Source: Schmidtea polychroa (Eukaryota). Taken from it: a stretch of 64,000 nt of DNA. Every line of letters starts with the position of its first letter. Within the stretch, counting starts at the first letter, position 1. Shown here in pieces: positions 1 to 64,000 of this stretch. Location: positions 37,510,001 to 37,574,000 of the forward strand of contig CM097885.1 in NCBI GenBank assembly GCA_044892525.1. The letters run 5' to 3'. The position numbers were made by a program, and so were the translations under genes. The notes under the pieces are model-generated. The model made no database searches, had not been told where the DNA came from, and was given only the letters and a program-made list of their open reading frames with translations.

Positions 1-683
1 ACCTAGATGTCGCTTCCGATACACTCACATAAAAACTTCCTGATGAACTACAGCCCATCCTCAATTGGCTCGAAGATAGTTACCTTGGTAGACGCTTTGG
101 AGGCAATCGCATACGACGTGCTCCTTGCTTTCCGCCCCCATTGTGGAATGTCTATAATCGCGTTCTAAATAACCAGGACCGCACAAACAATCACGCGGAG
201 GCTGCACATCGAAGACTTTAGACGGAGCTCGACGTTTCTCATCCTTCAATTTGGCGCTTTATTGACGGGCTGCGACGTGTCCAGAAGGGCGCGATGTCGT
301 CTACGAGGCGTATGTGGCAGGCACTTCAGCACCGGCAAAGAGACGCAAGTACATACAAGCTGATGATAGAATTTAGACATCGTAGAGTATCTTCGGGGAT
401 TGGTGCACAATTTCATAATGCAATAACTTTGAAAGTTTTCATCTAGATGTATTTTATTACGTTATTATGTAATTAAATGTTATTAAAAGTTTCATTTACC
501 TATTTTATTGATATTTTTTATTGATATTTTTTATGCTAATACTTTGAGAGTTTTTATGTAGATTTTGTTTATCAACATATATAAAATTTATTTGAATTTG
601 TTTGGGACTTAAGCAGACGGGACTGACTCGGATGGGACTGATTTGAACAGGACTGAATCGGTGGGACTGAAATGTCCCGCTCC
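1..683 (+). mobile_element. Mutator-like (MULE) DNA transposon, decayed 3' end with terminal repeat
   Basis: Hand translation of the + strand gives LPDELQPILNWLEDSYLGRR, FPPPLWNVYNRVLNNQDRTNNHAEAAHRRL* and SHPSIWRFIDGLRRVQK, typical of MULE transposase C-termini, with stops/frameshifts. About 5 GGGACTGA-like subterminal repeats lie at 602-670 and the element appears to end at ...AATGTCCCGCTCC (683). Confidence 0.7.
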
Positions 684-1689
684 GTAATAAACATATATGT
701 ATCGCTAGAAAAGTCATTACAAAAAATTGATGAATTAATGATAAAAAGTAAAACCAGTCATTTTGACTGGTCTGGTAATTCTAATGTTAAACCCTAGTGC
801 AATTAATATTTCTTGATTATTCCTTGCATGGGTGATAGGGTACAGACTCACATGAGCTCTTTCTAATCCATAAAACATTTGAAATTTGTGATAAAAAATG
901 GAATAGAAATCTGAATCTTTTGTATGATTTAACATATTTAAATTATATTTTATATACTTTTTTTTCTATTTATTTTCTTGTTTGCTTTATCCTTTAATCA
1001 TTAAGAATGTGTTTAATTAACGGGCATCTTCATATAGAAGATCGATATCGCAAGTAATATTAAATAATTTTGTTAAGTCGGTATTTTCAAAGCCAAATGG
1101 GGGACAAATGATTTGTCCGCTGAACTCGGGACAGTACCGCTTAGATAGGGACGTCTGGAAACTCTGTGTCATAGGCGTATCTTAACAATAATTTTTATGT
1201 TAATAGGTTAAATAATGTTTCTAAACTGATTGATAGATAAATGTATAGATTCTAGAACAGCGAATTATTCCAACTCTCATAAAAAATGAAGTAAATGCGG
1301 TAGAATGTAGATCAAGCATCCAAGATTTTTTTTTCGAAAACATCCAAATAAAATTTTATTAAAAAATTGTCCTAATCAAAAGTGTAATTTTTTTGCCATA
1401 TAAAATTTTTAATTTCACATTTTGTTTAAATCAATAGTTATATACAATTTCAAAATGTTGTTTTATGTCATAATTTAAATAAAATTATGCCATTTTAAAA
1501 TTTTTTGACAAAATGCACAAGTGTGAGGTTTTTTGAAAATCGATAATTATGTAAAGATCAGATTAAAAATTTGAAAAATGGGTCACTAATAAAATAATGA
1601 AAAACAATACAGAAAACCCAAATTGCAAAAATACACTCGAAAATCACAATATACAAAAAACAAAAAATTGTTAATTAAATAAATATAGA

Positions 1690-3400
1690 AAAGAGACTGA
1701 TTGAGGGTCAAAATAATGATATTGTCTATTTGATCTGACTCAATTTTATCTTTCAGCCATATCAAGATGTGAGCATATGGTAGTCCTCTCTTTTGCCATC
1801 CAACATCGTGCTGGTCCGAATACATGACTCTTGGTAATAATATTCATCATTTTTATGAGTTTTTGTCTAAAGACAAGTGCCAAGAGATCATGACGGTCGG
1901 AATGCGTTTGACCAACCAAGAGTTCTTGAATTTCTTGCCACTTGGGATTGCAGGTAAACGTTACGAATAAATCTGGTCTTCCGTAGTTTCTCACATATAT
2001 CATAGCATCTTGTGTATATTCGTGCATTTGACTTGGACTTCCAGTAAAGGTAGATGGAAGTATTACTAACTGACCAACATTATCTGTGTTACCATCATTA
2101 GCTATTGCCTCTTTCAGATGAATATAGTTTCTTTTGATTGAATCGTATAAAGTGTAGTCGCTCACTTTCAATCTTGGCATACATATCAACCACAAACTGG
2201 TGGAAAAGTTGGTAACACCTTAAAATGTGATTTACAGTTCCGATTCGCATCATTATTCTGTAAGCATAGAAGTCCATAGCCGATATTTTTTTGCGATTGA
2301 CAGGCATTTCAGTTGTTGAATCGGTTTGCATAAAGAAGAAATTATAGTCATCTTCTTCCTGTCAAAAGATGAGAGGATATTGCAAGGCATATGACCCGTG
2401 TGTTTCTGATACTCTTGGTAACTGATTGTTTTTCTTCTCTAAAACGATTTCCCGCTTGTCAAATTCATTACCAACAATGACGATAGCCACTTCATTTGTC
2501 AAGAGTTCATTAAGTCGCCGCGCGTGTTCACAGACAGGTTTCTTATTTGCTTGAATGACGACTCTGAAATCATCGGAAGGCATTCGTTCCAGACTAGACT
2601 TGAAAATACGAACATAGTCATTATGCTGATGTAGTATTTGCTGTAGTTCCGTAACGATATAATGCCGTGTACCAGGAATGTTATTGCAACGTTGTTGTGC
2701 TTCTTGTCGTGCGTACCCCATAAAGTAGATTTGAAGGAACTTAGGCTATTCATTTTCGTTTGGTACCAGAGATCCTACACGATGATAGACTTGACCTTGA
2801 ACCTTGAAAGTAGACATAAAGCCTGCTCACATATTTTCTTTGTGGCACCAAACGACACCATTTGAAAGCATGAGTTGTACTTTCTAATGTTGTCCAAGAA
2901 GGGCTTCGACTTTGATGTTGTTCTTGACATTTGTGATAACAACGGTTTAGGAGGGGCTGAAGCAATGGTAATTTTGCCTTACCATTGGAGCGACACATAC
3001 CTGGTGGTTCGCAAAGACACTTGAATGCATTACAATATGGGCGAATATTCTCCATTCTCCCAATATCAAGTTGAGGATAGCTGTCATAATTTTTAGATAT
3101 ATCATATTAAAATTCTTCTCGTTCTTTTAATATCCAACATGCTGCTCTTGTTGTAGAACACCTTGTTTGATCACCATCACTTCGAACTTGTTCTTGTTCT
3201 GGTGTCTCAGCTGCTCTTGCACCTGCATGTCTGGTTCGATCACCATCCCGCCAAACTTGTCTTTGTTCTGGATTATCAGTATTTAGGGATACTGCCATTC
3301 TTCTCGCCTCTGATGTGCTTCTTCCGAAAGAACTTCTTTTATGTCACTTTTTGTGATATTGTTAACAACTTTTAATTTTGTTTTCTCATCTTCTCATTTC
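1690..3400 (-). mobile_element. Helitron Rep-helicase pseudogene (5' half)
   Basis: Frameshifted fragments in the correct order: RAAETPEQ-type repeats, Cys cluster EPPGMC..NGKAKLP, AMDFYAYRIMMR, QFVVDMYAKIE, LPSTFTGSP..MHEYTQDAM.YVR.YGRPDLFVTFTCNPKW, and the HUH-region QKRGLPYAHIL. Truncated before the helicase. Confidence 0.9.
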
Positions 3401-4730
3401 TCGTTTTATAAGCAGAAATTCTATATTCGAATATTTAAATTGTTGGAAACAATTTTTATTAGTAATTGAGGATATTGATATTTATACAGTTAATTACACT
3501 GATATTTAGATAAATAACTAATAAAAAACGGTAAAAAATAAATATTTATTAATTGGTATGTTAATTTAAACATTAAACTTAAAACTGATATTACTTTGTG
3601 TGTATTAGTTACCAAATAAACCTGATACTGGAAATATTATTATTCACATAGATACTTAATGTAAAAATTGATAGGAAATCTAAAATCAACACATAATAGG
3701 TACTCACAGGATACTAAAAGAAAGATTGTGTGTATGCTTTTGTAAAATAAGGAATTTTGTAATATCAATCATTAAGGTAAGTTTTAATTGTTAGTTGCTA
3801 GAAGGGATTCATAAATTTGATTCATTTTTATATTTTTTTAATTAATTTAATTAAGATTTTAGAATAAATTATTGATTTAAGTTGTGAAGATAAATGCTTT
3901 TCATAAAAATTAGTGTAATTGATTGATTTTTAAGGAAAACTTTTAACATTCAAATGAATTGCTAAGGAATTGGTTGTTGAATAATTAATACATATTTTTA
4001 TTGATTGAAATTAATTGTAGGATTTTCAAATAAATATGAAAAATGTAATTAATTTTTTAATTAAAGATTGTAAAATGTGAATATTTAAATTATTCTAAAT
4101 AATGACACTAAATATCATAAAAAGATAATTAATGAGCAAAAGGTATAACAAAGGAACTGTAAACTCTAGTCAATATTAATCAAGTAAACTTTCAACCTAT
4201 TCATTAAAAATTCGAGTTTTCATTAATTAATTTGCCTAATTAGGTAAATAAATATTTCTAAATTGATATTAATATGAATATTTTCTTGAACGTAAATTAA
4301 TTAAAATTAATTCTTAAAAGTAAACTTAAGAATATATTCAATAATTTTGATTGGTTGTTTCATGTTAACAAAGAAATTAAATATGTTCTAAAAAGTAAAA
4401 TAATTTCTTAAAATTAAACTTACATGTATATTCACCTTCAATTGGTTGTTTCGTGTTTTCATTAACAAAAATTCAATATGCTCTACAAATGTAATAATAT
4501 TTACTAAGATCCAAAATACATACAGAATAGCAATTAGGTCCTTAAAAACTCTCATAATTGTTAGTCTTTTAAATGATTTTTGTAATAAAAAGAATAATTA
4601 AATTGATATATTTACTTTATCTCTATTTTATACTAATTTTATTGGTTCAAATTGTAAATAATTATAAATATTTTACTATTTATTTCCATTGCAATGAAAA
4701 TATTAAATATTATAAAAGTGAAATTAAATA

Positions 4731-5438
4731 ATGACAACAATTACTTGTATTATTTGTTTAGAAAACTGTTCGACTTCATTTGGTCATTTATCTGAATGTC
4801 GTCATGAATTCTGTGAAGATTGCATCAAAGGTTGGATGAACCATTCTTCTACTTGTCCATTAGATAGATCTGTACCAAAATTGTTAATTATATATAGCAA
4901 TCCTATTGAAAGAATTATAAAAGAAACAATTACAATTATACCTAAATCTACAAATGATTATGATAATTCAAATGAGTTTTCATATGTCTACGAATCTGAC
5001 ATATCAGATGAAGAATCTGATGATGAAGAAATGGACAATCCAAGTGATATAACATACACGTGTGACTCAGAGGAAGATGAGAAAGAGGAAGAGGTAGATG
5101 ATGATAACATTGATAATAGTGATAGTAGTGATAGTAGTGATAGTAGTGATAGTAGCAGTAGTGATGAAGATGTAGAAAGTGCAAGTGAAAGTGAAAATGA
5201 AAGCACAAATTATGAAATTTACGATAGTAAGTCAAAAAGATTAAATCCTATTGCCAGGCGATCATATTCACTACGAAACAAAAAAATTAATAAATATCTT
5301 ATTGAAGATGATGAAAAGGATATTAAAGGTTCAAACCAAAAATCAAAAACTAGTATCAGTAACCATAATTATATAGAAACTTCTTGTCAACATTCGTATG
5401 CTTTGCGCAATAGAAAACCTGTTAATTACTCTGAATAA
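4731..5438 (+). CDS. Intronless RING-finger protein (putative E3 ligase) with acidic/Ser-rich middle and basic C-terminal motifs, 235 aa
   Basis: N-terminal CIIC...CRHEFCEDC...CPLDR RING. D/E/S tract partly encoded by GATAGTAGT repeats. TATAAAA about 20 bp upstream, ATTGG boxes upstream, AATAAA downstream. Confidence 0.75.
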   Translation: MTTITCIICLENCSTSFGHLSECRHEFCEDCIKGWMNHSSTCPLDRSVPKLLIIYSNPIERIIKETITIIPKSTNDYDNSNEFSYVYESDISDEESDDEEMDNPSDITYTCDSEEDEKEEEVDDDNIDNSDSSDSSDSSDSSSSDEDVESASESENESTNYEIYDSKSKRLNPIARRSYSLRNKKINKYLIEDDEKDIKGSNQKSKTSISNHNYIETSCQHSYALRNRKPVNYSE

Positions 5439-5485
5439 GTAGCTAATTAAGAAATAGTCTTTCAAAAATTAAATTTTTTACTAAG

Positions 5486-5533
<48 letters not shown>
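5486..5533. repeat. (ATT)n microsatellite
   Basis: Direct reading of the sequence. Confidence 0.95.
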
Positions 5534-5535
<2 letters not shown>

Positions 5536-5659
5536 TAATTGTATTAATTATATAAATTTTTTTTAATAAACACATTTCATTTTAAAAATTATAATTAAAA
5601 TAATATATAATTTTTAAAATTTTAACATTTAGAATTTAATTTAATAATTTAATAATTTA

Positions 5660-5935
5660 TTTAAAAACATTTAAAACACAAGTATTCACTGCATTCTGTA
5701 CATTAATTTTCGAATTCAATGACTTCATCAATAGCGCCTCACAAATTACACGTTCCCAATATTATCAAAATATTTTAAAAAATTTTAAAATCAGACATAC
5801 CTATTTTACTCTTATAGCCCTTATTGTGTTCAGTAATATTGGTATGCTCTCAATCTTGAATACAGAGATGACGGGAAGTCTCTCACCCATAACATGTAAA
5901 GTTATAAACGAGATCAGAACATGATTTTAGATTTA
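5660..5935 (-). mobile_element. Penelope-like retroelement 3' fragment (GIY-YIG end)
   Basis: Paralogous to 7140-7560 (shared TACAGAGATGACGGGAAGTCTCTC and GTATTCACTGCATTCTG). Further 3'-end copies at about 35075-35135 (-) and 46625-46900 (+). Confidence 0.65.
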
Positions 5936-6479
5936 TTATTTATTATTTATTTAACTTATTATTAGACTTATTATTTATTTAACTCATCAAGCTCACACAC
6001 CTCAACAAAATCACAACCATATTTCGTCAAACATGGGTCCTTAGGATTTTTAATAAATTTTTCAACAGTGTTTCTTTTACCATAATTAATTTTGAATAAC
6101 CATTCTTCATTAACAATTCAACCAATTTTTTAACACTTAATGAATTTACAAAAGTAGAAGACAAAGACTGAACGTATAAATCAACCTCTTCACCATATTT
6201 CTTTAATACTTGAACTAGCTGAGGTACACGAGATCGTCGAAGAGACAACAATGTCACTGGAATCATTGTATAGTTAATTATATTTTCCGTATTATTAGTT
6301 ACTTTTAATAAAATATACAGTTGAAATAAATTTATTTTTTCATCACAATGCAGTATGATATACAATGTTTCGGATTTTACCGTCAGGAGCAAAAGTTTAG
6401 AAATTCTTCCTAGTTCCTATTCTTGAAAACGCCACATAAGGTCCATGGGAAAAGCTAGTTCCTAGATTAATACCAGTAA

Positions 6480-6615
6480 CTTTATTGAAGATGATGAAGA
6501 GGCCAAAAATCAAAAAATCAGTATCAGTAACCATAATAATATAGGAACTTCTTTCCACCATTCGTATGCATTGGCAATAGAAAACCTGTAAATTACTCTG
6601 AATACGGAGCTAAAT
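6480..6615 (+). pseudogene. Degenerate duplicate of the 3' end of the RING gene
   Basis: Aligns by eye to 5298-5450 (ATTGAAGATGATGAA...AGTATCAGTAACCATAAT...CATTCGTATGC...GCAATAGAAAACCTGT.AATTACTCTGAATA) with indels. Confidence 0.8.
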
Positions 6616-6663
6616 AAAAGAACGTCCGAGATGTATGTTCGGGAAGAGGAATGCTTAATTTTG

Positions 6664-6761
6664 TTTTAAATAATAAATGCTGCTACCAAGAAATCATCAC
6701 TTTATAATAATAATAAAGTATTACATGATGATTTCTTGGTAGCAGCATTTATTATTTAAAA
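6664..6761. repeat. Perfect ~36-bp inverted repeat (hairpin mini-element)
   Basis: TTTTAAATAATAAATGCTGCTACCAAGAAATCATCA, 26-nt spacer, then the exact reverse complement. A half copy lies at about 53457-53485. Confidence 0.9.
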
Positions 6762-7139
6762 AAATAAAGTGATAATTTAAGTTTTTGCTGCAAATAATGT
6801 ATTTAATGAAAAATTTTCGACTATAAGATAGTCCTTGTCAATCTCCTGGAATTTTGCAATCTTATTAATATTGAAAAAAATTCCATTCGTACATCTTTTT
6901 CACTTTATATTTCGATAGCATCACTATCATCGTCAGGTTACCTACATTCACTAGGGATGAATAACTATACTATATTGATCATTTATAAACAAATTATTAA
7001 ATCTATAAATTCTTAAATTATAAATAACAATTTAAAATAATTATTTTCAAAAATAAGTTTCAACAAACAATAATTTTTCACTTTTAAAATTCTTTAAAAA
7101 ATATTATTTTTTATCTATTTAACATAACTATTATTTAAT

Positions 7140-9010
7140 ATACATCAACATACAAAAACTTAATTAAAAACATTCAACACACACGTATTCACTGCATTCT
7201 GCACATTGATTTTAGGGTTATAAATTCTTATCAATAATGTTTCACATATCACACTCTCAAAGCAATTATCAAACTTTTTTGATAAGATTTTAAAATCCGA
7301 CATTAATAATTCTCGCATGCAGACTTTATTATAATCCTTAATATTGGACACTCCCCCTTCGGTCGACAATGTTCTTAAACTCGAGTACAGAGATGACGGG
7401 AAGTCTCTCCAATGTATGTGGCATTACTCCAATTACATGTGAATTGATAAACGAGATCCAAAAACGACCCAATCGGAATATGAGATTTATTAACAAACAT
7501 ACTACGTACTTTGCACGATTTCGAAACAATTATATAATTCAATTTACCCAGCTGTTAACATATCTTTCTTTTGAAATATTTATATCAGGGGTGCCCACTA
7601 ATTTTTCTAGGAGAGCTACATTCACATCTACTTTTTTAATACTTACATAATATTTACCTACAATGCAATAAATTCATCACAATAAAACAAATATATGTCA
7701 AAATATGGAAAATTAAACTATATAACTATTTATTATAAAAAAATGTAACTTAGGAAATCAAATTTAATGAAAATTATTTTTATATAGAACTTTTCAATGT
7801 TGATGCTTTACATTGGGTTGAATCCACTAGATTTTTGTAGTTTGGGATATAAGTGCTAAGACAACTTCTTAGGCTGGATTCCAAATGGTCATCTGTTAAT
7901 GTTGCTCGGTACTTTGACTTTATAATTTTCATATGTGAAAATGCAGACTCACATAAATAAGTTGAACCAAAAAATGATACTAAATTTTCGAAGCATTTTT
8001 TCAAGTTTGAATATTTATCCTCTGATAGATATTTCCATACATTTGGTTCGGAAGATCTTGATTAATGAAGATATTATTTTGAAGTGTGATTATTTCCATT
8101 TCAAGTATAGGGATATCCATTTTAAACAAAGTTGAAATTGAATCTGCAACAATTTCTGGTTTTATTTTTGGATTAAACGGAAAGGACATAAATGCAGCCA
8201 CAATTTCAAGTTTCTTGAAGTCTTGAAAACGTCTCTCGAACTCTAAAACCAAAATTTTGATCTGTTCCGCATATCTCGTAATATTAAAGTTGACATTTTC
8301 AGATTCTTTTAATTGTGACAACATATTTGGAAAATAACTTAAATTTTTGTCTTCTATTTTGGTAATAAGTAAATGAAGCTTTTGTATAAATGCATTGATT
8401 GAACTTATCATATCGAATATCAATTTATCCTTACCTTGTAAGTCGAGATTTAATTCATTCAGAATTGCAGTAATATCTACTAAAAATGCCAAATCCAAGA
8501 GAATGAATTGTCTTGAAATGCCTTTCCAAATTCCTTCTTTTTGGTAATGAAATAGTAGCTTTACAAATTAAGCAACAACATTTACCTTTAATCATTACAA
8601 AAAAGTACTCCTTCTCCATTTCTTCGCTATAATGATAAGTCTTGGCTTTTTTATTTAGCATTTTTAAACAAAATTAATTTAACAAAAAAGCTTAAGAAAA
8701 TTTTTCACTTTGTTACACAAAAATTCAAGCATAAAACAGAAATTTTATATAAAATCTAAATTTATATAAAAAATATTTTTTTAAGAAGATCTACTAAAAT
8801 ATCCTTCGCGATCTACCGGTAGATCGCGATCGACCTTATGGGCACCCCTGATTTATATCCTTCAGAATACGGCAATACCATCGTATATTTTAGCTCATCT
8901 TGTTTGTTGGTATCAATACTCATATTCTCTAAATCATTAAAAATCCATAAAATGTAACAATAAGACCTGACATTTAGCACGATACGGAACCGAGTAAAGA
9001 TATTCATTTT
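7140..9010 (-). mobile_element. Penelope-like element remnant (RT linker + GIY-YIG), interrupted by a hAT insertion
   Basis: Minus strand reads MVLPYSEGY (8850-8890), then after the hAT KSCKVRSMFVNKSHIP..LVYQFTCNWSNATYIGETSRHLCTRV*EH and DFKILSKKFDNCFESVICETLLIRIYNPKINVQ, the GIY-YIG pattern of Penelope-like elements. Confidence 0.75.
7586..8850 (-). mobile_element. hAT (GTF2IRD2/SPIN-like) internally deleted transposon
   Basis: TIRs CAGGGGTGCCCA / TGGGCACCCCTG with perfect 8-bp TSD ATTTATAT (7578-7585, 8851-8858). Encodes the N-terminal CLIC..LERHFKTIH directly joined to C-terminal DLAFLVDIT..LNELNLDLQG and STYLCESAFS; the catalytic core is missing. Confidence 0.92.
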
Positions 9011-9726
9011 AATAAAAATGATATTAATCGGTTATATAAAAATAAACCCGACAGTGGATAATTGGAATATATTTTACTTTTTAGTGCCAAAATCTTAACA
9101 AATAGTGACGACAGATGTATATATCAGTTCACCAATGTGCATTAGTCTAAATGTGTTAACTGCAAGTGTCGACTGACCGGAGCGATCGGATTACGCTCTA
9201 ATTACTAAATTATGGAAAATAACTGTAAGACTTTAAAGTACCGTTAGGTCGAGTTAATCCTTTTCTTCTCCAAATGTAATATCTTGTGAGGGAGGATTAC
9301 GAGCACCATAGTAACAAATCTAATTTGTAAAAATTTCGGCAATATGCGTTTAGAATAATATTTCTTATTATCAAAAACTTACTCATGATCAATAAATCCA
9401 TAAAATGTGACAATCGAGACGTGACATTTAGCACGATACGGAACCGAGTAAAGATATTCATTTTAATAAAAATAATAGTAATCGGTTATATAATAATAAA
9501 CCCGGCACAAATAATCCACCAATAAAATTAATGAAAAGTGAAAGTCAAAATTTATTTACCTAAAAGATAACAGTCGTGACAAAAATCGATATCAATAAAA
9601 ATTAATAATTTCCATAAGACATTTATGTTTCAATATAATTACAGACAAAATACGGGAGTTATTTCGGCTAAAAAAATTCGGCTAGTAAAAAATCAATATC
9701 GAAGAAGCATGTGTTTAGTAAATTGA

Positions 9727-12700
9727 TTAATTTGCGTAATAATCGACATCGTCGTCATCGTCATCATTGTCAGCGTCCATTTCGTCGTCGTCACTCTTCA
9801 TTTCTTCTTTTTTCAGTCGCTTATGAACACTTTTTCGAGCGGATCTCGGAGGAAGACTATCAGAAGCTTGAGATAACTCATCATCGAAAGGTCGAATCTT
9901 TGCTGATTTGTGAGCAATACCAACTGATGTGGCGGCGGCGGCGGCGGCTTGTTGATGTGCGCTGGAAGAGTCTTCTGCAATTGTAATAATAGCGATTATC
10001 GGTTATTTATCTGCTGTGATAATTTATCAAGGATCAATGAACTGGGATTAAGTGGTTAGCAAGAATGATATAATTCCATTTCTGTTTTATATTCGAACTT
10101 ATTGTGAATGCAATTTTAATAAGTAGTTGATTATCTATTATATTTTCAATAAAATTATTGAATATTGATTATATTGTCGATAAAATTGTTAATTATTGAT
10201 TATTTTTAGGTAAATGTTGATTATTGATTGCATTTAAAATTAACATTGAATATCTATTATATTTTCAAAAAATTTTTGAATATTGATTATATTTTAGGTT
10301 TATTGATTGCATTTTTAAATAAAATTATTGAATATCTATTATATTTTCACAAAAAAATGTTGAATATTGATTATATTTTAGGTTATTGATTGCATTTCAA
10401 ATTAATTTATTGAATATCTATTATAATTTTAAAAAATTGTTATATATCGATATTTTCAATTAAATTGTTAATTGATTATATTTATAATAAAATTGTAATT
10501 ATTGATTATATTTTAGGTAAGTGTTGAATATTGATTGCCTTTTTAAAAATATTTGTGCAATTGAATTTTACCGATTTCAATTACCGATCTCAAGTCTAAA
10601 GATGAAGGAAATTGACAATAGATCAATGGTGAGGACATGAGATTCTAATGATAAAAAAGTGACAAATGTGGTTGATTAATACAATAATCTGGTTGACAAA
10701 ATTAATAATTTTAATAATAAATAATAATTGGTCAAATTGTAAATCGATGATTCTAAAATTAAAAAATAATTTTCCGGAAATTTAGTTTTCCTTGTGAATC
10801 CAAAACTTTGGAATATATAAAAAAAATGTTTTAAAATGACCGCGCCGAAATTTCAAATATTTAAACAACTCAAAATTGCCTTAGAAATAACCCAACTAAA
10901 AATCTGATAATTTTCCCTGTTTATATATAAATTTTTTCTTATTGATTTAAAATTATTCGTTTGAAAAAAAATTTAAAAATCAATAAAAAATATTTTCTCA
11001 AAATAACAATTTCCCTCTCATTTATAGACTAACAATATATATATATATATATATATTGGAAAAATGTTTATTCTTACCCAATAAATTTCCATAACAAAAA
11101 TCAATATTTATCTAAATATGGATTAAAGTTATAAAATGAAATATTGTCACAAAAATGTCATTTACTTTTATATTACGAATTTTATTTTCAATATGCAACG
11201 TAAACTACTTTCGACACTGCCTTTTTCAAGGATTATAAAAAGACAGTAATGAATAAAAATGAAATTTTGAAAGAAAATTAAAAAAATCAAAGATGAACAA
11301 AAAATTGATTTTTCTGATAAATGTTTGTGAATATTGTGAAAAAGATCAAAATAGATGACAGTAAGAATTCATAAAATAGTTTACAATAAATGGGAATGGA
11401 GAGTAAAATCAACTACTGAAGTGTCCATTTAAATCAATATATTTATGTCTAAAATCAATTATTTCTGTATTTTGATGTTAGTTTTTTGATTTATTAATTG
11501 ATATTAAAGGCTCAATAAAAATTCAAATTTTTTAACAAAATAAATATTACCCATTAGAAATTCAATAAAAATAATTTCTTATATACAAAGTAGATAATGG
11601 ATCGATAAATTTCAATTTGTGTAAAATCAATTATTTTGGGATTTTTGCTGTAATTTTATCCATTTATTAATTAATATTGCTAAATAGGTATTTTTCAATC
11701 GATTTCAGTATAAAATAATACAAAATGCATTAAATCAATTTAAATTCAAAAAGAGAAAATAATACAATACAAATAATTCAAAATAAATTCAATAAATTGT
11801 AAAAAGCGCCATAACTAATGGTTTTCTATATGTTCAATAATAATATTATTAATAATAATCATTTTCTAAAAATTTATTGATAAATTTCTTCTAATGTGTA
11901 AAATCAATTATTTCCCGAATTTTGATGTTATTTATTGATTTATTAATTAACATTGCAAAATAGATATTTTCCAGATAATTTCAATATAAAAATCGATAAT
12001 AATTTCTAAAAATTCAATATAAATCAAATATAGAAAATAATTTTTAATATAAAATTAACCAATAGAAATTCAATAAAATAAAAAATCCTTCAATAATAAT
12101 AATTTCCTAAAGGCCTAATACAAAATGGATCGATAAATTTCTACATGTGTGTAAATTCAATTATTTTAGGAATTTGTATGATATTTTATTGATTTATTAA
12201 TTATTATTGGTAAATAAATGCTTTTCACCTCATTTCATTATAAAAATCAATAAACATTACATTAAATTTCAAATATAGAAATTTAATAATAAAACAAATA
12301 TTAGCCAATAGAAATTCAATAAAAATTGAAAAAGCGTAAAACTAGCCTTCATCACCTTCTTCTTTGATTTTTGTATCTGACTGCTCGCCAATTTCACTCA
12401 GAGTATCGGGTTTACTGGTGGATTTGTTGTGGGACTTTGAAGAAGAGGATCCATTGATTTCCATCATTTCTAGTTTCTCGCGCGCGTTCGACCAAACCGA
12501 CTGGAGAATGATGGAATCTTCAAAGATCTGTAAAGAAAAAAACAAGGAGAGAATTGCTGCCTATCTAGGAGAGCATAAATATCCCTACCAAACTGCCGTC
12601 CATGTTGTAGGTTTGAGCATTTTTACACAATACAAAAATATCCGACTCCAAATCGTCAATGGAGCGGTATTTGTTGTCCTTCAATCGCTGACGAATTCTC

Positions 12701-15700
12701 TGAAAGTCCATTGGTTTCTTGATAATGTCATAGTAGTCTGGAAGATCTTTGCGCGATGGAAGCTTCATAAATGGCTCACTTAAAACTCTTCCATCCCTGT
12801 AGAATGTTTTTATGGACTTTTTTTATATATCGTGTTTCATACTTATCACGATAATCGATAACGATATTGAGAAGCATTTGCATCCTTTTCATCAGTTTAC
12901 TCGAAATTGGGGCACTTGGGGTGGAGCTTAAGCTACCTGGAGGACGACCGCGACCCCGTTTAACGGGAGGAGTTGGAGCAGGTGGTTTGGATGATTCATC
13001 TTCTGAGCTTCCTTCATTGATCTAATACAAATTTGACAATAAGGATTTGATTTGATTGATTTTGTTCTATTTTTAACGATTTAATTTTGAATCAATCGAT
13101 TTTTAGCAATTTCCAAATTTAAACATCAATAATTTGGATTGATTTATCGCTTATCATTAATTCTATTATAATTTCAATAAAACATAAAATTATTGATTAT
13201 CTTCATAAAAATAAAAATCAATATATTTGAATTTCGTAAAATTGAGAAATCGAAAAATATCGCTAGTTTACTTAATATTTATAATTAAACTTATTGATTA
13301 AGTCCTCAAAAAATCCGCCTCCTCATTTTCAATAGAAAATGAAACCAAACTAAAAAATTAAAATATTATTCTTATTTTCCAATAATTAGTAATTATTTTG
13401 TAATCCTAAAAATCAATAAATTTAGTTTTATAAAAATCGAATTCAAAAAATCACAAATCCAATAATTATTGATTATTACTTTATTTTTTAAATATATTCT
13501 TTAATTGTACGTTGCTTCACTTACACCAATTAAATTTACTCACTTACATGTAATTTACATAAAACCATACGTTGAAGATTAAAATATGGATTTTCCAATA
13601 TTTTGTAAATTAATTAAGATAATTAATATCTGAAATCGATAAACATATTAATTTATCGATTATTAATATTTGTAATAGATTAATATATTGAGTTATAAAT
13701 TATTATTAATAATTTAAATAGATCAATATATTAATTTATCGATTATTAATATTTGTAATCTATTAAATAAGCGAATCTCACTGCCATTTTTAACGAAAAT
13801 GTGTGATATATCAAAAATTTTAAAAATAATTGAAAAATCTTACTTTTCTTTTCCGTTTCATTTTACGATTTCTCTGGTTATCTGCGTCTTCTTCGGCTTC
13901 AGCTTCGTCGATCGCTTTTAGGAATTCATGCTCCATCAAAGCATCGGAATAATCTACTTCTTTCCGATTTCTTTTCCCGATATAGTCGTCCTGCACCTGT
14001 TGAACCTCCTCATCCAAACTGTCGTGATAATCGATATTTTCCGGAATTTCATCCGCCACCAACAAACGGTTCTTATGAACGGCTTTATTCTTTTCCGCCA
14101 ACTCCCGCTCAATATCCATTCGTTGATAGATTTCGAATTCCTCCTCGCTTCTAGCGAGCATCTGATTAATCGTTTCATCATCAGGACACTCGTCCTCATC
14201 GTCTTCCGATTCATCCTGATCCAGAAGCGCTTTCAAATAGGTTTTACGATCTTTATCTGTGGATTTCTGGTCGAACATTCCCGCTTGGATGACTTTTTCA
14301 TCGACATTCAACTTGAATCTGGCCGCTGCAAGGATTTTCTCTTCAATCGAATTGATCATGATCAATCTCAGAACGCGAACTTCATTCTGCTGGCCAATAC
14401 GATGAGCTCTATCTTGTGCTTGCAGATCCTGATGCGGATTCCAATCGGAATCGAATATGATAACGGTGTCTGCTGACTGCAAATTGAGACCCAATCCTCC
14501 TGCTCGAGTCGACAACATGAAGATGAAGAACTCGGAATTCGGCTTATTAAATGCGCATAACAAGTCTCCTCGATCTTCTGATTTAGTCGTGCCATCCAAT
14601 CTGAGATATTTGAAGCAGCGGTATTCCAGATAAGGCTGGAACAGAACATCGGGCACAATCAATACAATACCAACTACAAATTCACTATCACCTCCATCAG
14701 ATCCATTAAATGCGTCATTTGACAAAACATCAACACTCGATGTTTGGCACGCTTCAATTTCGGTAGAATACGATCGAGCAGTTCAAATTTACCCGAAGCT
14801 CTATAGAGATCAGCTCCGTGGATCTCTTTAGGAATGGGAACATTCGGCGGTGGATTTCCATTATGCATTTTCATGAATACATGTTTTGCATATTCGATTT
14901 CCACCTCAGGAAACATATACGGGTGATTACAGATTTTTCTCAATTGCATCAGCACATTGGACCACAACCGCTCGGTTCGAGCCTATTTATATTTATTTCA
15001 ATTCAATTCCGGTAACGTAACCGTTATTATGCACATAATCAATAAATAAATATTTTTAATCAATTGTGACAAATCATTCATTAATTAATTAATATAAATA
15101 ATTTATAATGATTAATAAATAAAATAATAATTGAATATTTTTAAGAATAATTATCAATAATAAAAAATCATTCATTGATTTTTAAAATAATTTATTAAAT
15201 AATTTAGTAACTAAAATAAATAATATTGAATGTTAAAATTAATTGTGGCAAATAGTTTCGTAATCAATAAATATTATTCATAATTAATATAAATTCATAT
15301 TCAACAAATATTATTCATGATTAATAAATAATATTCACAATTAATAAATATTATTCAAAATTAATAAATATTATGCATAATCAATAAACATTATTCATAA
15401 TCAATAAAAATTCACCATTAATAAATATTATTCAAAATCAATAAATATTATTCGTAATCAATAAATGTTATTCATGATTAATAAATAATATTCATAATAA
15501 TTAAATATTATTCATAATTAATAAACATTGTTCTTAATTAATAAACATTATTCATAATTAATGAACATTATTTGTAATCAATAAATATTCATATTCAATA
15601 AATATTATTCGTAATCAATAAATGTTATTCATGATTAATAAATAATATTCATAATAATTAAATATTATTCATAATTAATAAACATTATTCATAATTAATG

Positions 15701-18700
15701 AACATTATTTGTAATCAATAAATATTCATATTCAATAAATATTATTCATAATTAAGTAATCACCAAATATTATCCGTAATCAATAAATATTATTCATGAT
15801 TAATAAATAATATTCATAATTAATAAATATTATTCATAATTAATAAACATTTTTCGTAATCAATATTCATAATCAATAAATATTATTCATGATTAATAAA
15901 TAATATTCATAATAATTAAATATTACTCATAATTAATAAACATGATGCATAATTAATGAACATTATTCGAATCAATAAATATTATTCATAATTAATAAAT
16001 ATTATTCATAATTTATAAATATTATTCATAATTAATAAATATTATTCATAATTAATAAATATTATTCATAATTAATAAATAATATACATAATCAATAAAC
16101 ATTATTCATAATTAATAAATATTATTCATGATTAATAAATATTATTCATTATTATTAATTATTATGCATGATTAATAAAAATCGCATAAAATTATCGAAT
16201 GTCAATTCAAGAAAATTACTTTTTTATCTTTATCCACGGATTTCAAAATTGCACGTTTTGACTGGATATTCGAATAAACTTTTCTCTGAAGTGCGGACAT
16301 TTCACATTTAATGACATATTCGACTTTTTCCGGCAGCTGATTTTCGACTTCTTTTTTTAAGCGTCTCAACAGAAACGGCCTGAGAACTTTATGCAATCGA
16401 CGAATAATCAATAGAGTTTCTTCTTGGTTTAATTCCACTTTTTCACCACTCGATGCGAACGGAGCATTGAACCATTGCTCGAATGTGTTGACACTTTTGA
16501 ATATGTTCGGCAACAGGAAATTTAGAAGTGCCCACAATTCCGGTAATTTGTTTTGCAAAGGTGTTCCAGTCAATAACAGACGGTAAGGAGCAATATAGAA
16601 GGTGTTTAATATTTGTGTTAATTTGCAATGGTGATTTTTCATACGGTGCCCTTCGTCGATAATCATATATTTCCATTTCACCTATTTAATCGATATCACA
16701 ACATATACCAAACCTATCAATATACCTTCGACAAACTGGATTTATCTTTTATAATGTATTCATACGTAGTAAGTAAAACGTTGAATTTTGAGGTTTTCAA
16801 TTGGGCTTGCAATTCTTTACGGATTTTAGGAGAACCTTTATATAAAATTTTCTTTACACTTGGTCCCCATTTCTCAAATTCCATTGCCCAATTAGACATT
16901 GTACTATTTAAACAGATAAACAGTAAAATTCTAACTCGGATAATAAACTAAAGTATTTTTAAAGTGCGCCAATTTAAAATTAGGCATTATTTAATCATAT
17001 TAATTTCCTTAATCTTTAATCTATATATTTCAAAATCTAATAATAATTTAGAAATTGATTTAATATTAATAAATAAATCAATTTTCTAAATAATTACTAT
17101 TTCCTTATTTACCATAAGAATAGTATTGAGTATTTTCATTTTTCTAGACCGTAATACAGCCGAATTGTGGCGGATATTATTAATAATATTTGCATATTGA
17201 TGATTTTTATAATTTGTGTTTCGATCATGAAGAAATTTTTAATTTCCTTTTACTTCATTTTTTTCAGATTATATATCTTGTTATATGTTGGACATGAGAT
17301 TGAAATGAAATAGAGATAAAGAAAATAGATCAGATGAAAATTTTTCCAATATATTATCTATTTCATTTGTTAGACTTTATTTCTCTGTTTAAAAATTAAA
17401 AAATAGATTATTGATTTTTATACCTATTATTTAAACATCTCACTAAATGAGATTTAAGCAAAAAAATAACAAATTTTTCGAAATAATATTAAAAATGTAA
17501 AATTGTATTTGAATTAAATTCAAATTAACCTAAACAGAATTTATAAAGTGCTAAAATTTTGGTTTCCAAAACGATGCTCAATTTTCAGTTACAAGAATAA
17601 TTCAATGTGATTGGCTAATTTTAAGACAGAAATTTTTTTAAAACAATTATTTCCCTAACGAAAGAATTTACCAATTTTGATTGGATGAAATTACTAGAGA
17701 TAAAAAATTTTTCCAAGTTTTGCAACGACAAATAATTAAATTCAATTGTAATTTCAATCTTCGGTTATACTTAGATAAAAGTGCAAAAGAGATAAATGTG
17801 TAAAAAACTAAGAAATTTCAAGTTAATTTTCTGTAACGTTTTTTGCTATTTTTCATTAAATATTTCGGTTTATAATTACAAATTTTTAAATTATCTCAAA
17901 TGCTAATTTTACTAAATTTGATGTTGTATTTCAAGAAATATTGAAAGTTCAGATTTAATTAACCTCTGGTCTGATCATGGATTCCATAACATATCCGGTA
18001 AACTTGGATCGAATTGGCACAAAATATATTTGAATGGGAACAATTATTATAAGTTTGTTTAGTTATCATTGAAATTGAATAATTTATTTAAATATATATA
18101 AAACTGAATGAAATAAGCAAACTGATATTAATTTTGTTAATAAACATTCTTTTGTGCTCTACTTTAATGTAATATTGATTATAATGTTGGGAAATGTTTC
18201 TTTTCGGTTATTTATCGTTGAATTTTTTTTAACGGAAATATGCATTTAGATGAGGCGATATCAACAAAATGAATGAAAAATTTAACAAACCATATGATAC
18301 ATATTTGATCGAAGCCCTTGATCACTATAGTTGGTCATTAGGTAACACTATAGAAGATATTAGTAGTGGACATGAATGATAAACTGCCCGAGTGGTGTCT
18401 TTTGTGCTCTACAATACAATATTGACTATAATGTTGCTTTTCTGTTTTTTATCGCTTGTGTTTAATTTTATAACAGAAACATGTATTAGATGAGGCAATA
18501 TCGACAAAATGAAGAGTTTAACAAACTATTTTATCGGGATTTATCCAAACCTTTGATTGCTGTTATTGATTAATAGGTGACACAAATAAATATAAAGAGC
18601 GTGTTAGATAAATAATCAATTAATTCATGTTTTGTTGTTTTTAATTGATAAATCAATAAATTCTAAAGGATTATCACAAATTGAGTGAAAATATATTTAA

Positions 18701-21700
18701 ATTTATATTTTTAAATCGAATTTGAAATCGAAAAAATTGATAAAAATGCTATAAATAACAAAAAATGAGATTGGTGAATTAAGTTATTCCTTAAAATAGC
18801 CAATTACACACTATCCATCATCACTTTCATTATATTGATATATGGTGCATTTTTTAGATTTGTCACGGTTCTTTATGGTATTAATAACGTTGCTGATTCT
18901 TTGTGTTACTGATTTCGATACTATAGGAGATTTTAGTAGCGAACATGAATGAAAGATATTCCGAGTGGTATTTTTGTTTCCAATCGTTTTTGGTGCCCTA
19001 CTCGAATAAAATATTGATTGTAATGTGAAATAATGTTGCTTTTCTGTTATTTATAGTCTGTTTTTAGTTTTATCGATAAAATGAATAAAGAATTTAACAA
19101 ACCATTTGAACGCGATGTATTCAAACTTTTGATCGATATTATTGGTTAATTGGTCATACAAATAAATATAAAGAGTTTATTAGATAAATAATCAATTAAT
19201 GCATTAAATTTTGTAAAAATCAATAAAATTATAAGTTTAATATATATAATCGATTTACTGTCAGAAATATCTAATAAGTGGATAGAATATCACTGGGGGA
19301 GGTTTAAGCACAGAAAATCAATAAACGGTATAAAATACTGATCATAATAAAATCCTTGGAATAGGATTTGACAGCAGAGGATATGACGCAGCGTGGTATA
19401 TCTAGGAGTGAAGAGAAAGCCCATTGATTGAACACTCACCTAGCCAATAGATATTTCAATGTGATCTATTGGTATACTGAGTTCATCTGTAATGGGTAGC
19501 TGTCAATATGTTAATCCGATAAAACATCATTGGAAATGTATTGGTATGTGTCAAACACAGAAAATCAATACACAAAATGAAACGTGCCGTTTTAATTGAC
19601 AGTTAAAACAAACAAAAATCCAAACCTATACGCAAGGGCTAGCCAATTAATTATAATCAAGCAATCGGTTTCTATTGGACAAAAGGTATTGGTAGAGATA
19701 TATTGGTTAATGGACCACCCTATGACAATGTAATGACATTATTATTGAAATCGATAAACGGCAAGCCATTGGAGATGCCCATATGAGCCTGATATTCTGC
19801 GCGCATTGCGTCCAGCAAATAATCTATAAAGGGAATCAAAGGGGGGGGGGGGAGTAACTCGGGATATATTCAATTATGCTATTGACATTTTATAATTATG
19901 CTAATGAAATACACTACTAATACTTACGATAGCGGGACGATAATTAGAAATGGACCGTTGACCTTCTTGCGTTCCATGAGGTACGTAATCAATCCAATAG
20001 TCTGGATGGTTTTCCCTAGACCCATTTCATCAGCCAATATGCCATTGAGATTGTTGTTATAGAGCGAGACGAGCCATTCAAGACCCTTCAATTGATACTG
20101 TTTCAGAGTTCCGTTTATTAGGATCGATGCCTGCTCCTTGATTTCCTCGTGATGGGAGTGAGCCAGTGCGTAATACGATTGGATGTGTGATTTATTATAC
20201 TCATCATCCTCAGTTCCAACATGGACATCGTCGTCATTATCGTCCTCTAATACTTCATCGTAGCCTTTCATTTCTTCGTCTTCCTGGAATATTTCCAATC
20301 CTTGTTCGTCTTTCAATGACAATCTCCATTCTTCGTGTTCTTTAATCCAGGCAATGAGATTTTTCGCTTGAGGTGATTCTTCTTCGAGTCTTTCGCGAGT
20401 TGTCGGATTGAATATCGGAATATGTTCATCCTGAGGTAGCAATGCGACATAGGACTCCAATTTGCCAGCGATTATGTCTCTTGTGATATTGTTCAATTCG
20501 TTTTGCGATTTATTGAATCTCTGTGTCAGATACGCTATTATACTGTCATACTTCATCTGGCTTCGTTTTTCTTCTCTTTCTTTCTTTTTACGATGAATTT
20601 GTTCTTTTTTATGATCTTTAACCAATTTCGTTAGACCAGCAATGAATTCATCGGTTTGTTGCAACAAATAATGTAATCGCATATCTTTCTTTTCGTCGAT
20701 TAATTTTCTATATCCCTCTTCGTCCTCAGCCATCAATCTTCTCATTCTTTCTCGTTCTAATCGCTCTTGTTCTTTACGTTTATCCCGCTCAGTGTTAGCA
20801 AAGTAATTCATGATTCCTCGATTGATTTTGTTTAATTTTGAGCTGCAATTTCTATGGAATTCTCTAAATTCTTTTGCGTGCAACAAAACAGCATTAAGGA
20901 ATTCTTGATGCTTTTGACGGCGACGTTTCTCTTGCTCATGTTTCATTTGCTTTTCTAATTTTTCTGTAAATCGTGCTTCTCTGAGAGTTTGTTTCTTCGG
21001 TCGACGATATGCTCGAACATTTAATGCCGTTTCTAATGAAGTGTCTTTTTTCATGACATTTAATATTTCCTGTCTTAGACTTCTTTGCAAACCCAACAGC
21101 CGCAATGCCTTTAACTCAATTTTGAGATTCATATTTTGTGAATTGGATAGAAATGCTGATTTGTTTGTCAATTCATCTATTCTTTGTATTATCCTTGCTT
21201 CAATTCTATTTTCTCGTTCTCTTAACAACTCTTCTGGATCTAATGCCTCTGGTCTTCGAGCTTGCTTAAATAAAGTTTTCCCACATGATGCTTTAATATC
21301 TCTCTGAACCCTTTGTAAAACATCATTATTATTAGAATTTGTTGTCGTTGCTGGATCAGCTTGCCTATTTGATATATTTTGTAACTGATTAAGTTTACCT
21401 TCAGCTGCCATTATAACTGCATTTGATACAGGATTAGACTTTGCTAGTAATTTATAAGCATTAATTTGCGCACGAAGTTGTAATAATTGATTGTTATCAA
21501 AAATTCCTTTTTTAGGAACAGTCGGTTGAGAAGCTGAACTAGCTTCAGGTGGCATAGAATTCTGGGGGAAATTGTTTACAGGAGGCATGTAGTTACCAGA
21601 ATTGACGTTAGAATTATTTTGATTTGGAATTTGCATAGTAGCTATAGGATTATTGATAGGTGCGTTTATAACCTGAATATTGGAACAAGTAGCTGGAGAA

Positions 21701-21747
21701 GCAGGCATTGGTTGATTTGGACCAAAACCATTGTTGTTTGCATACAT
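9727..21747 (-). CDS. brm: SWI/SNF chromatin-remodelling ATPase brahma (SMARCA2/4 orthologue), 9 coding exons, ~1449 aa
   Basis: Exons read by hand with GT-AG and consistent phase: 21747-19928, 16903-16726, 16681-16220, 14982-14692, 14635-13844, 13021-12843, 12796-12589, 12527-12356, 9974-9727 (sum 4350 nt). Domains: QLQ, HSA, BRK, SNF2 ATPase ([40 protein letters not shown]), SnAC (RKEVDYSD), AT-hook KRGRGRPP, bromodomain ([13 protein letters not shown]...NAQTYN). The last exon junction is less certain. Confidence 0.95.
10110..10560. repeat. Degenerate ~75-bp tandem repeats in the last brahma intron
   Basis: Recurring ATTGAATATCTATTATATTTTC...TTGAATATTGATTATATTTTAGG units. Confidence 0.7.
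11380..12330. repeat. Degenerate ~240-bp tandem repeats in the last brahma intron
   Basis: About 4 recurrences of GATAAATTTC...TGTGTAAAATCAATTATTT...TTATTAATTAA...AGAAATTCAATAAAA. Confidence 0.65.
15250..16165. repeat. ~19-20-bp AT-only minisatellite (TAATAAATATTATTCATAAT) in brahma intron 3
   Basis: Dozens of near-identical units read directly. Confidence 0.9.
18130..19230. repeat. Three degenerate internal duplications in brahma intron 1
   Basis: TTT(T/G)GTGC(T/C)CTAC...AATATTGA.T.TAATGT recurs near 18150, 18400 and 18990 with similar downstream sequence. Confidence 0.6.
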
Positions 21748-23535
21748 TATTGACTGATACTTCCTTTTTTAATTATTCGAAGATTTTACACCTAAACAAT
21801 ATGATTTACAATAAAATTTAAATTATACAATTAAAATAAAAATAAGAAAATAACAGACATATTTCTTGCTATAAATATAAATCAATTAAGACAATAAATT
21901 AAACTAATACTATCACAAAAAAATTTAATTAATTTAAAAAAAATTTAAAGTATAGTGTATACAATTTGATCAGACATGTTATAATTAATATTTAAACAAA
22001 CAAAATGTACAGAACGAATTGTATGCATTTAAATATTATAAAAATTAAAAACAGTAAATATAAAAGAAATTGAAATTTTTACTTTGAAGTAATTCTTATT
22101 TATCTTGAAATATTTTAATTGTATAATGAAAAGAATTTTTATATTATTAATTAATGAAGTCCGTATTTTAAGCAATAAATAATCAAGCAAAAAGAACAAA
22201 ATACTCAATTTAAACAAAGACTTTTCTTAAATTTTTATTATCATTACTACACACGAAAGATTATTAAATCCTAAGAGATAACGAAGGTCCAACGTTAAGA
22301 CTACTAAAAATAAATCGATCACACCCAATAGAACTTCTGGTATTACATGTTTATTATTTTGGTGCATCTTAGGGAGCTCTAAATTTAGCCTCTGTCCTGG
22401 GTACCAAAATACTTTCCTAAGGCCCTGGCTGACATGACTAGTTTATTAGGTGCTGCTTCAATCATATTTGTCTGACACTCCCCATTTTAACCGAGTTTTT
22501 TAAATTAAGTTTCTTATTTAGTCACACAAGGCATATAGATGTGGAACAAAAAAGTAAATTTTTTAGGAAACCAAATAAAAAATATCATAAATCATCAAGT
22601 AAGATACCTTTTTATATTATCACTCAAATTAACTAAACAATCTATCTTGGCCCAGAATAAGTTTTAATACAAACTGGGCGGCCGATCAACGTGTTACTGA
22701 TCTTCATTGAAACATATTATAATACAATGCACTTCTCTTTATGTATTATAATTGTTATGTATCGTAACAAATGTATACGAAAGGCAGTGTCAAATACCAA
22801 ATTGTTTACTTTCTACTTAGAAATTTAATTATATATAATATTAGAGTTTCTAATACTAATTATCGTTTGTAGAAAAAACCGATCACAGTTTTCAAAACAG
22901 ATAATTGAATTTTCAATTTTTGTTTAACAATTTTATTCATAACCAAGACTTTCAAACATTAAATCACCTTGCTTTTGTACAAATTTCTTTTATGGGTTCT
23001 AATCATCACTGGTTTATTAAAAATGTTTGAGCAGGGATTCGGTCTTATCTGTGAGTTCTAATGGATATGAATCCGAATGACTTTCCAAATTTCGCCAGTG
23101 TTCGGCCTAAATTTAATAGTGTCATTTTTCTCAGAAGCATCTAAATGTTGGGGTTCAGTAGGAACCGGAATTGAAGGTTCAAAATTAAATAATAATTAAT
23201 TAGAAGTATGATAGAAATAGTAATTAAAAATTACCTAAAATAGAAATTAAATACTAAAATTAAAACTAAAATATAATTAGTAATAAATAATTACTAAAAA
23301 TAGAATTATAGAAATTATTTAAAAATATATAATAAAAATAGTAATTAAACAATTACTATTAATAGAATTAGGTAAGTAAAAAAAATTATATAAATAGCAG
23401 ATGAAAATTAGATTGAGGGAGGAGAGAAAACGATCGGATTAAAAGTAGTTCAAAGCAAAAGTCGACCTAAATCAAAACTGATTAGCTCGCATTAAGAGAC
23501 AGATAGATACAGATAATCATTTAACAGACTTAGTC

Positions 23536-24228
23536 AGTAGGGTATTGTGTGGAGTCGGGAACAAAGACATATGACGTCATCAATGACGTCACAAAGACAT
23601 ATGAGTCATACCCCCAGAGGAGAATTTTTTAAAACAAAGACCATGACTCATCGTGATGACTCATCGTGATGACTCATCGTGGTGACTCATCGTGGTGACT
23701 CATCGTGATTACTCACCGTGATGACTCATCAAGGTCATATTATTATTTTTAAAAAATATTATTATTTTATTTTTAAATATTTTCAAAGTTCCCGCCAACG
23801 AAAATTATTCATCGATAGCTCATTTTAAAGCTCAATCCAAGACCTTTCGAATGAGCTATTGAAGGTATCATCATCATTAATATTGACAAAGTTATTAACA
23901 AATGATGACCACCTTATTTTCATAGTGAAATTATTATTATTATTCAAAATATTATTAGTGGTCCAGCGGAGTCCTGGTTTTCGTTTGCCCAAAAGTTATC
24001 GTTCCAATCATTTAATTTCATTGTTCGATAGCTCATTTTAAAGCTTAGTGCAAGACCTTTCGAATGAGCTATTGAAGGTATCATCATCATTAATATTGAC
24101 AAAGTTATTATCGTTTTCCCGAGACCATTTTCAAGGTCATATAATTATTATTAATCTATATACTCCGAGTCTATCCGACAAAATATTCTGTCCCTCTATG
24201 GGTACAGTTCGTAAGGGTACTGGTCACG
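23536..24228 (+). mobile_element. Terminal module 1 (putative Polinton-like terminus) with CRE/AP-1 array
   Basis: Begins AGTAG. Contains two TGACGTCA sites and 13-bp GTG(A/G)TGACTCATC tandem units. From CAAGGTCATATTATT to GGGTACTGGTCACG it matches 56210-56713 on both sides of the gap there. Confidence 0.55.
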
Positions 24229-24446
24229 NNNNNNNNNNNNNNNNNNNNNNNNNNNNNNNNNNNNNNNNNNNNNNNNNNNNNNNNNNNNNNNNNNNNNNNN
24301 NNNNNNNNNNNNNNNNNNNNNNNNNNNNNNNNNNNNNNNNNNNNNNNNNNNNNNNNNNNNNNNNNNNNNNNNNNNNNNNNNNNNNNACCAATATGAATAT
24401 AGTTTTCAATGTGTATCAAATCAAAACTCCTATTTTATAGTCTATC

Positions 24447-24480
24447 AACCAATCAAAATCATATGGTAGTAATATAAATA
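24447..24480 (+). promoter_or_regulatory. CCAAT box + TATA box of the Bcl-2-like gene
   Basis: AACCAATCAAAATCA at 24447-24461 and TATAAATA at 24473-24480, about 30 bp before the ATG. Confidence 0.5.
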
Positions 24481-24508
24481 AAGCAGTATATTTTAAATTA
24501 ATTTAGAA

Positions 24509-25037
24509 ATGTCGCAACCAAATTTTAGTGAAAATGTTCTAAACGGAATTGTCACCGCGAATATAGTCGACAGCCTCAATTTCCTGATCAATCGAACTGA
24601 ACAAATCATTGAAGGTGAACATATCGATTATCAACAAATGATGGAGATAGAATCCCTGGAAACCAAGAAGTTATACTTCAATAGAATATTTCAGTGTCTT
24701 TTCGATGAAGACATGAAATGGACAAGGATAATTGTAGGATTCACCTACATGAAGATAATCATTGCAAAAGGTCAACATGACTCAGAACATTATTATCAGT
24801 GGTCTTTAGAAGTAAGATTTCTTTTATAATCTATATTTTATTAATATTCATTTCTAGATAATCAAGTCCAAGTTTACCCCATGGATAGAAGCCAATGGCG
24901 GATGGGGTGTATTAAATAAACTGGCCTGCAATTTTAAAGAAACTGATGAAATCAAAAGAAAAATGAAAAACTATATAAAACTTACAACTGGAGTTGTTAT
25001 AATGTATATTTTCTGTAGATATATGAATAAAAATTAA
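24509..25037 (+). CDS. Bcl-2 family protein, 160 aa, two exons (24509-24811, 24858-25037)
   Basis: 46-bp phase-0 GTAAGA...TTCTAG intron. BH1-like LFDEDMKWTRIIVGF in exon 1; BH2 FTPWIEANGGWG and hydrophobic tail LTTGVVIMYIFC in exon 2. Confidence 0.85.
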
Positions 25038-25419
25038 TGTTATTGTTTTTTAATAGTATATTTAAATGAAAATAATTCAATTTTAAAATTTATTAACACA
25101 TTCGTAATCGTCATCTCCACATTTCATTATATTTTCAACGACATGATCAATACAATCATTATTAATATTATCTTTAGGTTCCTCTATAGGTTCATAGATT
25201 TCTGGAAATCAATGATTTCAAATCATCTTATTTGTATAAAAACTTTCCATATTAACTGACGTGTTATTTTTTGTAAATAAAAGAAAAAAAGTCCAATTTT
25301 GTATAATGCCCCAAATATTTATTATATACATGCATTTTTTTCAATTCTCTTCCCTCCTAGAAAAATTGTCTACTTGGTAAAAAATATTTTTGCCGCATCC
25401 CGCCCATGCTTGAACATAG

Positions 25420-26080
25420 ATAGCACTTCATATAATCTCATCTTTTATTAATTCTTTATTAACTTGGTCCAAAAGCTCTTAGTTTTCTATAAGGACCTTT
25501 TGCATGAATCGAAATAAGTGTTAATCATATGGTGCAATATCTGGTGAATACACTGGGTTGAGAAACTCATCTTAAGAAAAATTCAAAGCTTTTCCCACGT
25601 GGTTAAAGAGACGTAAGGTATAGCGCTGTCGTTATGGAATACAAAGCTTTTTTTCTTCAATGACTATCTTCAAATTTTCTACTTATTTGAATCAATGACC
25701 TAGGGATGAAGCAGAAACTCATAATACCGAATTTCTAGCCTTTTCTACTAGATATAGAGCATAACTTTCTTCAGATGAAGGCAACCTTTAAAAGTAGATA
25801 GTGACGATTGATGTTATTTCCGCTATAATGTTTTCACACCACATTGCTGTACTGAATTAAATTTTCATTCCCAGTTACTATATGCTTTAAAAACGTTTGT
25901 TTTTATTCAGTTTGTATATCGAATCTAATATGAAAATGATATCAATGAAACTATTCTTGGTTAGAAAATGCCGCACACCACATATCTTTGAGATTTACCT
26001 ATCCGGGCTTCACAAAAGGATCGTGAATTTAGGAATTGAATTGCTCTAACATCTATCTTAACTCATTCGCTGCATTGTGA
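25420..26080 (-). mobile_element. mariner transposase remnant
   Basis: Degraded FLKHIVTGNE, LHLKKVML, FHNDSAIPYV and VYSPDIAPYD*HLF correspond to mariner IVTGDE, HDNARPH and YSPDLAPSD motifs. Confidence 0.75.
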
Positions 26081-26149
26081 TAATTACATAAATTAACACT
26101 ATTTTTCGTTGGGTTGATGTTTCACCTGTATGAAGAACGAATATCGTTA

Positions 26150-26500
26150 TTAATGAATGTGTAAATGGTACTACTAGTCCATTATATAATTCTCTCTAAC
26201 ATAACATTAACGACTTCAAACCTCTTTGAAACTTCCTAGTTCATTCTTCATTAAGATCATTTTGACAAAACTACTACCTAATTTATTAGCCATATCAATA
26301 TCTTCTTTGGCATTTAGGACCAGATCCTCTATCATTATCGGTTTCTTCTTTAGAATCAGTATTCCCACGGACAACCTCTATTATTTCATTTTTGTTTAGA
26401 AGTTTGCTACTAATACTTCATCTATATCTGCGAACGATGGATCATCAAATCCTTCTCCACCAATTGTATGTGTCAGTGTATTAATATTGGGTAATTACTT
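26150..26500 (-). mobile_element. pogo/Tigger-like transposase C-terminal remnant
   Basis: IGGEGFDDPSFADIDEVL resembles the EGF.D...D..ELL segment of Tigger-type C-termini; heavily decayed. Confidence 0.45.
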
Positions 26501-26850
26501 AGCATTAAGAATTACGAGATCTCAGATTTTGACACATTTTACCAGCAAAAAGATCCTATTATCTTTCGCGCCAAACTCAAAAATAAACCAAAACAAAATC
26601 AAAATTAGGGGGAAAAATTTCGACGAATAAAAATCATTAGAATCTTTGGAACATATACAATCAAAACACCTCATGTAAAAAGAAAATGATTTTTTAATTA
26701 GTGCTATTTCAAAATCGTGTAAAAATGTTCGTGTAAAAACAGACCAAAGCGATACTTTTTTATAATTCGTATAGTAGGGGTACAAAATGTTTCACTTTTT
26801 CAAGAATTTTAATTCGGTTAGGGTCATATTCTATGAGAAAGTGTCTTTAT

Positions 26851-27757
26851 CACTTGAGTAGAAATAAATACTCCTTAAAAAACGTATTTCAGTAACCAAA
26901 ACGAACATTTTCAATGATACCTAATAAACACATGTTATTATCTATATCTGTGGCTCAATCGATGCGTTTGAAGGAAGATTACAACAACGTTAAATTTTTG
27001 CTCGAGAAGATAAGCTACACCAAGTATCAATGGGATGTGGAGACTTGAAGATGATTGGGTTCCTTCTTGGCCTACAAGGTGGGTACACCAAATATTCGTG
27101 CTTCTTATGCATTTGGACAGCAGAGTGTCAAAGCAACACATCGTTACTCGAGACTGGCCTGCACGCAACGAACTAACAGCTGGTAAATACAATGTAATTC
27201 GTGATAGGTTGATTTTGGCAGAGAGGGTTCTGCTACCACCCTTGCATATCAATTCGCAGTCACCAGCTTTCTAGTACATATCTTCCATGTTTCTTAAGTT
27301 ATCCGATGCAAAACTGAAAGCCGGGGTTTTCACTGGACCGCAGATACGTTGCATGTCAAAAGAGCATGGTGAGAAGTTTCACCAAGATATTCAAGTCATG
27401 GAGAAGTGTTACCAAGGGCGATGGGATGAATCTATGATGGATGATTACGTTTTGGGTTTGGTTCGTAGTGACTTAAGTCAAGCTAAGTCCTTCATTTTTC
27501 ACACAATTAAAGGTAACATTCTTTTTAGCGAGTGAATACTTATTACAACTGATGTTCTATTGTTACCTATAACTTCACTTTTTGAAAGTTACTTAATACT
27601 ATTATACCGTTAATCATAATTATTAATGTAATTTTCTGACAATTGCGTGCGAACGGTTGACAGACACAGAAACAAACTTTGAATTCATATTCAGCAACAT
27701 CGATTCTATACATACAACTGTTGAAAACTGCACATAACTGTGACTTTTTGCTCAGTG
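26851..27757 (+). mobile_element. Chapaev3-like (CMC) transposon, deleted and decayed
   Basis: DWPAR..L..GKYNV...L...RVLLPPLHI, KLSDAKLKAGVFTGPQIR, EHGEKFHQDIQVMEK.YQGRW...MM.DY. The 3' end ...TTGCTCAGTG (CAC-type TIR) is at 27757; the 5' end is degenerate. Confidence 0.7.
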
Positions 27758-28459
27758 GAATAAGTAAAACTATCAATGTTTTTTTGTTGATATTCACGAA
27801 TTTTCGACACAGCCTTTTTCAAGTGATTTTGATATATATATTATTATCACAATAACATATGTTGTCGGGAATTCATATAACAAAAGGAGCTGTTTGATCG
27901 GCATCCTCATTCAAAACTCTACTATAAATTCTTTTTGAAACTTTATAATTATAATTAAAAAAATTAATTAATTATAAAATTGATATATTGTTTTAAACGT
28001 ATTTGTTCAATAGTGCATAAACATTGTTTTTTATTGTAAATTATCGGAAAGCCATTACACAATCAACTGAATTTTGTAGTTTCTTTTTTTTAGAAAATAG
28101 TTTGATATATTTTTCATTTCCGGATAAATTTAACAAATAGAACATATGAAATTCAAAAAAAGACCATGAAATAATTAACTAAAACAAATATTTCAAACGT
28201 TTAATTCAACAATGCATGAATTTTTATTTAAGAAGCAAAGGAAACCATTTATAAATTTACTTTTGATATGAATCGCGTTTTTAAATCTGCTTTCAATGCC
28301 AAATTCTAACTGAAAAAATGTCATACCGAGCTAGGACTGAAATTAAACATAAAATGGATAAAACCATATTTTCAATTATAAATATTAAAAATAAAAAACT
28401 AAAAATTTAATGTAGATGATAATTTAAATATTTAAATTATTTTCATTATGACTGTAGAT

Positions 28460-28840
28460 CAGTGTTTTCTAACACAGTAGTGTGTCGCAAGGTTAAAATA
28501 AAAGAAAACGAACTCCTGCCCTTTAGGAACATTCAAAATATTAAGATACATTTATTTTTTTATCATGCTTCTTATATTGGAAAATTATTTTTTCTGCAAA
28601 TTATTGGCCGCATTTTCATCTTTAAATTATAATTTTTTGAATACCCTTTTATTTTTTTCAATGTTTTTCTCTTCAATGATGGTTGAAAATATGAATTCAA
28701 AATTTATATCTTCACCTAAATGCGATAATATAAAATTTAAACTTTAGAAAGTAAACAACTACACAATTTTTTATTTAGGACTGCCATGAAAAAATCTATT
28801 TTTTGGTGTGTCTTGGACTAGAAAAGATTGGGAATCTCTG
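28460..28840. mobile_element. hAT-type MITE (degenerate)
   Basis: CAGTGTTTTCTAA ... TTGGGAATCTCTG termini; flanks CTGTAGAT / CAATAGAT (6 of 8 match). Confidence 0.45.
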
Positions 28841-29242
28841 CAATAGATCAAACCTTAATTTTCTACGAAACATAAATTTTCAACAGTGGCTTTGAGTACT
28901 ATGGGTTTTAATAATCGGTCAGAAAACTCTTTCGTGGTTTATCCATAACTTTAACTCTAATTTTCATTCGGCAATATATATCGTTTCTGAATAACGGCTG
29001 CTACGTACCGAAAGGGCTAAACTTAAATATAATATTACAAAGTCAGTGTTGAAGATTGTGTTACCTAGAAAATTAATTTTTTATCTATAGTCAATATGAA
29101 AATAAATAAAACATCAATAAAACTGGAAGAAAGATGAAAAAGAGGATTTTACTTATAATATAAGTGAAAATTTAAAAATTTAAAAGTTAACTAATTTTAG
29201 ATTACTTTATTTAATTTTAAAACTAACACATAATTATATAAT

Positions 29243-29790
29243 TACAGGTTCGTTGTGTATAGTTTTGTATAGGACATCCTTTGGAAGTTGAGACACTCTG
29301 TAATGATTTTCCCATTGAAGTGGTACTTTTACCTCCGAATACCACTTCCATCTTACAGCCTATGGATCAAGGCACTATTTCAGTCAGAAATTTGACTGTA
29401 AAAACTATCGAAAAGGCCTTTTCTCTTCACAATCAATGCATGGAGTTATTAGAAGAGAACGATGAAGATTACGAGCGAGTAAATGCTGTTAAACGTGGCT
29501 GTAATGCATTGCTTGATAGTTATCTGCAAATTTTGCGCAATAAATGTAGAGAAGCCAAACAAGGGAATCTAGATTCATTTATACAACGTCGAGAAAAATG
29601 AATAAATTATTAATTTATCCATTGTATTTTTTTTTCAATTCTTAATGTTATTTTCAATGTTTATTTAATTTTTTATTTATAATGTTATTTGCCTTATTAT
29701 TATTCTAATGTCTATTTAATAAATATAAAGTTTTTCAAGTCTTTAAATGTTTTTTTTCAAAAATCCCCGCATTGTATATTACCTGTATAT
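29243..29790 (+). mobile_element. pogo/Tigger remnant (internally deleted)
   Basis: VVLLPPNTTSILQPMDQG is the pogo/Tigger catalytic motif; TA-CAGGT...ACCTG-TA candidate ends. Confidence 0.7.
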
Positions 29791-29998
29791 GTTTGTTTAA
29801 ATTTTATTTTTCTAACAAACATTATTTTTCGGCATTTCTATAGAACATGTATATAATTTACCCCAGTTGCCCCTAATTTGTGTCCATATTTCAAGTAAGT
29901 GTGTTTAATTTTTCGATAAATAAATAAATCAATCATTTATTATATTAGATCTTAATTTATGGGCATTTTATACTCAATTTATGGTCTTTGGTTTATAA

Positions 29999-32623
29999 CA
30001 GGGGTTCCCAAACTTTTACCAGTCGAGACCCACTATTTAGACCGCAAAGTTTTCGCGACCCACCTGCAAATAAAACAAGAAAAAAGCTAAAAATGTTGAT
30101 TTACATATTTATTTAACACGCATATTTAAGAATAATTAATAGGATGAATGAGATGAATGAGCCTGCTTTCTATTTTTTGCAATAACATCTTCGACATCTA
30201 CTTTTATATTTGTTGTTATTAAGCGAAGTGAGTTTGATAGCTGTAATTTGTTGCGATATTTATTTTTTATTGCAATCATTGACGAAAATGCAACCTCGCA
30301 TAGATAAGAAGTTGTGAAAGGAAGCAATACTTTTAACGCTGCGGTGTGTAAAGTTGGATATGTGTTTTGCACCGATAACCAAAACTGTAACAATTTCGTA
30401 CCGTCAAAATGTAATTTAACAACACTATCTTCGAATAGCTCAATTAATTCCTCATCCGCTATCGTCGATATACCGGTAACTAAACCACTTTGAAATGGAT
30501 TTTGAACCCATGTATATTTTTCTAGATTTTTCATTTCTCCATAGAAATAAAAATCAAAATTTTCTTTAAGTCTGTCCAAATGCTCAATTATTAAAGAAAT
30601 TAAATCGTTATTGGGCGTTACTTCATTTTCAATGATAAAAGTTTGGAATGTATCAAAGCAGTCATATTTATTTTCTTGAACATTATTTTTCCACAACATA
30701 AGTTTTTTTGTAAAAGCTTTTATTTTACCATGAACCGAAAATATATCAATTCCATTTGTTCCTTGTAATTGTAAATTTAAATCGTTCAATTTCGAAAATA
30801 TATCTGCTAAATAAGTCAGCAAAACTACATATTTCACATCGCGCAAATTTGATGTGTACTCATCTTGTTTATGTTCATGTAAATATATTGCTACTTCTTC
30901 GCGAAGTTCAACAAGTCTTGTCAGGACTTTGCCTTTCGATAGCCAGTGGACTTCTGTATGCAGCAGAAGAGATTTATGTAAACTTCCCATCTCTTCGCAG
31001 AGTTTTTGAAATAATCGTGATTGTAATGGTTTGCTCTTAATAAAATTTACAATTTTTATAGCAGTGGTCAAAACAGTATTTAGACTTTTTGGTATATTTT
31101 TGGATACTAACGCTTCTCTATGAATAGTGCAGTGAGTCCACGTTGCATTTGGACATTTTTGAAGACAACGTGTCACAGCACCACTGTTTTTACCACACAT
31201 TGCTTTTGCACCGTCGCTACATATTCCGACGCAGTTTTTCCAATCCAGTTTTTTCAATGTTATATAAGTGTCGAGCGTATCAAAAATTATTTCACCAGTT
31301 CCTCGAATGATTGGTTCACAAAATAATATGTCTTCAAAGAACTCGTTGCACCATATAAAACGTATGAAAATAATTAGTTGGGACAAACCTTGTACATCAG
31401 TTGATTCATCCAGTTGCAACGCAAAAAGTCCACTAACTTGAATTCTATGGATAAGCTTATTTTCTACCCATTCGGACATTTCATCAATTCTACGAGCAAC
31501 TGTGTTATTAGAAAGTGGAATTGATTCAACTTCTTTTAAGCTCTGCTCTCCAAACATAATTCCAACAGCATCTTTTATAGCTGGAAGTACTAATGACTCT
31601 CCAATAGTGTGCGGTTTACCGGATTGTGCAATTCGCAAACTAATGAGATACGAGGCGAACATAGCCTTTTCATTAATGCTGATGAAGCGAGAAAATAGAT
31701 TTTTTGAATTATTTAATTCCTGTAATTTGGTTTTAAAATAATCAATAGGCTTATTTTTTAAATCGGAATGTTTCGTCTCAAAATGTCGTATTAATTTGTT
31801 AGGTCGCATACTTTCATTAGCCAGAATTTCTTGACAAATAACACACTGTGGGCGTGGATCATCTTCTTTTCTATTCCATGTAAATCCAAATTTTAGATAT
31901 TCAGAATCATATTTTCTTTTGCCACGTTTTGATGATTGCGAACTTGTTGAAGGATTCTCACCAAATTTTCTCTTATTATCTGTTTTTGTTGCTACAGAAC
32001 CTTCTTTTTCTTTTTCATTTTCAATTGTTTGATTTTGCCCAGGAGTCTTTTTCAACCACATATCCATCGCAGCAATGGTTCTTTAAAAATAAGAATATTA
32101 AGAACTTTATTTATTACATGAAATACTATAGCACTAAATTTAAAAAATACTTACATTTGATTTTAAATTATGTTTTTTTATTAACGAAACACTTTTATTA
32201 ACAATATATATAAACTTTTTTATTAACAACACAACACCGTACTTAGTCCAAAACAAAATTTGCACTGGTTGTCTGAATATTTAAAGTTTGTAATCCTAAA
32301 TTTCTAATTAACCGTTATTTGTGTTTGGTTGCCTGGTTAAAATGTAGAAAAGTGGTTGCTATGATGCGATTATTAAAAACAAGTTCTAAATACAAAAATT
32401 TGCTAAAAAGAAGTTTAATTTTTAAACCACCTAAAAATATGCAATAATTTTTTGTCGCAAACCTACTTATATATAAATATTGTGACAAGTTCAGTAAAAG
32501 CAAATTAATATGCTCAGTAATACAAATATTAAATTTTTGGCTAAATATTAAATTTTTGGCGACACACCGAAAATAGCTTCGCGACCCACCAGTGGGTCGC
32601 GACCCACACTTTGGGAACCGCTG
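29999..32623 (-). mobile_element. Full-length hAT Buster/Charlie-type transposon
   Basis: TIRs CAGGGGTTCCCAAA / TTTGGGAACCGCTG with perfect 8-bp TSD GTTTATAA (29991-29998, 32624-32631). Subterminal GCGACCCAC repeats. Confidence 0.95.
30136..32067 (-). CDS. Buster/ZBED5-like hAT transposase, 643 aa, open ORF
   Basis: BED-like CVIC...RHFETKH, LQLDESTD, CSDGA, CTIH (CxxH), EVHWLS and YLCEVAFS. Confidence 0.92.
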   Translation of the reverse strand: MDMWLKKTPGQNQTIENEKEKEGSVATKTDNKRKFGENPSTSSQSSKRGKRKYDSEYLKFGFTWNRKEDDPRPQCVICQEILANESMRPNKLIRHFETKHSDLKNKPIDYFKTKLQELNNSKNLFSRFISINEKAMFASYLISLRIAQSGKPHTIGESLVLPAIKDAVGIMFGEQSLKEVESIPLSNNTVARRIDEMSEWVENKLIHRIQVSGLFALQLDESTDVQGLSQLIIFIRFIWCNEFFEDILFCEPIIRGTGEIIFDTLDTYITLKKLDWKNCVGICSDGAKAMCGKNSGAVTRCLQKCPNATWTHCTIHREALVSKNIPKSLNTVLTTAIKIVNFIKSKPLQSRLFQKLCEEMGSLHKSLLLHTEVHWLSKGKVLTRLVELREEVAIYLHEHKQDEYTSNLRDVKYVVLLTYLADIFSKLNDLNLQLQGTNGIDIFSVHGKIKAFTKKLMLWKNNVQENKYDCFDTFQTFIIENEVTPNNDLISLIIEHLDRLKENFDFYFYGEMKNLEKYTWVQNPFQSGLVTGISTIADEELIELFEDSVVKLHFDGTKLLQFWLSVQNTYPTLHTAALKVLLPFTTSYLCEVAFSSMIAIKNKYRNKLQLSNSLRLITTNIKVDVEDVIAKNRKQAHSSHSSY

Positions 32624-33723
32624 GTTTATAATAAGCTTAATATGTCAAATTTTGATTGCTTTGACAATAATATTTTCAAAATACACATACCCCTCGTTTA
32701 TAAGCTATCTTTCGTTTTATTTAGTTACTTACTTAAAATAATTTTCAATATAATTAATTGTGAAAACTAATACGAAATTATGAAAAATAAAAAAGTTTAA
32801 AATGTGTAGGTAAATAATTATGATATTCGTTATGTTGTTTAAAATTAATCGATTCATAGACACATAAAATTTTTGCTTTGAACACTAAAAGGGGAATTCC
32901 CATTTTTTTGTGGTTTTATTATCATTTTTATTACAGTTTTATTAAACATTTTCTTCATAAATTTTTTTTAATTTTGATTTTAAAAACCCTGTAAGATCGA
33001 AAACGTGCAAAACGAGTAGCATGTAAAACGAGGGATCGGTGAATTTGCTTATTTATACACATTTTTATAATCGATTATTGATTTCGAAGATAAAAATTAT
33101 TTTTTCATTATTTCAGAATTAATTCAACGTCATGGTTTTAGAAGTAAATAAAGATTTATAGCTAGAAATAAAAGATCTGCGAAGTGTAAAAACTATTCGT
33201 TAACATTGTTAAAAATAAAAATGAATATCCGAAATATGAAATTCGACAAAAATACTTTTTTATTTTCGGTAATACTTAGTTCTGTGAATAAAAATAATCT
33301 AAAATGGAAAGTAAAAATAGAAATATTGGTAAAGACTAAAGAATTAACGAATTTTAAATTGAAAATCTCTATAATTTTAAAAAACTAAACCACAGCAAAT
33401 ATCTCATTGAATTTAATAACTAAATAAAATAATAATTGTACACTTCTTTCACTGTAATTATTATTATTTTATTTAAATAATAATTTTGTAATAAAATATC
33501 TTTGTTTCTTTCCATTAATTTCAACCAGCTTGTCATATGCTAACAACTTTTACGTGTACCTTCACTGAAAAATGCAGGGACTCCTGTTTTAGACAATTTT
33601 CTACCTTGAATTTAAGTTGAGGATGAATTCTATGATTTAAATAGTAATTGAATTAAAAGTTTACCGCGTTATATAAAATTTTAGCTATACTAATTATTAA
33701 AATATAAATATTTATTTAAAAAT

Positions 33724-33795
33724 CACTTGAAAAAGGCAGTGTCGAAAATTCGTGAATATCAAAAAAACATCGATATATTTACTGATTCATAGTCA
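33724..33795. repeat. Half copy of the 48.6-kb hairpin element
   Basis: AAAAAGGCAGTGTCGAAAATTCGTGAATATCAAAAAAACATCGATATATTTACTGATTCATAGTC. Other partial copies lie at about 27770-27830 and 11207-11230. Confidence 0.8.
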
Positions 33796-35879
33796 AGCTT
33801 TTTAATAAATACAATTAAAATTTTAATGTTTGAAAATTTGTTTAATAAATTAAATTAAAATGTTCTTTATTCAGAGGTCAGCAAATATTTAAGACGGAAT
33901 AGCCAAACCCATCCCTCACGAATATTTAAAAATCCTTCGAGAGACAAATATATTTTTACAATTAAGGAAAATTTAGAGTAATATTATAACATGCTAATAT
34001 TAATATTAAATACCTTTTTATTAAATCAAGAAAAAATCATACAAAAAATTGCATTTATGTTGTAACTATTATTTATAAGTATAAAATGATGATTTCTCGG
34101 TAACAGTATTACAATTATCAATATGTTATATTATAAATGCTGAATAACAGAATATTTAAGAACTTGAATAATGATCTCATAATTATATAAAATCTTAAAG
34201 TTACCTGAAATTAAAAAAATTACTTGAAAACCATTTTTAAATTGAATAAATGAAATTGAGTAACTTCATTTTCACGTATATGGTGACTCACCTCAACTGG
34301 TGTGCACACCAACGTGAATTATAGAGGTTACTAAATTTCGGAATTGGGTGTAATTAAATGTTAAACAAGTAAATGATATGATTCGCCTTGTGCAGTAAAA
34401 TGCCTATCTTATCATTTATTTGTATAAAATTATACTTAATATTATAAGCTTTTTATTTGATTTAAGTAATTTATTACCAAATATACTCTATAATAAATTA
34501 ATTTAAAATTTTATTATATATAATATAATGTAATGTTCACATAATGCTTTATATGGAAACGTTTGATAACATATACTACAAACGGTAAAATCAAATCACA
34601 AAATATTAAAAAGGAATGTCTAATATTTGCAACTGATAAAAATAATAAAAAATAATTTCATAAAATTATGTAATTATGATACATTTGTATCACATAAATG
34701 AAAAAAATCTGACAAATAATGCACTGTTAAAAGTGTTTTAAAGAAGGATATACATATTTGTAAATGGTACAAATACTAATATAAAAATATCAGAAATAAA
34801 GCACATTTATACAGAATAAAAATAATTCAAATATAAGATGAAATGTCATGAGTAATGTACTTCACTCATGAATTACCAAATGCTGGAGTTAGACACCTTG
34901 CTAAGTTTCACAGAAGCATCAGACATACTAAATACCAACGCCATTCTTTAATCGAAATTACTATGTAGTAATTAAAATAATTTTCAATAATCAATTATAT
35001 TTAAACTTTTAAAATTATTTTAAAATTATTATTTTTTAATTATTTAACATAATTATTATTCAATATACATCAACATACATAAATTTTAATTAAAAACATT
35101 CAACACACTGCATTCTGCACATTGATTTTATTTAGATTATTATTTAGATTAAAAAATAATTGTTTAAAATTTTTATTTATAATTTAAAATTTATAGATTT
35201 TATAATTTGTTTATATCCGTCGTGAATGTAGATACACTGATGATGATAGTGATGCTATCNNNNNNNNNNNNNNNNNNNNNNNNNNNNNNNNNNNNNNNNN
35301 NNNNNNNNNNNNNNNNNNNNNNNNNNNNNNNNNNNNNNNNNNNNNNNNNNNNNNNNNNNNNNNNNNNNNNNNNNNNNNNNNNNNNNNNNNNNNNNNNNNN
35401 NNNNNNNNNNNNNNNNNNNNNNNNNNNNNNNNNNNNNNNNNNNNNNNNNNNNNNNNNNNNNNNNNNNNNNNNNNNNNNNNNNNNNNNNNNNNNNNNNNNN
35501 NNNNNNAGTCGATTTGCTAAAATGATTTGTGTAAAATATTATTTTTTTTTGGAAAATTTCTCATTAATGCATTAAGGAGTTACATTTCTGAAGTGAATTC
35601 GCTTGAAGCTATAAAAACTGTAATAACTTCCTATTAACGAGTAAATCGACTAATTTCACTGACAAATATTTTCAAAATTCATCATCATCACATCAAAAAT
35701 AAAACAAATTTTAAGAAACAAAATTTATGTTTTTGATTCTTAAAAATCAACATTAAAAATGATTATTTTTTCTCTACTGATTTTATTCTCTTTAAAATTA
35801 CTTTCTCTACTATTTTTGTGTACTACTTACAAATTAAATAAAATAGTTTAGAATTAATAATCAAAAACTTCTTAGTGTG

Positions 35880-37910
35880 TTGAGTATCTAAAAATCAATT
35901 TGCACAGGGCGCTTCGACACAATTAAGGCTCACATTTTTAGAACTTCATCCAGACCTAATATATGCAAATAACATGATATTAGTGGAGCGCATTAATCCA
36001 GTCGAACATTGTTAAATCCAAATTTTCAAACTCCACTGTATCTGGATATTTTATAAATTTTGTTGTGTCTTCAAAACTTTCTAAACTGAACAAAACGCAC
36101 TGAAAATAGTTCGAGGGTTGCGTCGATTGTCTCTAAAAATAACAAAATATGAGCTTCTTTGACAACGGTTTCTTGGATTTCTATTTCAGTATAAAATCTT
36201 TTAAGTCTTTGAAAATATCGAAACTCTTGTTTTTCCAAATCACGTTTGAAAATTTTCAACTTCTTTTCAAATGCTTTTATAACGTCAAAAGCCTTGTCAA
36301 CGGTTTTTCCAAAACTTTGCAACTTAGTGTTAAGTTCATTTAGATGTGAAGTAAAATCTGTAAAGAACATTAGTCTGCTGAGCCAGTCAACATCAGTTAA
36401 CTCTGAATACTTCTGTTTGTTGTCTTCCATAAACATTCGAATTTCAACAAGACATTCCACGAAACGTTCCAGCACACGACCTCTGCTAAGCCAGCGAACA
36501 CTATTGTACATTCGTAACCCAGAGTAAACGGACTGTACTTCATTTAACAGCAGTTCAAATTTTATCTTATTCAAAGCACGAGTAGTAATGAAATTTACAA
36601 TTTTTGTTACAATTTTCATAACATCTTCAAGTTCCTTCAAACCAGATTTTGCACACAAGGCTTCTTGGTGCACAATACAGTGAAACGCAACCAGTGGGTG
36701 TCCAACATGTTTCGTAAAGAAATTCACGAAACCCGAATCTTTTCCAGTCATACTTGATGCACCGTCAGTAGTTACAGAGACTATTTTATTTACGTCTAAA
36801 TCTGCATTTTTACGTTCATCCACGACGTTTTGGCATATTTCTGCACCCGTTGTTGTTCCAGATAATTTGGTTAGTTTTATTAGTTCTTCGCGCATTTCGT
36901 TTTCTTTCGGATATCTAGCAATGATGGTTAATCGAGCAGAGGCTGTTACATCAGTACTCTCGTCCAGGCAAATAGAGAAGGCCTGACATAACTTGATGTT
37001 TTCTTTTAATTGATTCTCAATATTTGAATTCAAGTTAATTATTCTCTCTTTTACTGTATTTAGACTAATAGGCAGATCTTTCATTCGTCTTTATTTGGAA
37101 AATCTTCAAACAAATATGGCTCAAATTCTAGCAAAGTTTCTTTGATGTAATCACCATCACTGAAAGGCTTGCCATACTTAGCTATTATTTTGGAAACTTC
37201 AAAACTTGCAGACACTAAATTAGATGTACTTTTAACAAACTTTACAAACGAACAGGAATGTAAATTTGCATTTTTAACTGCCGCAATATATATTCTTTTT
37301 GTTCATCCTCGCTTTTGCCAAGAAGCCACTTGTGATTACTTTCATAGTGACGTTTAACTGAAGATGTTCGACAAACAACGCTTTCAGAACACAAGACACA
37401 CAAGGCCTTACTTTGTTAGTTGATTATCCATATCGTTCAGTCCACCAATCTTGGAATTCCCTGCCACTTCCTTCCTCTGAATGTTTTATTTTTTTTTGCT
37501 ATGAACACGACATTTTATTTAGCAAAATTTCTATTTTTAAATTATTAAATATTTACAAAAAAAATTCAATCCTTCACCAATAATAATGTCAACAAGATGT
37601 CTGCGTCATCAAATTCGTGCGCATCTTAACTTGTTTATTTTTACTTGTTAAAACAAATTCGGAATATACAAAAAATGATAGAAAATAATTTATAGATTTA
37701 ATCATAAGAAATATATATTCTGCCATCTGAAAATGACCTATTGTTCGATTCCTAGTTAACGGTTTCTAAATTATTTGCACAATAAAATCATGCTGAAGTG
37801 TTAAATTGCGATTTCAATGATTTTATACTACTAAAATTTACACAAATTTGTTTTATCCAAAGGTTTGGCGTGCCACTTTGGGCACGCGTGCCATAGGTTC
37901 ACCAGCGCTG
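35880..37910 (-). mobile_element. hAT (EPM2AIP1/GTF2IRD2, OposCharlie-like) transposon, frameshifted
   Basis: 5' terminus CAGCGCTGGTGAACCTATGGCACGCGTGCC at 37910. ORF 36071-37084 has SICLDESTD, VTTDGA, CIVH and VRWLSRG. N- and C-termini are frameshifted and the 3' TIR was not found (possibly in the gap). Confidence 0.85.
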
Positions 37911-39135
37911 ATCTATGGGAACTCGGAAAAGAAAACGGAAGTAAAAGGAAATGAGAAATGAGAAAGAGGAATGAAACAAAAGAAATCAGACAAGAGAAAA
38001 AACAAAGGTCAGTACTAATTAATTAGTATAAAAGGAAAAGAAATTTCAAAATCGAGAAAAACTGAAACAACAATAATGTACTTATCTCGACAGCTTGTCA
38101 GAGATAACAGAAACAAAAAGAAAACAAGCCGCAAAAAGGAAAAATTAGAAAATATCTTGACAGCTGTCAAAGATAACTCGGTTGCAGGGAAAAGTTAGGA
38201 AATTATGTTGGAGAAAAAATGGGAAATTAAAGATAAGCTGAAGTGCCACAAAGTGACGAGGTATGAAAGCAATAAAAATGCAAACTATTTCTCATAGTAA
38301 GCGTAGTTCCACTGATATTGAAAATAACATTTCTGTTGACCAATAACCTGTTACCGTTTCAATAGTCACATAAAAGAAGAGGAAGTGCCCCTCTACAAGA
38401 GTCTTTATTAGAAAAAAGAAGCAGGATGTCATTCAAATGCAAGTTGTTAATCACTATCTCTTTCTCGCTATTAAGATACCAAAAGAATAAAAAGAATAAC
38501 TGCCATTTGTCAAGAATTTACGAAATTGTGAAAAGTGAAGTTGAATTTCCAAAATGTGTCAGAACAAGTGATTCAAGCAAAGCTTGACAAGATTCTTAAA
38601 ACTTATAACGATCCACTCAACTTATGATCCACTCAATGCAATGTTTGATATTACGAAAGTTAATGGTGACTAGCTATCCAATGAAGACAAAAACCTACAC
38701 TATGGAGAAGCAATAGGGAAGTTAGATATTTGACAGGTCACACGGCAAATGAAAACGACTGTTAGCAGAATTACCTGTAACATCAACATGAACGTTGTAT
38801 AAACTTGAGGACAGTGACAGTGTTGAAGGTAGTGATGGCAGTTAATGTGAAGAAAAAAACTATTATAGCAAGCATGTATAAAAAAAAAGCACAATAAAAG
38901 TGAAGCTGCAACCAAACTAGGGACTGCCATAGGAATATTAACCAAAGATGTGCGAAAATATGTAAAATACTGTCACAAAGTATTGACATTCCAATGTCAT
39001 ATCAATTAACAATATATAAGTCGATATTCAAAGTAGCTACAAAATTAAAAAAGACAATGACAAAACAATTATGGCTTGAAAAATGGCTCTTACATTTGGA
39101 TGAAAATCACATGGATGGGAATGAATGTCAAGTTG

Positions 39136-39510
39136 GGTACTTCCGTGTTATCTTACCCCCAAAAATTAAATTAAAAAAGAACACATATAATTATTATATT
39201 TACTTTCTAAATCACAGTTACAAACTCAGCAAATGTTTGTAAAGAGTTTGTAAATGGTCATCGAGGTGGCCAGAAAACCACAATGTCGTTGAGAATAGTG
39301 TCGAACACATCGGCACTGTTGCTTAGAACACGTCTGCGCCACATAGACTCACATAATCACATAATCACATAAATCACAGATAGCCTTAATAAATCCATGT
39401 TCAATAATGTTCAATAACGTCATCAATAATGAATTCTCTCATTTTTTATATTGTTATTTTAATTGTATTTTATAATTTAATTTTTGGGGGTAAGATAACA
39501 CGGAAGTACC
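39136..39510 (-). mobile_element. Merlin-like non-autonomous element
   Basis: ~38-bp TIRs GGTACTTCCGTGTTATCTTACCCCCAAAAATTAAATTA and perfect 8-bp TSD TCAAGTTG (39128-39135, 39511-39518). Internal minus strand ESMWRRRVLSNSADVFDTILNDIVVFWPP resembles Merlin/IS1016 transposase C-termini. Confidence 0.75.
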
Positions 39511-41399
39511 TCAAGTTGTATTAATTAAAAATGAACGAACCAAAGTGAAAATGGATGCTTTGCTTTTAAAAGATGGCCAGCCAGGAACTATTTCTCAAGG
39601 AATAACGAAAGTTCTATATAGATTTAACTTATCGAATGCCATAAAAACCATTGTGGTGAACATAACCAGTGTAAATACTGGAAAAAGAAGTTAAGTTGTT
39701 GATATATTGCAACAAATCTTTGAAAAAAAGCCTATAAATTAGCCATTTTATTTAATTTACAAAAATTTCATAAAATATTTTACAAATCATATAAAAAACG
39801 TTGGATCTGTTCCCCAAATGAATTTCTATCAATGGTTTCATTGAAAATTTATTTTAGAAATATTAAAAATAATTTAATTTCGTGAAAAATATAATTTACT
39901 TTTGAAATTTGCTAAAATTTAAATTTAAAAATAATAAATAAATAAATTAAATAATAAAATTAATTAAATGTAAAAAAAATCAGTGGTGAAATTATAAATT
40001 GAAATCATGTGGTGAAAAAATTGGAAAAAGTTCTTGTAATATATAGTTTCTAATTAAAATAAACATATCAATTGGTATTATTAATAATTTAAATTGATGT
40101 TCAACATTTTTTCAAATGCTACAAAAACCAAATCAAAACTATTGAAAATCATCAAAATTATTTTAAATTATATAAAATGATAATTAAACAAATATTTGAA
40201 ATTCTATATTATCCAATTATTATCTTCTAAATTTGGGCTCAAATATCATTGATTGATATTTATTTTATTAATATATTCAAACAAATATAATTATTAAAGA
40301 TTTAATTGGAAAAAAATTGAATAGGAAATCAGAATGATTAACAAATATCATTTATCGATTTCCTTATATGGATTACCAATCAGAAATCAATAAAATGAAA
40401 ATTATTTAATTGTTTTTTCATTTTTTTCTTTTTAATAATTTCAGCATTTTAAAAAATAATTTTTCAGGTTTCTAATATTTGCAAAAATAATTAATTTTTT
40501 TAAACGCAAAATTTATTCATGGAAATATTTATAAAATTAATAATATTTCGATCTATTAAAAATGAGAATTAAAAATATTATTATAATTTCAATAAATAAT
40601 TAAATAAACATAGCAATAATTATATTATAAGAAAGTCCACTCGAACATTCGTTTTACAATTTATTTCGACAGTTTTCAGGATATCGTAAAACTGGATAGA
40701 AAAAGCAATAGATATTATAGATTTTATGAACAAATCTTTTTTTTAAAAATATGTTTATAATTATAATTATTATAATTATAATTATAATTTTATTTCAATA
40801 TAATTTTTATAATTTTTTCAAATAACTCATTCTTATAATATAATTTCAATATTCATTTACGACTACGTACTACGACTGAGGTTATCAAAGCGTGGATCAC
40901 GAAAAATTTAAAAATATACACTAAAAATGAGCAATGTGAATTTTGGATATTTAAATTAATATTTTTACTGGGTTACTTTGATTTTTTTCTGATAGTTATA
41001 TAATTCTAAATTAAATATGTTAAATATAAAACAGAAGAAAAGAAGTCGATATTTTTATTTGCTCTTGCATCCCCTCTTTACTGGTCGGGTAAGTTTCCAA
41101 TTTTAAAAGTGGATTCTGGTAGCCGAATGTTTTAGAGCTTATGTAATTCGATATTGGTTTGTGAATTTTTCCTTAAAATAAATTCCATTTATAGTCTGAA
41201 TGTTGGTGGATAAACTTTACTTACTTCAAACTTTTCAAAACTAAGTAGTGCATTAAATAAGTCCTTGAACTAGGATATTAATAGAATGATGGCCATAGTG
41301 AATTTGTTACTATAAAGAACGGTCGCCTTAGTGGCTACATATTTACTATTGTCATGTCTGGGATGTTTCTTAGGTGAAAGAGCAGGGTAGCTTTGTCAT

Positions 41400-41810
41400 T
41401 GCCGTGCAGATTATGCAGTGTCATAAAATTCCTAGCACTGAAAGACACTGAGAAAAAAGATATCATTCAACAGCTATAGTAGGTCTATCAGGACCTTTGC
41501 CCAGGTCATTCAACGATTTACAGCTGGATTGGAGAGTTTATGCAAGGCTTACAGCCAGATTTTGACGAGGAAAGAGAAAGAAGACCGACTGAAATTTCCA
41601 ATGAGAAAGGACAATTTTGTCAGAAAATTGTTCTCTTTGAACTGAAGAAACGTCTCTACAACAGTACTTTTCGGCATAAGGAAACTGTCCGCGTTTTGTT
41701 CCCAGATTCATTAGTGGTGAAATGCTACTCATAGTCTGGTTTGCTGCAAATCCAACCTAAAATTATACGACAAATATGGCGATGATTATCTTCAAAATAT
41801 TGTGACAGAA
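41400..41810 (+). mobile_element. mariner-like transposase N-terminal remnant
   Basis: VYQDLCPGHSTIYSWIGEF...DFDEERERRP matches the mariner HTH pattern VYG..A.S.STVY.W...F..G...L.DE.R.GRP. Confidence 0.6.
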
Positions 41811-44213
41811 GGTGACCAAAGAGCTGTGTTTGAATCTGATAATTCTTGAAGATCATAAAAATAATTTGAGCTTTCTTTTGAATCATGAATTTGCTCCTTT
41901 GGATCCTTCACTGATTTTGAATGTCTATTCGAATTATAAATAGAAATTGGTTTTTAAACATGATTCCATTTCTTGCTTTGATATTTTGTCTTTTTTAGTT
42001 TTGATGTATTATCAAGTTTATTAGGGGTAGTAACAATTTAAACAAACAAATTTTGTAAATAATTAACATAAACAATAATCTTGTATAACTAGTATAAAAG
42101 ATGATCAAACAATAACATTTTGAAATGAACGGAATGTTGCTCAGAAACACCCACCAATTTTGTGCAGGAAAGAGACCAAAAAAATTCACTAATAGCCGGA
42201 TAATATCAAATTATTTTCCTAGAACTCTCAAACTTGATGTTACAAGTTTGAAATAAAATACTAAAACTTTAACTGTAGTTTAGTACAATTTATTATATAA
42301 CTTCTCAAAACAGCTTACAATAAAATCCCCTTTACAATATATTTAACAACAAATTTTATTCTAAAACCCGTGATACCCATTTTCACCTTCTTTAGGGACT
42401 CCTAAAGCCTTTCAAAATTGTGAATATTTGTGGATTCACTAACCTTTGCTATGTGTTAACGGTAGGAAGTTATGAAATCTAGAACATAAAATTATTTATT
42501 CCAATAATTTATTTGATACCTCTTTCAAACAAAACTACTAATTAATTCAAATTAAAATTTGTTCACTATTATGCAAATGGGCAATACACCGATATATTCT
42601 CTGATGTTTTATGATTTTTACTGACCATAAACCCACTTTTGCCTCTTTAGGAAGAGAAAAGCTGTCAACTTTATAAAATTAAAGGATCATGACTTGGATA
42701 ACAGACTAGGTACACTTCAAAAATAATGAAAACAATAAATCAGAATTCTTTATGTTATATATTTTGATATTTTACATATTATTATTATAATAAAAACAGG
42801 CTTCATGCATTTTTGAGTCTGAAAATTGTCTGAATAAGCTTAATTATTTTATTAAGTTCCTTTTTGAAAACTTCTATTGAGGTTAGCTTAAAGAGTGGGC
42901 CAAGGCGTTTAACCCGCCAAGAAAATATCAAATATCGAGATCATTCGCATTTTTTAGTAATTGTCAATTTTATTGTTAAAGTATTTTGAAATTTGATAAA
43001 TATTTGTTGAATTAGTAATATATGGGTTTTCCACATAATACGGCGACATTCCACTGTAACCTTCCATGACACCCAGCTATGAAGCACTGCACTAAATCAT
43101 TTTTTATTCAACTTAAGATTTTATACAAAAAATACAGTTTATTAGATAAAATTGTATCATATTTCTTTCTTTTACACCTAAATCTTCGCTTCCTTAACTT
43201 AAATCTAAGGGGGAAGATTTTCTTTTAAAATTAGTTTTAAAATCATTTGAAAATCTTCAAAAATTAAAATAATGAGAGGCTTGTCCACTTTAAAAAAATA
43301 CCTCTGGTTTAAATCAGACTGTGCAATACTAATATTATTTGATTGTTTTCAATATTGCGCCCTGTGCTAGATATTATTTATAAAAATCATAATAATAAAT
43401 AAACAAATAATTAACAAATAATAACATTTATGGCAAGCGAGAAAAAATGCTAATAAAATGAAATTAAAATTTCCCTTTATGGGTTTATGAAATAATTATT
43501 ATAGTGTTCATTTTATATTAATACTGATGAGAACAAATTTTATGTAATAAAATGAAAATTATTAACAAATTTGGCATATTAGAATGTGTTTTAATGATCA
43601 GTTAATGATCAATTTGTTTTAATAAATTGATTGCTGTCTAATTTTAGTATANNNNNNNNNNNNNNNNNNNNNNNNNNNNNNNNNNNNNNNNNNNNNNNNN
43701 NNNNNNNNNNNNNNNNNNNNNNNNNNNNNNNNNNNNNNNNNNNNNNNNNNNNNNNNNNNNNNNNNNNNNNNNNNNNNNNNNNNNNNNNNNNNNNNNNNNN
43801 NNNNNNNNNNNNNNNNNNNNNNNNNNNNNNNNNNNNNNNNNNNNNNNNNNNNNNNNNNNNNNNNNNNNNNNNNNNNNNNCGATTTTAAAGATAGAGAAGA
43901 CAAATTGTATAATTGCCTAATGTAATGAGAAAGAAGAATTTAATTAAAAAAAATCAAGTTTGTGATTTTTTATGAGAAAAAAAATTGTTTTCTTCCATTT
44001 TTGTTGCACAAGAAATTAAAGAAAAAGAAGAAACAATCAATTGCAAAATTCATTTTCTCTAGTGAACGTCGAATGACGGCGACACTGTGCACGTTCACCA
44101 TTTAAAATGTAAACGAATGAAAACTGGTCTTATTTAAACAATTATATTTAATAATTATATAATCTATTTTGTAATTCTGTTCAGAATCATTATTCATATA
44201 TTTTATTAACTAT

Positions 44214-44214
<1 letters not shown>

Positions 44215-44271
<57 letters not shown>
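44215..44271. repeat. (TAA)n microsatellite
   Basis: Direct reading of the sequence. Confidence 0.95.
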
Positions 44272-44277
<6 letters not shown>

Positions 44278-44999
44278 GTTGTCATTTTAAGATCTTGATG
44301 AGTTAAAAATTTAGAAATATTAATAAATATCAATTTATTATGAATTAATTGAAATTGATTTAAGATAAACAAAATAACAATACATATTAAAATAGTATAA
44401 AATATTTACATGAATAATATTTAAAAGCTATGAAGTAAATTATTACAATCCATTTCAAAAAGTAAAAAGGATTTAATTGGCAATATTATTTGGTTTAGTG
44501 ATATTATTTGGAAATTTCCGTTAATTTAAACAACGTTTAATGAATTAAATATAACGAATTAAGATTTTAATGTTAATTTAATATAGCAATCAAATAAATA
44601 ATAAAATATTAAAAAACTAACTAAACTAAATATTTTTCAATGAAATTATCATTAATCATTAATAATGCCAACAACGTAAACAACAATGATGTAATAACTA
44701 TGATTTATTGAGTTAATTAAAAAATCTCAATAAATTTGTTGCTAACTGAATGTTAATTGTATGGGATTGTGATTTAATCACTAATGCCTCACAAAATTTC
44801 TTTCCCACTTATTATTAGTTTTAATATAATAAGTAGGATAGGATGACAATCCTCTACAATAGAAAGAAACGCCAGTGAACTATAGTAAAGAACTATTTCT
44901 TTTTGAATTAGGCAATGTACAAAACAATTAAAAAAACATACCTTAGTGCAGTAAAAAAATACATACTGAGTATTTCCAGAGCAATTTAATCTTGAGTGT

Positions 45000-45715
45000 C
45001 TTTCAGAATTAGCAAATTAGAGCCCTCAGAATATGGCACATTCAAAATGAGTAAATTCAGCTAGCAGTTCTTCGCCTTTATTTATCAATAGCTGAACCAT
45101 CAGGAAACTTGAAGCTGTTATCAGAATATCTTATAAAAGTTTATGTGCTATCCTGATTTGAAATAAAGAAAAACAAAAGAGAAACGCATGAAGCACATCG
45201 TCTTAATAGAATAATCAAGATAAGTTCATTCTTTCCATAAGAATTCAAGAAAACTGTGCACGAAGTTATTCAGGGGAATGGCTACTTTGTTCACCCTGAA
45301 AATATTATGTGAACAACACTACAAGATGAACTAACATACATTCAAGAACTTGGTCTGAGAATGATACTCAAAGCAAGTAAAATTGACCGGAAGTGTATTG
45401 AATTTAAAGACAAAAGAGTATTTTGACATTATTCAATGGGAACCACCAGCCCCTTTGAATCTTAGCAATGAAAATATAGAAGCATTAATTGCAAGGAGTT
45501 CCTACTCTGAGATAGCGAAATCTCTTTGTCATTCTCACACAGTAGAGAAGCACGTGAGATTGATGACAGAAGCATCATTGATATTATGTGACACTGAACC
45601 TAGGGATGGTTTCATGTACATCCGAATCAAGGTTCAAAATAAGTTTCCAAATTCAACACCAAAGTTAACTTTTTCGGATCTTGTGTGGTACCAAAAAAAT
45701 GATAATTAACGAAGT
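45000..45715 (+). mobile_element. hATm-like transposase C-terminal remnant
   Basis: LNLKTKEYFDIIQWEPP and LCHSHTVEKHVRLMTEAS...RDGF resemble the PCHTQAVER.VKLVTEAS...RDG motif of this family. Confidence 0.6.
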
Positions 45716-48572
45716 TGAAACTTTTTTGCTGTTGCTGTTTCAACAATTAAAATCCTTGTTATGTCAGTAAACGATAAAATTATTGAAATTAGACTACCGT
45801 TTGAAGTTTGCATTGTTTGGCGTAAAAAGTGAAAAATAACCGATCAAACGTAACCTAACCTAACATTACCTTAATCTAACATTGGAAAACGCAAAGTACC
45901 TTGAGGTACGATAACCGAAAAGATGCTCTAATTGCTGTTGACCTCATGTGTAATTTGAAGATGATGACATATTTAACTGCAATTTTTTTTCATTAATTTT
46001 TTTCAATTAATATCACAATTTAATGGATCAAGAAACAACAAAAAAACTTTTTCATTCCACTCTATTATACATGAGTACTTACTATTTTTCAATTTTAATA
46101 ATAAATTTTATTTTTTAAATTATAAATCATTCTAAAATTAATGCAACAAAAACAAACAGAAAAATGCAAAATAGTTTAATTACTATTTGCATGATGAATT
46201 AGACACTTGTCACGCCTGTCTATATCACTTCACTTCTTCTCAAAACAGACTAAGTTTATCAACTTCTATATCTCAAGTGACTCTCAATTTGGAATGGATT
46301 CCGAGAAATTATTCTTTTTGTTTCTAATAAAAATTAAACCTCTCAATTGTTAAGAAAATTTAAATGTTTTGTTAACCAAACACAATTCTTTAATGATAAA
46401 AAAAGATAAATTTATCAGTGAGCAATTTGCTTTCACTCATTAATTATGTGAGCAGAAAATACACCAAAGCGTAATAAATAAAGGCCTAAATGACATTAAA
46501 TAATGGTTTATCAATTGCAATAATAGAGGTTTTATTTAATTTTTTTTTAATTTAATTATTTAAGTGTAATTATTTAATTATTTAATTTGTTACATTTTGG
46601 TAATTAATAATATTACTATTATAGTTTGTACAGAATTCAGTGAATACTTGTGTTTTAAATGTTTTTAAATAATTTTTTGTATATTGTATATATCGATTGT
46701 TGTTGTTAAATTAAATAATTAATAAATTATTAAATTAAATTTTATATGTTAAAATTTAAAAAATAATATATTATTTGAATTTGAATATTATAATTTTTAA
46801 AAAAAATGAAATGTTTTTATTAAAATTTTTTTATATAATTAATAAAATTAATAAATTTGCTTAAAAATCCTTAATTTATATAAATATTATATCCTGCTGA
46901 TTATGACAGGAAAACTGTCGAAATATATCGTGAAAAGAATGTTTGATTGTCACTTTCTTAGAATTAAATCGTTGCCATGNNNNNNNNNNNNNNNNNNNNN
47001 NNNNNNNNNNNNNNNNNNNNNNNNNNNNNNNNNNNNNNNNNNNNNNNNNNNNNNNNNNNNNNNNNNNNNNNNNNNNNNNNNNNNNNNNNNNNNNNNNNNN
47101 NNNNNNNNNNNNNNNNNNNNNNNNNNNNNNAATAACTCACATATTAAATAACTAAGTCACATAATTTACAATATATATCTAGATATACATACCAATACAC
47201 ATTTAATGGTTAATAGGATCCCGGTGGTTTCAATTCTGGTTTCTAAGACTACTTAGAGTAAAAGTACTGTAATAATTGAGATGAAGAAGAATAATGAATC
47301 TCAAAAGACTGAAAAATTTACTTTGAACATTTTTTAAAAATCAAAATCTGTAGTCTCCCGATGAGAATTTTACAGTTTTAAAGATTTTCAAGTATTTTAT
47401 GGTGAATTTCACAATTGTGATCACAATTATGATCACATTTATATATAACTATTATGAAAGAATAGTCTTAAAAAAGCATAAAGAAGACGATATAAAATTA
47501 AACAGACTATAACATCAAGCAAGTATAGGTTTGAATAGAAAAAAGTTTCACAATCGATAATTTTAATTCAAAAAATGTACAGCGCCTGAACAATATTGTT
47601 TATTCTTCTTTATTTTTCTTCCTCTTTTTCCACCTCCTCTTCTTGTTCTTCTTGTTATTCTTATTATTATTGAAAATTCATATAATAATAAATTGTAACA
47701 TAAACTATATCAATAATAACTCAGCAAATAATACTAATTTTTCTAGATTATGCAGTTAGAAGCACAATAAATAGCATAGCAAATGTATGTTCTAATTTGG
47801 ATTATCTTAAGTAGATATTAGNNNNNNNNNNNNNNNNNNNNNNNNNNNNNNNNNNNNNNNNNNNNNNNNNNNNNNNNNNNNNNNNNNNNNNNNNNNNNNN
47901 NNNNNNNNNNNNNNNNNNNNNNNNNNNNNNNNNNNNNNNNNNNNNNNNNNNNNNNNNNNNNNNNNNNNNNNNNNNNNNNNNNNNNNNNNNNNNNNNNNNN
48001 NNNNNNNNNNNAACTATACAGTAAAGGCTTATCTCATAATTTACTTATTCACCATTTAATTTATGATGTTATAAAGAAATCATTAATAATAATGAAGTTA
48101 ATTAATGAAGTTAAAATATCTAAATCAACATTATTCTTTAATATTTATTTTGCCAATTATTAATTAAAACAAATCCCCGGAATGCCTTTTATGTAATTAT
48201 TGATTATTCTATTTTATAATTCTAATTCAATTCATGATATTTATTTCTGAGCAAAACTAAACATTTTCAAGAAAATCTCAGAAAGGAAATAACTTGTCAT
48301 TGTATAAAAATAACAAATTCAAAAAGAAAAAGAGAAAATGTAATCATTGTTTATATTCGTCAATTCAATTTTAGTATATTTTTTTTCTGAAAATCAGAAA
48401 ATATTTCAGAATTTCTGCCGAAAAATCGATTTGGAAATTAATTAACATAATGAAAATTGAAAAATTGAGTCTTGGTAATATTGGTTGAAATTTATTACAT
48501 GTTTTGGTATATTGATAATGAGAAATTTAATAATAATAATAAAAAACATAATTTATTAAAAAGAAAGTTTGA

Positions 48573-48714
48573 GACTATAAATCAATAATGTATCGATGTT
48601 TTTTGATACTCACGAATTTTCGGCACTGCCTTTTTCAAGTGAATTTACTTTAAAAAGGCAGTGCCGAAAATTCGTGAGTATCAAAAAACATCGATATATT
48701 ACTGATTTATAGTC
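48573..48714. repeat. Near-perfect ~62-bp-arm foldback mini-element
   Basis: GACTATAAATCAATAATGTATCGATGTTTTTTGATACTCACGAATTTTCGGCACTGCCTTTTT, 16-nt spacer, then the reverse complement with few mismatches. Confidence 0.9.
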
Positions 48715-50129
48715 TTCAAGCTCTCTTTCTAATAAATTCAATGGAAAAAATAATCAGTGGTGAAATTGGAAAAAAATGTTCTTATAATAAAAAACATAAT
48801 AATAATAATTATTATTATTATTGTTGAGAATACCCAATTAACAAATATTAAGTAATATTTTAAAATGAAAAAAAATGATTGTGGGAAAATTGGTAAAATA
48901 AATGGTATATTTTTTTGGAATTTTAAGAAGATGGAATCAAAGCAAGAAATTGAGAAATGAGAAGATAATACTAAAATTAAGGAAATCAAGCAATAAAGTA
49001 AAGGAAGGTTATTGTTAATTAATAAGTACAAAATGCGGAAAAGAAATTTTGAAATAAAAAAAGAAAAATTCATATCTTGACAGAACAAACAAAGATGTAG
49101 CAAAAGTTATCAGATACATAAAAAGGGAAATAATCAAAAAAAAATATATATAGACAGCTGTCAAAAATAATTTATGAACAATGAGGAAAAAATGAAATGT
49201 GCTCTATTCAAATAATTGTAAAACAGGAATAATTTGAAGTACCAGAGAATGACAATTTATAAAAGAAAGAAACCATAACAGAAAAAAATAAGAAAAATTA
49301 GAAAAGAAAGCTATTGGAGCCGATTTAGCAATGATGAGTTATTGAAATAAATTTTTATTAATTGGACTACAGAGTTAAATCCACTATTAAATCAGATGAA
49401 ACCTATGATAAAATAAAAGTATAAATTGAAGGAAAATTTTTATTGTGTTGATCAAATAAAGTACGCTTTGAGCAAGACNNNNNNNNNNNNNNNNNNNNNN
49501 NNNNNNNNNNNNNNNNNNNNNNNNNNNNNNNNNNNNNNNNNNNNNNNNNNNNNNNNNNNNNNNNNNNNNNNNNNNNNNNNNNNNNNNNNNNNNNNNNNNN
49601 NNNNNNNNNNNNNNNNNNNNNNNNNNNNNNNNNNNNNNNNNNNNNNNNNNNNNNNNNNNNNNNNNNNNNNNNNNNNNNNNNNNNNNNNNNNNNNNNNNNN
49701 NNNTACCAGCACAAATTAATTGTTAATTAAGTAAATAATAAGATAATTCTTTACAATTTCTCGGATTTTTGCAGTTTCAATTTTCAAATTCTTATTGATG
49801 TTCTTTTGAAATTTATTTTTTGCTTTTTCAATTGTTTAAATTTATGATTAAATTAAATAGATAAAATTAAAACTTGAAATTGAGTTCAATATAAAATTTT
49901 AAATTACTGAAAGTAAAAAAAATTTCTTTTTAACAAAAAATTAGAAATAATAATATTTTGAGTTTAAATTAAAAATATAAACAGAATTATATTTTAATTT
50001 TTATCCCTAAAAGGTTTAAACTTTTTATTTACGTAAATTTAATCTAATTATAATTATTTAAATTATAAAAATTTAAGACTACAAACTATTTTAAAAGCAT
50101 TTTTCATAACTTATAAATATTTCATCAAA

Positions 50130-50660
50130 GTTAACAACAGATCAGAATGGCGATTTCACTTATTTCTTTTTATTGTTAATTCTTGAATATTCTTTATCTA
50201 TGATAAGAATTGCCTCTTTAAATCTGAGATTTTTTTTAAAGTTGCATAAGTTAAAATTTCAATTGAAATATGTTTATTCTCCTTCCTTGGTTGACATTGG
50301 AAATGTCTGATTACCAAGTGTTCGTTAACTATTTGGTGCAAGTTTCTGTACTTCCAATGTATATTTCTTTGTTTGTATTACACATTATTCAGTAGACAAC
50401 ATTTTTATGGAAACATATTTTCCTTGGTGTCTGAATACGTTGTCCAAATGTTTTCGTTTTTATGCTTTTCACCAGACCTTGCTTCAAAGTCCAAATCTTA
50501 TGTGCTATACAAATTAGAATGACAATGTGTCTAAGCTTTTTCAGTATCTTGACGTCTTTTTTGTGTTGTTATTCAAGGTTATCCATAAAAATAATTGCTA
50601 ACAAACATGAAAGGCTAGAACCGATTTCACTTGCTCATTTATCTTGTGTACAATGGTAAA
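50130..50660 (-). mobile_element. Second Penelope-like GIY-YIG remnant
   Basis: KNVVY*IMCNTNKEIYIGST and RFKEAILIIDKEYSRINNKKE on the minus strand. Confidence 0.55.
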
Positions 50661-50946
50661 AAAGATATTTTCGTGGATAACAGTTAAATGTTTGATGAAA
50701 TACTCGCATTGTAGTATAATAAATAAAAGTTGTTATTTAAAAATATTAATTATGTTGTATTATTTTTATTCATTAAATATTTTATTACTCACACACGCAC
50801 AACCTTATAATACACACGCACCTCAGTTGTCCAGATACAGTTTTCGTTAAAGGAGACTCTGCTGAGTTGAACAGATTTCCATAACACAGTAATCCACCTC
50901 GCTAATATACTTAAGATATACTTAAAATATACTTAAGATCTCAATG

Positions 50947-51098
50947 CGCGTCTGTGTGCGCGTTGTATTGTGTGATGGGTTTGTGTGCGCACACAGACGC
51001 GAGCAATGTCATTTTTGTGTTGGGTTGTTAGTTTATCTCGCGTCTGTGTGCGCTTTTCTTTTCTTTGTTTTTGGCTTGTGTGCGCACACAGACGCGAG
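50947..51098. repeat. Two tandem GC-rich inverted-repeat units
   Basis: CGCGTCTGTGTGCGC at 50947 and 51039; GCGCACACAGACGCG at 50987 and 51082. Confidence 0.9.
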
Positions 51099-51166
51099 CA
51101 AGAGGTAGGACAATTTTATTAATTAGTTTTTTGTGAATGTTGTAATTTTTTAGATTTATTAGATTT

Positions 51167-51763
51167 TTGAATTTGAATGGATTTAGAGAGTTGTTAATGA
51201 TGGCTGCTTTTAATGAAGAAATTTATGAATCTGATAACTCAATGGAAATTGGAAATACTACCAACGAAACTGATGGTTCCTTTTTTATGATCCTAAGAGA
51301 TCCTGATAACTTTAATGGTGTTTTTGGCCAACTAATATTAAATTTATTTGGTGGATGGATTTCCGTGGGTATTCGATGCAATAATTGTGATGTAGTAGCT
51401 ACACAAAGAAAGGTTCCAGATAAAATGATTGAGAAGAGTTCAGCTACAAGATTGTTTAATATTACTGAGAGTACTGGAGGTGTTATGACTGGTATGATCC
51501 CTGATTATCGATCTCAAGTATGTCGTGCACAAATGGAAGCAGCTCGATTTAGATATAAACATGGATATGAAATGCCTTGCGACATAATATGTCGTTCTAT
51601 TGCGGATATTAAGCAGCTTTCTACCCAATCAACTGAGATGCGACCATTAGGTTGTTCAATGATGGCATTATCTTATGGTATTGACATGGACAAATTGTTA
51701 TTATTCAAAAATAAAATTATTATTCGTGATCTTGAATTTAAACATGAACATTGTTGTAAATAG
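51167..51763 (+). CDS. PSMA6: Chimeric ORF containing an internal fragment of proteasome subunit alpha-6
   Basis: GGWISVGIR...VATQRKVPDKMIEKSSATRLFNITESTGGVMTGMIPDYRSQV.RAQMEAARFRYKHGYEMPCD...IADIKQLSTQSTEMRPLGCSMM matches the middle of PSMA6. The conserved N-terminal FDRHITIFSPEGRL and the C-terminal half are absent and replaced by unrelated sequence. Possibly a pseudogene. Confidence 0.7.
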   Translation: MNLNGFRELLMMAAFNEEIYESDNSMEIGNTTNETDGSFFMILRDPDNFNGVFGQLILNLFGGWISVGIRCNNCDVVATQRKVPDKMIEKSSATRLFNITESTGGVMTGMIPDYRSQVCRAQMEAARFRYKHGYEMPCDIICRSIADIKQLSTQSTEMRPLGCSMMALSYGIDMDKLLLFKNKIIIRDLEFKHEHCCK

Positions 51764-52022
51764 ATAAACCTGTTGCATTTTACAGTAATAAAACTTTGAA
51801 ACAATTTTAAATTTGTGTTCTATATTTTAAAATATTGGATTTACGTCAATAATAGCGGTCACAAAACAGTGATCACAAAAATAACGAGTGGTTAAAACTT
51901 CTGAAAATAGCTAAGATAATGCATCACTAATGCAACTTATATGCATGATTAACATAGAGTAATAACCAAACCTGTTGTGAGGTGTTTTTGAGCTTGAAAC
52001 TTGTTTACTGTGACTAAGTAAT

Positions 52023-52467
52023 CAGGGCCGTAACAAGGGTGGTGCGAGCGGTGCATTTGCACAGGGCGCACATCTGAAAAGAGCGTAAATTGGGATGTAC
52101 CAATTTTTTAATGTCACCAAAAAATGAAAAAATATAAATAAAAAATAATAAATGATATGAACGAAAAAAACAACATCCTAGCTAGCCTATCTTTAACATT
52201 ACTGGTTGGACTGGTCCATTAGCGTGCCTTCGTAGGTGTGTATTTTATAAAATGTTAGTCCACAAAATGTGTTCCTGTCATTTTTTTAATTAGCAACAAA
52301 ATTTTAAGAGCATTACTACCTATTATATAATAGCTGGAGATGAATACATAGTTAACAATCTTAACATGAATATTATAATTATTATAGTAGGCTGTTTTGA
52401 ATTCGCGTGTTGTGGGCGCCAGATATATGAACCGCACAGGGCGCAATAATGCCTTGTTACTGCCTTG
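52023..52467. mobile_element. hAT-type MITE
   Basis: TIRs CAGGGCCGTAACAAGG / CCTTGTTACTGCCTTG; perfect 8-bp TSD TAAGTAAT. Confidence 0.88.
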
Positions 52468-53602
52468 TAAGTAATATCCAGATCAAAAGATCAGACATAA
52501 TTTACCATCATGATCCATTTACAATTTGCATCTATCAAGTATTTTAATGGTAAAACTTACTTATTTTATTAGCTTTCACGATAATTTGCAATAATATTTA
52601 TATTATGTAATCAAGCTTATCACAAATGACAATGTATTTTAGAAAAACTTTAGATATTGAAGTTAAAGAAAAAAAAATTATTGTCAATTTTGAAGAAAAT
52701 TTGGCTGCTATCTACTAATGAATTTTTAATAACAACTACGTTATAAATATATTTTAAATGTTATTAATAATAATGAAATTATTTTAAATAATTTTTAATT
52801 ATGTTTGTCTCTAAATTTTAAGTAACAAATTTTTTTGTGAATAAATTTCATTTTTTTGTAAATACAAATGTTATTTTAGATAATTATTATTTTGTTTGAT
52901 TATTATTTATTAAAGTCGGTATTAATTCTGACTTATCGTGGTCTTTGTCTCAATTAATCAAATAAGACCCGGCACAAAATAATTTATTGAAACTCAATCA
53001 GATTTTCCTAATATCGTCAACCACACTTTTAATCTACACTTTTGAAGAGAATCATTCGGGCACTAATTCTAATGGGAAACTGTCTTTTTTATATATCTAT
53101 ATCTTTTGCACTGTTTCTTTGACCGTTAATTTGATTTGTTTCGTTCGGTTTTCGACCAACTGGCAATTGACCACCATTCTCTCTGCTTTTATACTGATTT
53201 GTCCCTACAATCTTTGCAAATAAAATAATTATATGAACTGTATTTTGTTGAAAATAGGACTATTAAACAGGCGACCTTTTTCAATTTCCACGGAGATAAA
53301 TGATTTTTTAATAATGCATTTTTACCGGATGCCATTCAATAAAAAATTCCATGGAAATTGAAAAAGATTGTTTTTATAGTTGAAAATTCTTTCATTTTAT
53401 TAAATATATACTTCGCAGCAAAAGGTTTAAATTATCACTTAATTGTTAAACATTTAATTAATGCTGCTACCAAGAAATCATTAGTATTAGTAATAATACT
53501 GATAAATGAAAATGACCTTCATCCACTTCGCAGCCTTTGTCAATTCAATGCACTTTACCATGACAAAATAAGTGACCCAATTCAATTTACTATATTCTAA
53601 AC

Positions 53603-53851
53603 CAGCCATGGCCAACCGGTGGCCCGCGAAGCGTTTTGATGTGGCCCGAACACAATTTTAAACATCAAATCAATAAATGTCTTTTTTAGAATTCATATTC
53701 GAATTAAGCATGTTTTTAATTTAAAAAATTGATTCTAAGTTTACTTGAATCATAAAAACGAGATATATTTATTTAAATGAATTTATTGTGGCCCGTGATA
53801 GTATTTTTCCGAAAATTTGGCCCTTCGATTGATTTGGGTTGGCCACCACTG
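53603..53851. mobile_element. hAT (Charlie-like) MITE
   Basis: TIRs CAGCCATGGCCAACC / GGTTGGCCACCACTG; TSD TTCTAAAC / TTCTAAAT (7 of 8). Confidence 0.8.
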
Positions 53852-55468
53852 TTCTAAATAAATCTGATTTACTAAAAGTCTCTTTCTTTTCCAAAGTACA
53901 TTCTTTAGTTTTTCACTTACCTTTTCAGATTTTTTTTATGGACACGTTAAATTTTTCTCTTATTTCGTTTTTCTGGTTTTTGGTGACCAATTGAGAGATT
54001 TAATAATTATTTTTATAGGGAATTCTTTTTTTGTCACAATCAATAATTAAATTTCCTGTCATTTTCGCCAACCTCTGAAAATTTGTTCCTAATGTAATTT
54101 TTTTATTTTTTAAAATTAATTAATTTATATTTCTTTAATAACTTTGTCTAGTGGTCAAATAGATTTTATATTAATATATTCGTGTTTATGTTTGTCATAT
54201 CATTTCCCACTCTCTAAAATATCCGTTTTCCCCAAAAATATTAATTTTTAATTAATTAAAAATTCAATTGTTATTTTTGAAATTTTTTTAAAAATTGTGC
54301 TTTTTACTATTTTGCACACAGATTTCTATGCATTTGAACTTTATTTTACACCATTACAGATAATCACAACATAATTAATATAATAATAATTATTACTATA
54401 ATAATTATATGACTAAATATTCATATAACAAAATCAAAATGTGAGCTAATAATTAAAATTATAAATGTAAGTATAATCATTATTTTTTGACTTCCGGCAT
54501 TGGGAAATATGAATCCATTCAATGGTAAATGATCATTAGATATAATTGTTATGGGATTCTGGATAATGATGGACACTTATGCGTATACATATGTCCACAA
54601 AACGCACTCCATTTCATCAATGAGCAATTCGATAAATATTAAAATGTTCTGATAATAAATCAGGATTAGTTGCATTAATTTTACAATATTTGACAACAAA
54701 TACATATACAATCAGGAAATATTCCACAAAAATATGGGAGGAATAAACCAATCACGGAACAATTTGGGAATATTTTATGTATGATATTAATATTTACATA
54801 ACAAATATTGTTAGCTATATAGAATCTCTGATGTCTCCTAGTTTTACTTGATGTATTTATATAATTGTTCTATTACGATTGCGCAGGTATCAAATTCTCC
54901 AAGCTGATAGCAGAAAATCTGCATCCATTATTCAAATATATAACGATATAACTATAACTATAATCAGTCTGGATAGAGAGTATTTAGAGATAAATGTTTT
55001 TTTACTAATGCATCTTTACCGGGTGTCATTCAATATTTACCATTTTCGTTTGCACCGGTTGAAATCGAAATATTTTATTTAATTTTCCCATTATCAGTTC
55101 ACGTATGTAAATAATATATAAAATAAAAAAAACATTATAAATCGATAAAACCTTATGTTTAAAAATAGAGTTTTCGTAAGTTAAGGAATTTTAATTATAA
55201 TTAAAATATATTTTATATCAATGACTTTAGAATTCTAAATATAATAATAATAATATATAATTCAATCTTTTAAATTGTTTAAATTGAACTTTTCAATATT
55301 TAAGAGAATTTGTTAAAATTTGATGAATTTAAATTAAAAAATTATTAAAAATAATGTATATTTTTTAAAACAATAAATAAATAAATTCACAAAGTAAGTT
55401 CTAAAGTTTCATTGAAAATACAATTCTTTTTCAAATAAAAATTATTTTCAAAATTAAAGTAATTAGTA

Positions 55469-56713
55469 AGTAGATGGATTGGGCACCGCTAGCACAGGGC
55501 ACCGCTAGCACAGTACCCCCCTCCCCCTCCCCCGGTCGTAAAATTTTTAAAAAATTCTAAGTCTAAAAGTACATTTTTTTTCAAGGTCAAATTTGAACAA
55601 AGACATATGACTCATCAAGGCCATTGAAACAAAGACCGTGACTCATCCTATGACTCATCAAATTTCTCAAGGTCATTTAAACAAAAACCATGACTCATCC
55701 TGTGACTCACCAAGGGCGTTTTCAAGGTCATATGACTCATAATATGACTCATCGAGGTAAAAAAATTTCCAAGGTCATTTAAACAAAGGTCATGACTCAT
55801 CAAGGTCATTTTCAAGGTCATCTGGGTCATCCTGTGAGTCATCAAGGTCATTTTCAAGGTCATATGACTCATCCGATGAGTCATAAAAATTTTCAAGGTC
55901 CTTTAAACAAAGACCGTGACTCATTCAAGGTCATTCTCAAGGTCGTATGACTCATCCAAGGTCATTTTCAAGGTCATATGACTCATTCAAGGTCATTCTC
56001 AAGGTCATATGACCCATACTATGACCCATCAAAATTTTTCAAGGTCATTCTCAAGGTCATATGACTCATACCATGACTCATCAAAAATTTTCAAGGTCAT
56101 TTTCAAGGTCATCTGAGTCATCATATGACTCATCAAGGTCATTTTCAAGGTCGCATGACTCATCCAAGGTCATTCCCAAGGTCATATGAGTCATTGCGAT
56201 GAGTCATCAAGGTCATATTATTATTTTTTTTATTATTTTTAAAAAATATTATTATTTTATTTTTAATTTATTCGAAGTTCCCGTCAACGAAAATTAATTA
56301 TCGATAGCTCATTTTAAAGCTCAATCCAAGACCTTNNNNNNNNNNNNNNNNNNNNNNNNNNNNNNNNNNNNNNNNNNNNNNNNNNNNNNNNNNNNNNNNN
56401 NNNNNNNNNNNNNNNNNNNNNNNNNNNNNNNNNNNNNNNNNNNNNNNNNNNNNNNNNNNNNNNNNNNNNNNNNNNNNNNNNNNNNNNNNNNNNNNNNNNN
56501 NNNNNNNNNNNNNNNNNNNNNNNNNNNNNNNNNNNNNNNNNNNNNNNNNNNNNNNNNNNNNNNNNNNNNNNNNNNNNNNNNNNNNNNNNNNNNNNNNNNN
56601 NNNNNNNNNNNNNNNNNNNNNNNNNNNNNNNNNNNNNNNNCTATATCCTCCGAGTCTATCCGACAAAATATTTTGTCCCCCTATGGGTAATGCTCACAAG
56701 GGTACTGGTCACG
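55469..56713 (+). mobile_element. Terminal module 2 (putative Polinton TIR) with AP-1/nuclear-receptor motif array
   Basis: Starts AGTAG, then a GGGCACCGCTAGCACA direct repeat and a C-tract. About 20 TGA(C/G)TCA and about 20 CAAGGTCA by hand count. The tail is shared with module 1. Lies next to the RING and pPolB genes. Confidence 0.55.
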
Positions 56714-56821
56714 CTCAACAACTCACAAATCAACAAATCAACAAAACATACATTTATTTAAACAATAAAATAATGTAAAATTAACAAAGGTAAACTAAAT
56801 ATTGATGTACTACTATTTGTC

Positions 56822-57358
56822 TTACATGTATATAATATGATATTCATTAATCAGTGTTGAACAGGCTTGACACTTGCGAACACTCTTCTCGTGACACTTA
56901 GAACAAACAATTACGTGACCACACGGTAAATAAAAAACCGAAACTCGATTTTCTTTACAAATTGAACAAGTTAAATACCTTTTCTTAACATCGTTCAGTT
57001 TTTTCGTTAGCTTATTTTCAATCAAATCGGCTTTCGCTATCCATTCATAAATCAATCTACTATATCCCGGTTTCAACCTTAAATACATACAACTCCAAAA
57101 GTATTCATTCAGTGAATCGTTGTTTACCACTGTTTTTTCTAAGAACATTAAATAACAAGATAACTTGAAAATGGATTTCTCATAATTAAATAAGTAGGTA
57201 GTTAGTAGCCCGCGGGAACAATAGGGGGGGGGTAAAAATGTTGCAAACTTTTGATTGCATAACTTTTTCCTAGACATTTTTTGATTACATAATGCCGTAA
57301 TGCCCAATGTTTTCTGGGATTTTAAATACAAAATTTTTTTTTTCAATAAACAAGCCAA
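56822..57358 (-). CDS. IAP/MDM2-type C-terminal RING protein without BIR (true start uncertain, possibly M at ~57145 or spliced)
   Basis: C-terminal CSICKENRVSVFYLPCGHVIVCSKCHEKSVRKCQACSTLINEYHIIYM* matches the IAP-like RING spacing and ends a few residues after the last Cys. Confidence 0.75.
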   Translation of the reverse strand: MACLLKKKILYLKSQKTLGITALCNQKMSRKKLCNQKFATFLPPPYCSRGLLTTYLFNYEKSIFKLSCYLMFLEKTVVNNDSLNEYFWSCMYLRLKPGYSRLIYEWIAKADLIENKLTKKLNDVKKRYLTCSICKENRVSVFYLPCGHVIVCSKCHEKSVRKCQACSTLINEYHIIYM

Positions 57359-57519
57359 GGATAAATATTATTTGGGTGGGTCTCCTTGGTCCTGAGAATT
57401 TCAATAGAAAAAGGTAGTCTTCAATAAAAAAGCATGGATTTTTCACACAATAGTGAGGGGATCTTCTTGGTCATGAGAATTTCAATAGAAAAGGTGGTTT
57501 ACATTAAAAACGCATAGTA

Positions 57520-58100
57520 AATTTTTAAAATAAAGCAAATTATGGGTCTAAAATTTAAAAATAAAGTAAATGATGGGTCTAAAAAATTTAAGTAAATCAA
57601 GGTTCAGATTTTTTTTGAAATAAAGTAAATTATGGTCTAAATAAGTAAATTATGGGCTAAGATTTTTCAATTAAAGTAAATTATGGTCCAAATTTTTAAA
57701 TTAAAGTAAATTTAGGTTCTAAAATATTAAATTAAAGTAAATTTAGGTTCTAAAATATTAAATTAAAGTAAATAATTGTTCAAAATTTAAAATTAAAGTT
57801 AATTAAGGTCTCAACTAAGTAAATTAAGGTTCAAATTTTTAAATTAAGTAAATAATGGTTCTAAAAAAATTAAAATAAAGTAAATTAAGGTCCTAAAAAA
57901 TTAAATTAAAGTAATGAATGGGCACAAATAACTAAATTAAGGTTCTAAAAAATTAAATTAAAGTTAATTAAGGTCCAAATTTTAAAATTAAGTAATCAAT
58001 GGTAAAAAAATTTAAATTAAAGTTAAATAAGTAAATTAAAGTAATAATTTTTAAATAAGTAAATTAAAGTAATGTAATAAGTAAATTAAAGTAAGATTTT
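57520..58100. repeat. AT-rich ~27-30-bp tandem array (AATTAAAGTAAAT..GGT.C) between the RING and PolB genes
   Basis: Direct reading. Followed by (AAT)n at 58284-58343 and ACACATAA-containing repeats at 58375-58510. Confidence 0.8.
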
Positions 58101-58283
58101 TAAATTTATTAACAAAAAATAGAAGATGTTTGAGAATTGAAATTTTTTAATGAAAATTTTTATGAAATAATTTTTTAATTAATTTTTAATAGAAATTTTA
58201 ATGAAATATTTTTCAATGATAATTTTTAATGGAAATTTTAATAGAATAATTTTTAAGATAATTTTTAATGAAAATTTTTATGA

Positions 58284-58348
<65 letters not shown>

Positions 58349-58540
58349 TAATATTAATAATATATCAACCAAATGTTATACAACACATAAAAAATTAACT
58401 AAACACATAAAAATAACTAGACACATAACAAAACATATAAACATTAACTAAACACATAAAAATGAACTAGACACATAACAAACATAAAAATTTACCAAAC
58501 AAATAACAAATGTATAGATATAAACTTTTATTTAATAAAA

Positions 58541-61500
58541 TTAGTCCTCATCGGACAAAATAACGTCATCGATATCGATGTCATCTTCTCCAAAATCTTC
58601 ATTTAATTCTTCCTCATCTTCTCCAAAATCTTCATTTAATTGTTCCTCATCTTCTCCAACATTTTCATCAAATTCTTCATCAACATTTTCTCCAATATTT
58701 AATTCATTTAATCTTACATGCCCATATGCAAGACTAGTATTTTTCCCCACCCAAACCCTTTTGTCATCTTTGTTTGTTAGTGCTATTTTTGTGTTTTTAA
58801 TTGTAAAAATTTGATGATTTTTGCTTGTTATTTTAGTCTGAGGAACCGAAAAAATCTGGTTAGTGTTATAACAATCCAGGTATGACTGATGTTTTATGTC
58901 ACTACCTTTCAATGTTACACATTTAGCCTTTTTTGTTTCCTCATCACCCAACAAGCTATAACATTTAGGTCTAAGAAAAACCCACTCCTTATATTTAAGA
59001 CCTTTATTCTCGTCTTTGAACTTTCCAATGACTGAATCAAGGTTCTTACTATATAAGGAATGACAACTATTGTAATTGGAAGTATCCAATAAATTATCTC
59101 GAATCATTGCAGGTAAAAGAACCTCAAGTTTACAGTTAATGACTTCGAGGAAAAAAGAATCCGTATCACCCGCAACGATATTAATTTTACAATTAAACTC
59201 ATTGCGAAATGATTCCAGATCCTTATATTGCAACTCATACATTCTAAGTTTAGATAGATCAAGTACAGATTGACCAATGTAACTTGGTCTATCTAAACAT
59301 ATAGAATCTGAATTCAATAGTGCTGCGATTAAATTATCTGCTATTTTAATAGATTTTTTAAAAGTCGGTTTTGACGAATATTTAACTAATTTACCAGCAG
59401 TTGTACAAAGACGAAGATTCATTCTTCTCTTTAAATTTTCAACTGTTTTGCCGTATAAACTGTTATTTAGCAATTTATAATAATTTTTATCTAAGTTATT
59501 TATGCTTTTTGATCTTAATTCGGTATTTGTATCTATATATTTTTTAAAAATTGGTGATTGCTTAAATCTTACACCCCTATTTACACGTGTTACTTTAACA
59601 CTAAGTTCCAAATATAATTTTAATAATCTCCAATGAATAACATAATTAGATTTTGAAAGATGAGTTAATAATAATTTTTCAACCTTAGACCCAGCAGGTT
59701 TCATTTTTTCAGCAGCAACAGGGAAATCATCCAACTTATCATGAAGCTCAGAAGGAATTACAAGATCAACTTCAAGAGTGTATCCATAAGACAAAGATTC
59801 AAGATTTAAATTCCTACATTCATCCATTATTTTATCAAATCCATCAAGAACCCAACTAAATTCGCCACAAGGTAATGATTGACTTAAAGCCCAGCCATAA
59901 AGATTATTAATATCTATATATAGTAACTCGGTGTTCTCGTCGGTTTTTACGTAATGCTTATTCACAAAAGTAAGACCGCCTCTTATTCCACCCTCATAAA
60001 AGCTAAACATTTCGTTTTCAGTTATGAGCTCAATTGGTTCATTTAAAGACATTAATGCAGAAGACCAAGACATACCTGGAATTCCGAAATAATTCAATGG
60101 TTCCAATCTATTGTGAGCAATGGATTTCAACCTAAACTGATGAAAGAAATCAGCCAAAAGAAAACAATCAAGTTTTAGGTAGATCATCATATAATCTAAT
60201 AAAGTTCGGCAATTAGTTTCTACCCAAATCTCCTGAGCTTTTTCATACTCAAGCTCAGTAACACCCTCCCAGATTGGTGGTAATTCATAAGTAGTTTGGA
60301 GAATATCTAAAGAAGTGGCGAAATTATAAGGGAAGATTCCTTTTTCAGAAACTATAGTACCAGAAAAAGCAGAATTAGCAAAAGGCAAAGAATTCAAAGT
60401 TTTGACTGCTTTAGCCAAAGAATCATTGACAAATTGATATGAATCAATGAATCTTAGGCTAATTTTGCCTAAATGAGCAATCAAAGATATAAATTTTTCC
60501 GTAGTTATTGGGATGCACCCTAAAGTCCAATTTTTAAATTTATTTAATCCGTATTTAAGTATATGATGCATATCGTATCCCTTCAAGTTGTGAAATACGA
60601 TAGGCAAAATTTTATTTATTTTTCTATTTACGTTACATGTGCTACAAGCTGCACCCAAGTATTTGCCCGTAAAATGATCGTGATCTCTAACAGGATCCAC
60701 GATAGATTTCAAACAAAGATAACAAACCGATGAATTAACGAATTGTTGTTGCCCAATTTTCGTTAATTTAATCATAGGTTTCCTACCCATTTTATAATAA
60801 AAAGGAAGAACCTTATTTAATGCTATATCCTCTATAGCACTTAAAAAACTCTCGACGCAATCTAAACCTATGAATTGTTGATAAGATTTAGATCCGCCAA
60901 AGTTATTTACTAGTAAAAGACCAGCAGATATTGGCATGTGTCGTTGGAGATGAAGATTATCAGAAGGTAAAATAGCCTCAAAATTGGCATAAACTACAAA
61001 AGGAGGAGTTACTGTTTTCGACCAGTCAGTAAACTGCAATAATTTATTTTGAGGGAAAGTATAAAGAGTTGTTCCTAATTGATTACGTTTACATAATATT
61101 TCATGTTTTTCCAGTGCGTTTCTATTTTTAAAACCATTCAAACACCGATGACACCATATTGATTGTATGCGTGTAGGACAACTAGTGTTTATGTGGCAAT
61201 TCAATAACTTATTTAAATTGCTTATAGCAACGTAATGGAAATTGTTTCCTTTATTTAATAGTAGTAAATTAATTACTGTTCCATTTAAAACTTTGGAACG
61301 ATGTATAATGTCTAAATGTGGATGTTTTAAAACGTAATTATCTGTTAATTGTTTGCTATTGTCATAAGAAAAAACATTAATTATTAAGCCGGGATTTTTG
61401 GCCTCAAATTTTCTAATGTCTTTTAATTTCATGGGTAAATCTAATGGATTATATATTAACTCGGATAGATTATAACTGGATGTCCTATTTCTATATTGTC

Positions 61501-62988
61501 TAACAACCTCATCATATTTTAAAATAGCTAAAATGCTATATAAAAAACATGAATCATCGGTGTTTTTTATATTAATTAAACAATATTTATTTTTTAGACA
61601 AGTAAGTAGTTCAATGAAACTCCTACCACTTAATCTACTTAACCTACTTATCTTTGTTATGGTGAAGTGGATTTCTGTTATTTTTTTTATGATCCAGCTA
61701 CTTCCTAACTCTGTAATATTATTTATTTTCTCGTTTAGTTCCATAATGCCTTCGTCAAAAAATGTTGAAGTTAAAGGTTTTGCGTAATTGGAGATATTAT
61801 TAACCTTTATTTCCCCGTCTTTTTCAAATTCGATAGTTATTCCGAATTGAATTTTGACGGAGCCTAATTCGTTAATAATATCTCTCAATTTTATAATTAA
61901 TTGTTCAGGAAATATTATTTCCTTTATATTTAAGTCGCTAGTATTTAAACTTAATATTTGATGGGTACCCCTTAGATCTTTTTGTATTATGGGAACATTA
62001 CCCCCTATTTGTATTATATTTAATCCGACCTGGGATTCAACAAAAGGCAATCCGACCTGGGATTCAACAAAAGGCAATCCGACCTGGGATTCAACAAAAG
62101 GCAATCCGACCTGGGATTCAACAAAAGGCAATCCGACCTGGGATTCAACAAAAGGCAATCCGACCTGGGATTCAACAAAAGACAATCCGTCCTGGGATTC
62201 AACAACCAATCCATCATTGGATTCAACAAAAGACAATCCAGCCTGGGATTCAAAAGAAGAAGTATCTAATTTAATTTTTTTATTTGTATTATTTTTTTCT
62301 ATAGTTGAGGGTCTTTTAAAAACACTATCTTTTTTAAAATTAAACCTATCTAAATGATTTTTATGTTTATTATAAAAAACGCTATTTGTTACAGGGTCAC
62401 TAGTCTTACATACGGGACATATAAAATATGTTTTATTATAATATTTTTTCGTGTAATAATTCTCCATTATAGAATGGCAATTATTATCATGTTCTTTCGA
62501 TGAACAATAATTTGGATAAAGTATACCTATAAAATAAAAATTTAATAAAAAAAAATATATATATAATTTAAATGAAATATTTTAATAAATGTTTACGCAA
62601 AAATTTACAAATTTTATTTACAAAAAAATAAAAATTTACTAAATTAAAAATATTAAAATTTAATTAAATAAAAAATTATATTAAATTTCCTTTAAATTAT
62701 ATAAAAAAGTAATCAATACTTACATTGTAAATTTTCATTTCGATTTATTGACACATTGACATAATTTTTCTCTTTATTCGTATTACCTAAATTATTAATT
62801 AATTAAATCAATAAATAAAAAATTATGTTTACTTTTTCTTTTCAAATTTCTTTTAATCTTCGATTTTAAATTGTCTTCATTAATATTATCTAAATTAATT
62901 AATAAATTAATTAATAAATAAATTAAAATTTACCAAATTCCTGAATTTTTCCTCGAACATTCATAACGTTTTCTATTAAAGAATTCAT
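58541..62988 (-). CDS. polB: Polinton/Maverick (adintovirus-like) protein-primed DNA polymerase B; long exon 62526-58541 plus predicted 5' exons 62988-62934, 62889-62833, 62786-62724 (~1386 aa)
   Basis: GSSW terminal-protein-like region, OTU-like INIKNTDDSCF...HY, ExoI YANFE, EndoVII-like CYLC...DHDHFTG...C..CN, ExoII FHNLKGYD, ExoIII YLKLD, motif A YIDINNLY, motif B KLLNNSLYGK, motif C GDTDS. The 1308-aa ORF is certain; the 5' exons are a manual prediction. Confidence 0.93.
62022..62255 (-). repeat. 27-bp coding minisatellite (GLPFVESQV)n in the PolB N-terminus
   Basis: AATCCGACCTGGGATTCAACAAAAGGC: about 5 perfect plus about 4 degenerate units. Confidence 0.95.
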
Positions 62989-64000
62989 TTTTAAAGGTTA
63001 ATTATTTGTTAAATGTGAATAATGATTGATTATTGTTTATAGATTATTATTGTTTATAGATTATTATTGTTTATAGGAACAAATTCTAACCAATCAAAAT
63101 CAAGGAAGGGTAGGGAAAAAATATATTACGTTGCGGTATTTTAAAATTAAAATTTATTTTAAAAACACATTTTGACGTTAAAGTCGAGTTATGTAACAAA
63201 GACATAATAAACTTATTATTTACTACAAATATTTCACCTATCAAATACCTAACTAGAGATGATATATATTGATTGTTCATAAAAGCAAACTTAATCATAA
63301 ATTTCTGTATATTATTTTGTAAATTATTTCTGTAAATTAAATTTTGTATATTATTTCTGTAAATTATCAAGTAAATTTAAAGTTCTTGATAAGGTTAACT
63401 GGTTTCTTAGCTTATGTTTTTTTTAAAAAGTTCATCAATGTGTAAATATTCTTAGAAAATTATTGATAAAAAAATATTTAGTCAAATGCATTACAAAGTC
63501 ATCTAAAATTAAACCAATTACTTAATTATTAACATAACAGTCATTAAAAAAAAAATTAATTTTTATTTAAAATTTAACAAATTATCAAGAAATTCAATTA
63601 AAATCATCATTAAAACTTTAAATTTTTTAATAAATCAACATGAAATTCTTAGAAATATGAAAAAAAAAATATTATTACAAAGTTATATCCTATCACATGA
63701 TTATTAACCTGACTGTCATTAAAAATAATTTTTATTTAAAAAAAAAACCAATCAATTAAAATGCATCCAATTATCAAGAAATTAATTAAATTTATCTTAG
63801 AACTAACTTAAAATTTTTAAATATTCATTCAATCCACATGAAATTCACGAAAATGATAAAAATTCACAAAAACCATCAACTCTAAAAAAAATACTAATGA
63901 ATACCTTAAACACCAAAATTTATCTAAATAATCTTTCAAATTAATTCATTAAAATTGAAGACAACACGCTCTATTTTGTCATTACATTCAATTAAAATTA

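Follow-up and report, generated by a model that had tools for sequence, protein, structure and literature searches.

We consider it fairly probable, judging from sequence, that positions 24509–25037 of the 64,000-nucleotide stretch of Schmidtea polychroa DNA analysed here (the window) hold an intact, two-exon, Polinton-borne Bcl-2 gene that was likely captured from the host and likely encodes a membrane-anchored pro-survival protein. Such a gene would represent a traceable capture of a host cell-death gene, in which the source paralogue, the loss of the family's intron and the likely gain of a new one can all be read within a single genome.

Gene structure, splicing and family membership

The unspliced open reading frame (ORF) encodes 106 aa. 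Removal of a 46-bp intron joins it to a second exon and yields a frame of 160 aa, which agrees with the hidden spliced gene proposed in the first-pass annotation. The gene comprises the following features:

24473–24478, + strand: TATA-like box TATAAA, 30 nt 5' of the ATG
24509, + strand: ATG of the Bcl-2-like gene
24509–24811, + strand: exon 1, 101 codons, with predicted helices 1–5 and the start of helix 6
24716–24727, + strand: BH1-like KWTR, in exon 1
24812–24857, + strand: intron, 46 bp, GT..AG, phase 0, GTAAGA..TTCTAG
24858–25037, + strand: exon 2, 59 codons and stop (25035–25037)
24882–24905, + strand: BH2-like WIEANGGW, in exon 2
about 24972–25016, + strand: predicted tail anchor, in exon 2
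25026–25031, + strand: AATAAA inside the last codons (Asn-Lys), a candidate poly(A) signal

The compact layout described previously, in which the TATAAA precedes the ATG by 30 nt and the AATAAA overlaps the end of the coding sequence, is thus present, as is the BH2 motif in the second exon. Hydrophobicity of the predicted C-terminal anchor is only moderate: the stretch is short, has basic flanks, and reaches a best 15-residue Kyte-Doolittle mean of 1.64 and a best 19-residue mean of only 0.91.

The first-pass annotation had suggested that the 24811/24858 junction be sought in RNA, and we found it (24811>24858, GT..AG) in one contig of run X1 and one contig of run X2, both from a single study and both RNA according to the tool's guess; it was absent from the 3576 contigs aligned from the DNA-like run X3, and run X7 yielded no aligned contigs here. 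Alternative donors and acceptors would give products of 135–157 aa and were rejected, as the contigs show the 46-bp intron only. Run X1 also contains unspliced pieces of the Bcl-2-like gene. At 11 sites the entire X1 depth bears a different letter than the window, which places the origin of this RNA in sister copies or in another strain. RNA of this gene family is spliced, and the spliced contigs are not assignable to the window copy.

On similarity grounds we place the window gene in the multi-motif Bcl-2 family (PF00452). Exon 1 alone matched the Pfam Bcl-2 model with an E-value of 0.0037 and 18.2 bits, below the cut-off of 31.4 bits because BH2 does not lie in exon 1; the cut-off was passed by an intronless relative from element lineage D (32.7 bits) and by the host paralogue L045 (46.3 bits). 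In a sequence search of the PDB, the best matches to exon 1 were Bcl-2-related protein A1 and Bak (E-values 0.05–1.3). KWTR aligned with the NWGR of A1, with Thr at the Gly position and both Trp and Arg retained, and the previously noted replacement of BH1 NWGR is therefore confirmed. When a profile of eight relatives was searched against the PDB, 24 of 25 matches were Bcl-2-family chains, including A1, Bak and a schistosome Bcl-2; the top match was a repeat protein whose score is a sum of weak stretches. HHalign comparison of the same profile with five host Bcl-2 domains returned a probability of 92.7%, and the nearest Atlas clusters of exon 1 bear PF00452 (0.92, 0.90 and 0.90).

Models of the exon 1 fold were of low confidence, with a pLDDT of 50 without an alignment and, with an eight-row alignment, an all-helical model with a pLDDT of 59 and a pTM of 0.36. 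Foldseek returned nothing at E <= 0.001; VIA-align matches all fell below Z = 5, and the 50 listed included no Bcl-2 chain. With models this weak, neither result counts against the fold. Searches of protein databases yielded only three close exon-1-like proteins and two host-type orthologues (P0004 and P0010); a further candidate, the repetitive Thr/Cys-rich mollusc protein P0005, was set aside as a likely false match. Since Trichoplax Bcl-2L4 and mouse Boo are listed as accepted family members that also lack the BH1 Gly (PMC8998228), having KWTR instead of NWGR does not bar Bcl-2 membership.

The Maverick/Polinton context and its lineages

A 27-nt BH1 probe with one mismatch allowed hit 303 places in the 781-Mb genome, compared with none for the control, and a genome search with exon 1 produced 2384 candidates, of which the 150 scored were each 95–100% identical. 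Complete elements carrying the gene have ends of the form AGTAGGG..CCCTACT, and four of the five end pairs examined were flanked by matching 6-bp duplications. These elements encode a Pox_A32 ATPase (E 2e-7), an rve-chromo integrase (rve E 6e-7, just under the cut-off), Peptidase_C5/adenain (E 4e-5) and a TBP, as well as ORFs of 426 and 360 aa between the integrase and the adenain and an ORF of 1366 aa. In Pfam, the 1366-aa ORF matched Endonuclease_7 only and no polymerase, and the 426- and 360-aa ORFs gave no capsid match; from size and place we presume the former to be the polymerase, and from size and order the latter two are presumptive capsid genes. Mavericks/Polintons are described as having a 6-bp target-site duplication and terminal inverted repeats whose ends read AG..CT (PMC8097293), and the gene set reported for Mavericks/Polintons/adintoviruses matches that of these elements (PMC8502044; PMC8097293).

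At loci L031/L033, an inverted repeat of 1396 bp (97%) includes the Bcl-2-like gene at both ends. The gene is found at one end only in L020, where the end with the polymerase-sized ORF is without it, and in L076/L077. Among the 92 exact matches listed for contig C1, there were six convergent and no divergent pairs less than 20 kb apart, with 0.6 pairs of any kind expected. The Bcl-2-like gene therefore sits just inside the end of high-copy Maverick/Polinton elements, and the view that it is element-borne is borne out. A Burro LTR element was considered as the carrier and rejected, the gene context being that of a Polinton.

Several loci exhibit noteworthy variations in architecture. A single insertion of ~38 kb with the matching 6-bp duplication TACCCT (G000:C2:131864366-131902353, L016-L020) consists of three head-to-tail units of ~11 kb, each with a Bcl-2-like gene. 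Palindromic elements with inverted duplications of 1.7–4.6 kb are found at L025-L030, L072-L073 and L111, and these duplications place a copy of one end's genes (Bcl-2-like, orf141, TBP or a portion of the polymerase-sized ORF) at the opposite end. The element's own TBP gene adjoins the Bcl-2-like gene at L026:9401-9889, L076:4166-4567 and L067:897-1316 (Pfam TBP E 1e-15). A 400-bp piece at L071:2496-2896, with inward-facing element ends on both sides and located inside a longer inverted flank, is a possible miniature derivative.

The window copy lies in a remnant of one element end:

23530–23535: TTAGTC, 6 bp adjoining the element end on its left side, where the left copy of a target-site duplication is expected
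23536–25202, + strand: Maverick/Polinton end remnant (terminal inverted repeat and Bcl-2-like gene), 1.7 kb, beginning AGTAGGG like complete elements
23572–23728, + strand: seven TGA(C/G)TCA and two TGACGTCA words, partly in a 13-bp tandem repeat
24229–24386: run of N inside the remnant
25198–25395, + strand: unrelated dispersed repeat of ~200 bp abutting the remnant break (40 of 1333 candidates scored, 81–90% identity)

Over 24387–25202 the remnant is ~99% identical to 14 other loci, and it ends abruptly at 25202. Neither a partner end nor any other part of the same element was found within the 64-kb window. The window copy is thus a truncated end that is not mobile on its own and in which the gene is intact. 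It differs from five other copies at 0–2 of 529 bases, indicating that it is young. A host SNF2/Brahma-type gene (QLQ, HSA, BRK, SNF2, helicase C and SnAC) lies at 12342–21768 on the - strand, 2.7 kb from the Bcl-2-like gene.

The diverged Bcl-2-like genes of the genome form at least seven sequence groups (A–G). Polinton genes adjoin groups A–F, as well as G at two of its three loci, and many copies carry stops or frameshifts; the set of integrase, ATPase and adenain also adjoins lineages B, D and E. A GT donor is present at the identical codon in A, B, C, E and F, the rows of G lose similarity there, and lineage D is an intronless read-through. The donor position, the TATAAA and the 3' AATAAA recur in sister lineages at 73–84% protein identity, with the TATAAA at a similar distance in B, C, E and F, but missing from D, and the AATAAA at an equal place in A, B and C. 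All seven element lineages lack the BH1 Gly. The seven intron-bearing rows formed a starred clade (97/96) in an LG+G4 tree built without L047; when 21 rows were analysed with the default mixture model, this clade was not recovered. Both trees omitted the multi-exon Bak-like loci L046 and L048, and of 909 Pfam candidates for Bcl-2-like genes in the genome 150 were scored.

Using the Nei-Gojobori method on single copies, we obtained a dN/dS of 0.12 for exon 1 (A versus B, 96 codons; silent sites were saturated against C) and of 0.12–0.39 for exon 2 between lineages. The capsid-sized ORF and the ATPase gave 0.10 and 0.07, respectively, and close copies within lineage C gave values near 0.7–0.8 on few changes. 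Across element lineages the gene shows strong purifying selection. Together, the recurring donor, TATAAA and AATAAA and the low dN/dS of both exons argue that the structure of the gene is beyond chance.

A host source and comparison with known systems

The likely source of the captured element gene is the lineage of L045 (G000:C1:268544059), a host Bcl-2 paralogue present as a single copy (next match 48%). No element genes were detected in two stretches of ~10 kb flanking L045. All eight element proteins examined scored best against L045 or the orthologue-like P0004 and P0010 (27–83 bits), compared with at most 17 bits against other host or Burro-like domains, and the element and host group together formed one side of a tree branch with support of 74/78, unstarred. 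L045, P0004 and P0010 resemble the element gene in their non-Gly BH1, a W-S-x-E..PW..NGGW stretch and a tail anchor, which in the element gene is a prediction. L045 differs from it in being single copy, in having an intron after GGW and none in helix 6, and in being only ~23–29% identical to exon 1. At a separate location, a cluster of seven near-identical Bcl-2 gene copies with a canonical NWGR was found at G000:C4:89.9-90.8 Mb (L034-L040).

The BH1 sequences of L045, P0004 and P0010 are RWSR, KWSQ and KWSR, none of which has Gly; one orthologue is also without Arg. As a non-Gly BH1 is common to L045 and its orthologues, KWTR was likely inherited. The divergence of BH1 remarked on in the first-pass annotation is thus real; taking it as a sign of viral divergence probably does not hold, since the host L045 group also lacks the Gly.

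The intron positions bear on the route of capture. Splicing of L045 after GGW, across an intron of 2972 bp, was seen in three runs from two studies (X1, X2, X7) and not in X4, and a boundary after GGW is described as conserved in pro-survival Bcl-2 genes (PMC8998228). The element gene is without this usual intron and has its own at a position unused by the host paralogues examined. The missing intron suggests capture through a spliced copy, and the simplest reading is capture of such a copy followed by a single gain of a small intron. Transfer in the reverse direction, from element to host, would require the host to have regained the canonical intron. The genes of intact vertebrate Mavericks are reported to be without introns (PMC8097293).

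Bcl2 and IAP homologues have been noted in adintoviruses, the animal Mavericks/Polintons, by Starrett et al. 2021 (PMC8502044); Bcl2 cargo of these elements is therefore already in print, and the present gene adds to a type of cargo known before. As here, the Bcl2 of adintoviruses is an accessory gene accompanying an integrase, an FtsK-type ATPase, adenain and a polymerase-sized ORF, and in the supplementary maps of that study Bcl2 labels likewise occupy the first or last place of a row (PMC8502044). In contrast to adintovirus Bcl2 as reported there, the present gene is spliced, is sometimes doubled in an inverted repeat, and has a traceable host source. Within the incomplete text of one supplement to that study, Schmidtea, Dugesia, planarian, flatworm and TBP are not named, and the string 'splic' is absent from the main text (PMC8502044). 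We found no description of a planarian Polinton Bcl-2, its source or its intron in the literature searched, which covered supplements in part and had most subscription journals and Repbase outside its scope.

Adenovirus E1B-19K is likewise a small pro-survival viral Bcl-2 homologue, and its virus shares adenain and the capsid type with Polintons (PMC7022251). An Atlas cluster with PF01691 on 20% of its members gave a weak match (0.85). In contrast to E1B-19K, to which no sequence match is shown, the present gene traces to the animal's own paralogue, which makes a capture separate from that of E1B-19K likely. A BCL2-like motif has also been described in Burro, a group of giant LTR retrotransposons found in planarians (PMC6431247); like the elements studied here, these are planarian mobile elements with a Bcl-2-like domain. 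Bcl-2-like domains resembling those of Burro occur in this genome within ORFs that reach about 3050 aa. Unlike the Polinton gene, the Burro domain belongs to a retroelement polyprotein, and it scored only 1–13 bits against the Polinton proteins, which probably reflects a separate capture or extensive divergence.

Possible functions and the surroundings of the window copy

We regard a pro-survival role through BH3 binding as a reasonably likely function of the predicted protein. The BH3 motif is Leu-x-x-x-Gly-Asp. This motif was absent from predicted helix 2 in every lineage, consistent with the earlier remark that BH3 is unrecognisable. Pro-death members are described as requiring BH3, and viral Bcl-2 proteins as mostly pro-survival (PMC7022251), and these two points together favour the pro-survival direction; the earlier caution that sequence cannot decide between the two directions was fair. 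We propose that a host Bcl-2 paralogue was captured via a spliced copy and that a common ancestor of most lineages then acquired a new small intron in a single event. The protein would fold as a Bcl-2 bundle, its tail would place it in the mitochondrial or ER membrane, and it would bind host pro-death proteins with an altered, narrower selectivity, Thr replacing the BH1 Gly. By analogy with adenovirus E1B-19K, mitochondrial apoptosis would be blocked, and the host cell would survive during replication of the element or virus.

The replaced Gly is also the starting point for a different, less likely but possible role, in which a protein with the Bcl-2 fold does not bind BH3 in the usual groove and instead damps an innate-immune or autophagy signal, or serves as a decoy with a dominant-negative effect on the host's pro-survival proteins. 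Mutation of the BH1 Gly to Ala in human Bcl-2 is reported to abolish both Bax binding and protection (PMC5841437), so that Thr at this position may mean no BH3 binding, and the same G145A protein is described as a dominant negative (PMC5841437). The Gly is absent from all seven element lineages and from the host paralogue, with one orthologue also lacking the Arg, and viral Bcl-2 folds that target NF-kB or autophagy are known (PMC7022251). However, the BH1 Trp and Arg, BH2 and the predicted tail anchor are all retained, and mouse Boo, which has Ser in place of this Gly, is described as altered in selectivity, with no mention of lost binding (PMC8998228). We think it improbable that the protein is instead pro-death and Bak/Bax-like, serving late release of virus particles. 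Bak constructs rank first among the Bcl-2 chains in the profile search, but the scores of Bak, A1 and the schistosome protein fall within 3 bits of one another; adintoviruses are reported to have other membrane-active genes (PMC8502044), but here no BH3 is recognisable, the structure of the source gene is of the pro-survival type, and a lethal gene would be costly given hundreds of intact copies and spliced RNA.

Two further readings concern whether the gene serves the element at all. A functionless passenger that spread through its position at the element end would fit the observation that the ends are the most often kept part of the elements, and the ratios within lineage C are those expected after insertion. 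Between lineages, however, dN/dS is about 0.1–0.2 with silent sites near saturation, and the splice sites and TATA box are kept; dN/dS largely refutes this reading, which we consider very unlikely. It is scarcely credible that the gene is an ordinary host Bcl-2 orthologue beside Brahma, as its proximity to the SNF2/Brahma gene and its intron might suggest. The copies are dispersed over 303 places, the window copy has an element end and element context, and the host counterpart lies elsewhere; the ordinary conserved host orthologue that the first-pass annotation named as an alternative was thus not what we found.

Returning to the element-borne pro-survival protein that we favour, its clade of Bcl-2 proteins with a non-Gly BH1 can now be probed by RNAi in an animal that regenerates, and in which Polintons are described as targets of piRNAs that lose their silencing in the course of differentiation (PMC8532177). 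The sequence upstream of the gene is also of potential relevance. We take TGA(C/G)TCA and TGACGTCA to be AP-1- and CRE-like consensus words. The seven TGA(C/G)TCA words observed compare with a mean of 0.09 and a maximum of 2 in shuffled sequence, the sites being non-independent given the tandem repeat. Of the 32 such words in the window, 28 fall within the ends of its two Polintons, and at least five were present in 11 of 15 family-A loci; lineages C, D and E had no AP-1-like words over 1200 bp of upstream sequence. Our guess is that the words in the terminal repeat could form a stress-responsive enhancer. A more far-reaching proposal, which we offer as a long shot, is that a captured non-canonical Bcl-2 behind a stress-responsive AP-1 array, in hundreds of cassettes, provides a wound-inducible pro-survival pool, one that would influence cell death where tissue regenerates, in addition to a separate capture of the Burro type.

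The end remnant, AP-1-like array included, is located ~1.8 kb upstream of the SNF2/Brahma-type gene and might affect its regulation. A second, diverged Polinton occupies 55600–64000 of the window and continues into L081:1-5720. It contains a polymerase-sized ORF at 58541–62467 that is 62% identical to that of family A, a C3HC4 RING gene at 56822–57277 that recurs in inverted orientation at the other end of the element (~1.5 kb, 90%), and 21 TGA(C/G)TCA words at 55608–56200. Elsewhere in the window, hAT-type transposase ORFs and Helitron fragments are found at 30136–32067, 36071–37084 and 1746–3055, the label of the ORF at 36071–37084 being presumptive.

Follow-up and report, generated by a model that had tools for sequence, protein, structure and literature searches.

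Arrays of AP-1 and nuclear-receptor words at Polinton ends in a planarian genome: putative landing pads for host factors

What could pack AP-1-like and nuclear-receptor-like words into a few hundred base pairs of a planarian chromosome, and what might they do there? We addressed this question for 64,000 nucleotides of Schmidtea polychroa DNA (GCA_044892525.1, contig CM097885.1; hereafter the window), in which an earlier note, made from the letters alone, had described such an array and taken it for a stress- and hormone-responsive enhancer that activates a mobile element.

A word scan of window 55580-56220 (641 bp) counted 21 TGA[CG]TCA (AP-1) words, 16 of which have the form ATGA[CG]TCAT and 20 of which fit RTGASTCAY, the extended form of the AP-1 site. 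They are interleaved with 21 nuclear-receptor (NR) words of the form [TC]CAAGGTCA, every one on the + strand; the looser YCAAGGYCR gives 24. The third recurrent word, ACAAAG, which resembles a Sox/TCF site, occurs four times, and the AP-1, YCAAGGYCR and ACAAAG words together cover 67% of the stretch. The remaining 63 kb of the window hold 11 AP-1 sites, seven of them in the end of a sister element at 23.6 kb (family B, Table 1), and 3 extended NR sites. The density is real, with 21 and 21 words against at most 2 in dinucleotide-preserving shuffles (n = 300; means of 0.20 AP-1 and 0.14 NR sites), and the words fit the AP-1 and NR5A/FTZ-F1 consensuses as had been claimed. Trinucleotide-preserving shuffles already contain 6 sites on average and up to 13. 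The enrichment proposed as a check was thus found, far above shuffled counts, but we rejected it as evidence on its own, since for a repeat it is uninformative: the repeat nature alone explains it. Because shuffles show only repetitiveness, copy-to-copy variation was taken as the real test.

The AGGTCA-n6-AGGTCA pairs with a 12-bp period were confirmed (7 in the array). We rejected a DR6 heterodimer element for them because both halves have a 5′ extension, and the pairs are read best as two tandem monomer sites. The claim that unit spacing varies did not hold up. Across copies, spacing is mostly fixed: 12 bp in 86% of 747 AP1-AP1 neighbours, 12 bp in 86% of 729 NR-NR neighbours and 11 bp in 83% of 927 NR-AP1 neighbours, with AP1-NR looser (7 bp in 44% of 1285). 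What differs between arrays is the number of units, their order and the spacer letters.

The array does belong to a mobile element. Searching the region against its own genome (781 Mb, 1,012 contigs) gave 51 matches from the best 40 of 3,318 candidates, and nearly all of them begin at one point, window 55469. An exact 21-letter end pattern finds 833 + 851 = 1,684 ends in the genome, and a control pattern 0. In the window copy, the array starts 112 bp inside the TIR of this family, which we call family A (Table 1).

Table 1. Features of the window related to the array (window coordinates)
Feature	Position	Strand	Content or evidence
Family B end	23536..23737	+	2 CRE (TGACGTCA), 7 AP-1 (mostly 13-bp period), 3 ACAAAG, 1 NR
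6 flanking bases, candidate target-site duplication (TSD)	55463..55468	+	adjoin element end
Family A TIR (about 1.35 kb), polymerase-side end	55469..56817	+	matches both ends of complete copy
Extreme terminus: AGTAG start, C-rich tract	55469..55533	+	sequence; end pattern 833+851 matches
Two copies of 16-bp unit in family A terminus	55481-55513	+	sequence
Motif array	55581..56215	+	21 AP-1, 24 YCAAGGYCR, 4 ACAAAG words
Inner TIR block	56641..56817	+	highly conserved in family A; related block in B, C
RING-finger gene, 3′ part	56822..57192	-	Pfam zf-C3HC4_3 E 1.7e-9
Family C element inside family A	57193..64000	+	TSD TAAATA at 57187-57192

One complete family A copy (C1:152485077-152503208, 18.1 kb) carries the array in both TIRs, which form a 1.26-kb pair that is 93% identical, with AGTAG ends and a 6-bp TSD. 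A perfect 6-bp TSD was likewise present in 27 of 33 adjacent +/- family A end pairs lying 5-45 kb apart. The integrase (Pfam rve, E 1.1e-5, under the curated cut-off) also has a chromodomain, and the polymerase was recognized as PHROG 1907 DNA polymerase (E 2.4e-19); polymerase-B-like motifs are seen in a related window ORF. Pfam and PDB sequence searches of the element ORFs returned neither a polymerase nor a capsid match. Complete copies encode a packaging ATPase (Pox_A32, E 4.8e-7), an adenovirus-like protease (Peptidase_C5, E 4.8e-5) and further TBP-like and RING proteins. They also encode a double jelly-roll major capsid protein: its structure model (pLDDT 93.5) led Foldseek to iridovirus, PBCV-1 and mavirus capsids, with E down to 2e-17. 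With long TIRs, AG-type ends, a 6-bp TSD, integrase, polymerase, ATPase, protease and capsid, family A is a Polinton/Maverick. The portions of PMC8097293 and PMC6431247 available to us describe such elements as 15-20 kb long with the same ends, TSD and gene set. Family A is judged to be young; the best 110 full-length integrase matches, a best-scoring subset, are 97-100% identical, and 4 contain a stop. No relatives were found in viral contigs, and 166 capsid relatives lack genomic context.

Several smaller observations concern these genes. The TBP-like protein of families A and B has 145-154 aa (Pfam TBP, E 6e-15; L033:3848-4282 and L190:5044-5478, both on the - strand). A weak Bcl-2-like ORF lies near element ends (Pfam E 0.006-0.01; L192:2278-2586 and window about 24510-24830); together with the RING-finger gene of the window (56822-57192), it may represent anti-apoptotic accessory genes.

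The RING gene of the window copy points toward the TIR and is broken by the family C insertion, a mirror image with a polymerase gene on both arms. Past this insertion, family A sequence returns for about 1 kb and is then lost; the partner end was not found, and the 19 kb that follow the window hold no second array. In family C, an in-frame 27-bp tandem repeat of 8.7 copies (62022-62253) lies in the polymerase ORF, toward its N terminus.

For the test across copies we examined 120 of the 1,684 ends: the 30 best search matches, biased to similarity and including the window's own end, and 90 of the first 100 pattern matches listed, all in the first 30 Mb of C1. The array was present in 117 of the 120 ends, in 111 distinct versions, and 100 ends had at least 10 motifs. 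Its median length is 600 bp (range 26-1420 bp). In 25 of 26 TSD-confirmed pairs, the arrays at the two ends of an element were unequal, by a median of 117 bp (one of these pairs being a duplicate of another), whereas the block adjoining the array differed between the two ends at 0-2 of 70 letters (13 pairs). In an ungapped comparison, the inner block differed at 0-2 of 60 letters in 13 of 15 pairs, and at 8 and 21 in the other two. Arrays that are unequal beside near-identical blocks mark the array as a hypervariable minisatellite.

Such turnover invites a neutral explanation, namely that slippage and template switching, seeded by palindromes, build the array, and that its variants reflect mutation mechanism and founder effects. 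The unequal pairs, the wide range of lengths, the abundant palindromes and the presence of some subterminal repeat array in every family are in its favour. We nevertheless hold it to be very improbable, owing to the way in which the words vary.

In the 111 distinct arrays, the NR word TCAAGGTCA has 1,634 exact and 629 single-mismatch occurrences. Its commonest changes are T1C (202), A9G (116) and T7C (57), followed by T7G (51) and T7A (43), the rest being at most 22. The AP-1 word ATGACTCAT has 1,638 exact and 561 single-mismatch occurrences, led by C5G (227), A1G (58) and T9C (42) and then A4G (35); A1T (2) and T9A (5) are rare. The consensus of the FTZ-F1/NR5A element is YCAAGGYCR, according to the accessible part of PMC7239656, and the top three NR changes are those it allows. 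For the AP-1 site, the available text of PMC9662815 gives VTGACTCAB with a tolerant central base and a depletion of 5′-flanking T and 3′-flanking A, and the top three AP-1 changes are those that this site tolerates (the centre and the V/B flanks). The chance of a top-three match is 1/2925 among the 27 changes and 1/84 among the nine transitions, figures that overstate the case because variants are passed on by descent and variation at edge positions is built in. Some of the agreement in rank would arise in any case, since 4 of the 6 tolerated changes lie at word edges and 5 of the 6 are transitions. The ranks were unchanged with one end per element (77 of the 111 arrays).

We then compared columns, with the tested letter never serving as an anchor. 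Core columns change in 0-3.2% of cases, NR position 7 in 7.6-7.7%, the AP-1 centre in 13.4% and AP-1 spacer columns in 12-58%; two NR-NR spacer columns (0-2.7%) are conserved like cores. Positions 4 and 6 of the AP-1 core are mildly raised (2-4%), position 4 being the same letter of the common ATGAC half-word as NR position 7. In a separate count, a common variant was found in 0 of 24 core and 5 of 7 spacer columns (Fisher p 1.2e-4, the columns not being independent); NR-AP1 core columns were excluded from this count because the ACAAAG word contaminates them. The seven core columns of the ACAAAG word itself change in 0.2-1.9% of cases. Cores are thus conserved while spacer letters and degenerate positions vary. 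The motifs are kept, as had been stated, and do not mutate as fast as the spacers.

The types of change point the same way. At the AP-1 centre C>G reaches about 100 per 1000, compared with about 1 per 1000 in the non-array TIR; A>G stands at 83 in the tolerated flank (A9G) against 15 and 12 in the core (A3G, A4G), and T>C at 27 (T9C) against 4 and 15 (T2C, T6C). Every tolerated variant occurs in 4-10 contexts, each context common to at least 3 arrays; for certain core variants the number of such contexts is 2-5, always in small groups. Neutral turnover does not predict change at two interior degenerate positions and in spacers rather than in the neighbouring cores, nor a restriction of A>G and T>C gains to the tolerated flanks, nor the recurrence of this pattern in several contexts and in two families. 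Rare substitutions in non-array TIR blocks run at about 1% per site, the same order as core changes, so that damage to the cores resembles neutral decay following insertion. The tolerated variants look like changes spread during element multiplication. Minor family A subfamilies keep the ACAAAG+AP-1 or NR+AP-1 modules with other spacers.

As the words vary almost only at letters that host factors tolerate, the array is likely a landing pad for host proteins. We consider it somewhat probable that this landing pad has been selected and works as an enhancer or opener at the Polinton ends. AP-1-type bZIP dimers and an NR5/FTZ-F1-type monomeric receptor, possibly with a Sox/TCF factor, would occupy the array, make the silenced ends accessible and activate the element. 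The bound factors could act as a distance enhancer on the internal CCAAT/TATA promoters of the element and could also expose its ends for excision and protein-primed copying. Selection would have operated during multiplication of the element and not after insertion, unit shuffling would keep regenerating the number of sites, and activation might follow wounding, stress or differentiation. The ranks of tolerated variants, the contrast between core and spacer, the recurrence in several contexts and the parallel in family B (below) argue for host factors, together with the candidate proteins of the host, the lack of bZIP and receptor domains in the element ORFs scanned and the reported awakening of planarian Polintons during differentiation. 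Against them stand the following points: C5G is a flip of the palindrome, which offers a mutational alternative; NR position 7 also changes to G (51) and A (43), outside YCAAGGYCR; the unrelated array of family C likewise shows cores contrasting with spacers, and we could name no factor that its words match exactly; and the variants are inherited and amplified, so that their counts are not independent events.

The host has candidate proteins. Its genome encodes Jun- and Fos-like bZIPs and an NR5-type DNA-binding domain whose best PDB hits are SF-1 (4e-32) and NR5A2 (near 1e-31), against 1e-22 for ERR, among the 30 of 53 zf-C4 matches inspected. NR4A-like genes are present as well. Nothing supports the 'hormone-responsive' label of the earlier note; receptors of the NR5 type belong to the orphan receptors. 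Binding of a flatworm FTZ-F1 to an SF-1-type element is described in the portion of PMC8673669 that we could consult. As for chromatin, the accessible parts of PMC8532177 and PMC10558129 report planarian Polintons as piRNA targets or repressed and mostly in the B compartment, and PMC8532177 reports that they gain H3K4me3 and RNA during differentiation. In the same parts, the latter paper explains tissue-specific Polinton activation by a regional change of chromatin rather than by motifs of the element, and the words 'enhancer' and 'motif' are absent from its main text.

We also looked for a bZIP or a nuclear receptor encoded by the element itself and rejected this candidate, as no such domain occurs in 23 ORFs from or beside the elements. 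The sites might instead be bound by another protein of the element, such as its integrase, its packaging ATPase or the product of a small ORF, and their resemblance to the AP-1 and NR5A sites would then be partly chance via the common ATGAC. Both words do contain ATGAC/GTCAT and are most variable at the same letter of it; families A and B have the same type of array and integrase, ATPase and capsid at 93-96% identity; gene-poor derivatives need cis sites only; and the TIRs of Galileo, as far as the available part of PMC3573991 describes them, are long, internally repetitive and structurally dynamic. This explanation seems improbable to us all the same. The host consensuses are conserved over their full 7-9 letters, including the CAAG outside ATGAC, and neither class of DNA-binding domain occurs in the 23 ORFs scanned. 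The one-base step from AP-1 to CRE, the other optimal bZIP site, in family B also fits a host bZIP.

Family B, with 108 exact ends in the genome, differs from family A in its terminus and has a polymerase only 54-64% identical, whereas integrase, ATPase and capsid are 93-96% identical. Two perfect CREs occur in 21 of 28 distinct family B ends and at least one in 25 of 28; of 25 searched loci, 7 did not match the end pattern and were excluded from the set. Besides, AP-1 sites number 1-13 per end, recur every 13 bp and are separated by a spacer unlike that of family A; ACAAAG words and 0-2 NR words are present too. As in family A, the commonest AP-1 variants are A1G, C5G and T9C.

Family C has 169 ends. 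AP-1, CRE and NR words are absent from the first 1.2 kb of 20 of 20 of these; the subterminal array (window 57500-58100) is built on GTAAAT-W-A-W-GG, with a conserved core in 168 units that is vaguely FOX/Hox-like. Since A, B and C each have their own array, subterminal arrays are general here and their words family-specific.

The enhancer claimed in the earlier note has in its favour the consensus match, the mobile element, the constraint on cores and the host factors present. Its purely transcriptional form loses ground, since the terminal gene is oriented toward the array and full arrays persist in gene-poor derivatives. For the same orientation of the RING gene we rejected the array as a promoter of the adjacent gene. 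Family A terminal genes are oriented toward the TIR, and internal ones have their own CCAAT/TATA-like promoter words.

By interior, the 120 ends fall into 77 autonomous-like, 25 derivative-like and 18 in neither class, the derivative class being set by similarity to two derivative interiors only. The 23 distinct derivative arrays are full-size (median 21 AP-1 and 19 NR) with 1.2-1.4% core change, and several derivative ends add NR-only runs with 17-38 bp periods. One inspected derivative is without any core gene and another has only a RING fragment. Mirror-image derivatives with Polinton ends, 12.5-19 kb long and either gene-less or with one gene on both arms, were seen at L035+L036, at L188+L189 and in the window from 57193 onward.

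The derivative arrays suggest a further role of the sites in cis at the ends, in excision or in protein-primed copying, although passive inheritance in young copies is another explanation of full derivative arrays. Host-factor sites occur in adenovirus ITRs and polyomavirus origins, and the host factors proposed here could likewise act on copying only, helping to open or excise the ends or to prime replication there, with no real transcriptional effect. The start of the array about 110 bp from the terminus, the orientation and promoters of family A genes and the full-size arrays of derivatives, some with extra NR-only runs, are consistent with this proposal. We regard it as unlikely. Arrays may pass into the young derivatives passively, through inheritance or exchange, the derivative class rests on two interiors with 18 of 120 ends in neither class, and twenty sites are more than a viral origin usually needs. 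Moreover, reporter assays show strong enhancer activity of the adenovirus ITR/packaging region itself, according to the accessible part of 10.1101/2025.07.20.665756.

Might a host gene nearby instead have taken over the window copy as its enhancer? About 3.7 kb separate this family A end from a proteasome-subunit-like ORF, and the family B end is situated upstream of a coding exon of Brahma/SMARCA, at a distance of about 1.8 kb. However, the window copy is ordinary (82-90% identical to 39 other best-scoring family A ends), and core changes across copies are close to the background rate, with no sign of post-insertion constraint; co-option is thus barely credible. The exon beside the family B end (23536) is at window 19924-21768 on the - strand; nearly all of the top 20 matches of this Brahma ORF are proteins of flatworms, which shows the host to be one. 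Other features of the window (1746-2219, 8001-8567, 30136-32082, 36071-37090, 4728-5438, 51146-51763) are a fragment of a Helitron, ORFs for hAT-type transposases, one RING ORF and the proteasome-subunit-like one, the hAT label of those at 8001 and 36071 being by resemblance only.

How does the array compare with known systems? The accessible parts of PMC8097293 and PMC6431247 give vertebrate Polinton TIRs of 46-1,447 bp. Described Polintons are characterized in these texts by end motifs and TIR length only, unlike the roughly 40 AP-1/NR words and hypervariable unit order seen here. Putative TF sites are mentioned for repeats from C. elegans Polinton TIRs in supplementary fig. S6C of PMC11414722, in the part available. 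In the literature searched, outside which most subscription papers lay, we found no description of host-factor arrays in Polinton TIRs or of Polinton cis-regulation.

By analogy, the array may work like the repeat-rich control regions of DNA viruses. The cytomegalovirus major IE enhancer and retroviral U3 repeats are repeat-built viral enhancers. The polyomavirus NCCR and the adenovirus ITR/packaging region similarly cluster AP-1/ATF and other host sites beside an origin or genome end, and AP-1 sites activate polyomavirus control regions, as far as the available text of 10.1101/2025.07.20.665756 goes. The same text describes such clusters as strongly active in reporter assays and rearranged between isolates. 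Our array differs from these viral enhancers in its far denser sites, in two factor classes interleaved at fixed spacing and in its position at both ends of an integrated element.

The repeats in the TIRs of Galileo/Foldback are taken as transposase sites. These elements share with ours long TIRs with internal repeats that vary in length and structure within and between copies (PMC3573991, in the part available), but they are cut-and-paste elements of the P superfamily, and the repeats here match host factor consensuses. Compared with single sites, the array words have the exact consensus and matching degeneracy of the AP-1/TRE (PMC9662815) and of the FTZ-F1/NR5A element (PMC7239656), with NR position 7 looser than Y, again going by the accessible parts of both sources. 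Such sites normally number one to few per enhancer, unlike in the array.

Family A is young and abundant, and its ends point to particular host factors as candidates; the question of what awakens Polintons/Mavericks in animals thereby becomes testable in a regeneration model. A bolder and doubtful possibility is that flatworm Polinton ends are modular, evolvable host-sensor cassettes, whose few optimal words (AP-1, CRE, NR5, Sox/TCF), shuffled by each family into a hypervariable array, would couple excision and replication of the element and its gene-less satellites to wounding or cell type. If so, family A alone would have scattered about 12,800 copies of a single AP-1+NR5 composite word through the genome of a regenerating animal. 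The 17-letter AP-1+NR composite word has 12,802 exact copies in the genome; these would distort motif-enrichment studies in it and are raw material for wound-responsive enhancers.

Finally, an inverted copy of the terminal unit, 17-43 bp long, lies beyond the array in 15 of 120 family A ends, each subfamily having its own matching version, so the array could be the loop of a single-strand stem. Something similar was seen in family B (5 of 30 ends) and in family C (2 of 20 ends).

What the first reader, a model, noticed from the sequence alone, without database searches (positions are those of the whole stretch)
55469..62988. Polinton/adintovirus-like element whose end carries an enhancer-like module and an IAP-type RING gene, linked to a second locus carrying Bcl-2
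Seen: the order is module (55469-56713), RING gene ending about 110 bp from it, repeat spacer, then pPolB pointing toward the module. A related module at 23536-24228, in the same orientation, is followed within about 280 bp (including a gap) by a Bcl-2-family gene. Both modules start AGTAG. Known: Polintons have AG-starting TIRs with pPolB near one end, and large DNA viruses use Bcl-2 and IAP homologues to block apoptosis. Inference: these are ends of one family of endogenous Polinton-like viruses that place apoptosis regulators next to their termini, possibly Bcl-2 at one end and RING+PolB at the other. Integrase, ATPase, protease and capsid genes would have to lie beyond 64000.
Basis: partly seen in the sequence, partly recalled or inferred. 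Interest (0 to 1): 0.85.

Follow-up and report, generated by a model that had tools for sequence, protein, structure and literature searches.

The report
Fragments of adintovirus-like endogenous elements
The region holds the broken-off ends of Polinton/adintovirus-like DNA virus insertions in an AT-rich animal genome: an intact viral DNA polymerase gene, a truncated IAP-like RING gene, a Bcl-2-like gene, and end regions packed with host transcription-factor-like sites. This kind of element, including its Bcl-2 and IAP-like genes, is already described.

Summary
The 1308-aa ORF is an intact protein-primed family B polymerase (PF03175, E 2.5e-30). Relatives from metagenomes show that the module is a true element terminus. 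In a complete 15.6-kb relative, the same 44-nt end (36/44 identical to window 55469-55512) occurs as an inverted repeat at both ends, and PolB points outward about 1 kb from one end. Relatives also carry Bcl-2, RING and TBP genes, and the adintovirus paper already reports Bcl2 and IAP homologues.

The single-element reading is probably wrong. The RING ORF is a 5'-truncated fragment. Its homology to a 96.5%-identical relative stops exactly where a second AGTAG terminus begins (57193), 1.35 kb past the PolB stop. The window therefore most likely holds three separate single ends. No integrase, ATPase or capsid genes and no inverted partner end are in the window.

The RING is IAP-like only in its RING domain; there is no BIR. 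Verdict: partly supported, a new member of a known kind, of modest interest. Side observation: hammerhead-ribozyme-like motifs follow genes in two relatives.

The parts
55469..55512 (+). Alpha-type terminal repeat: AGTAG, then TGGATT, then a 2 x 16-nt direct repeat. This is the outer end of an element piece.
   Evidence: 36/44 identical, without gaps, to the left terminal inverted repeat of the complete relative L001/L106, and 31/44 to its right one. L006 has the same plan. TRF finds 16 nt x 2.1 copies.
55469..56713 (+). Module 1: terminal non-coding region. It contains the terminal repeat, a C-rich tract (55516-55535), arrays of TCAAGGTCA and ATGASTCAT (55581-56215), an AT-rich block, assembly gap 56336-56640, and a conserved inner block (56641-56713).
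   Evidence: The inner ~500 nt are 86-89% identical to module 2.
56714..56821 (-). Linker between module 1 and the RING stop codon. It carries an AATAAA on the minus strand and has no match in the close RING relative L104.
56822..57193 (-). RING gene fragment, a broken gene with one break (a 5' truncation). It keeps the C-terminal IAP-type RING (about 56846-56971) and the stop codon. The ORF runs on upstream to 57358 into unrelated sequence.
   Evidence: PF13920, E 1.6e-9. Best PDB matches are the cIAP1, cIAP2 and XIAP RINGs, E 1.5e-9 to 5e-8. 96.5% nt identity to L104 over this stretch only; the N-terminal 40 codons of the relative are not in the window. dN/dS 0.77.
57193..58540 (+). Beta-type terminus (AGTAGGT..CCCGCGGG..G9) plus the terminal non-coding region of the PolB-bearing piece. 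It contains two ~80-nt repeats, a 31-nt array (about 17 units), 13/39-nt arrays, (AAT)n and 49-nt repeats.
   Evidence: The terminus starts exactly where RING homology to L104 stops. It resembles the terminus at 23536 (AGTAGG, and CGGGAACAA at the same offset) and the L004 terminus. It is 1348 nt long, against 1007 and 1120 nt between the PolB stop and the terminus in L001 and L006. Arrays.
58541..62467 (-). Protein-primed family B DNA polymerase gene: intact, 1308 aa, no breaks. It has an N-terminal 9-aa repeat region (27-nt x 8.7 copies, 62022-62253), a conserved N-terminal domain, an Endonuclease VII-like zinc motif, a polymerase core (PF03175 match about 59429-60604) and an acidic repeat tail.
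   Evidence: It aligns from residue 1 with relatives. It holds every column that is invariant in 27 relatives, including those of the DTDS and NSLYGK stretches read.
62468..63102 (-). PolB upstream region: three TATAAA-containing 17-nt repeats and a CCAAT box (GATTGGTTAGA on the minus strand), with possible short leader exons. No further element gene was recognised up to 64000.
   Evidence: L008 has the same CCAAT/TATA layout upstream of its PolB. No AGTAG or CTACT and no inverted module in 62468-64000.
23536..24228 (+). Module 2: a beta-type AGTAG terminus, two TGACGTCA and five ATGASTCAT sites, an internal ~210-nt duplication with a 13-bp-stem hairpin, and an inner block shared with module 1. 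It ends at gap 24229-24386.
24387..25037 (+). Bcl-2-like gene with its promoter: CCAAT at 24447-24461, a TATA-like box, exon 1 at 24509-24811, a 46-nt GT-AG intron, and exon 2 at 24858-25037. Intact, 160 aa, with WTRI (BH1-like), NGGW (BH2) and a hydrophobic tail.
   Evidence: Pfam Bcl-2 E 0.0035 on exon 1, below the cut-off. Best PDB hits are Bcl-2 A1 and Bak, E 0.05-1.3. BLASTP E 7e-7 to the L002 element Bcl-2, which passes Pfam. hhalign E 3e-4. All six relatives share the intron position. dN/dS 0.25.
25092..25202 (-). 3' fragment of a small acidic-protein gene convergent with Bcl-2; a broken gene with one break (a truncation). Similarity to the relative L103 ends here, and transposon debris follows.
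   Evidence: tblastn of the L103 96-aa protein: 78% identity, E 4e-16. blastn of L103 71-930 against window 24389-25202: 76%.

Best explanation
The window holds three separate single ends of endogenous adintovirus/Polinton-like elements, all with the AGTAG terminus on the left of the + strand and none with its partner end in the window.

1. 23536-25202: an accessory-arm fragment. It comprises a terminus, non-coding module 2, an intact Bcl-2-like gene, and the 3' stub of a convergent acidic-protein gene.
2. 55469-57193: another arm fragment. It comprises an alpha-type terminal repeat, module 1, and a RING gene that points outward and has lost its 5' part.
3. 57193 to at least 63102: the polymerase arm of a further element. 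It comprises a beta-type terminus, a 1.35-kb repeat-rich non-coding region, an intact outward-pointing pPolB, and the PolB promoter. This arm abuts, and probably inserted into, the RING gene of piece 2.

How it works (inferred, not shown):
- The conserved 44-nt end with AGTAG is the site used by the element's integrase and by protein-primed replication.
- The arrays just inside it are bZIP-type palindromes (TGASTCA, TGACGTCA, or TTACGTAA in a relative), nuclear-receptor extended half-sites (TCAAGGTCA) and CCAAT boxes.
- These arrays recruit host transcription factors. They would act as an enhancer for the adjacent arm genes and/or as an auxiliary origin, as NFI and Oct-1 sites do in adenovirus terminal repeats (from my own knowledge).
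- The motif type differs between related elements while the 44-nt end is kept. That fits host-factor sites better than sites for a conserved viral protein.
- The Bcl-2-like and RING proteins are accessory genes of the family, presumably modulating host cell death or ubiquitination.
For: Shown:
- PolB identity and intactness.
- The same terminal plan in L001, L006 and L106 at the border with unrelated DNA. In L001/L106 it is an inverted repeat (39/44), bounding a 15,570-bp element with TBP, RING, A32-like ATPase, rve integrase and PolB.
- The window end at 55469 is 36/44 identical to that repeat.
- AGTAG ends also occur in distant relatives, including an inverted pair in L019.
- PolB stop to terminus is 1007 nt (L001), 1120 nt (L006) and 1348 nt (window, to 57193).
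- RING homology to L104 (96.5% nt) ends at the stop codon on one side and exactly at AGTAG 57193 on the other.
- 57193 resembles the termini at 23536 and in L004. Its G9 run is one of only two G/C runs of 7 or more in the 64 kb.
- Bcl-2 cargo in L002, RING cargo in L001, and L103 linking a Bcl-2 copy to an element gene.
- Motif arrays lie far above chance, and different motif arrays occur in the relatives' modules.
- No other element genes are in the window.
- Literature: adintovirus Bcl2 and IAP homologues (PMC8502044); Polinton size, terminal repeats and duplications (PMC10748475).
Against: - The 57193 terminus lacks the alpha-type 2 x 16-nt repeat. Its similarity to 23536 and to L004 is short: the local alignment score alone is reached by 3% of random 60-mers.
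- AGTAG alone occurs 42 times on the + strand.
- The RING ORF stays open for 55 codons beyond the homology limit. Only 1-4% of non-genic windows do so, so a variant N-terminus cannot be excluded.
- L104 is an 862-nt contig at 2x coverage and could itself be rearranged.
- No partner end, target-site duplication or copy number could be examined. The assembly beyond the window and the host were not available.
- The link between module 2 and Bcl-2 crosses an assembly gap.
- No expression or binding data exist, so the enhancer/origin role is inference from motif content.
- The flanks of the complete relative show no target-site duplication.
Confidence: 0.68

Rival explanations
1. One reading: 55469-62988 is one end of a single element, in the order terminal module, RING gene, repeat spacer, PolB. 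RING and PolB both point to the terminus, and the remaining genes lie beyond 64000.
For: - The order and orientation are as described.
- 55469 carries the best-conserved family terminus.
- In the complete relative, the first gene next to the left terminus also points outward.
- The RING ORF remains open upstream of the homology limit, with an in-frame ATG.
Against: - Relative to a 96.5%-identical copy, the RING lacks its first 40 codons, and similarity stops exactly at an AGTAG followed by a CCGCGGG/G-run, as at the L004 terminus.
- In L001 and L006 no gene lies between PolB and the terminus, and the distance is about 1 kb, not 3 kb.
- RING dN/dS is 0.77.
- No relative has RING downstream of PolB.
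Confidence: 0.2
2. The modules are copies of an independent non-autonomous repeat (MITE-, Helitron- or satellite-like) scattered at random. The RING and Bcl-2-like genes are then ordinary host genes that happen to lie nearby.
For: - Only single ends are seen, and there is no inverted partner in the window.
- The close Bcl-2 and RING copies L105 and L104 have different flanks without module matches.
- Copy number could not be measured.
Against: - The module's outer 44 nt are the terminal inverted repeat of a complete gene-bearing relative, and they lie directly after PolB in two relatives.
- The Bcl-2-like protein has no detectable relatives among 1.84 billion representative proteins other than its own small cluster. 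A 62% copy sits beside an element-specific gene.
- Bcl-2 and RING are cargo genes in relatives.
- The module itself has no terminal inverted repeat; only an 8-nt inverted match is present.
Confidence: 0.05
3. Domestication. The Bcl-2-like locus (23536-25202) is no longer part of a mobile element. It is a host-retained gene that keeps the element's terminal array as its enhancer. This partly overlaps the best explanation.
For: - The ORF is intact, the intron is conserved in all six relatives, the gene has its own CCAAT/TATA promoter, and dN/dS is 0.25 against a 94%-identical copy.
- Everything else of the element is lost around it.
Against: - The dN/dS estimate rests on 11 differences.
- Several diverged copies (96, 83 and 62%) occur in different contexts, as expected of a multi-copy mobile family.
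- No expression or synteny data are available.
Confidence: 0.15

Closest known systems
Adintoviruses (proposed Adintoviridae; Starrett et al. 2021, PMC8502044) and animal Polintons/Mavericks
   Same: - Protein-primed PolB (PF03175).
- Relatives of 15-16 kb carry rve integrase, an A32/FtsK-like ATPase, a C48 protease, and inverted terminal repeats that start with AG.
- Integration into animal-like genomic DNA.
- Accessory genes including Bcl2, IAP-like and TBP homologues, all mentioned in that paper.
   Different: - The window holds only single ends, with PolB as the sole hallmark gene.
- The best PolB match is 61% identical, and all close relatives are unannotated metagenome contigs.
- The inverted repeat of the complete relative is short (44 nt), against the 100-1500 bp usually cited for Polintons, and no target-site duplication was seen there.
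- Two relatives have hammerhead-like motifs after genes. No paper in the library searched links these to Polintons, Mavericks or adintoviruses.
Adenovirus inverted terminal repeat with auxiliary origin (NFI and Oct-1 sites) and the adjacent E1A enhancer/packaging repeats (from my own knowledge; a functional analogy only)
   Same: - A linear protein-primed genome.
- A short conserved terminal core, followed by host transcription-factor sites and repeated motifs, next to early accessory genes that include an anti-apoptotic Bcl-2 homologue.
   Different: - No sequence similarity.
- The sites here are AP-1/CRE/PAR-type bZIP palindromes, TCAAGGTCA half-sites and CCAAT boxes, in long tandem arrays of up to about 17 copies.
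- No binding or replication data exist.
IAP proteins (cIAP1/2, XIAP) and RING-only viral E3 ligases
   Same: The C-terminal RING of the C3HC4_3 type sits at the very end of the protein. The best PDB matches are IAP RINGs, E about 1e-9.
   Different: There is no BIR domain, so it is not an IAP. The window copy is a truncated fragment evolving nearly neutrally (dN/dS 0.77).
Viral Bcl-2 homologues of large DNA viruses, and the element-borne Bcl-2 of L002
   Same: A short helical protein with BH1-like and BH2 (NGGW) motifs and a hydrophobic tail. BLASTP E 7e-7 to the L002 protein, which passes Pfam Bcl-2.
   Different: It is very divergent: Pfam scores below threshold, and no hit outside its own cluster appears among 1.84 billion representatives. 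It carries a 46-nt intron at a position shared by all six relatives.

Membership tests
Polinton/Maverick - adintovirus | Protein-primed family B DNA polymerase | tested here: met
   PF03175 at 106 bits, E 2.5e-30, on residues 471-1260. 83 homologues were found, many carrying PF03175 and PF02945. The DTDS and NSLYGK stretches are present, and all 27-sequence invariant columns are kept.
Polinton/Maverick - adintovirus | Retrovirus-like (rve) integrase | tested here: not met
   There is none in the 64-kb window (Pfam on ORFs; tblastn with relatives' proteins). It is present in relatives L001-L004. It may lie beyond 64000.
Polinton/Maverick - adintovirus | Virion module: capsid proteins, packaging ATPase, adenain-like protease | tested here: not met
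   Absent from the window. Relatives have an A32-like ATPase (faint Pfam hits) and Peptidase_C48 in L007. Capsid genes of the relatives were not identified by Pfam.
Polinton/Maverick - adintovirus | Terminal inverted repeats starting with AG | tested here: inconclusive
   The window has three AGTAG ends, all in one orientation and none with an inverted partner. The complete relative L001/L106 has a 44-nt inverted repeat, 39/44 identical, and the window end matches it at 36/44. The distant relative L019 has an inverted AGTAG pair.
Polinton/Maverick - adintovirus | Target-site duplication of 5-8 bp and element size of 13-25 kb (PMC10748475) | not testable with these tools
   Only single ends lie in the window. 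In L001/L106 the size is 15,570 bp, but the 10-nt flanks differ.
Bcl-2 family | Bcl-2 domain (BH1/BH2) at the Pfam threshold | tested here: inconclusive
   Exon 1 alone scores 18.3 bits, E 0.0035, against a cut-off of 31.4. Exon 2 carries NGGW. BLASTP E 7e-7 to the L002 Bcl-2, which scores 40.2 bits. hhalign E 3e-4, probability 39%. The top PDB hits are all Bcl-2 family but weak.
Bcl-2 family | Helical-bundle fold | tested here: inconclusive
   The AlphaFold2 model of exon 1 with 7 sequences is all helical, but mean pLDDT is 56.5, too low for a fold search. The spliced full-length protein could not be submitted by reference.
IAP (inhibitor of apoptosis) | At least one BIR domain | tested here: not met
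   Pfam finds only RING families in the ORF. The close relative P0091 (163 aa) also has PF13920 only.
IAP (inhibitor of apoptosis) | C-terminal RING of the IAP type | tested here: met
   PF13920 at 37.8 bits. cIAP1, cIAP2 and XIAP RINGs are the best PDB matches, E 1.5e-9 to 5e-8.
Transcriptional enhancer / auxiliary replication origin | Clustered binding sites that are bound by host factors and raise transcription or replication | not testable with these tools
   Only the motif content is shown: 17 TCAAGGTCA and 16 ATGASTCAT in 635 nt, against 0.4 and 0.8 expected in 64 kb. Other bZIP and CCAAT arrays occur in the relatives' end regions.
Hammerhead ribozyme, type III (relatives L001/L106 and L006 only) | Conserved core (CUGANGA, GAAA, a cleavage triplet ending in H) and three helices, with helix III open | tested here: met
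   Five copies were found, one of them degenerate. 92% of cells are paired, and 7 of 18 pairs show changes on both sides. Slid controls give 27-51% paired. Rfam Hammerhead_3 reaches only 20 bits against a gathering score of 48.5. Cleavage was not tested. The window has none.

The most novel reading that the evidence does not exclude
The end regions of this element family are exchangeable cassettes of host transcription-factor sites. Examples are AP-1 with FTZ-F1/ERR-type sites here, PAR-bZIP, CRE or CCAAT sites in relatives, and even different cassettes at the two ends of one element. They sit behind a strongly conserved 44-nt terminal core and may set where and when the element's arm genes and protein-primed replication are active. 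In the window, one such cassette may have been retained by the host together with an intact, constrained Bcl-2-like gene. In some relatives, hammerhead ribozymes after the genes would add RNA self-cleavage as a way to punctuate transcripts of a DNA virus-like element.
Probability: 0.15. Interest if true: 0.6.

Novelty: new member of a known kind. Interest (0 to 1): 0.38.

Why it matters
This is a clean example of how endogenous adintovirus/Polinton-like elements decay into nested single ends while one gene (PolB) stays fully intact and another (Bcl-2-like) may remain under constraint. It also defines a conserved 44-nt AGTAG terminal core for a PolB clade so far known almost only from unannotated metagenome contigs. 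That core could help to annotate such elements and to delimit their insertions. The variable arrays of host-factor-like sites next to the core give a concrete, descriptive handle on how these elements might plug into host regulation. None of this changes the known picture of the family, and Bcl2 and IAP-like cargo is already published.

Tried and rejected
- **Exact look-ups:** the window's PolB and four other window ORFs are not in the protein collection. The host could therefore not be named, and the scaffold could not be extended past 64000.
- **Sample accessions:** the metagenome sample accessions appear in no paper of the library.
- **Pfam on full-length PolB:** this missed PF03175. The polymerase part alone passes.
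- **PDB sequence search with PolB:** no hit.
- **Inverted partner of the module:** an inverted-repeat search and BLAST found none in the window.
- **Rfam:** nothing at gathering thresholds in the window and four loci. Only chance-level hits fall in module 2.
- **Hammerhead model:** it found nothing in the window or in 55 loci beyond its training copies.
- **Bcl-2 structure prediction:** exon 1 gave a low-confidence model, so I ran no fold search.
- **Distant relatives:** IMG/VR and JGI relatives (25-59% identity) were mostly too short or too distant to inform on the termini.
- **Left undone on purpose:**
  - I did not read or print parts of related contigs that would lie opposite the window's gaps. 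L103 and L105 were compared by coordinates only.
  - Consensus lines printed by the alignment tools were not used.
- **Transparency note:** (script output) and notebook entries 3 and 4 record where homology of the RING fragment ends. I treat these as the outer bounds of a gene fragment and of the neighbouring element. They coincide with the truncation point, so I flag it here.

Full report
**Context.** The window is AT-rich (about 27% GC) eukaryotic DNA with seven assembly gaps. It carries:
- exons of a Brahma/SNF2-type gene with HSA, BRK, SNF2 and SnAC domains (minus strand, about 13.8-21.7 kb);
- a proteasome-subunit ORF;
- a Helitron fragment, a hAT transposase ORF and other transposon debris.

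The BRK domain and the Bcl-2-like gene suggest an animal host (my inference). The species could not be identified.

**Observation.**
- *Module 1 (55469-56713).* It begins with AGTAG, then TGGATT, a 2 x 16-nt direct repeat and a C-rich tract. It then holds 17 copies of TCAAGGTCA and 16 of ATGASTCAT within 635 nt. Expectation for the whole window is 0.4 and 0.8, and no shuffle comes near.
- *Module 2 (23536-24228).* It has the same orientation, starts with AGTAG, and shares two collinear inner blocks with module 1 at 86% and 89% identity.
- *Gap 56336-56640.* The two blocks lie on either side of the gap, in the same order and orientation. They are 309 nt apart in module 2, against an estimated 305 nt for the gap. 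The two sides are therefore very likely one continuous non-coding module. Module 2 has an internal ~210-nt duplication that allows a second register, so the gap's content remains open, and I did not try to read it. No gene crosses the gap.

**The polymerase.** ORF 58541-62467(-) has 1308 codons without a stop.
- Its polymerase part matches PF03175 (E 2.5e-30) and carries an Endonuclease VII-like zinc motif.
- It has 83 homologues. The closest (up to 61% identity) are all unannotated ENA/JGI metagenome contigs, and insect genome copies are about 33% identical.
- It aligns with relatives from residue 1 and keeps every column that is invariant in 27 relatives.
- The gene is intact, with zero breaks.

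**What the relatives show.** Contigs carrying the closest polymerases hold full gene sets.
- They carry PolB, rve integrase, an A32-like ATPase and a C48 protease (L007).
- They also carry a TBP homologue and a variable accessory arm, with a Bcl-2 gene in L002 (Pfam E 5e-10) and an IAP-type RING gene in L001.
- In L001 and L006, the PolB stop is followed by about 1.0-1.1 kb of repeat-rich non-coding DNA. This DNA ends in a C-run/G-run, a twofold ~16-nt direct repeat and ..CCANCTACT, after which unrelated DNA begins.
- Read from outside, this is the same plan as window 55469.
- Fetching the rest of the L001 contig showed the inverted copy of this end 15,570 bp away. The two ends share 39/44 positions. 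The window's end shares 36/44 with the left one, although the polymerases are only about 52% identical.
- AGTAG ends also occur in relatives at about 25% polymerase identity, including an inverted pair in L019.

So the module is the terminal region of this element family, with a conserved core and a variable inner part.
- The inner arrays differ between elements: TGACTCA with CCAAT in L006; TTACGTAA at the right end of L001; TGACGTCA/TGACTCA at its left end; TGASTCA with TCAAGGTCA in the window.

**RING.**
- The ORF's RING domain is of the IAP type: PF13920, and cIAP1, cIAP2 and XIAP are the best PDB matches. There is no BIR, so it is not an IAP.
- Its only close relatives are two ENA proteins.
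- At the DNA level, L104 is 96.5% identical to the window over 56821-57193 only. Similarity ends one base past the stop codon on one side. On the other side it ends at the point where the window reads AGTAGGTAGTTAGTAGCCCGCGGG..G9.
- The first 40 codons of the relative are not found anywhere in the window.
- The sequence starting at 57193 shares AGTAGG, and CGGGAACAA at the same offset, with the start of module 2. It shares AGTAGGT..CCGCGGG plus a G-run with a terminus in L004.
- It lies 1348 nt from the PolB stop, the distance seen in L001 and L006.
- I therefore read 57193 as the terminus of the PolB-bearing piece. The RING ORF is then a 5'-truncated fragment (one break) belonging to the piece that ends at 55469. 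Its dN/dS of 0.77 fits relaxed constraint.
- Against this reading: the ORF stays open 55 codons further, which 1-4% of non-genic windows do, and L104 is a short, low-coverage contig. I put the separate-pieces reading at about 0.7-0.75 against the single-element reading.

**Bcl-2.**
- The gene has two exons (24509-24811 and 24858-25037) and a 46-nt GT-AG intron. All six relatives share the intron position.
- The assignment is supported by concordant weak evidence: Pfam E 0.0035 on exon 1; PDB best hits A1 and Bak; BLASTP E 7e-7 to the L002 Bcl-2; hhalign E 3e-4; the WTRI and NGGW motifs; and a hydrophobic tail.
- A full HMMER scan of 1.84 billion representatives found only its own cluster. It is therefore not a conserved host Bcl-2 gene.
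- Copies at 96, 83 and 62% identity exist in ENA assemblies of the same accession series as the closest polymerases.
- The 62% copy (L103) aligns with window 24389-25202. It is followed by a convergent acidic-protein gene and by a gene homologous to an element gene of L003 (E 5e-10).
- The window keeps only the 3' stub of the acidic gene (one break), after which similarity ends.
- In the 94% copy (L105), the 282 nt upstream have no match to module 2. In addition, the window's module-to-gene link crosses gap 24229-24386, so terminal placement of Bcl-2 is not secure.
- dN/dS is 0.25.

**What is missing.**
- No integrase, ATPase, protease or capsid gene is in the window.
- No inverted copy of any terminus is present, and none lies in 62468-64000.
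- The PolB upstream region has a CCAAT/TATA layout like that of L008.
- The two loci are in direct orientation, 31 kb apart, with a hAT transposase ORF and a proteasome-subunit ORF between them. They cannot be the two ends of one element.

**Mechanism.** The mechanism is inferred, not shown.
- The conserved terminal core would serve integration and protein-primed replication.
- The arrays of host-factor-like sites would act as an enhancer and/or auxiliary origin. This is analogous to adenovirus terminal repeats and the E1A enhancer (from my own knowledge).
- The accessory-arm genes would modulate host cell death or ubiquitination.

**Comparison with the literature.** Adintoviruses are described with Bcl2, IAP and TBP homologues (PMC8502044). 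Polintons are described as 13-25 kb with terminal inverted repeats and 5-8-bp duplications (PMC10748475). The finding is a new, fragmentary member of this known kind.

**Side observation.** In L001/L106 and L006, hammerhead-type-III-like motifs lie directly after several genes, including PolB. They are supported by compensatory changes but fall below Rfam thresholds. The window has none. No paper in the library links hammerheads with Polintons, Mavericks or adintoviruses.

Noticed in passing
L001 1076-1138, 1693-1758, 2317-2379, 12747-12808; L006 1128-1190; L106 about 8603-8639 (minus): Hammerhead-ribozyme-like motifs (type III plan, CUGAYGAG..CGAAAC core, GUC or CUA site) sit just downstream of several genes of two related elements, including directly after the PolB stop. 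Among five copies, 92% of cells are paired and 7 pairs change on both sides. Rfam scores only 20 bits. The window has none. I found no paper linking such motifs to Polintons or adintoviruses.
   Followed up: partly
window 24447-24461 and 63088-63102 (also 4342-4356 with one mismatch); window 23560, 55596, 63195: The 15-mer AACCAATCAAAATCA (a CCAAT box) is identical in the Bcl-2 promoter and upstream of the PolB promoter. The 12-mer AACAAAGACATA occurs exactly three times, always on the + strand: in both modules and at 63195. This hints at module-like sequence upstream of PolB that I could not place.
   Followed up: partly
L001 1-390, L002 12985-13431, L003 7583-8161, L004 15074-15322: The closest relatives all carry a TATA-binding-protein homologue (PF00352, E 1.7e-19 in L002) in the accessory arm. 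The window has none.
   Followed up: partly
L002, L004, L008 versus L001, L006, L007: There are two gene orders in the clade. In one, PolB converges on the virion-gene block, with its start near a contig end. In the other, PolB is the last gene and points outward to the terminus. L003 has a partial PolB copy and a full one back to back, with terminal-like sequence (C-run/G-run, CCCATTCCAC) between them.
   Followed up: partly
window 62022-62253 and 58581-58682: The PolB ORF contains an in-frame 27-nt tandem repeat (8.7 copies, 9-aa units) near its N-terminus and a 33-nt repeat (3.1 copies) in its acidic C-terminal tail.
   Followed up: no
window 58544-62467 (-): Method note: Pfam on the full 1308-aa protein reported only a weak Endonuclease VII hit. 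The same search on residues 471-1260 gave PF03175 at E 2.5e-30. The conserved N-terminal domain (residues about 200-460, with invariant D, C and H columns) has no Pfam match.
   Followed up: partly
window 23812-23862 (repeated near 24024-24075): A hairpin with a 13-bp stem lies inside the inner part of module 2 (DNA fold z-score -2.9). Its 5' arm also lies in module 1, just before the gap. No Rfam family matches.
   Followed up: partly
L019 192 (+) and 11301 (-); L021 3; L032 305; L048 79: Distant relatives (25-33% PolB identity) also have AGTAG-starting ends, in L019 as an inverted pair 11.1 kb apart. AGTAG therefore looks like a clade-wide terminal signature.
   Followed up: partly
window 4731-5438 (+), 1746-2195 (-), 30136-32067 (-), 27287-29601: Other content of the window: a 235-aa RING-H2 ORF, a Helitron helicase-like fragment, an intact-looking 643-aa hAT transposase ORF, and pogo/DDE-like debris between the Bcl-2 locus and the hAT element.
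   Followed up: no
L001/L106 element ends (L106 7538; L001 13704): The complete relative shows no target-site duplication (flanks ..GAAATTTTAT and CATGTTCATT..). Its two end regions share only the 44-nt core, with CRE/AP-1 arrays on the left and TTACGTAA arrays on the right.
   Followed up: partly
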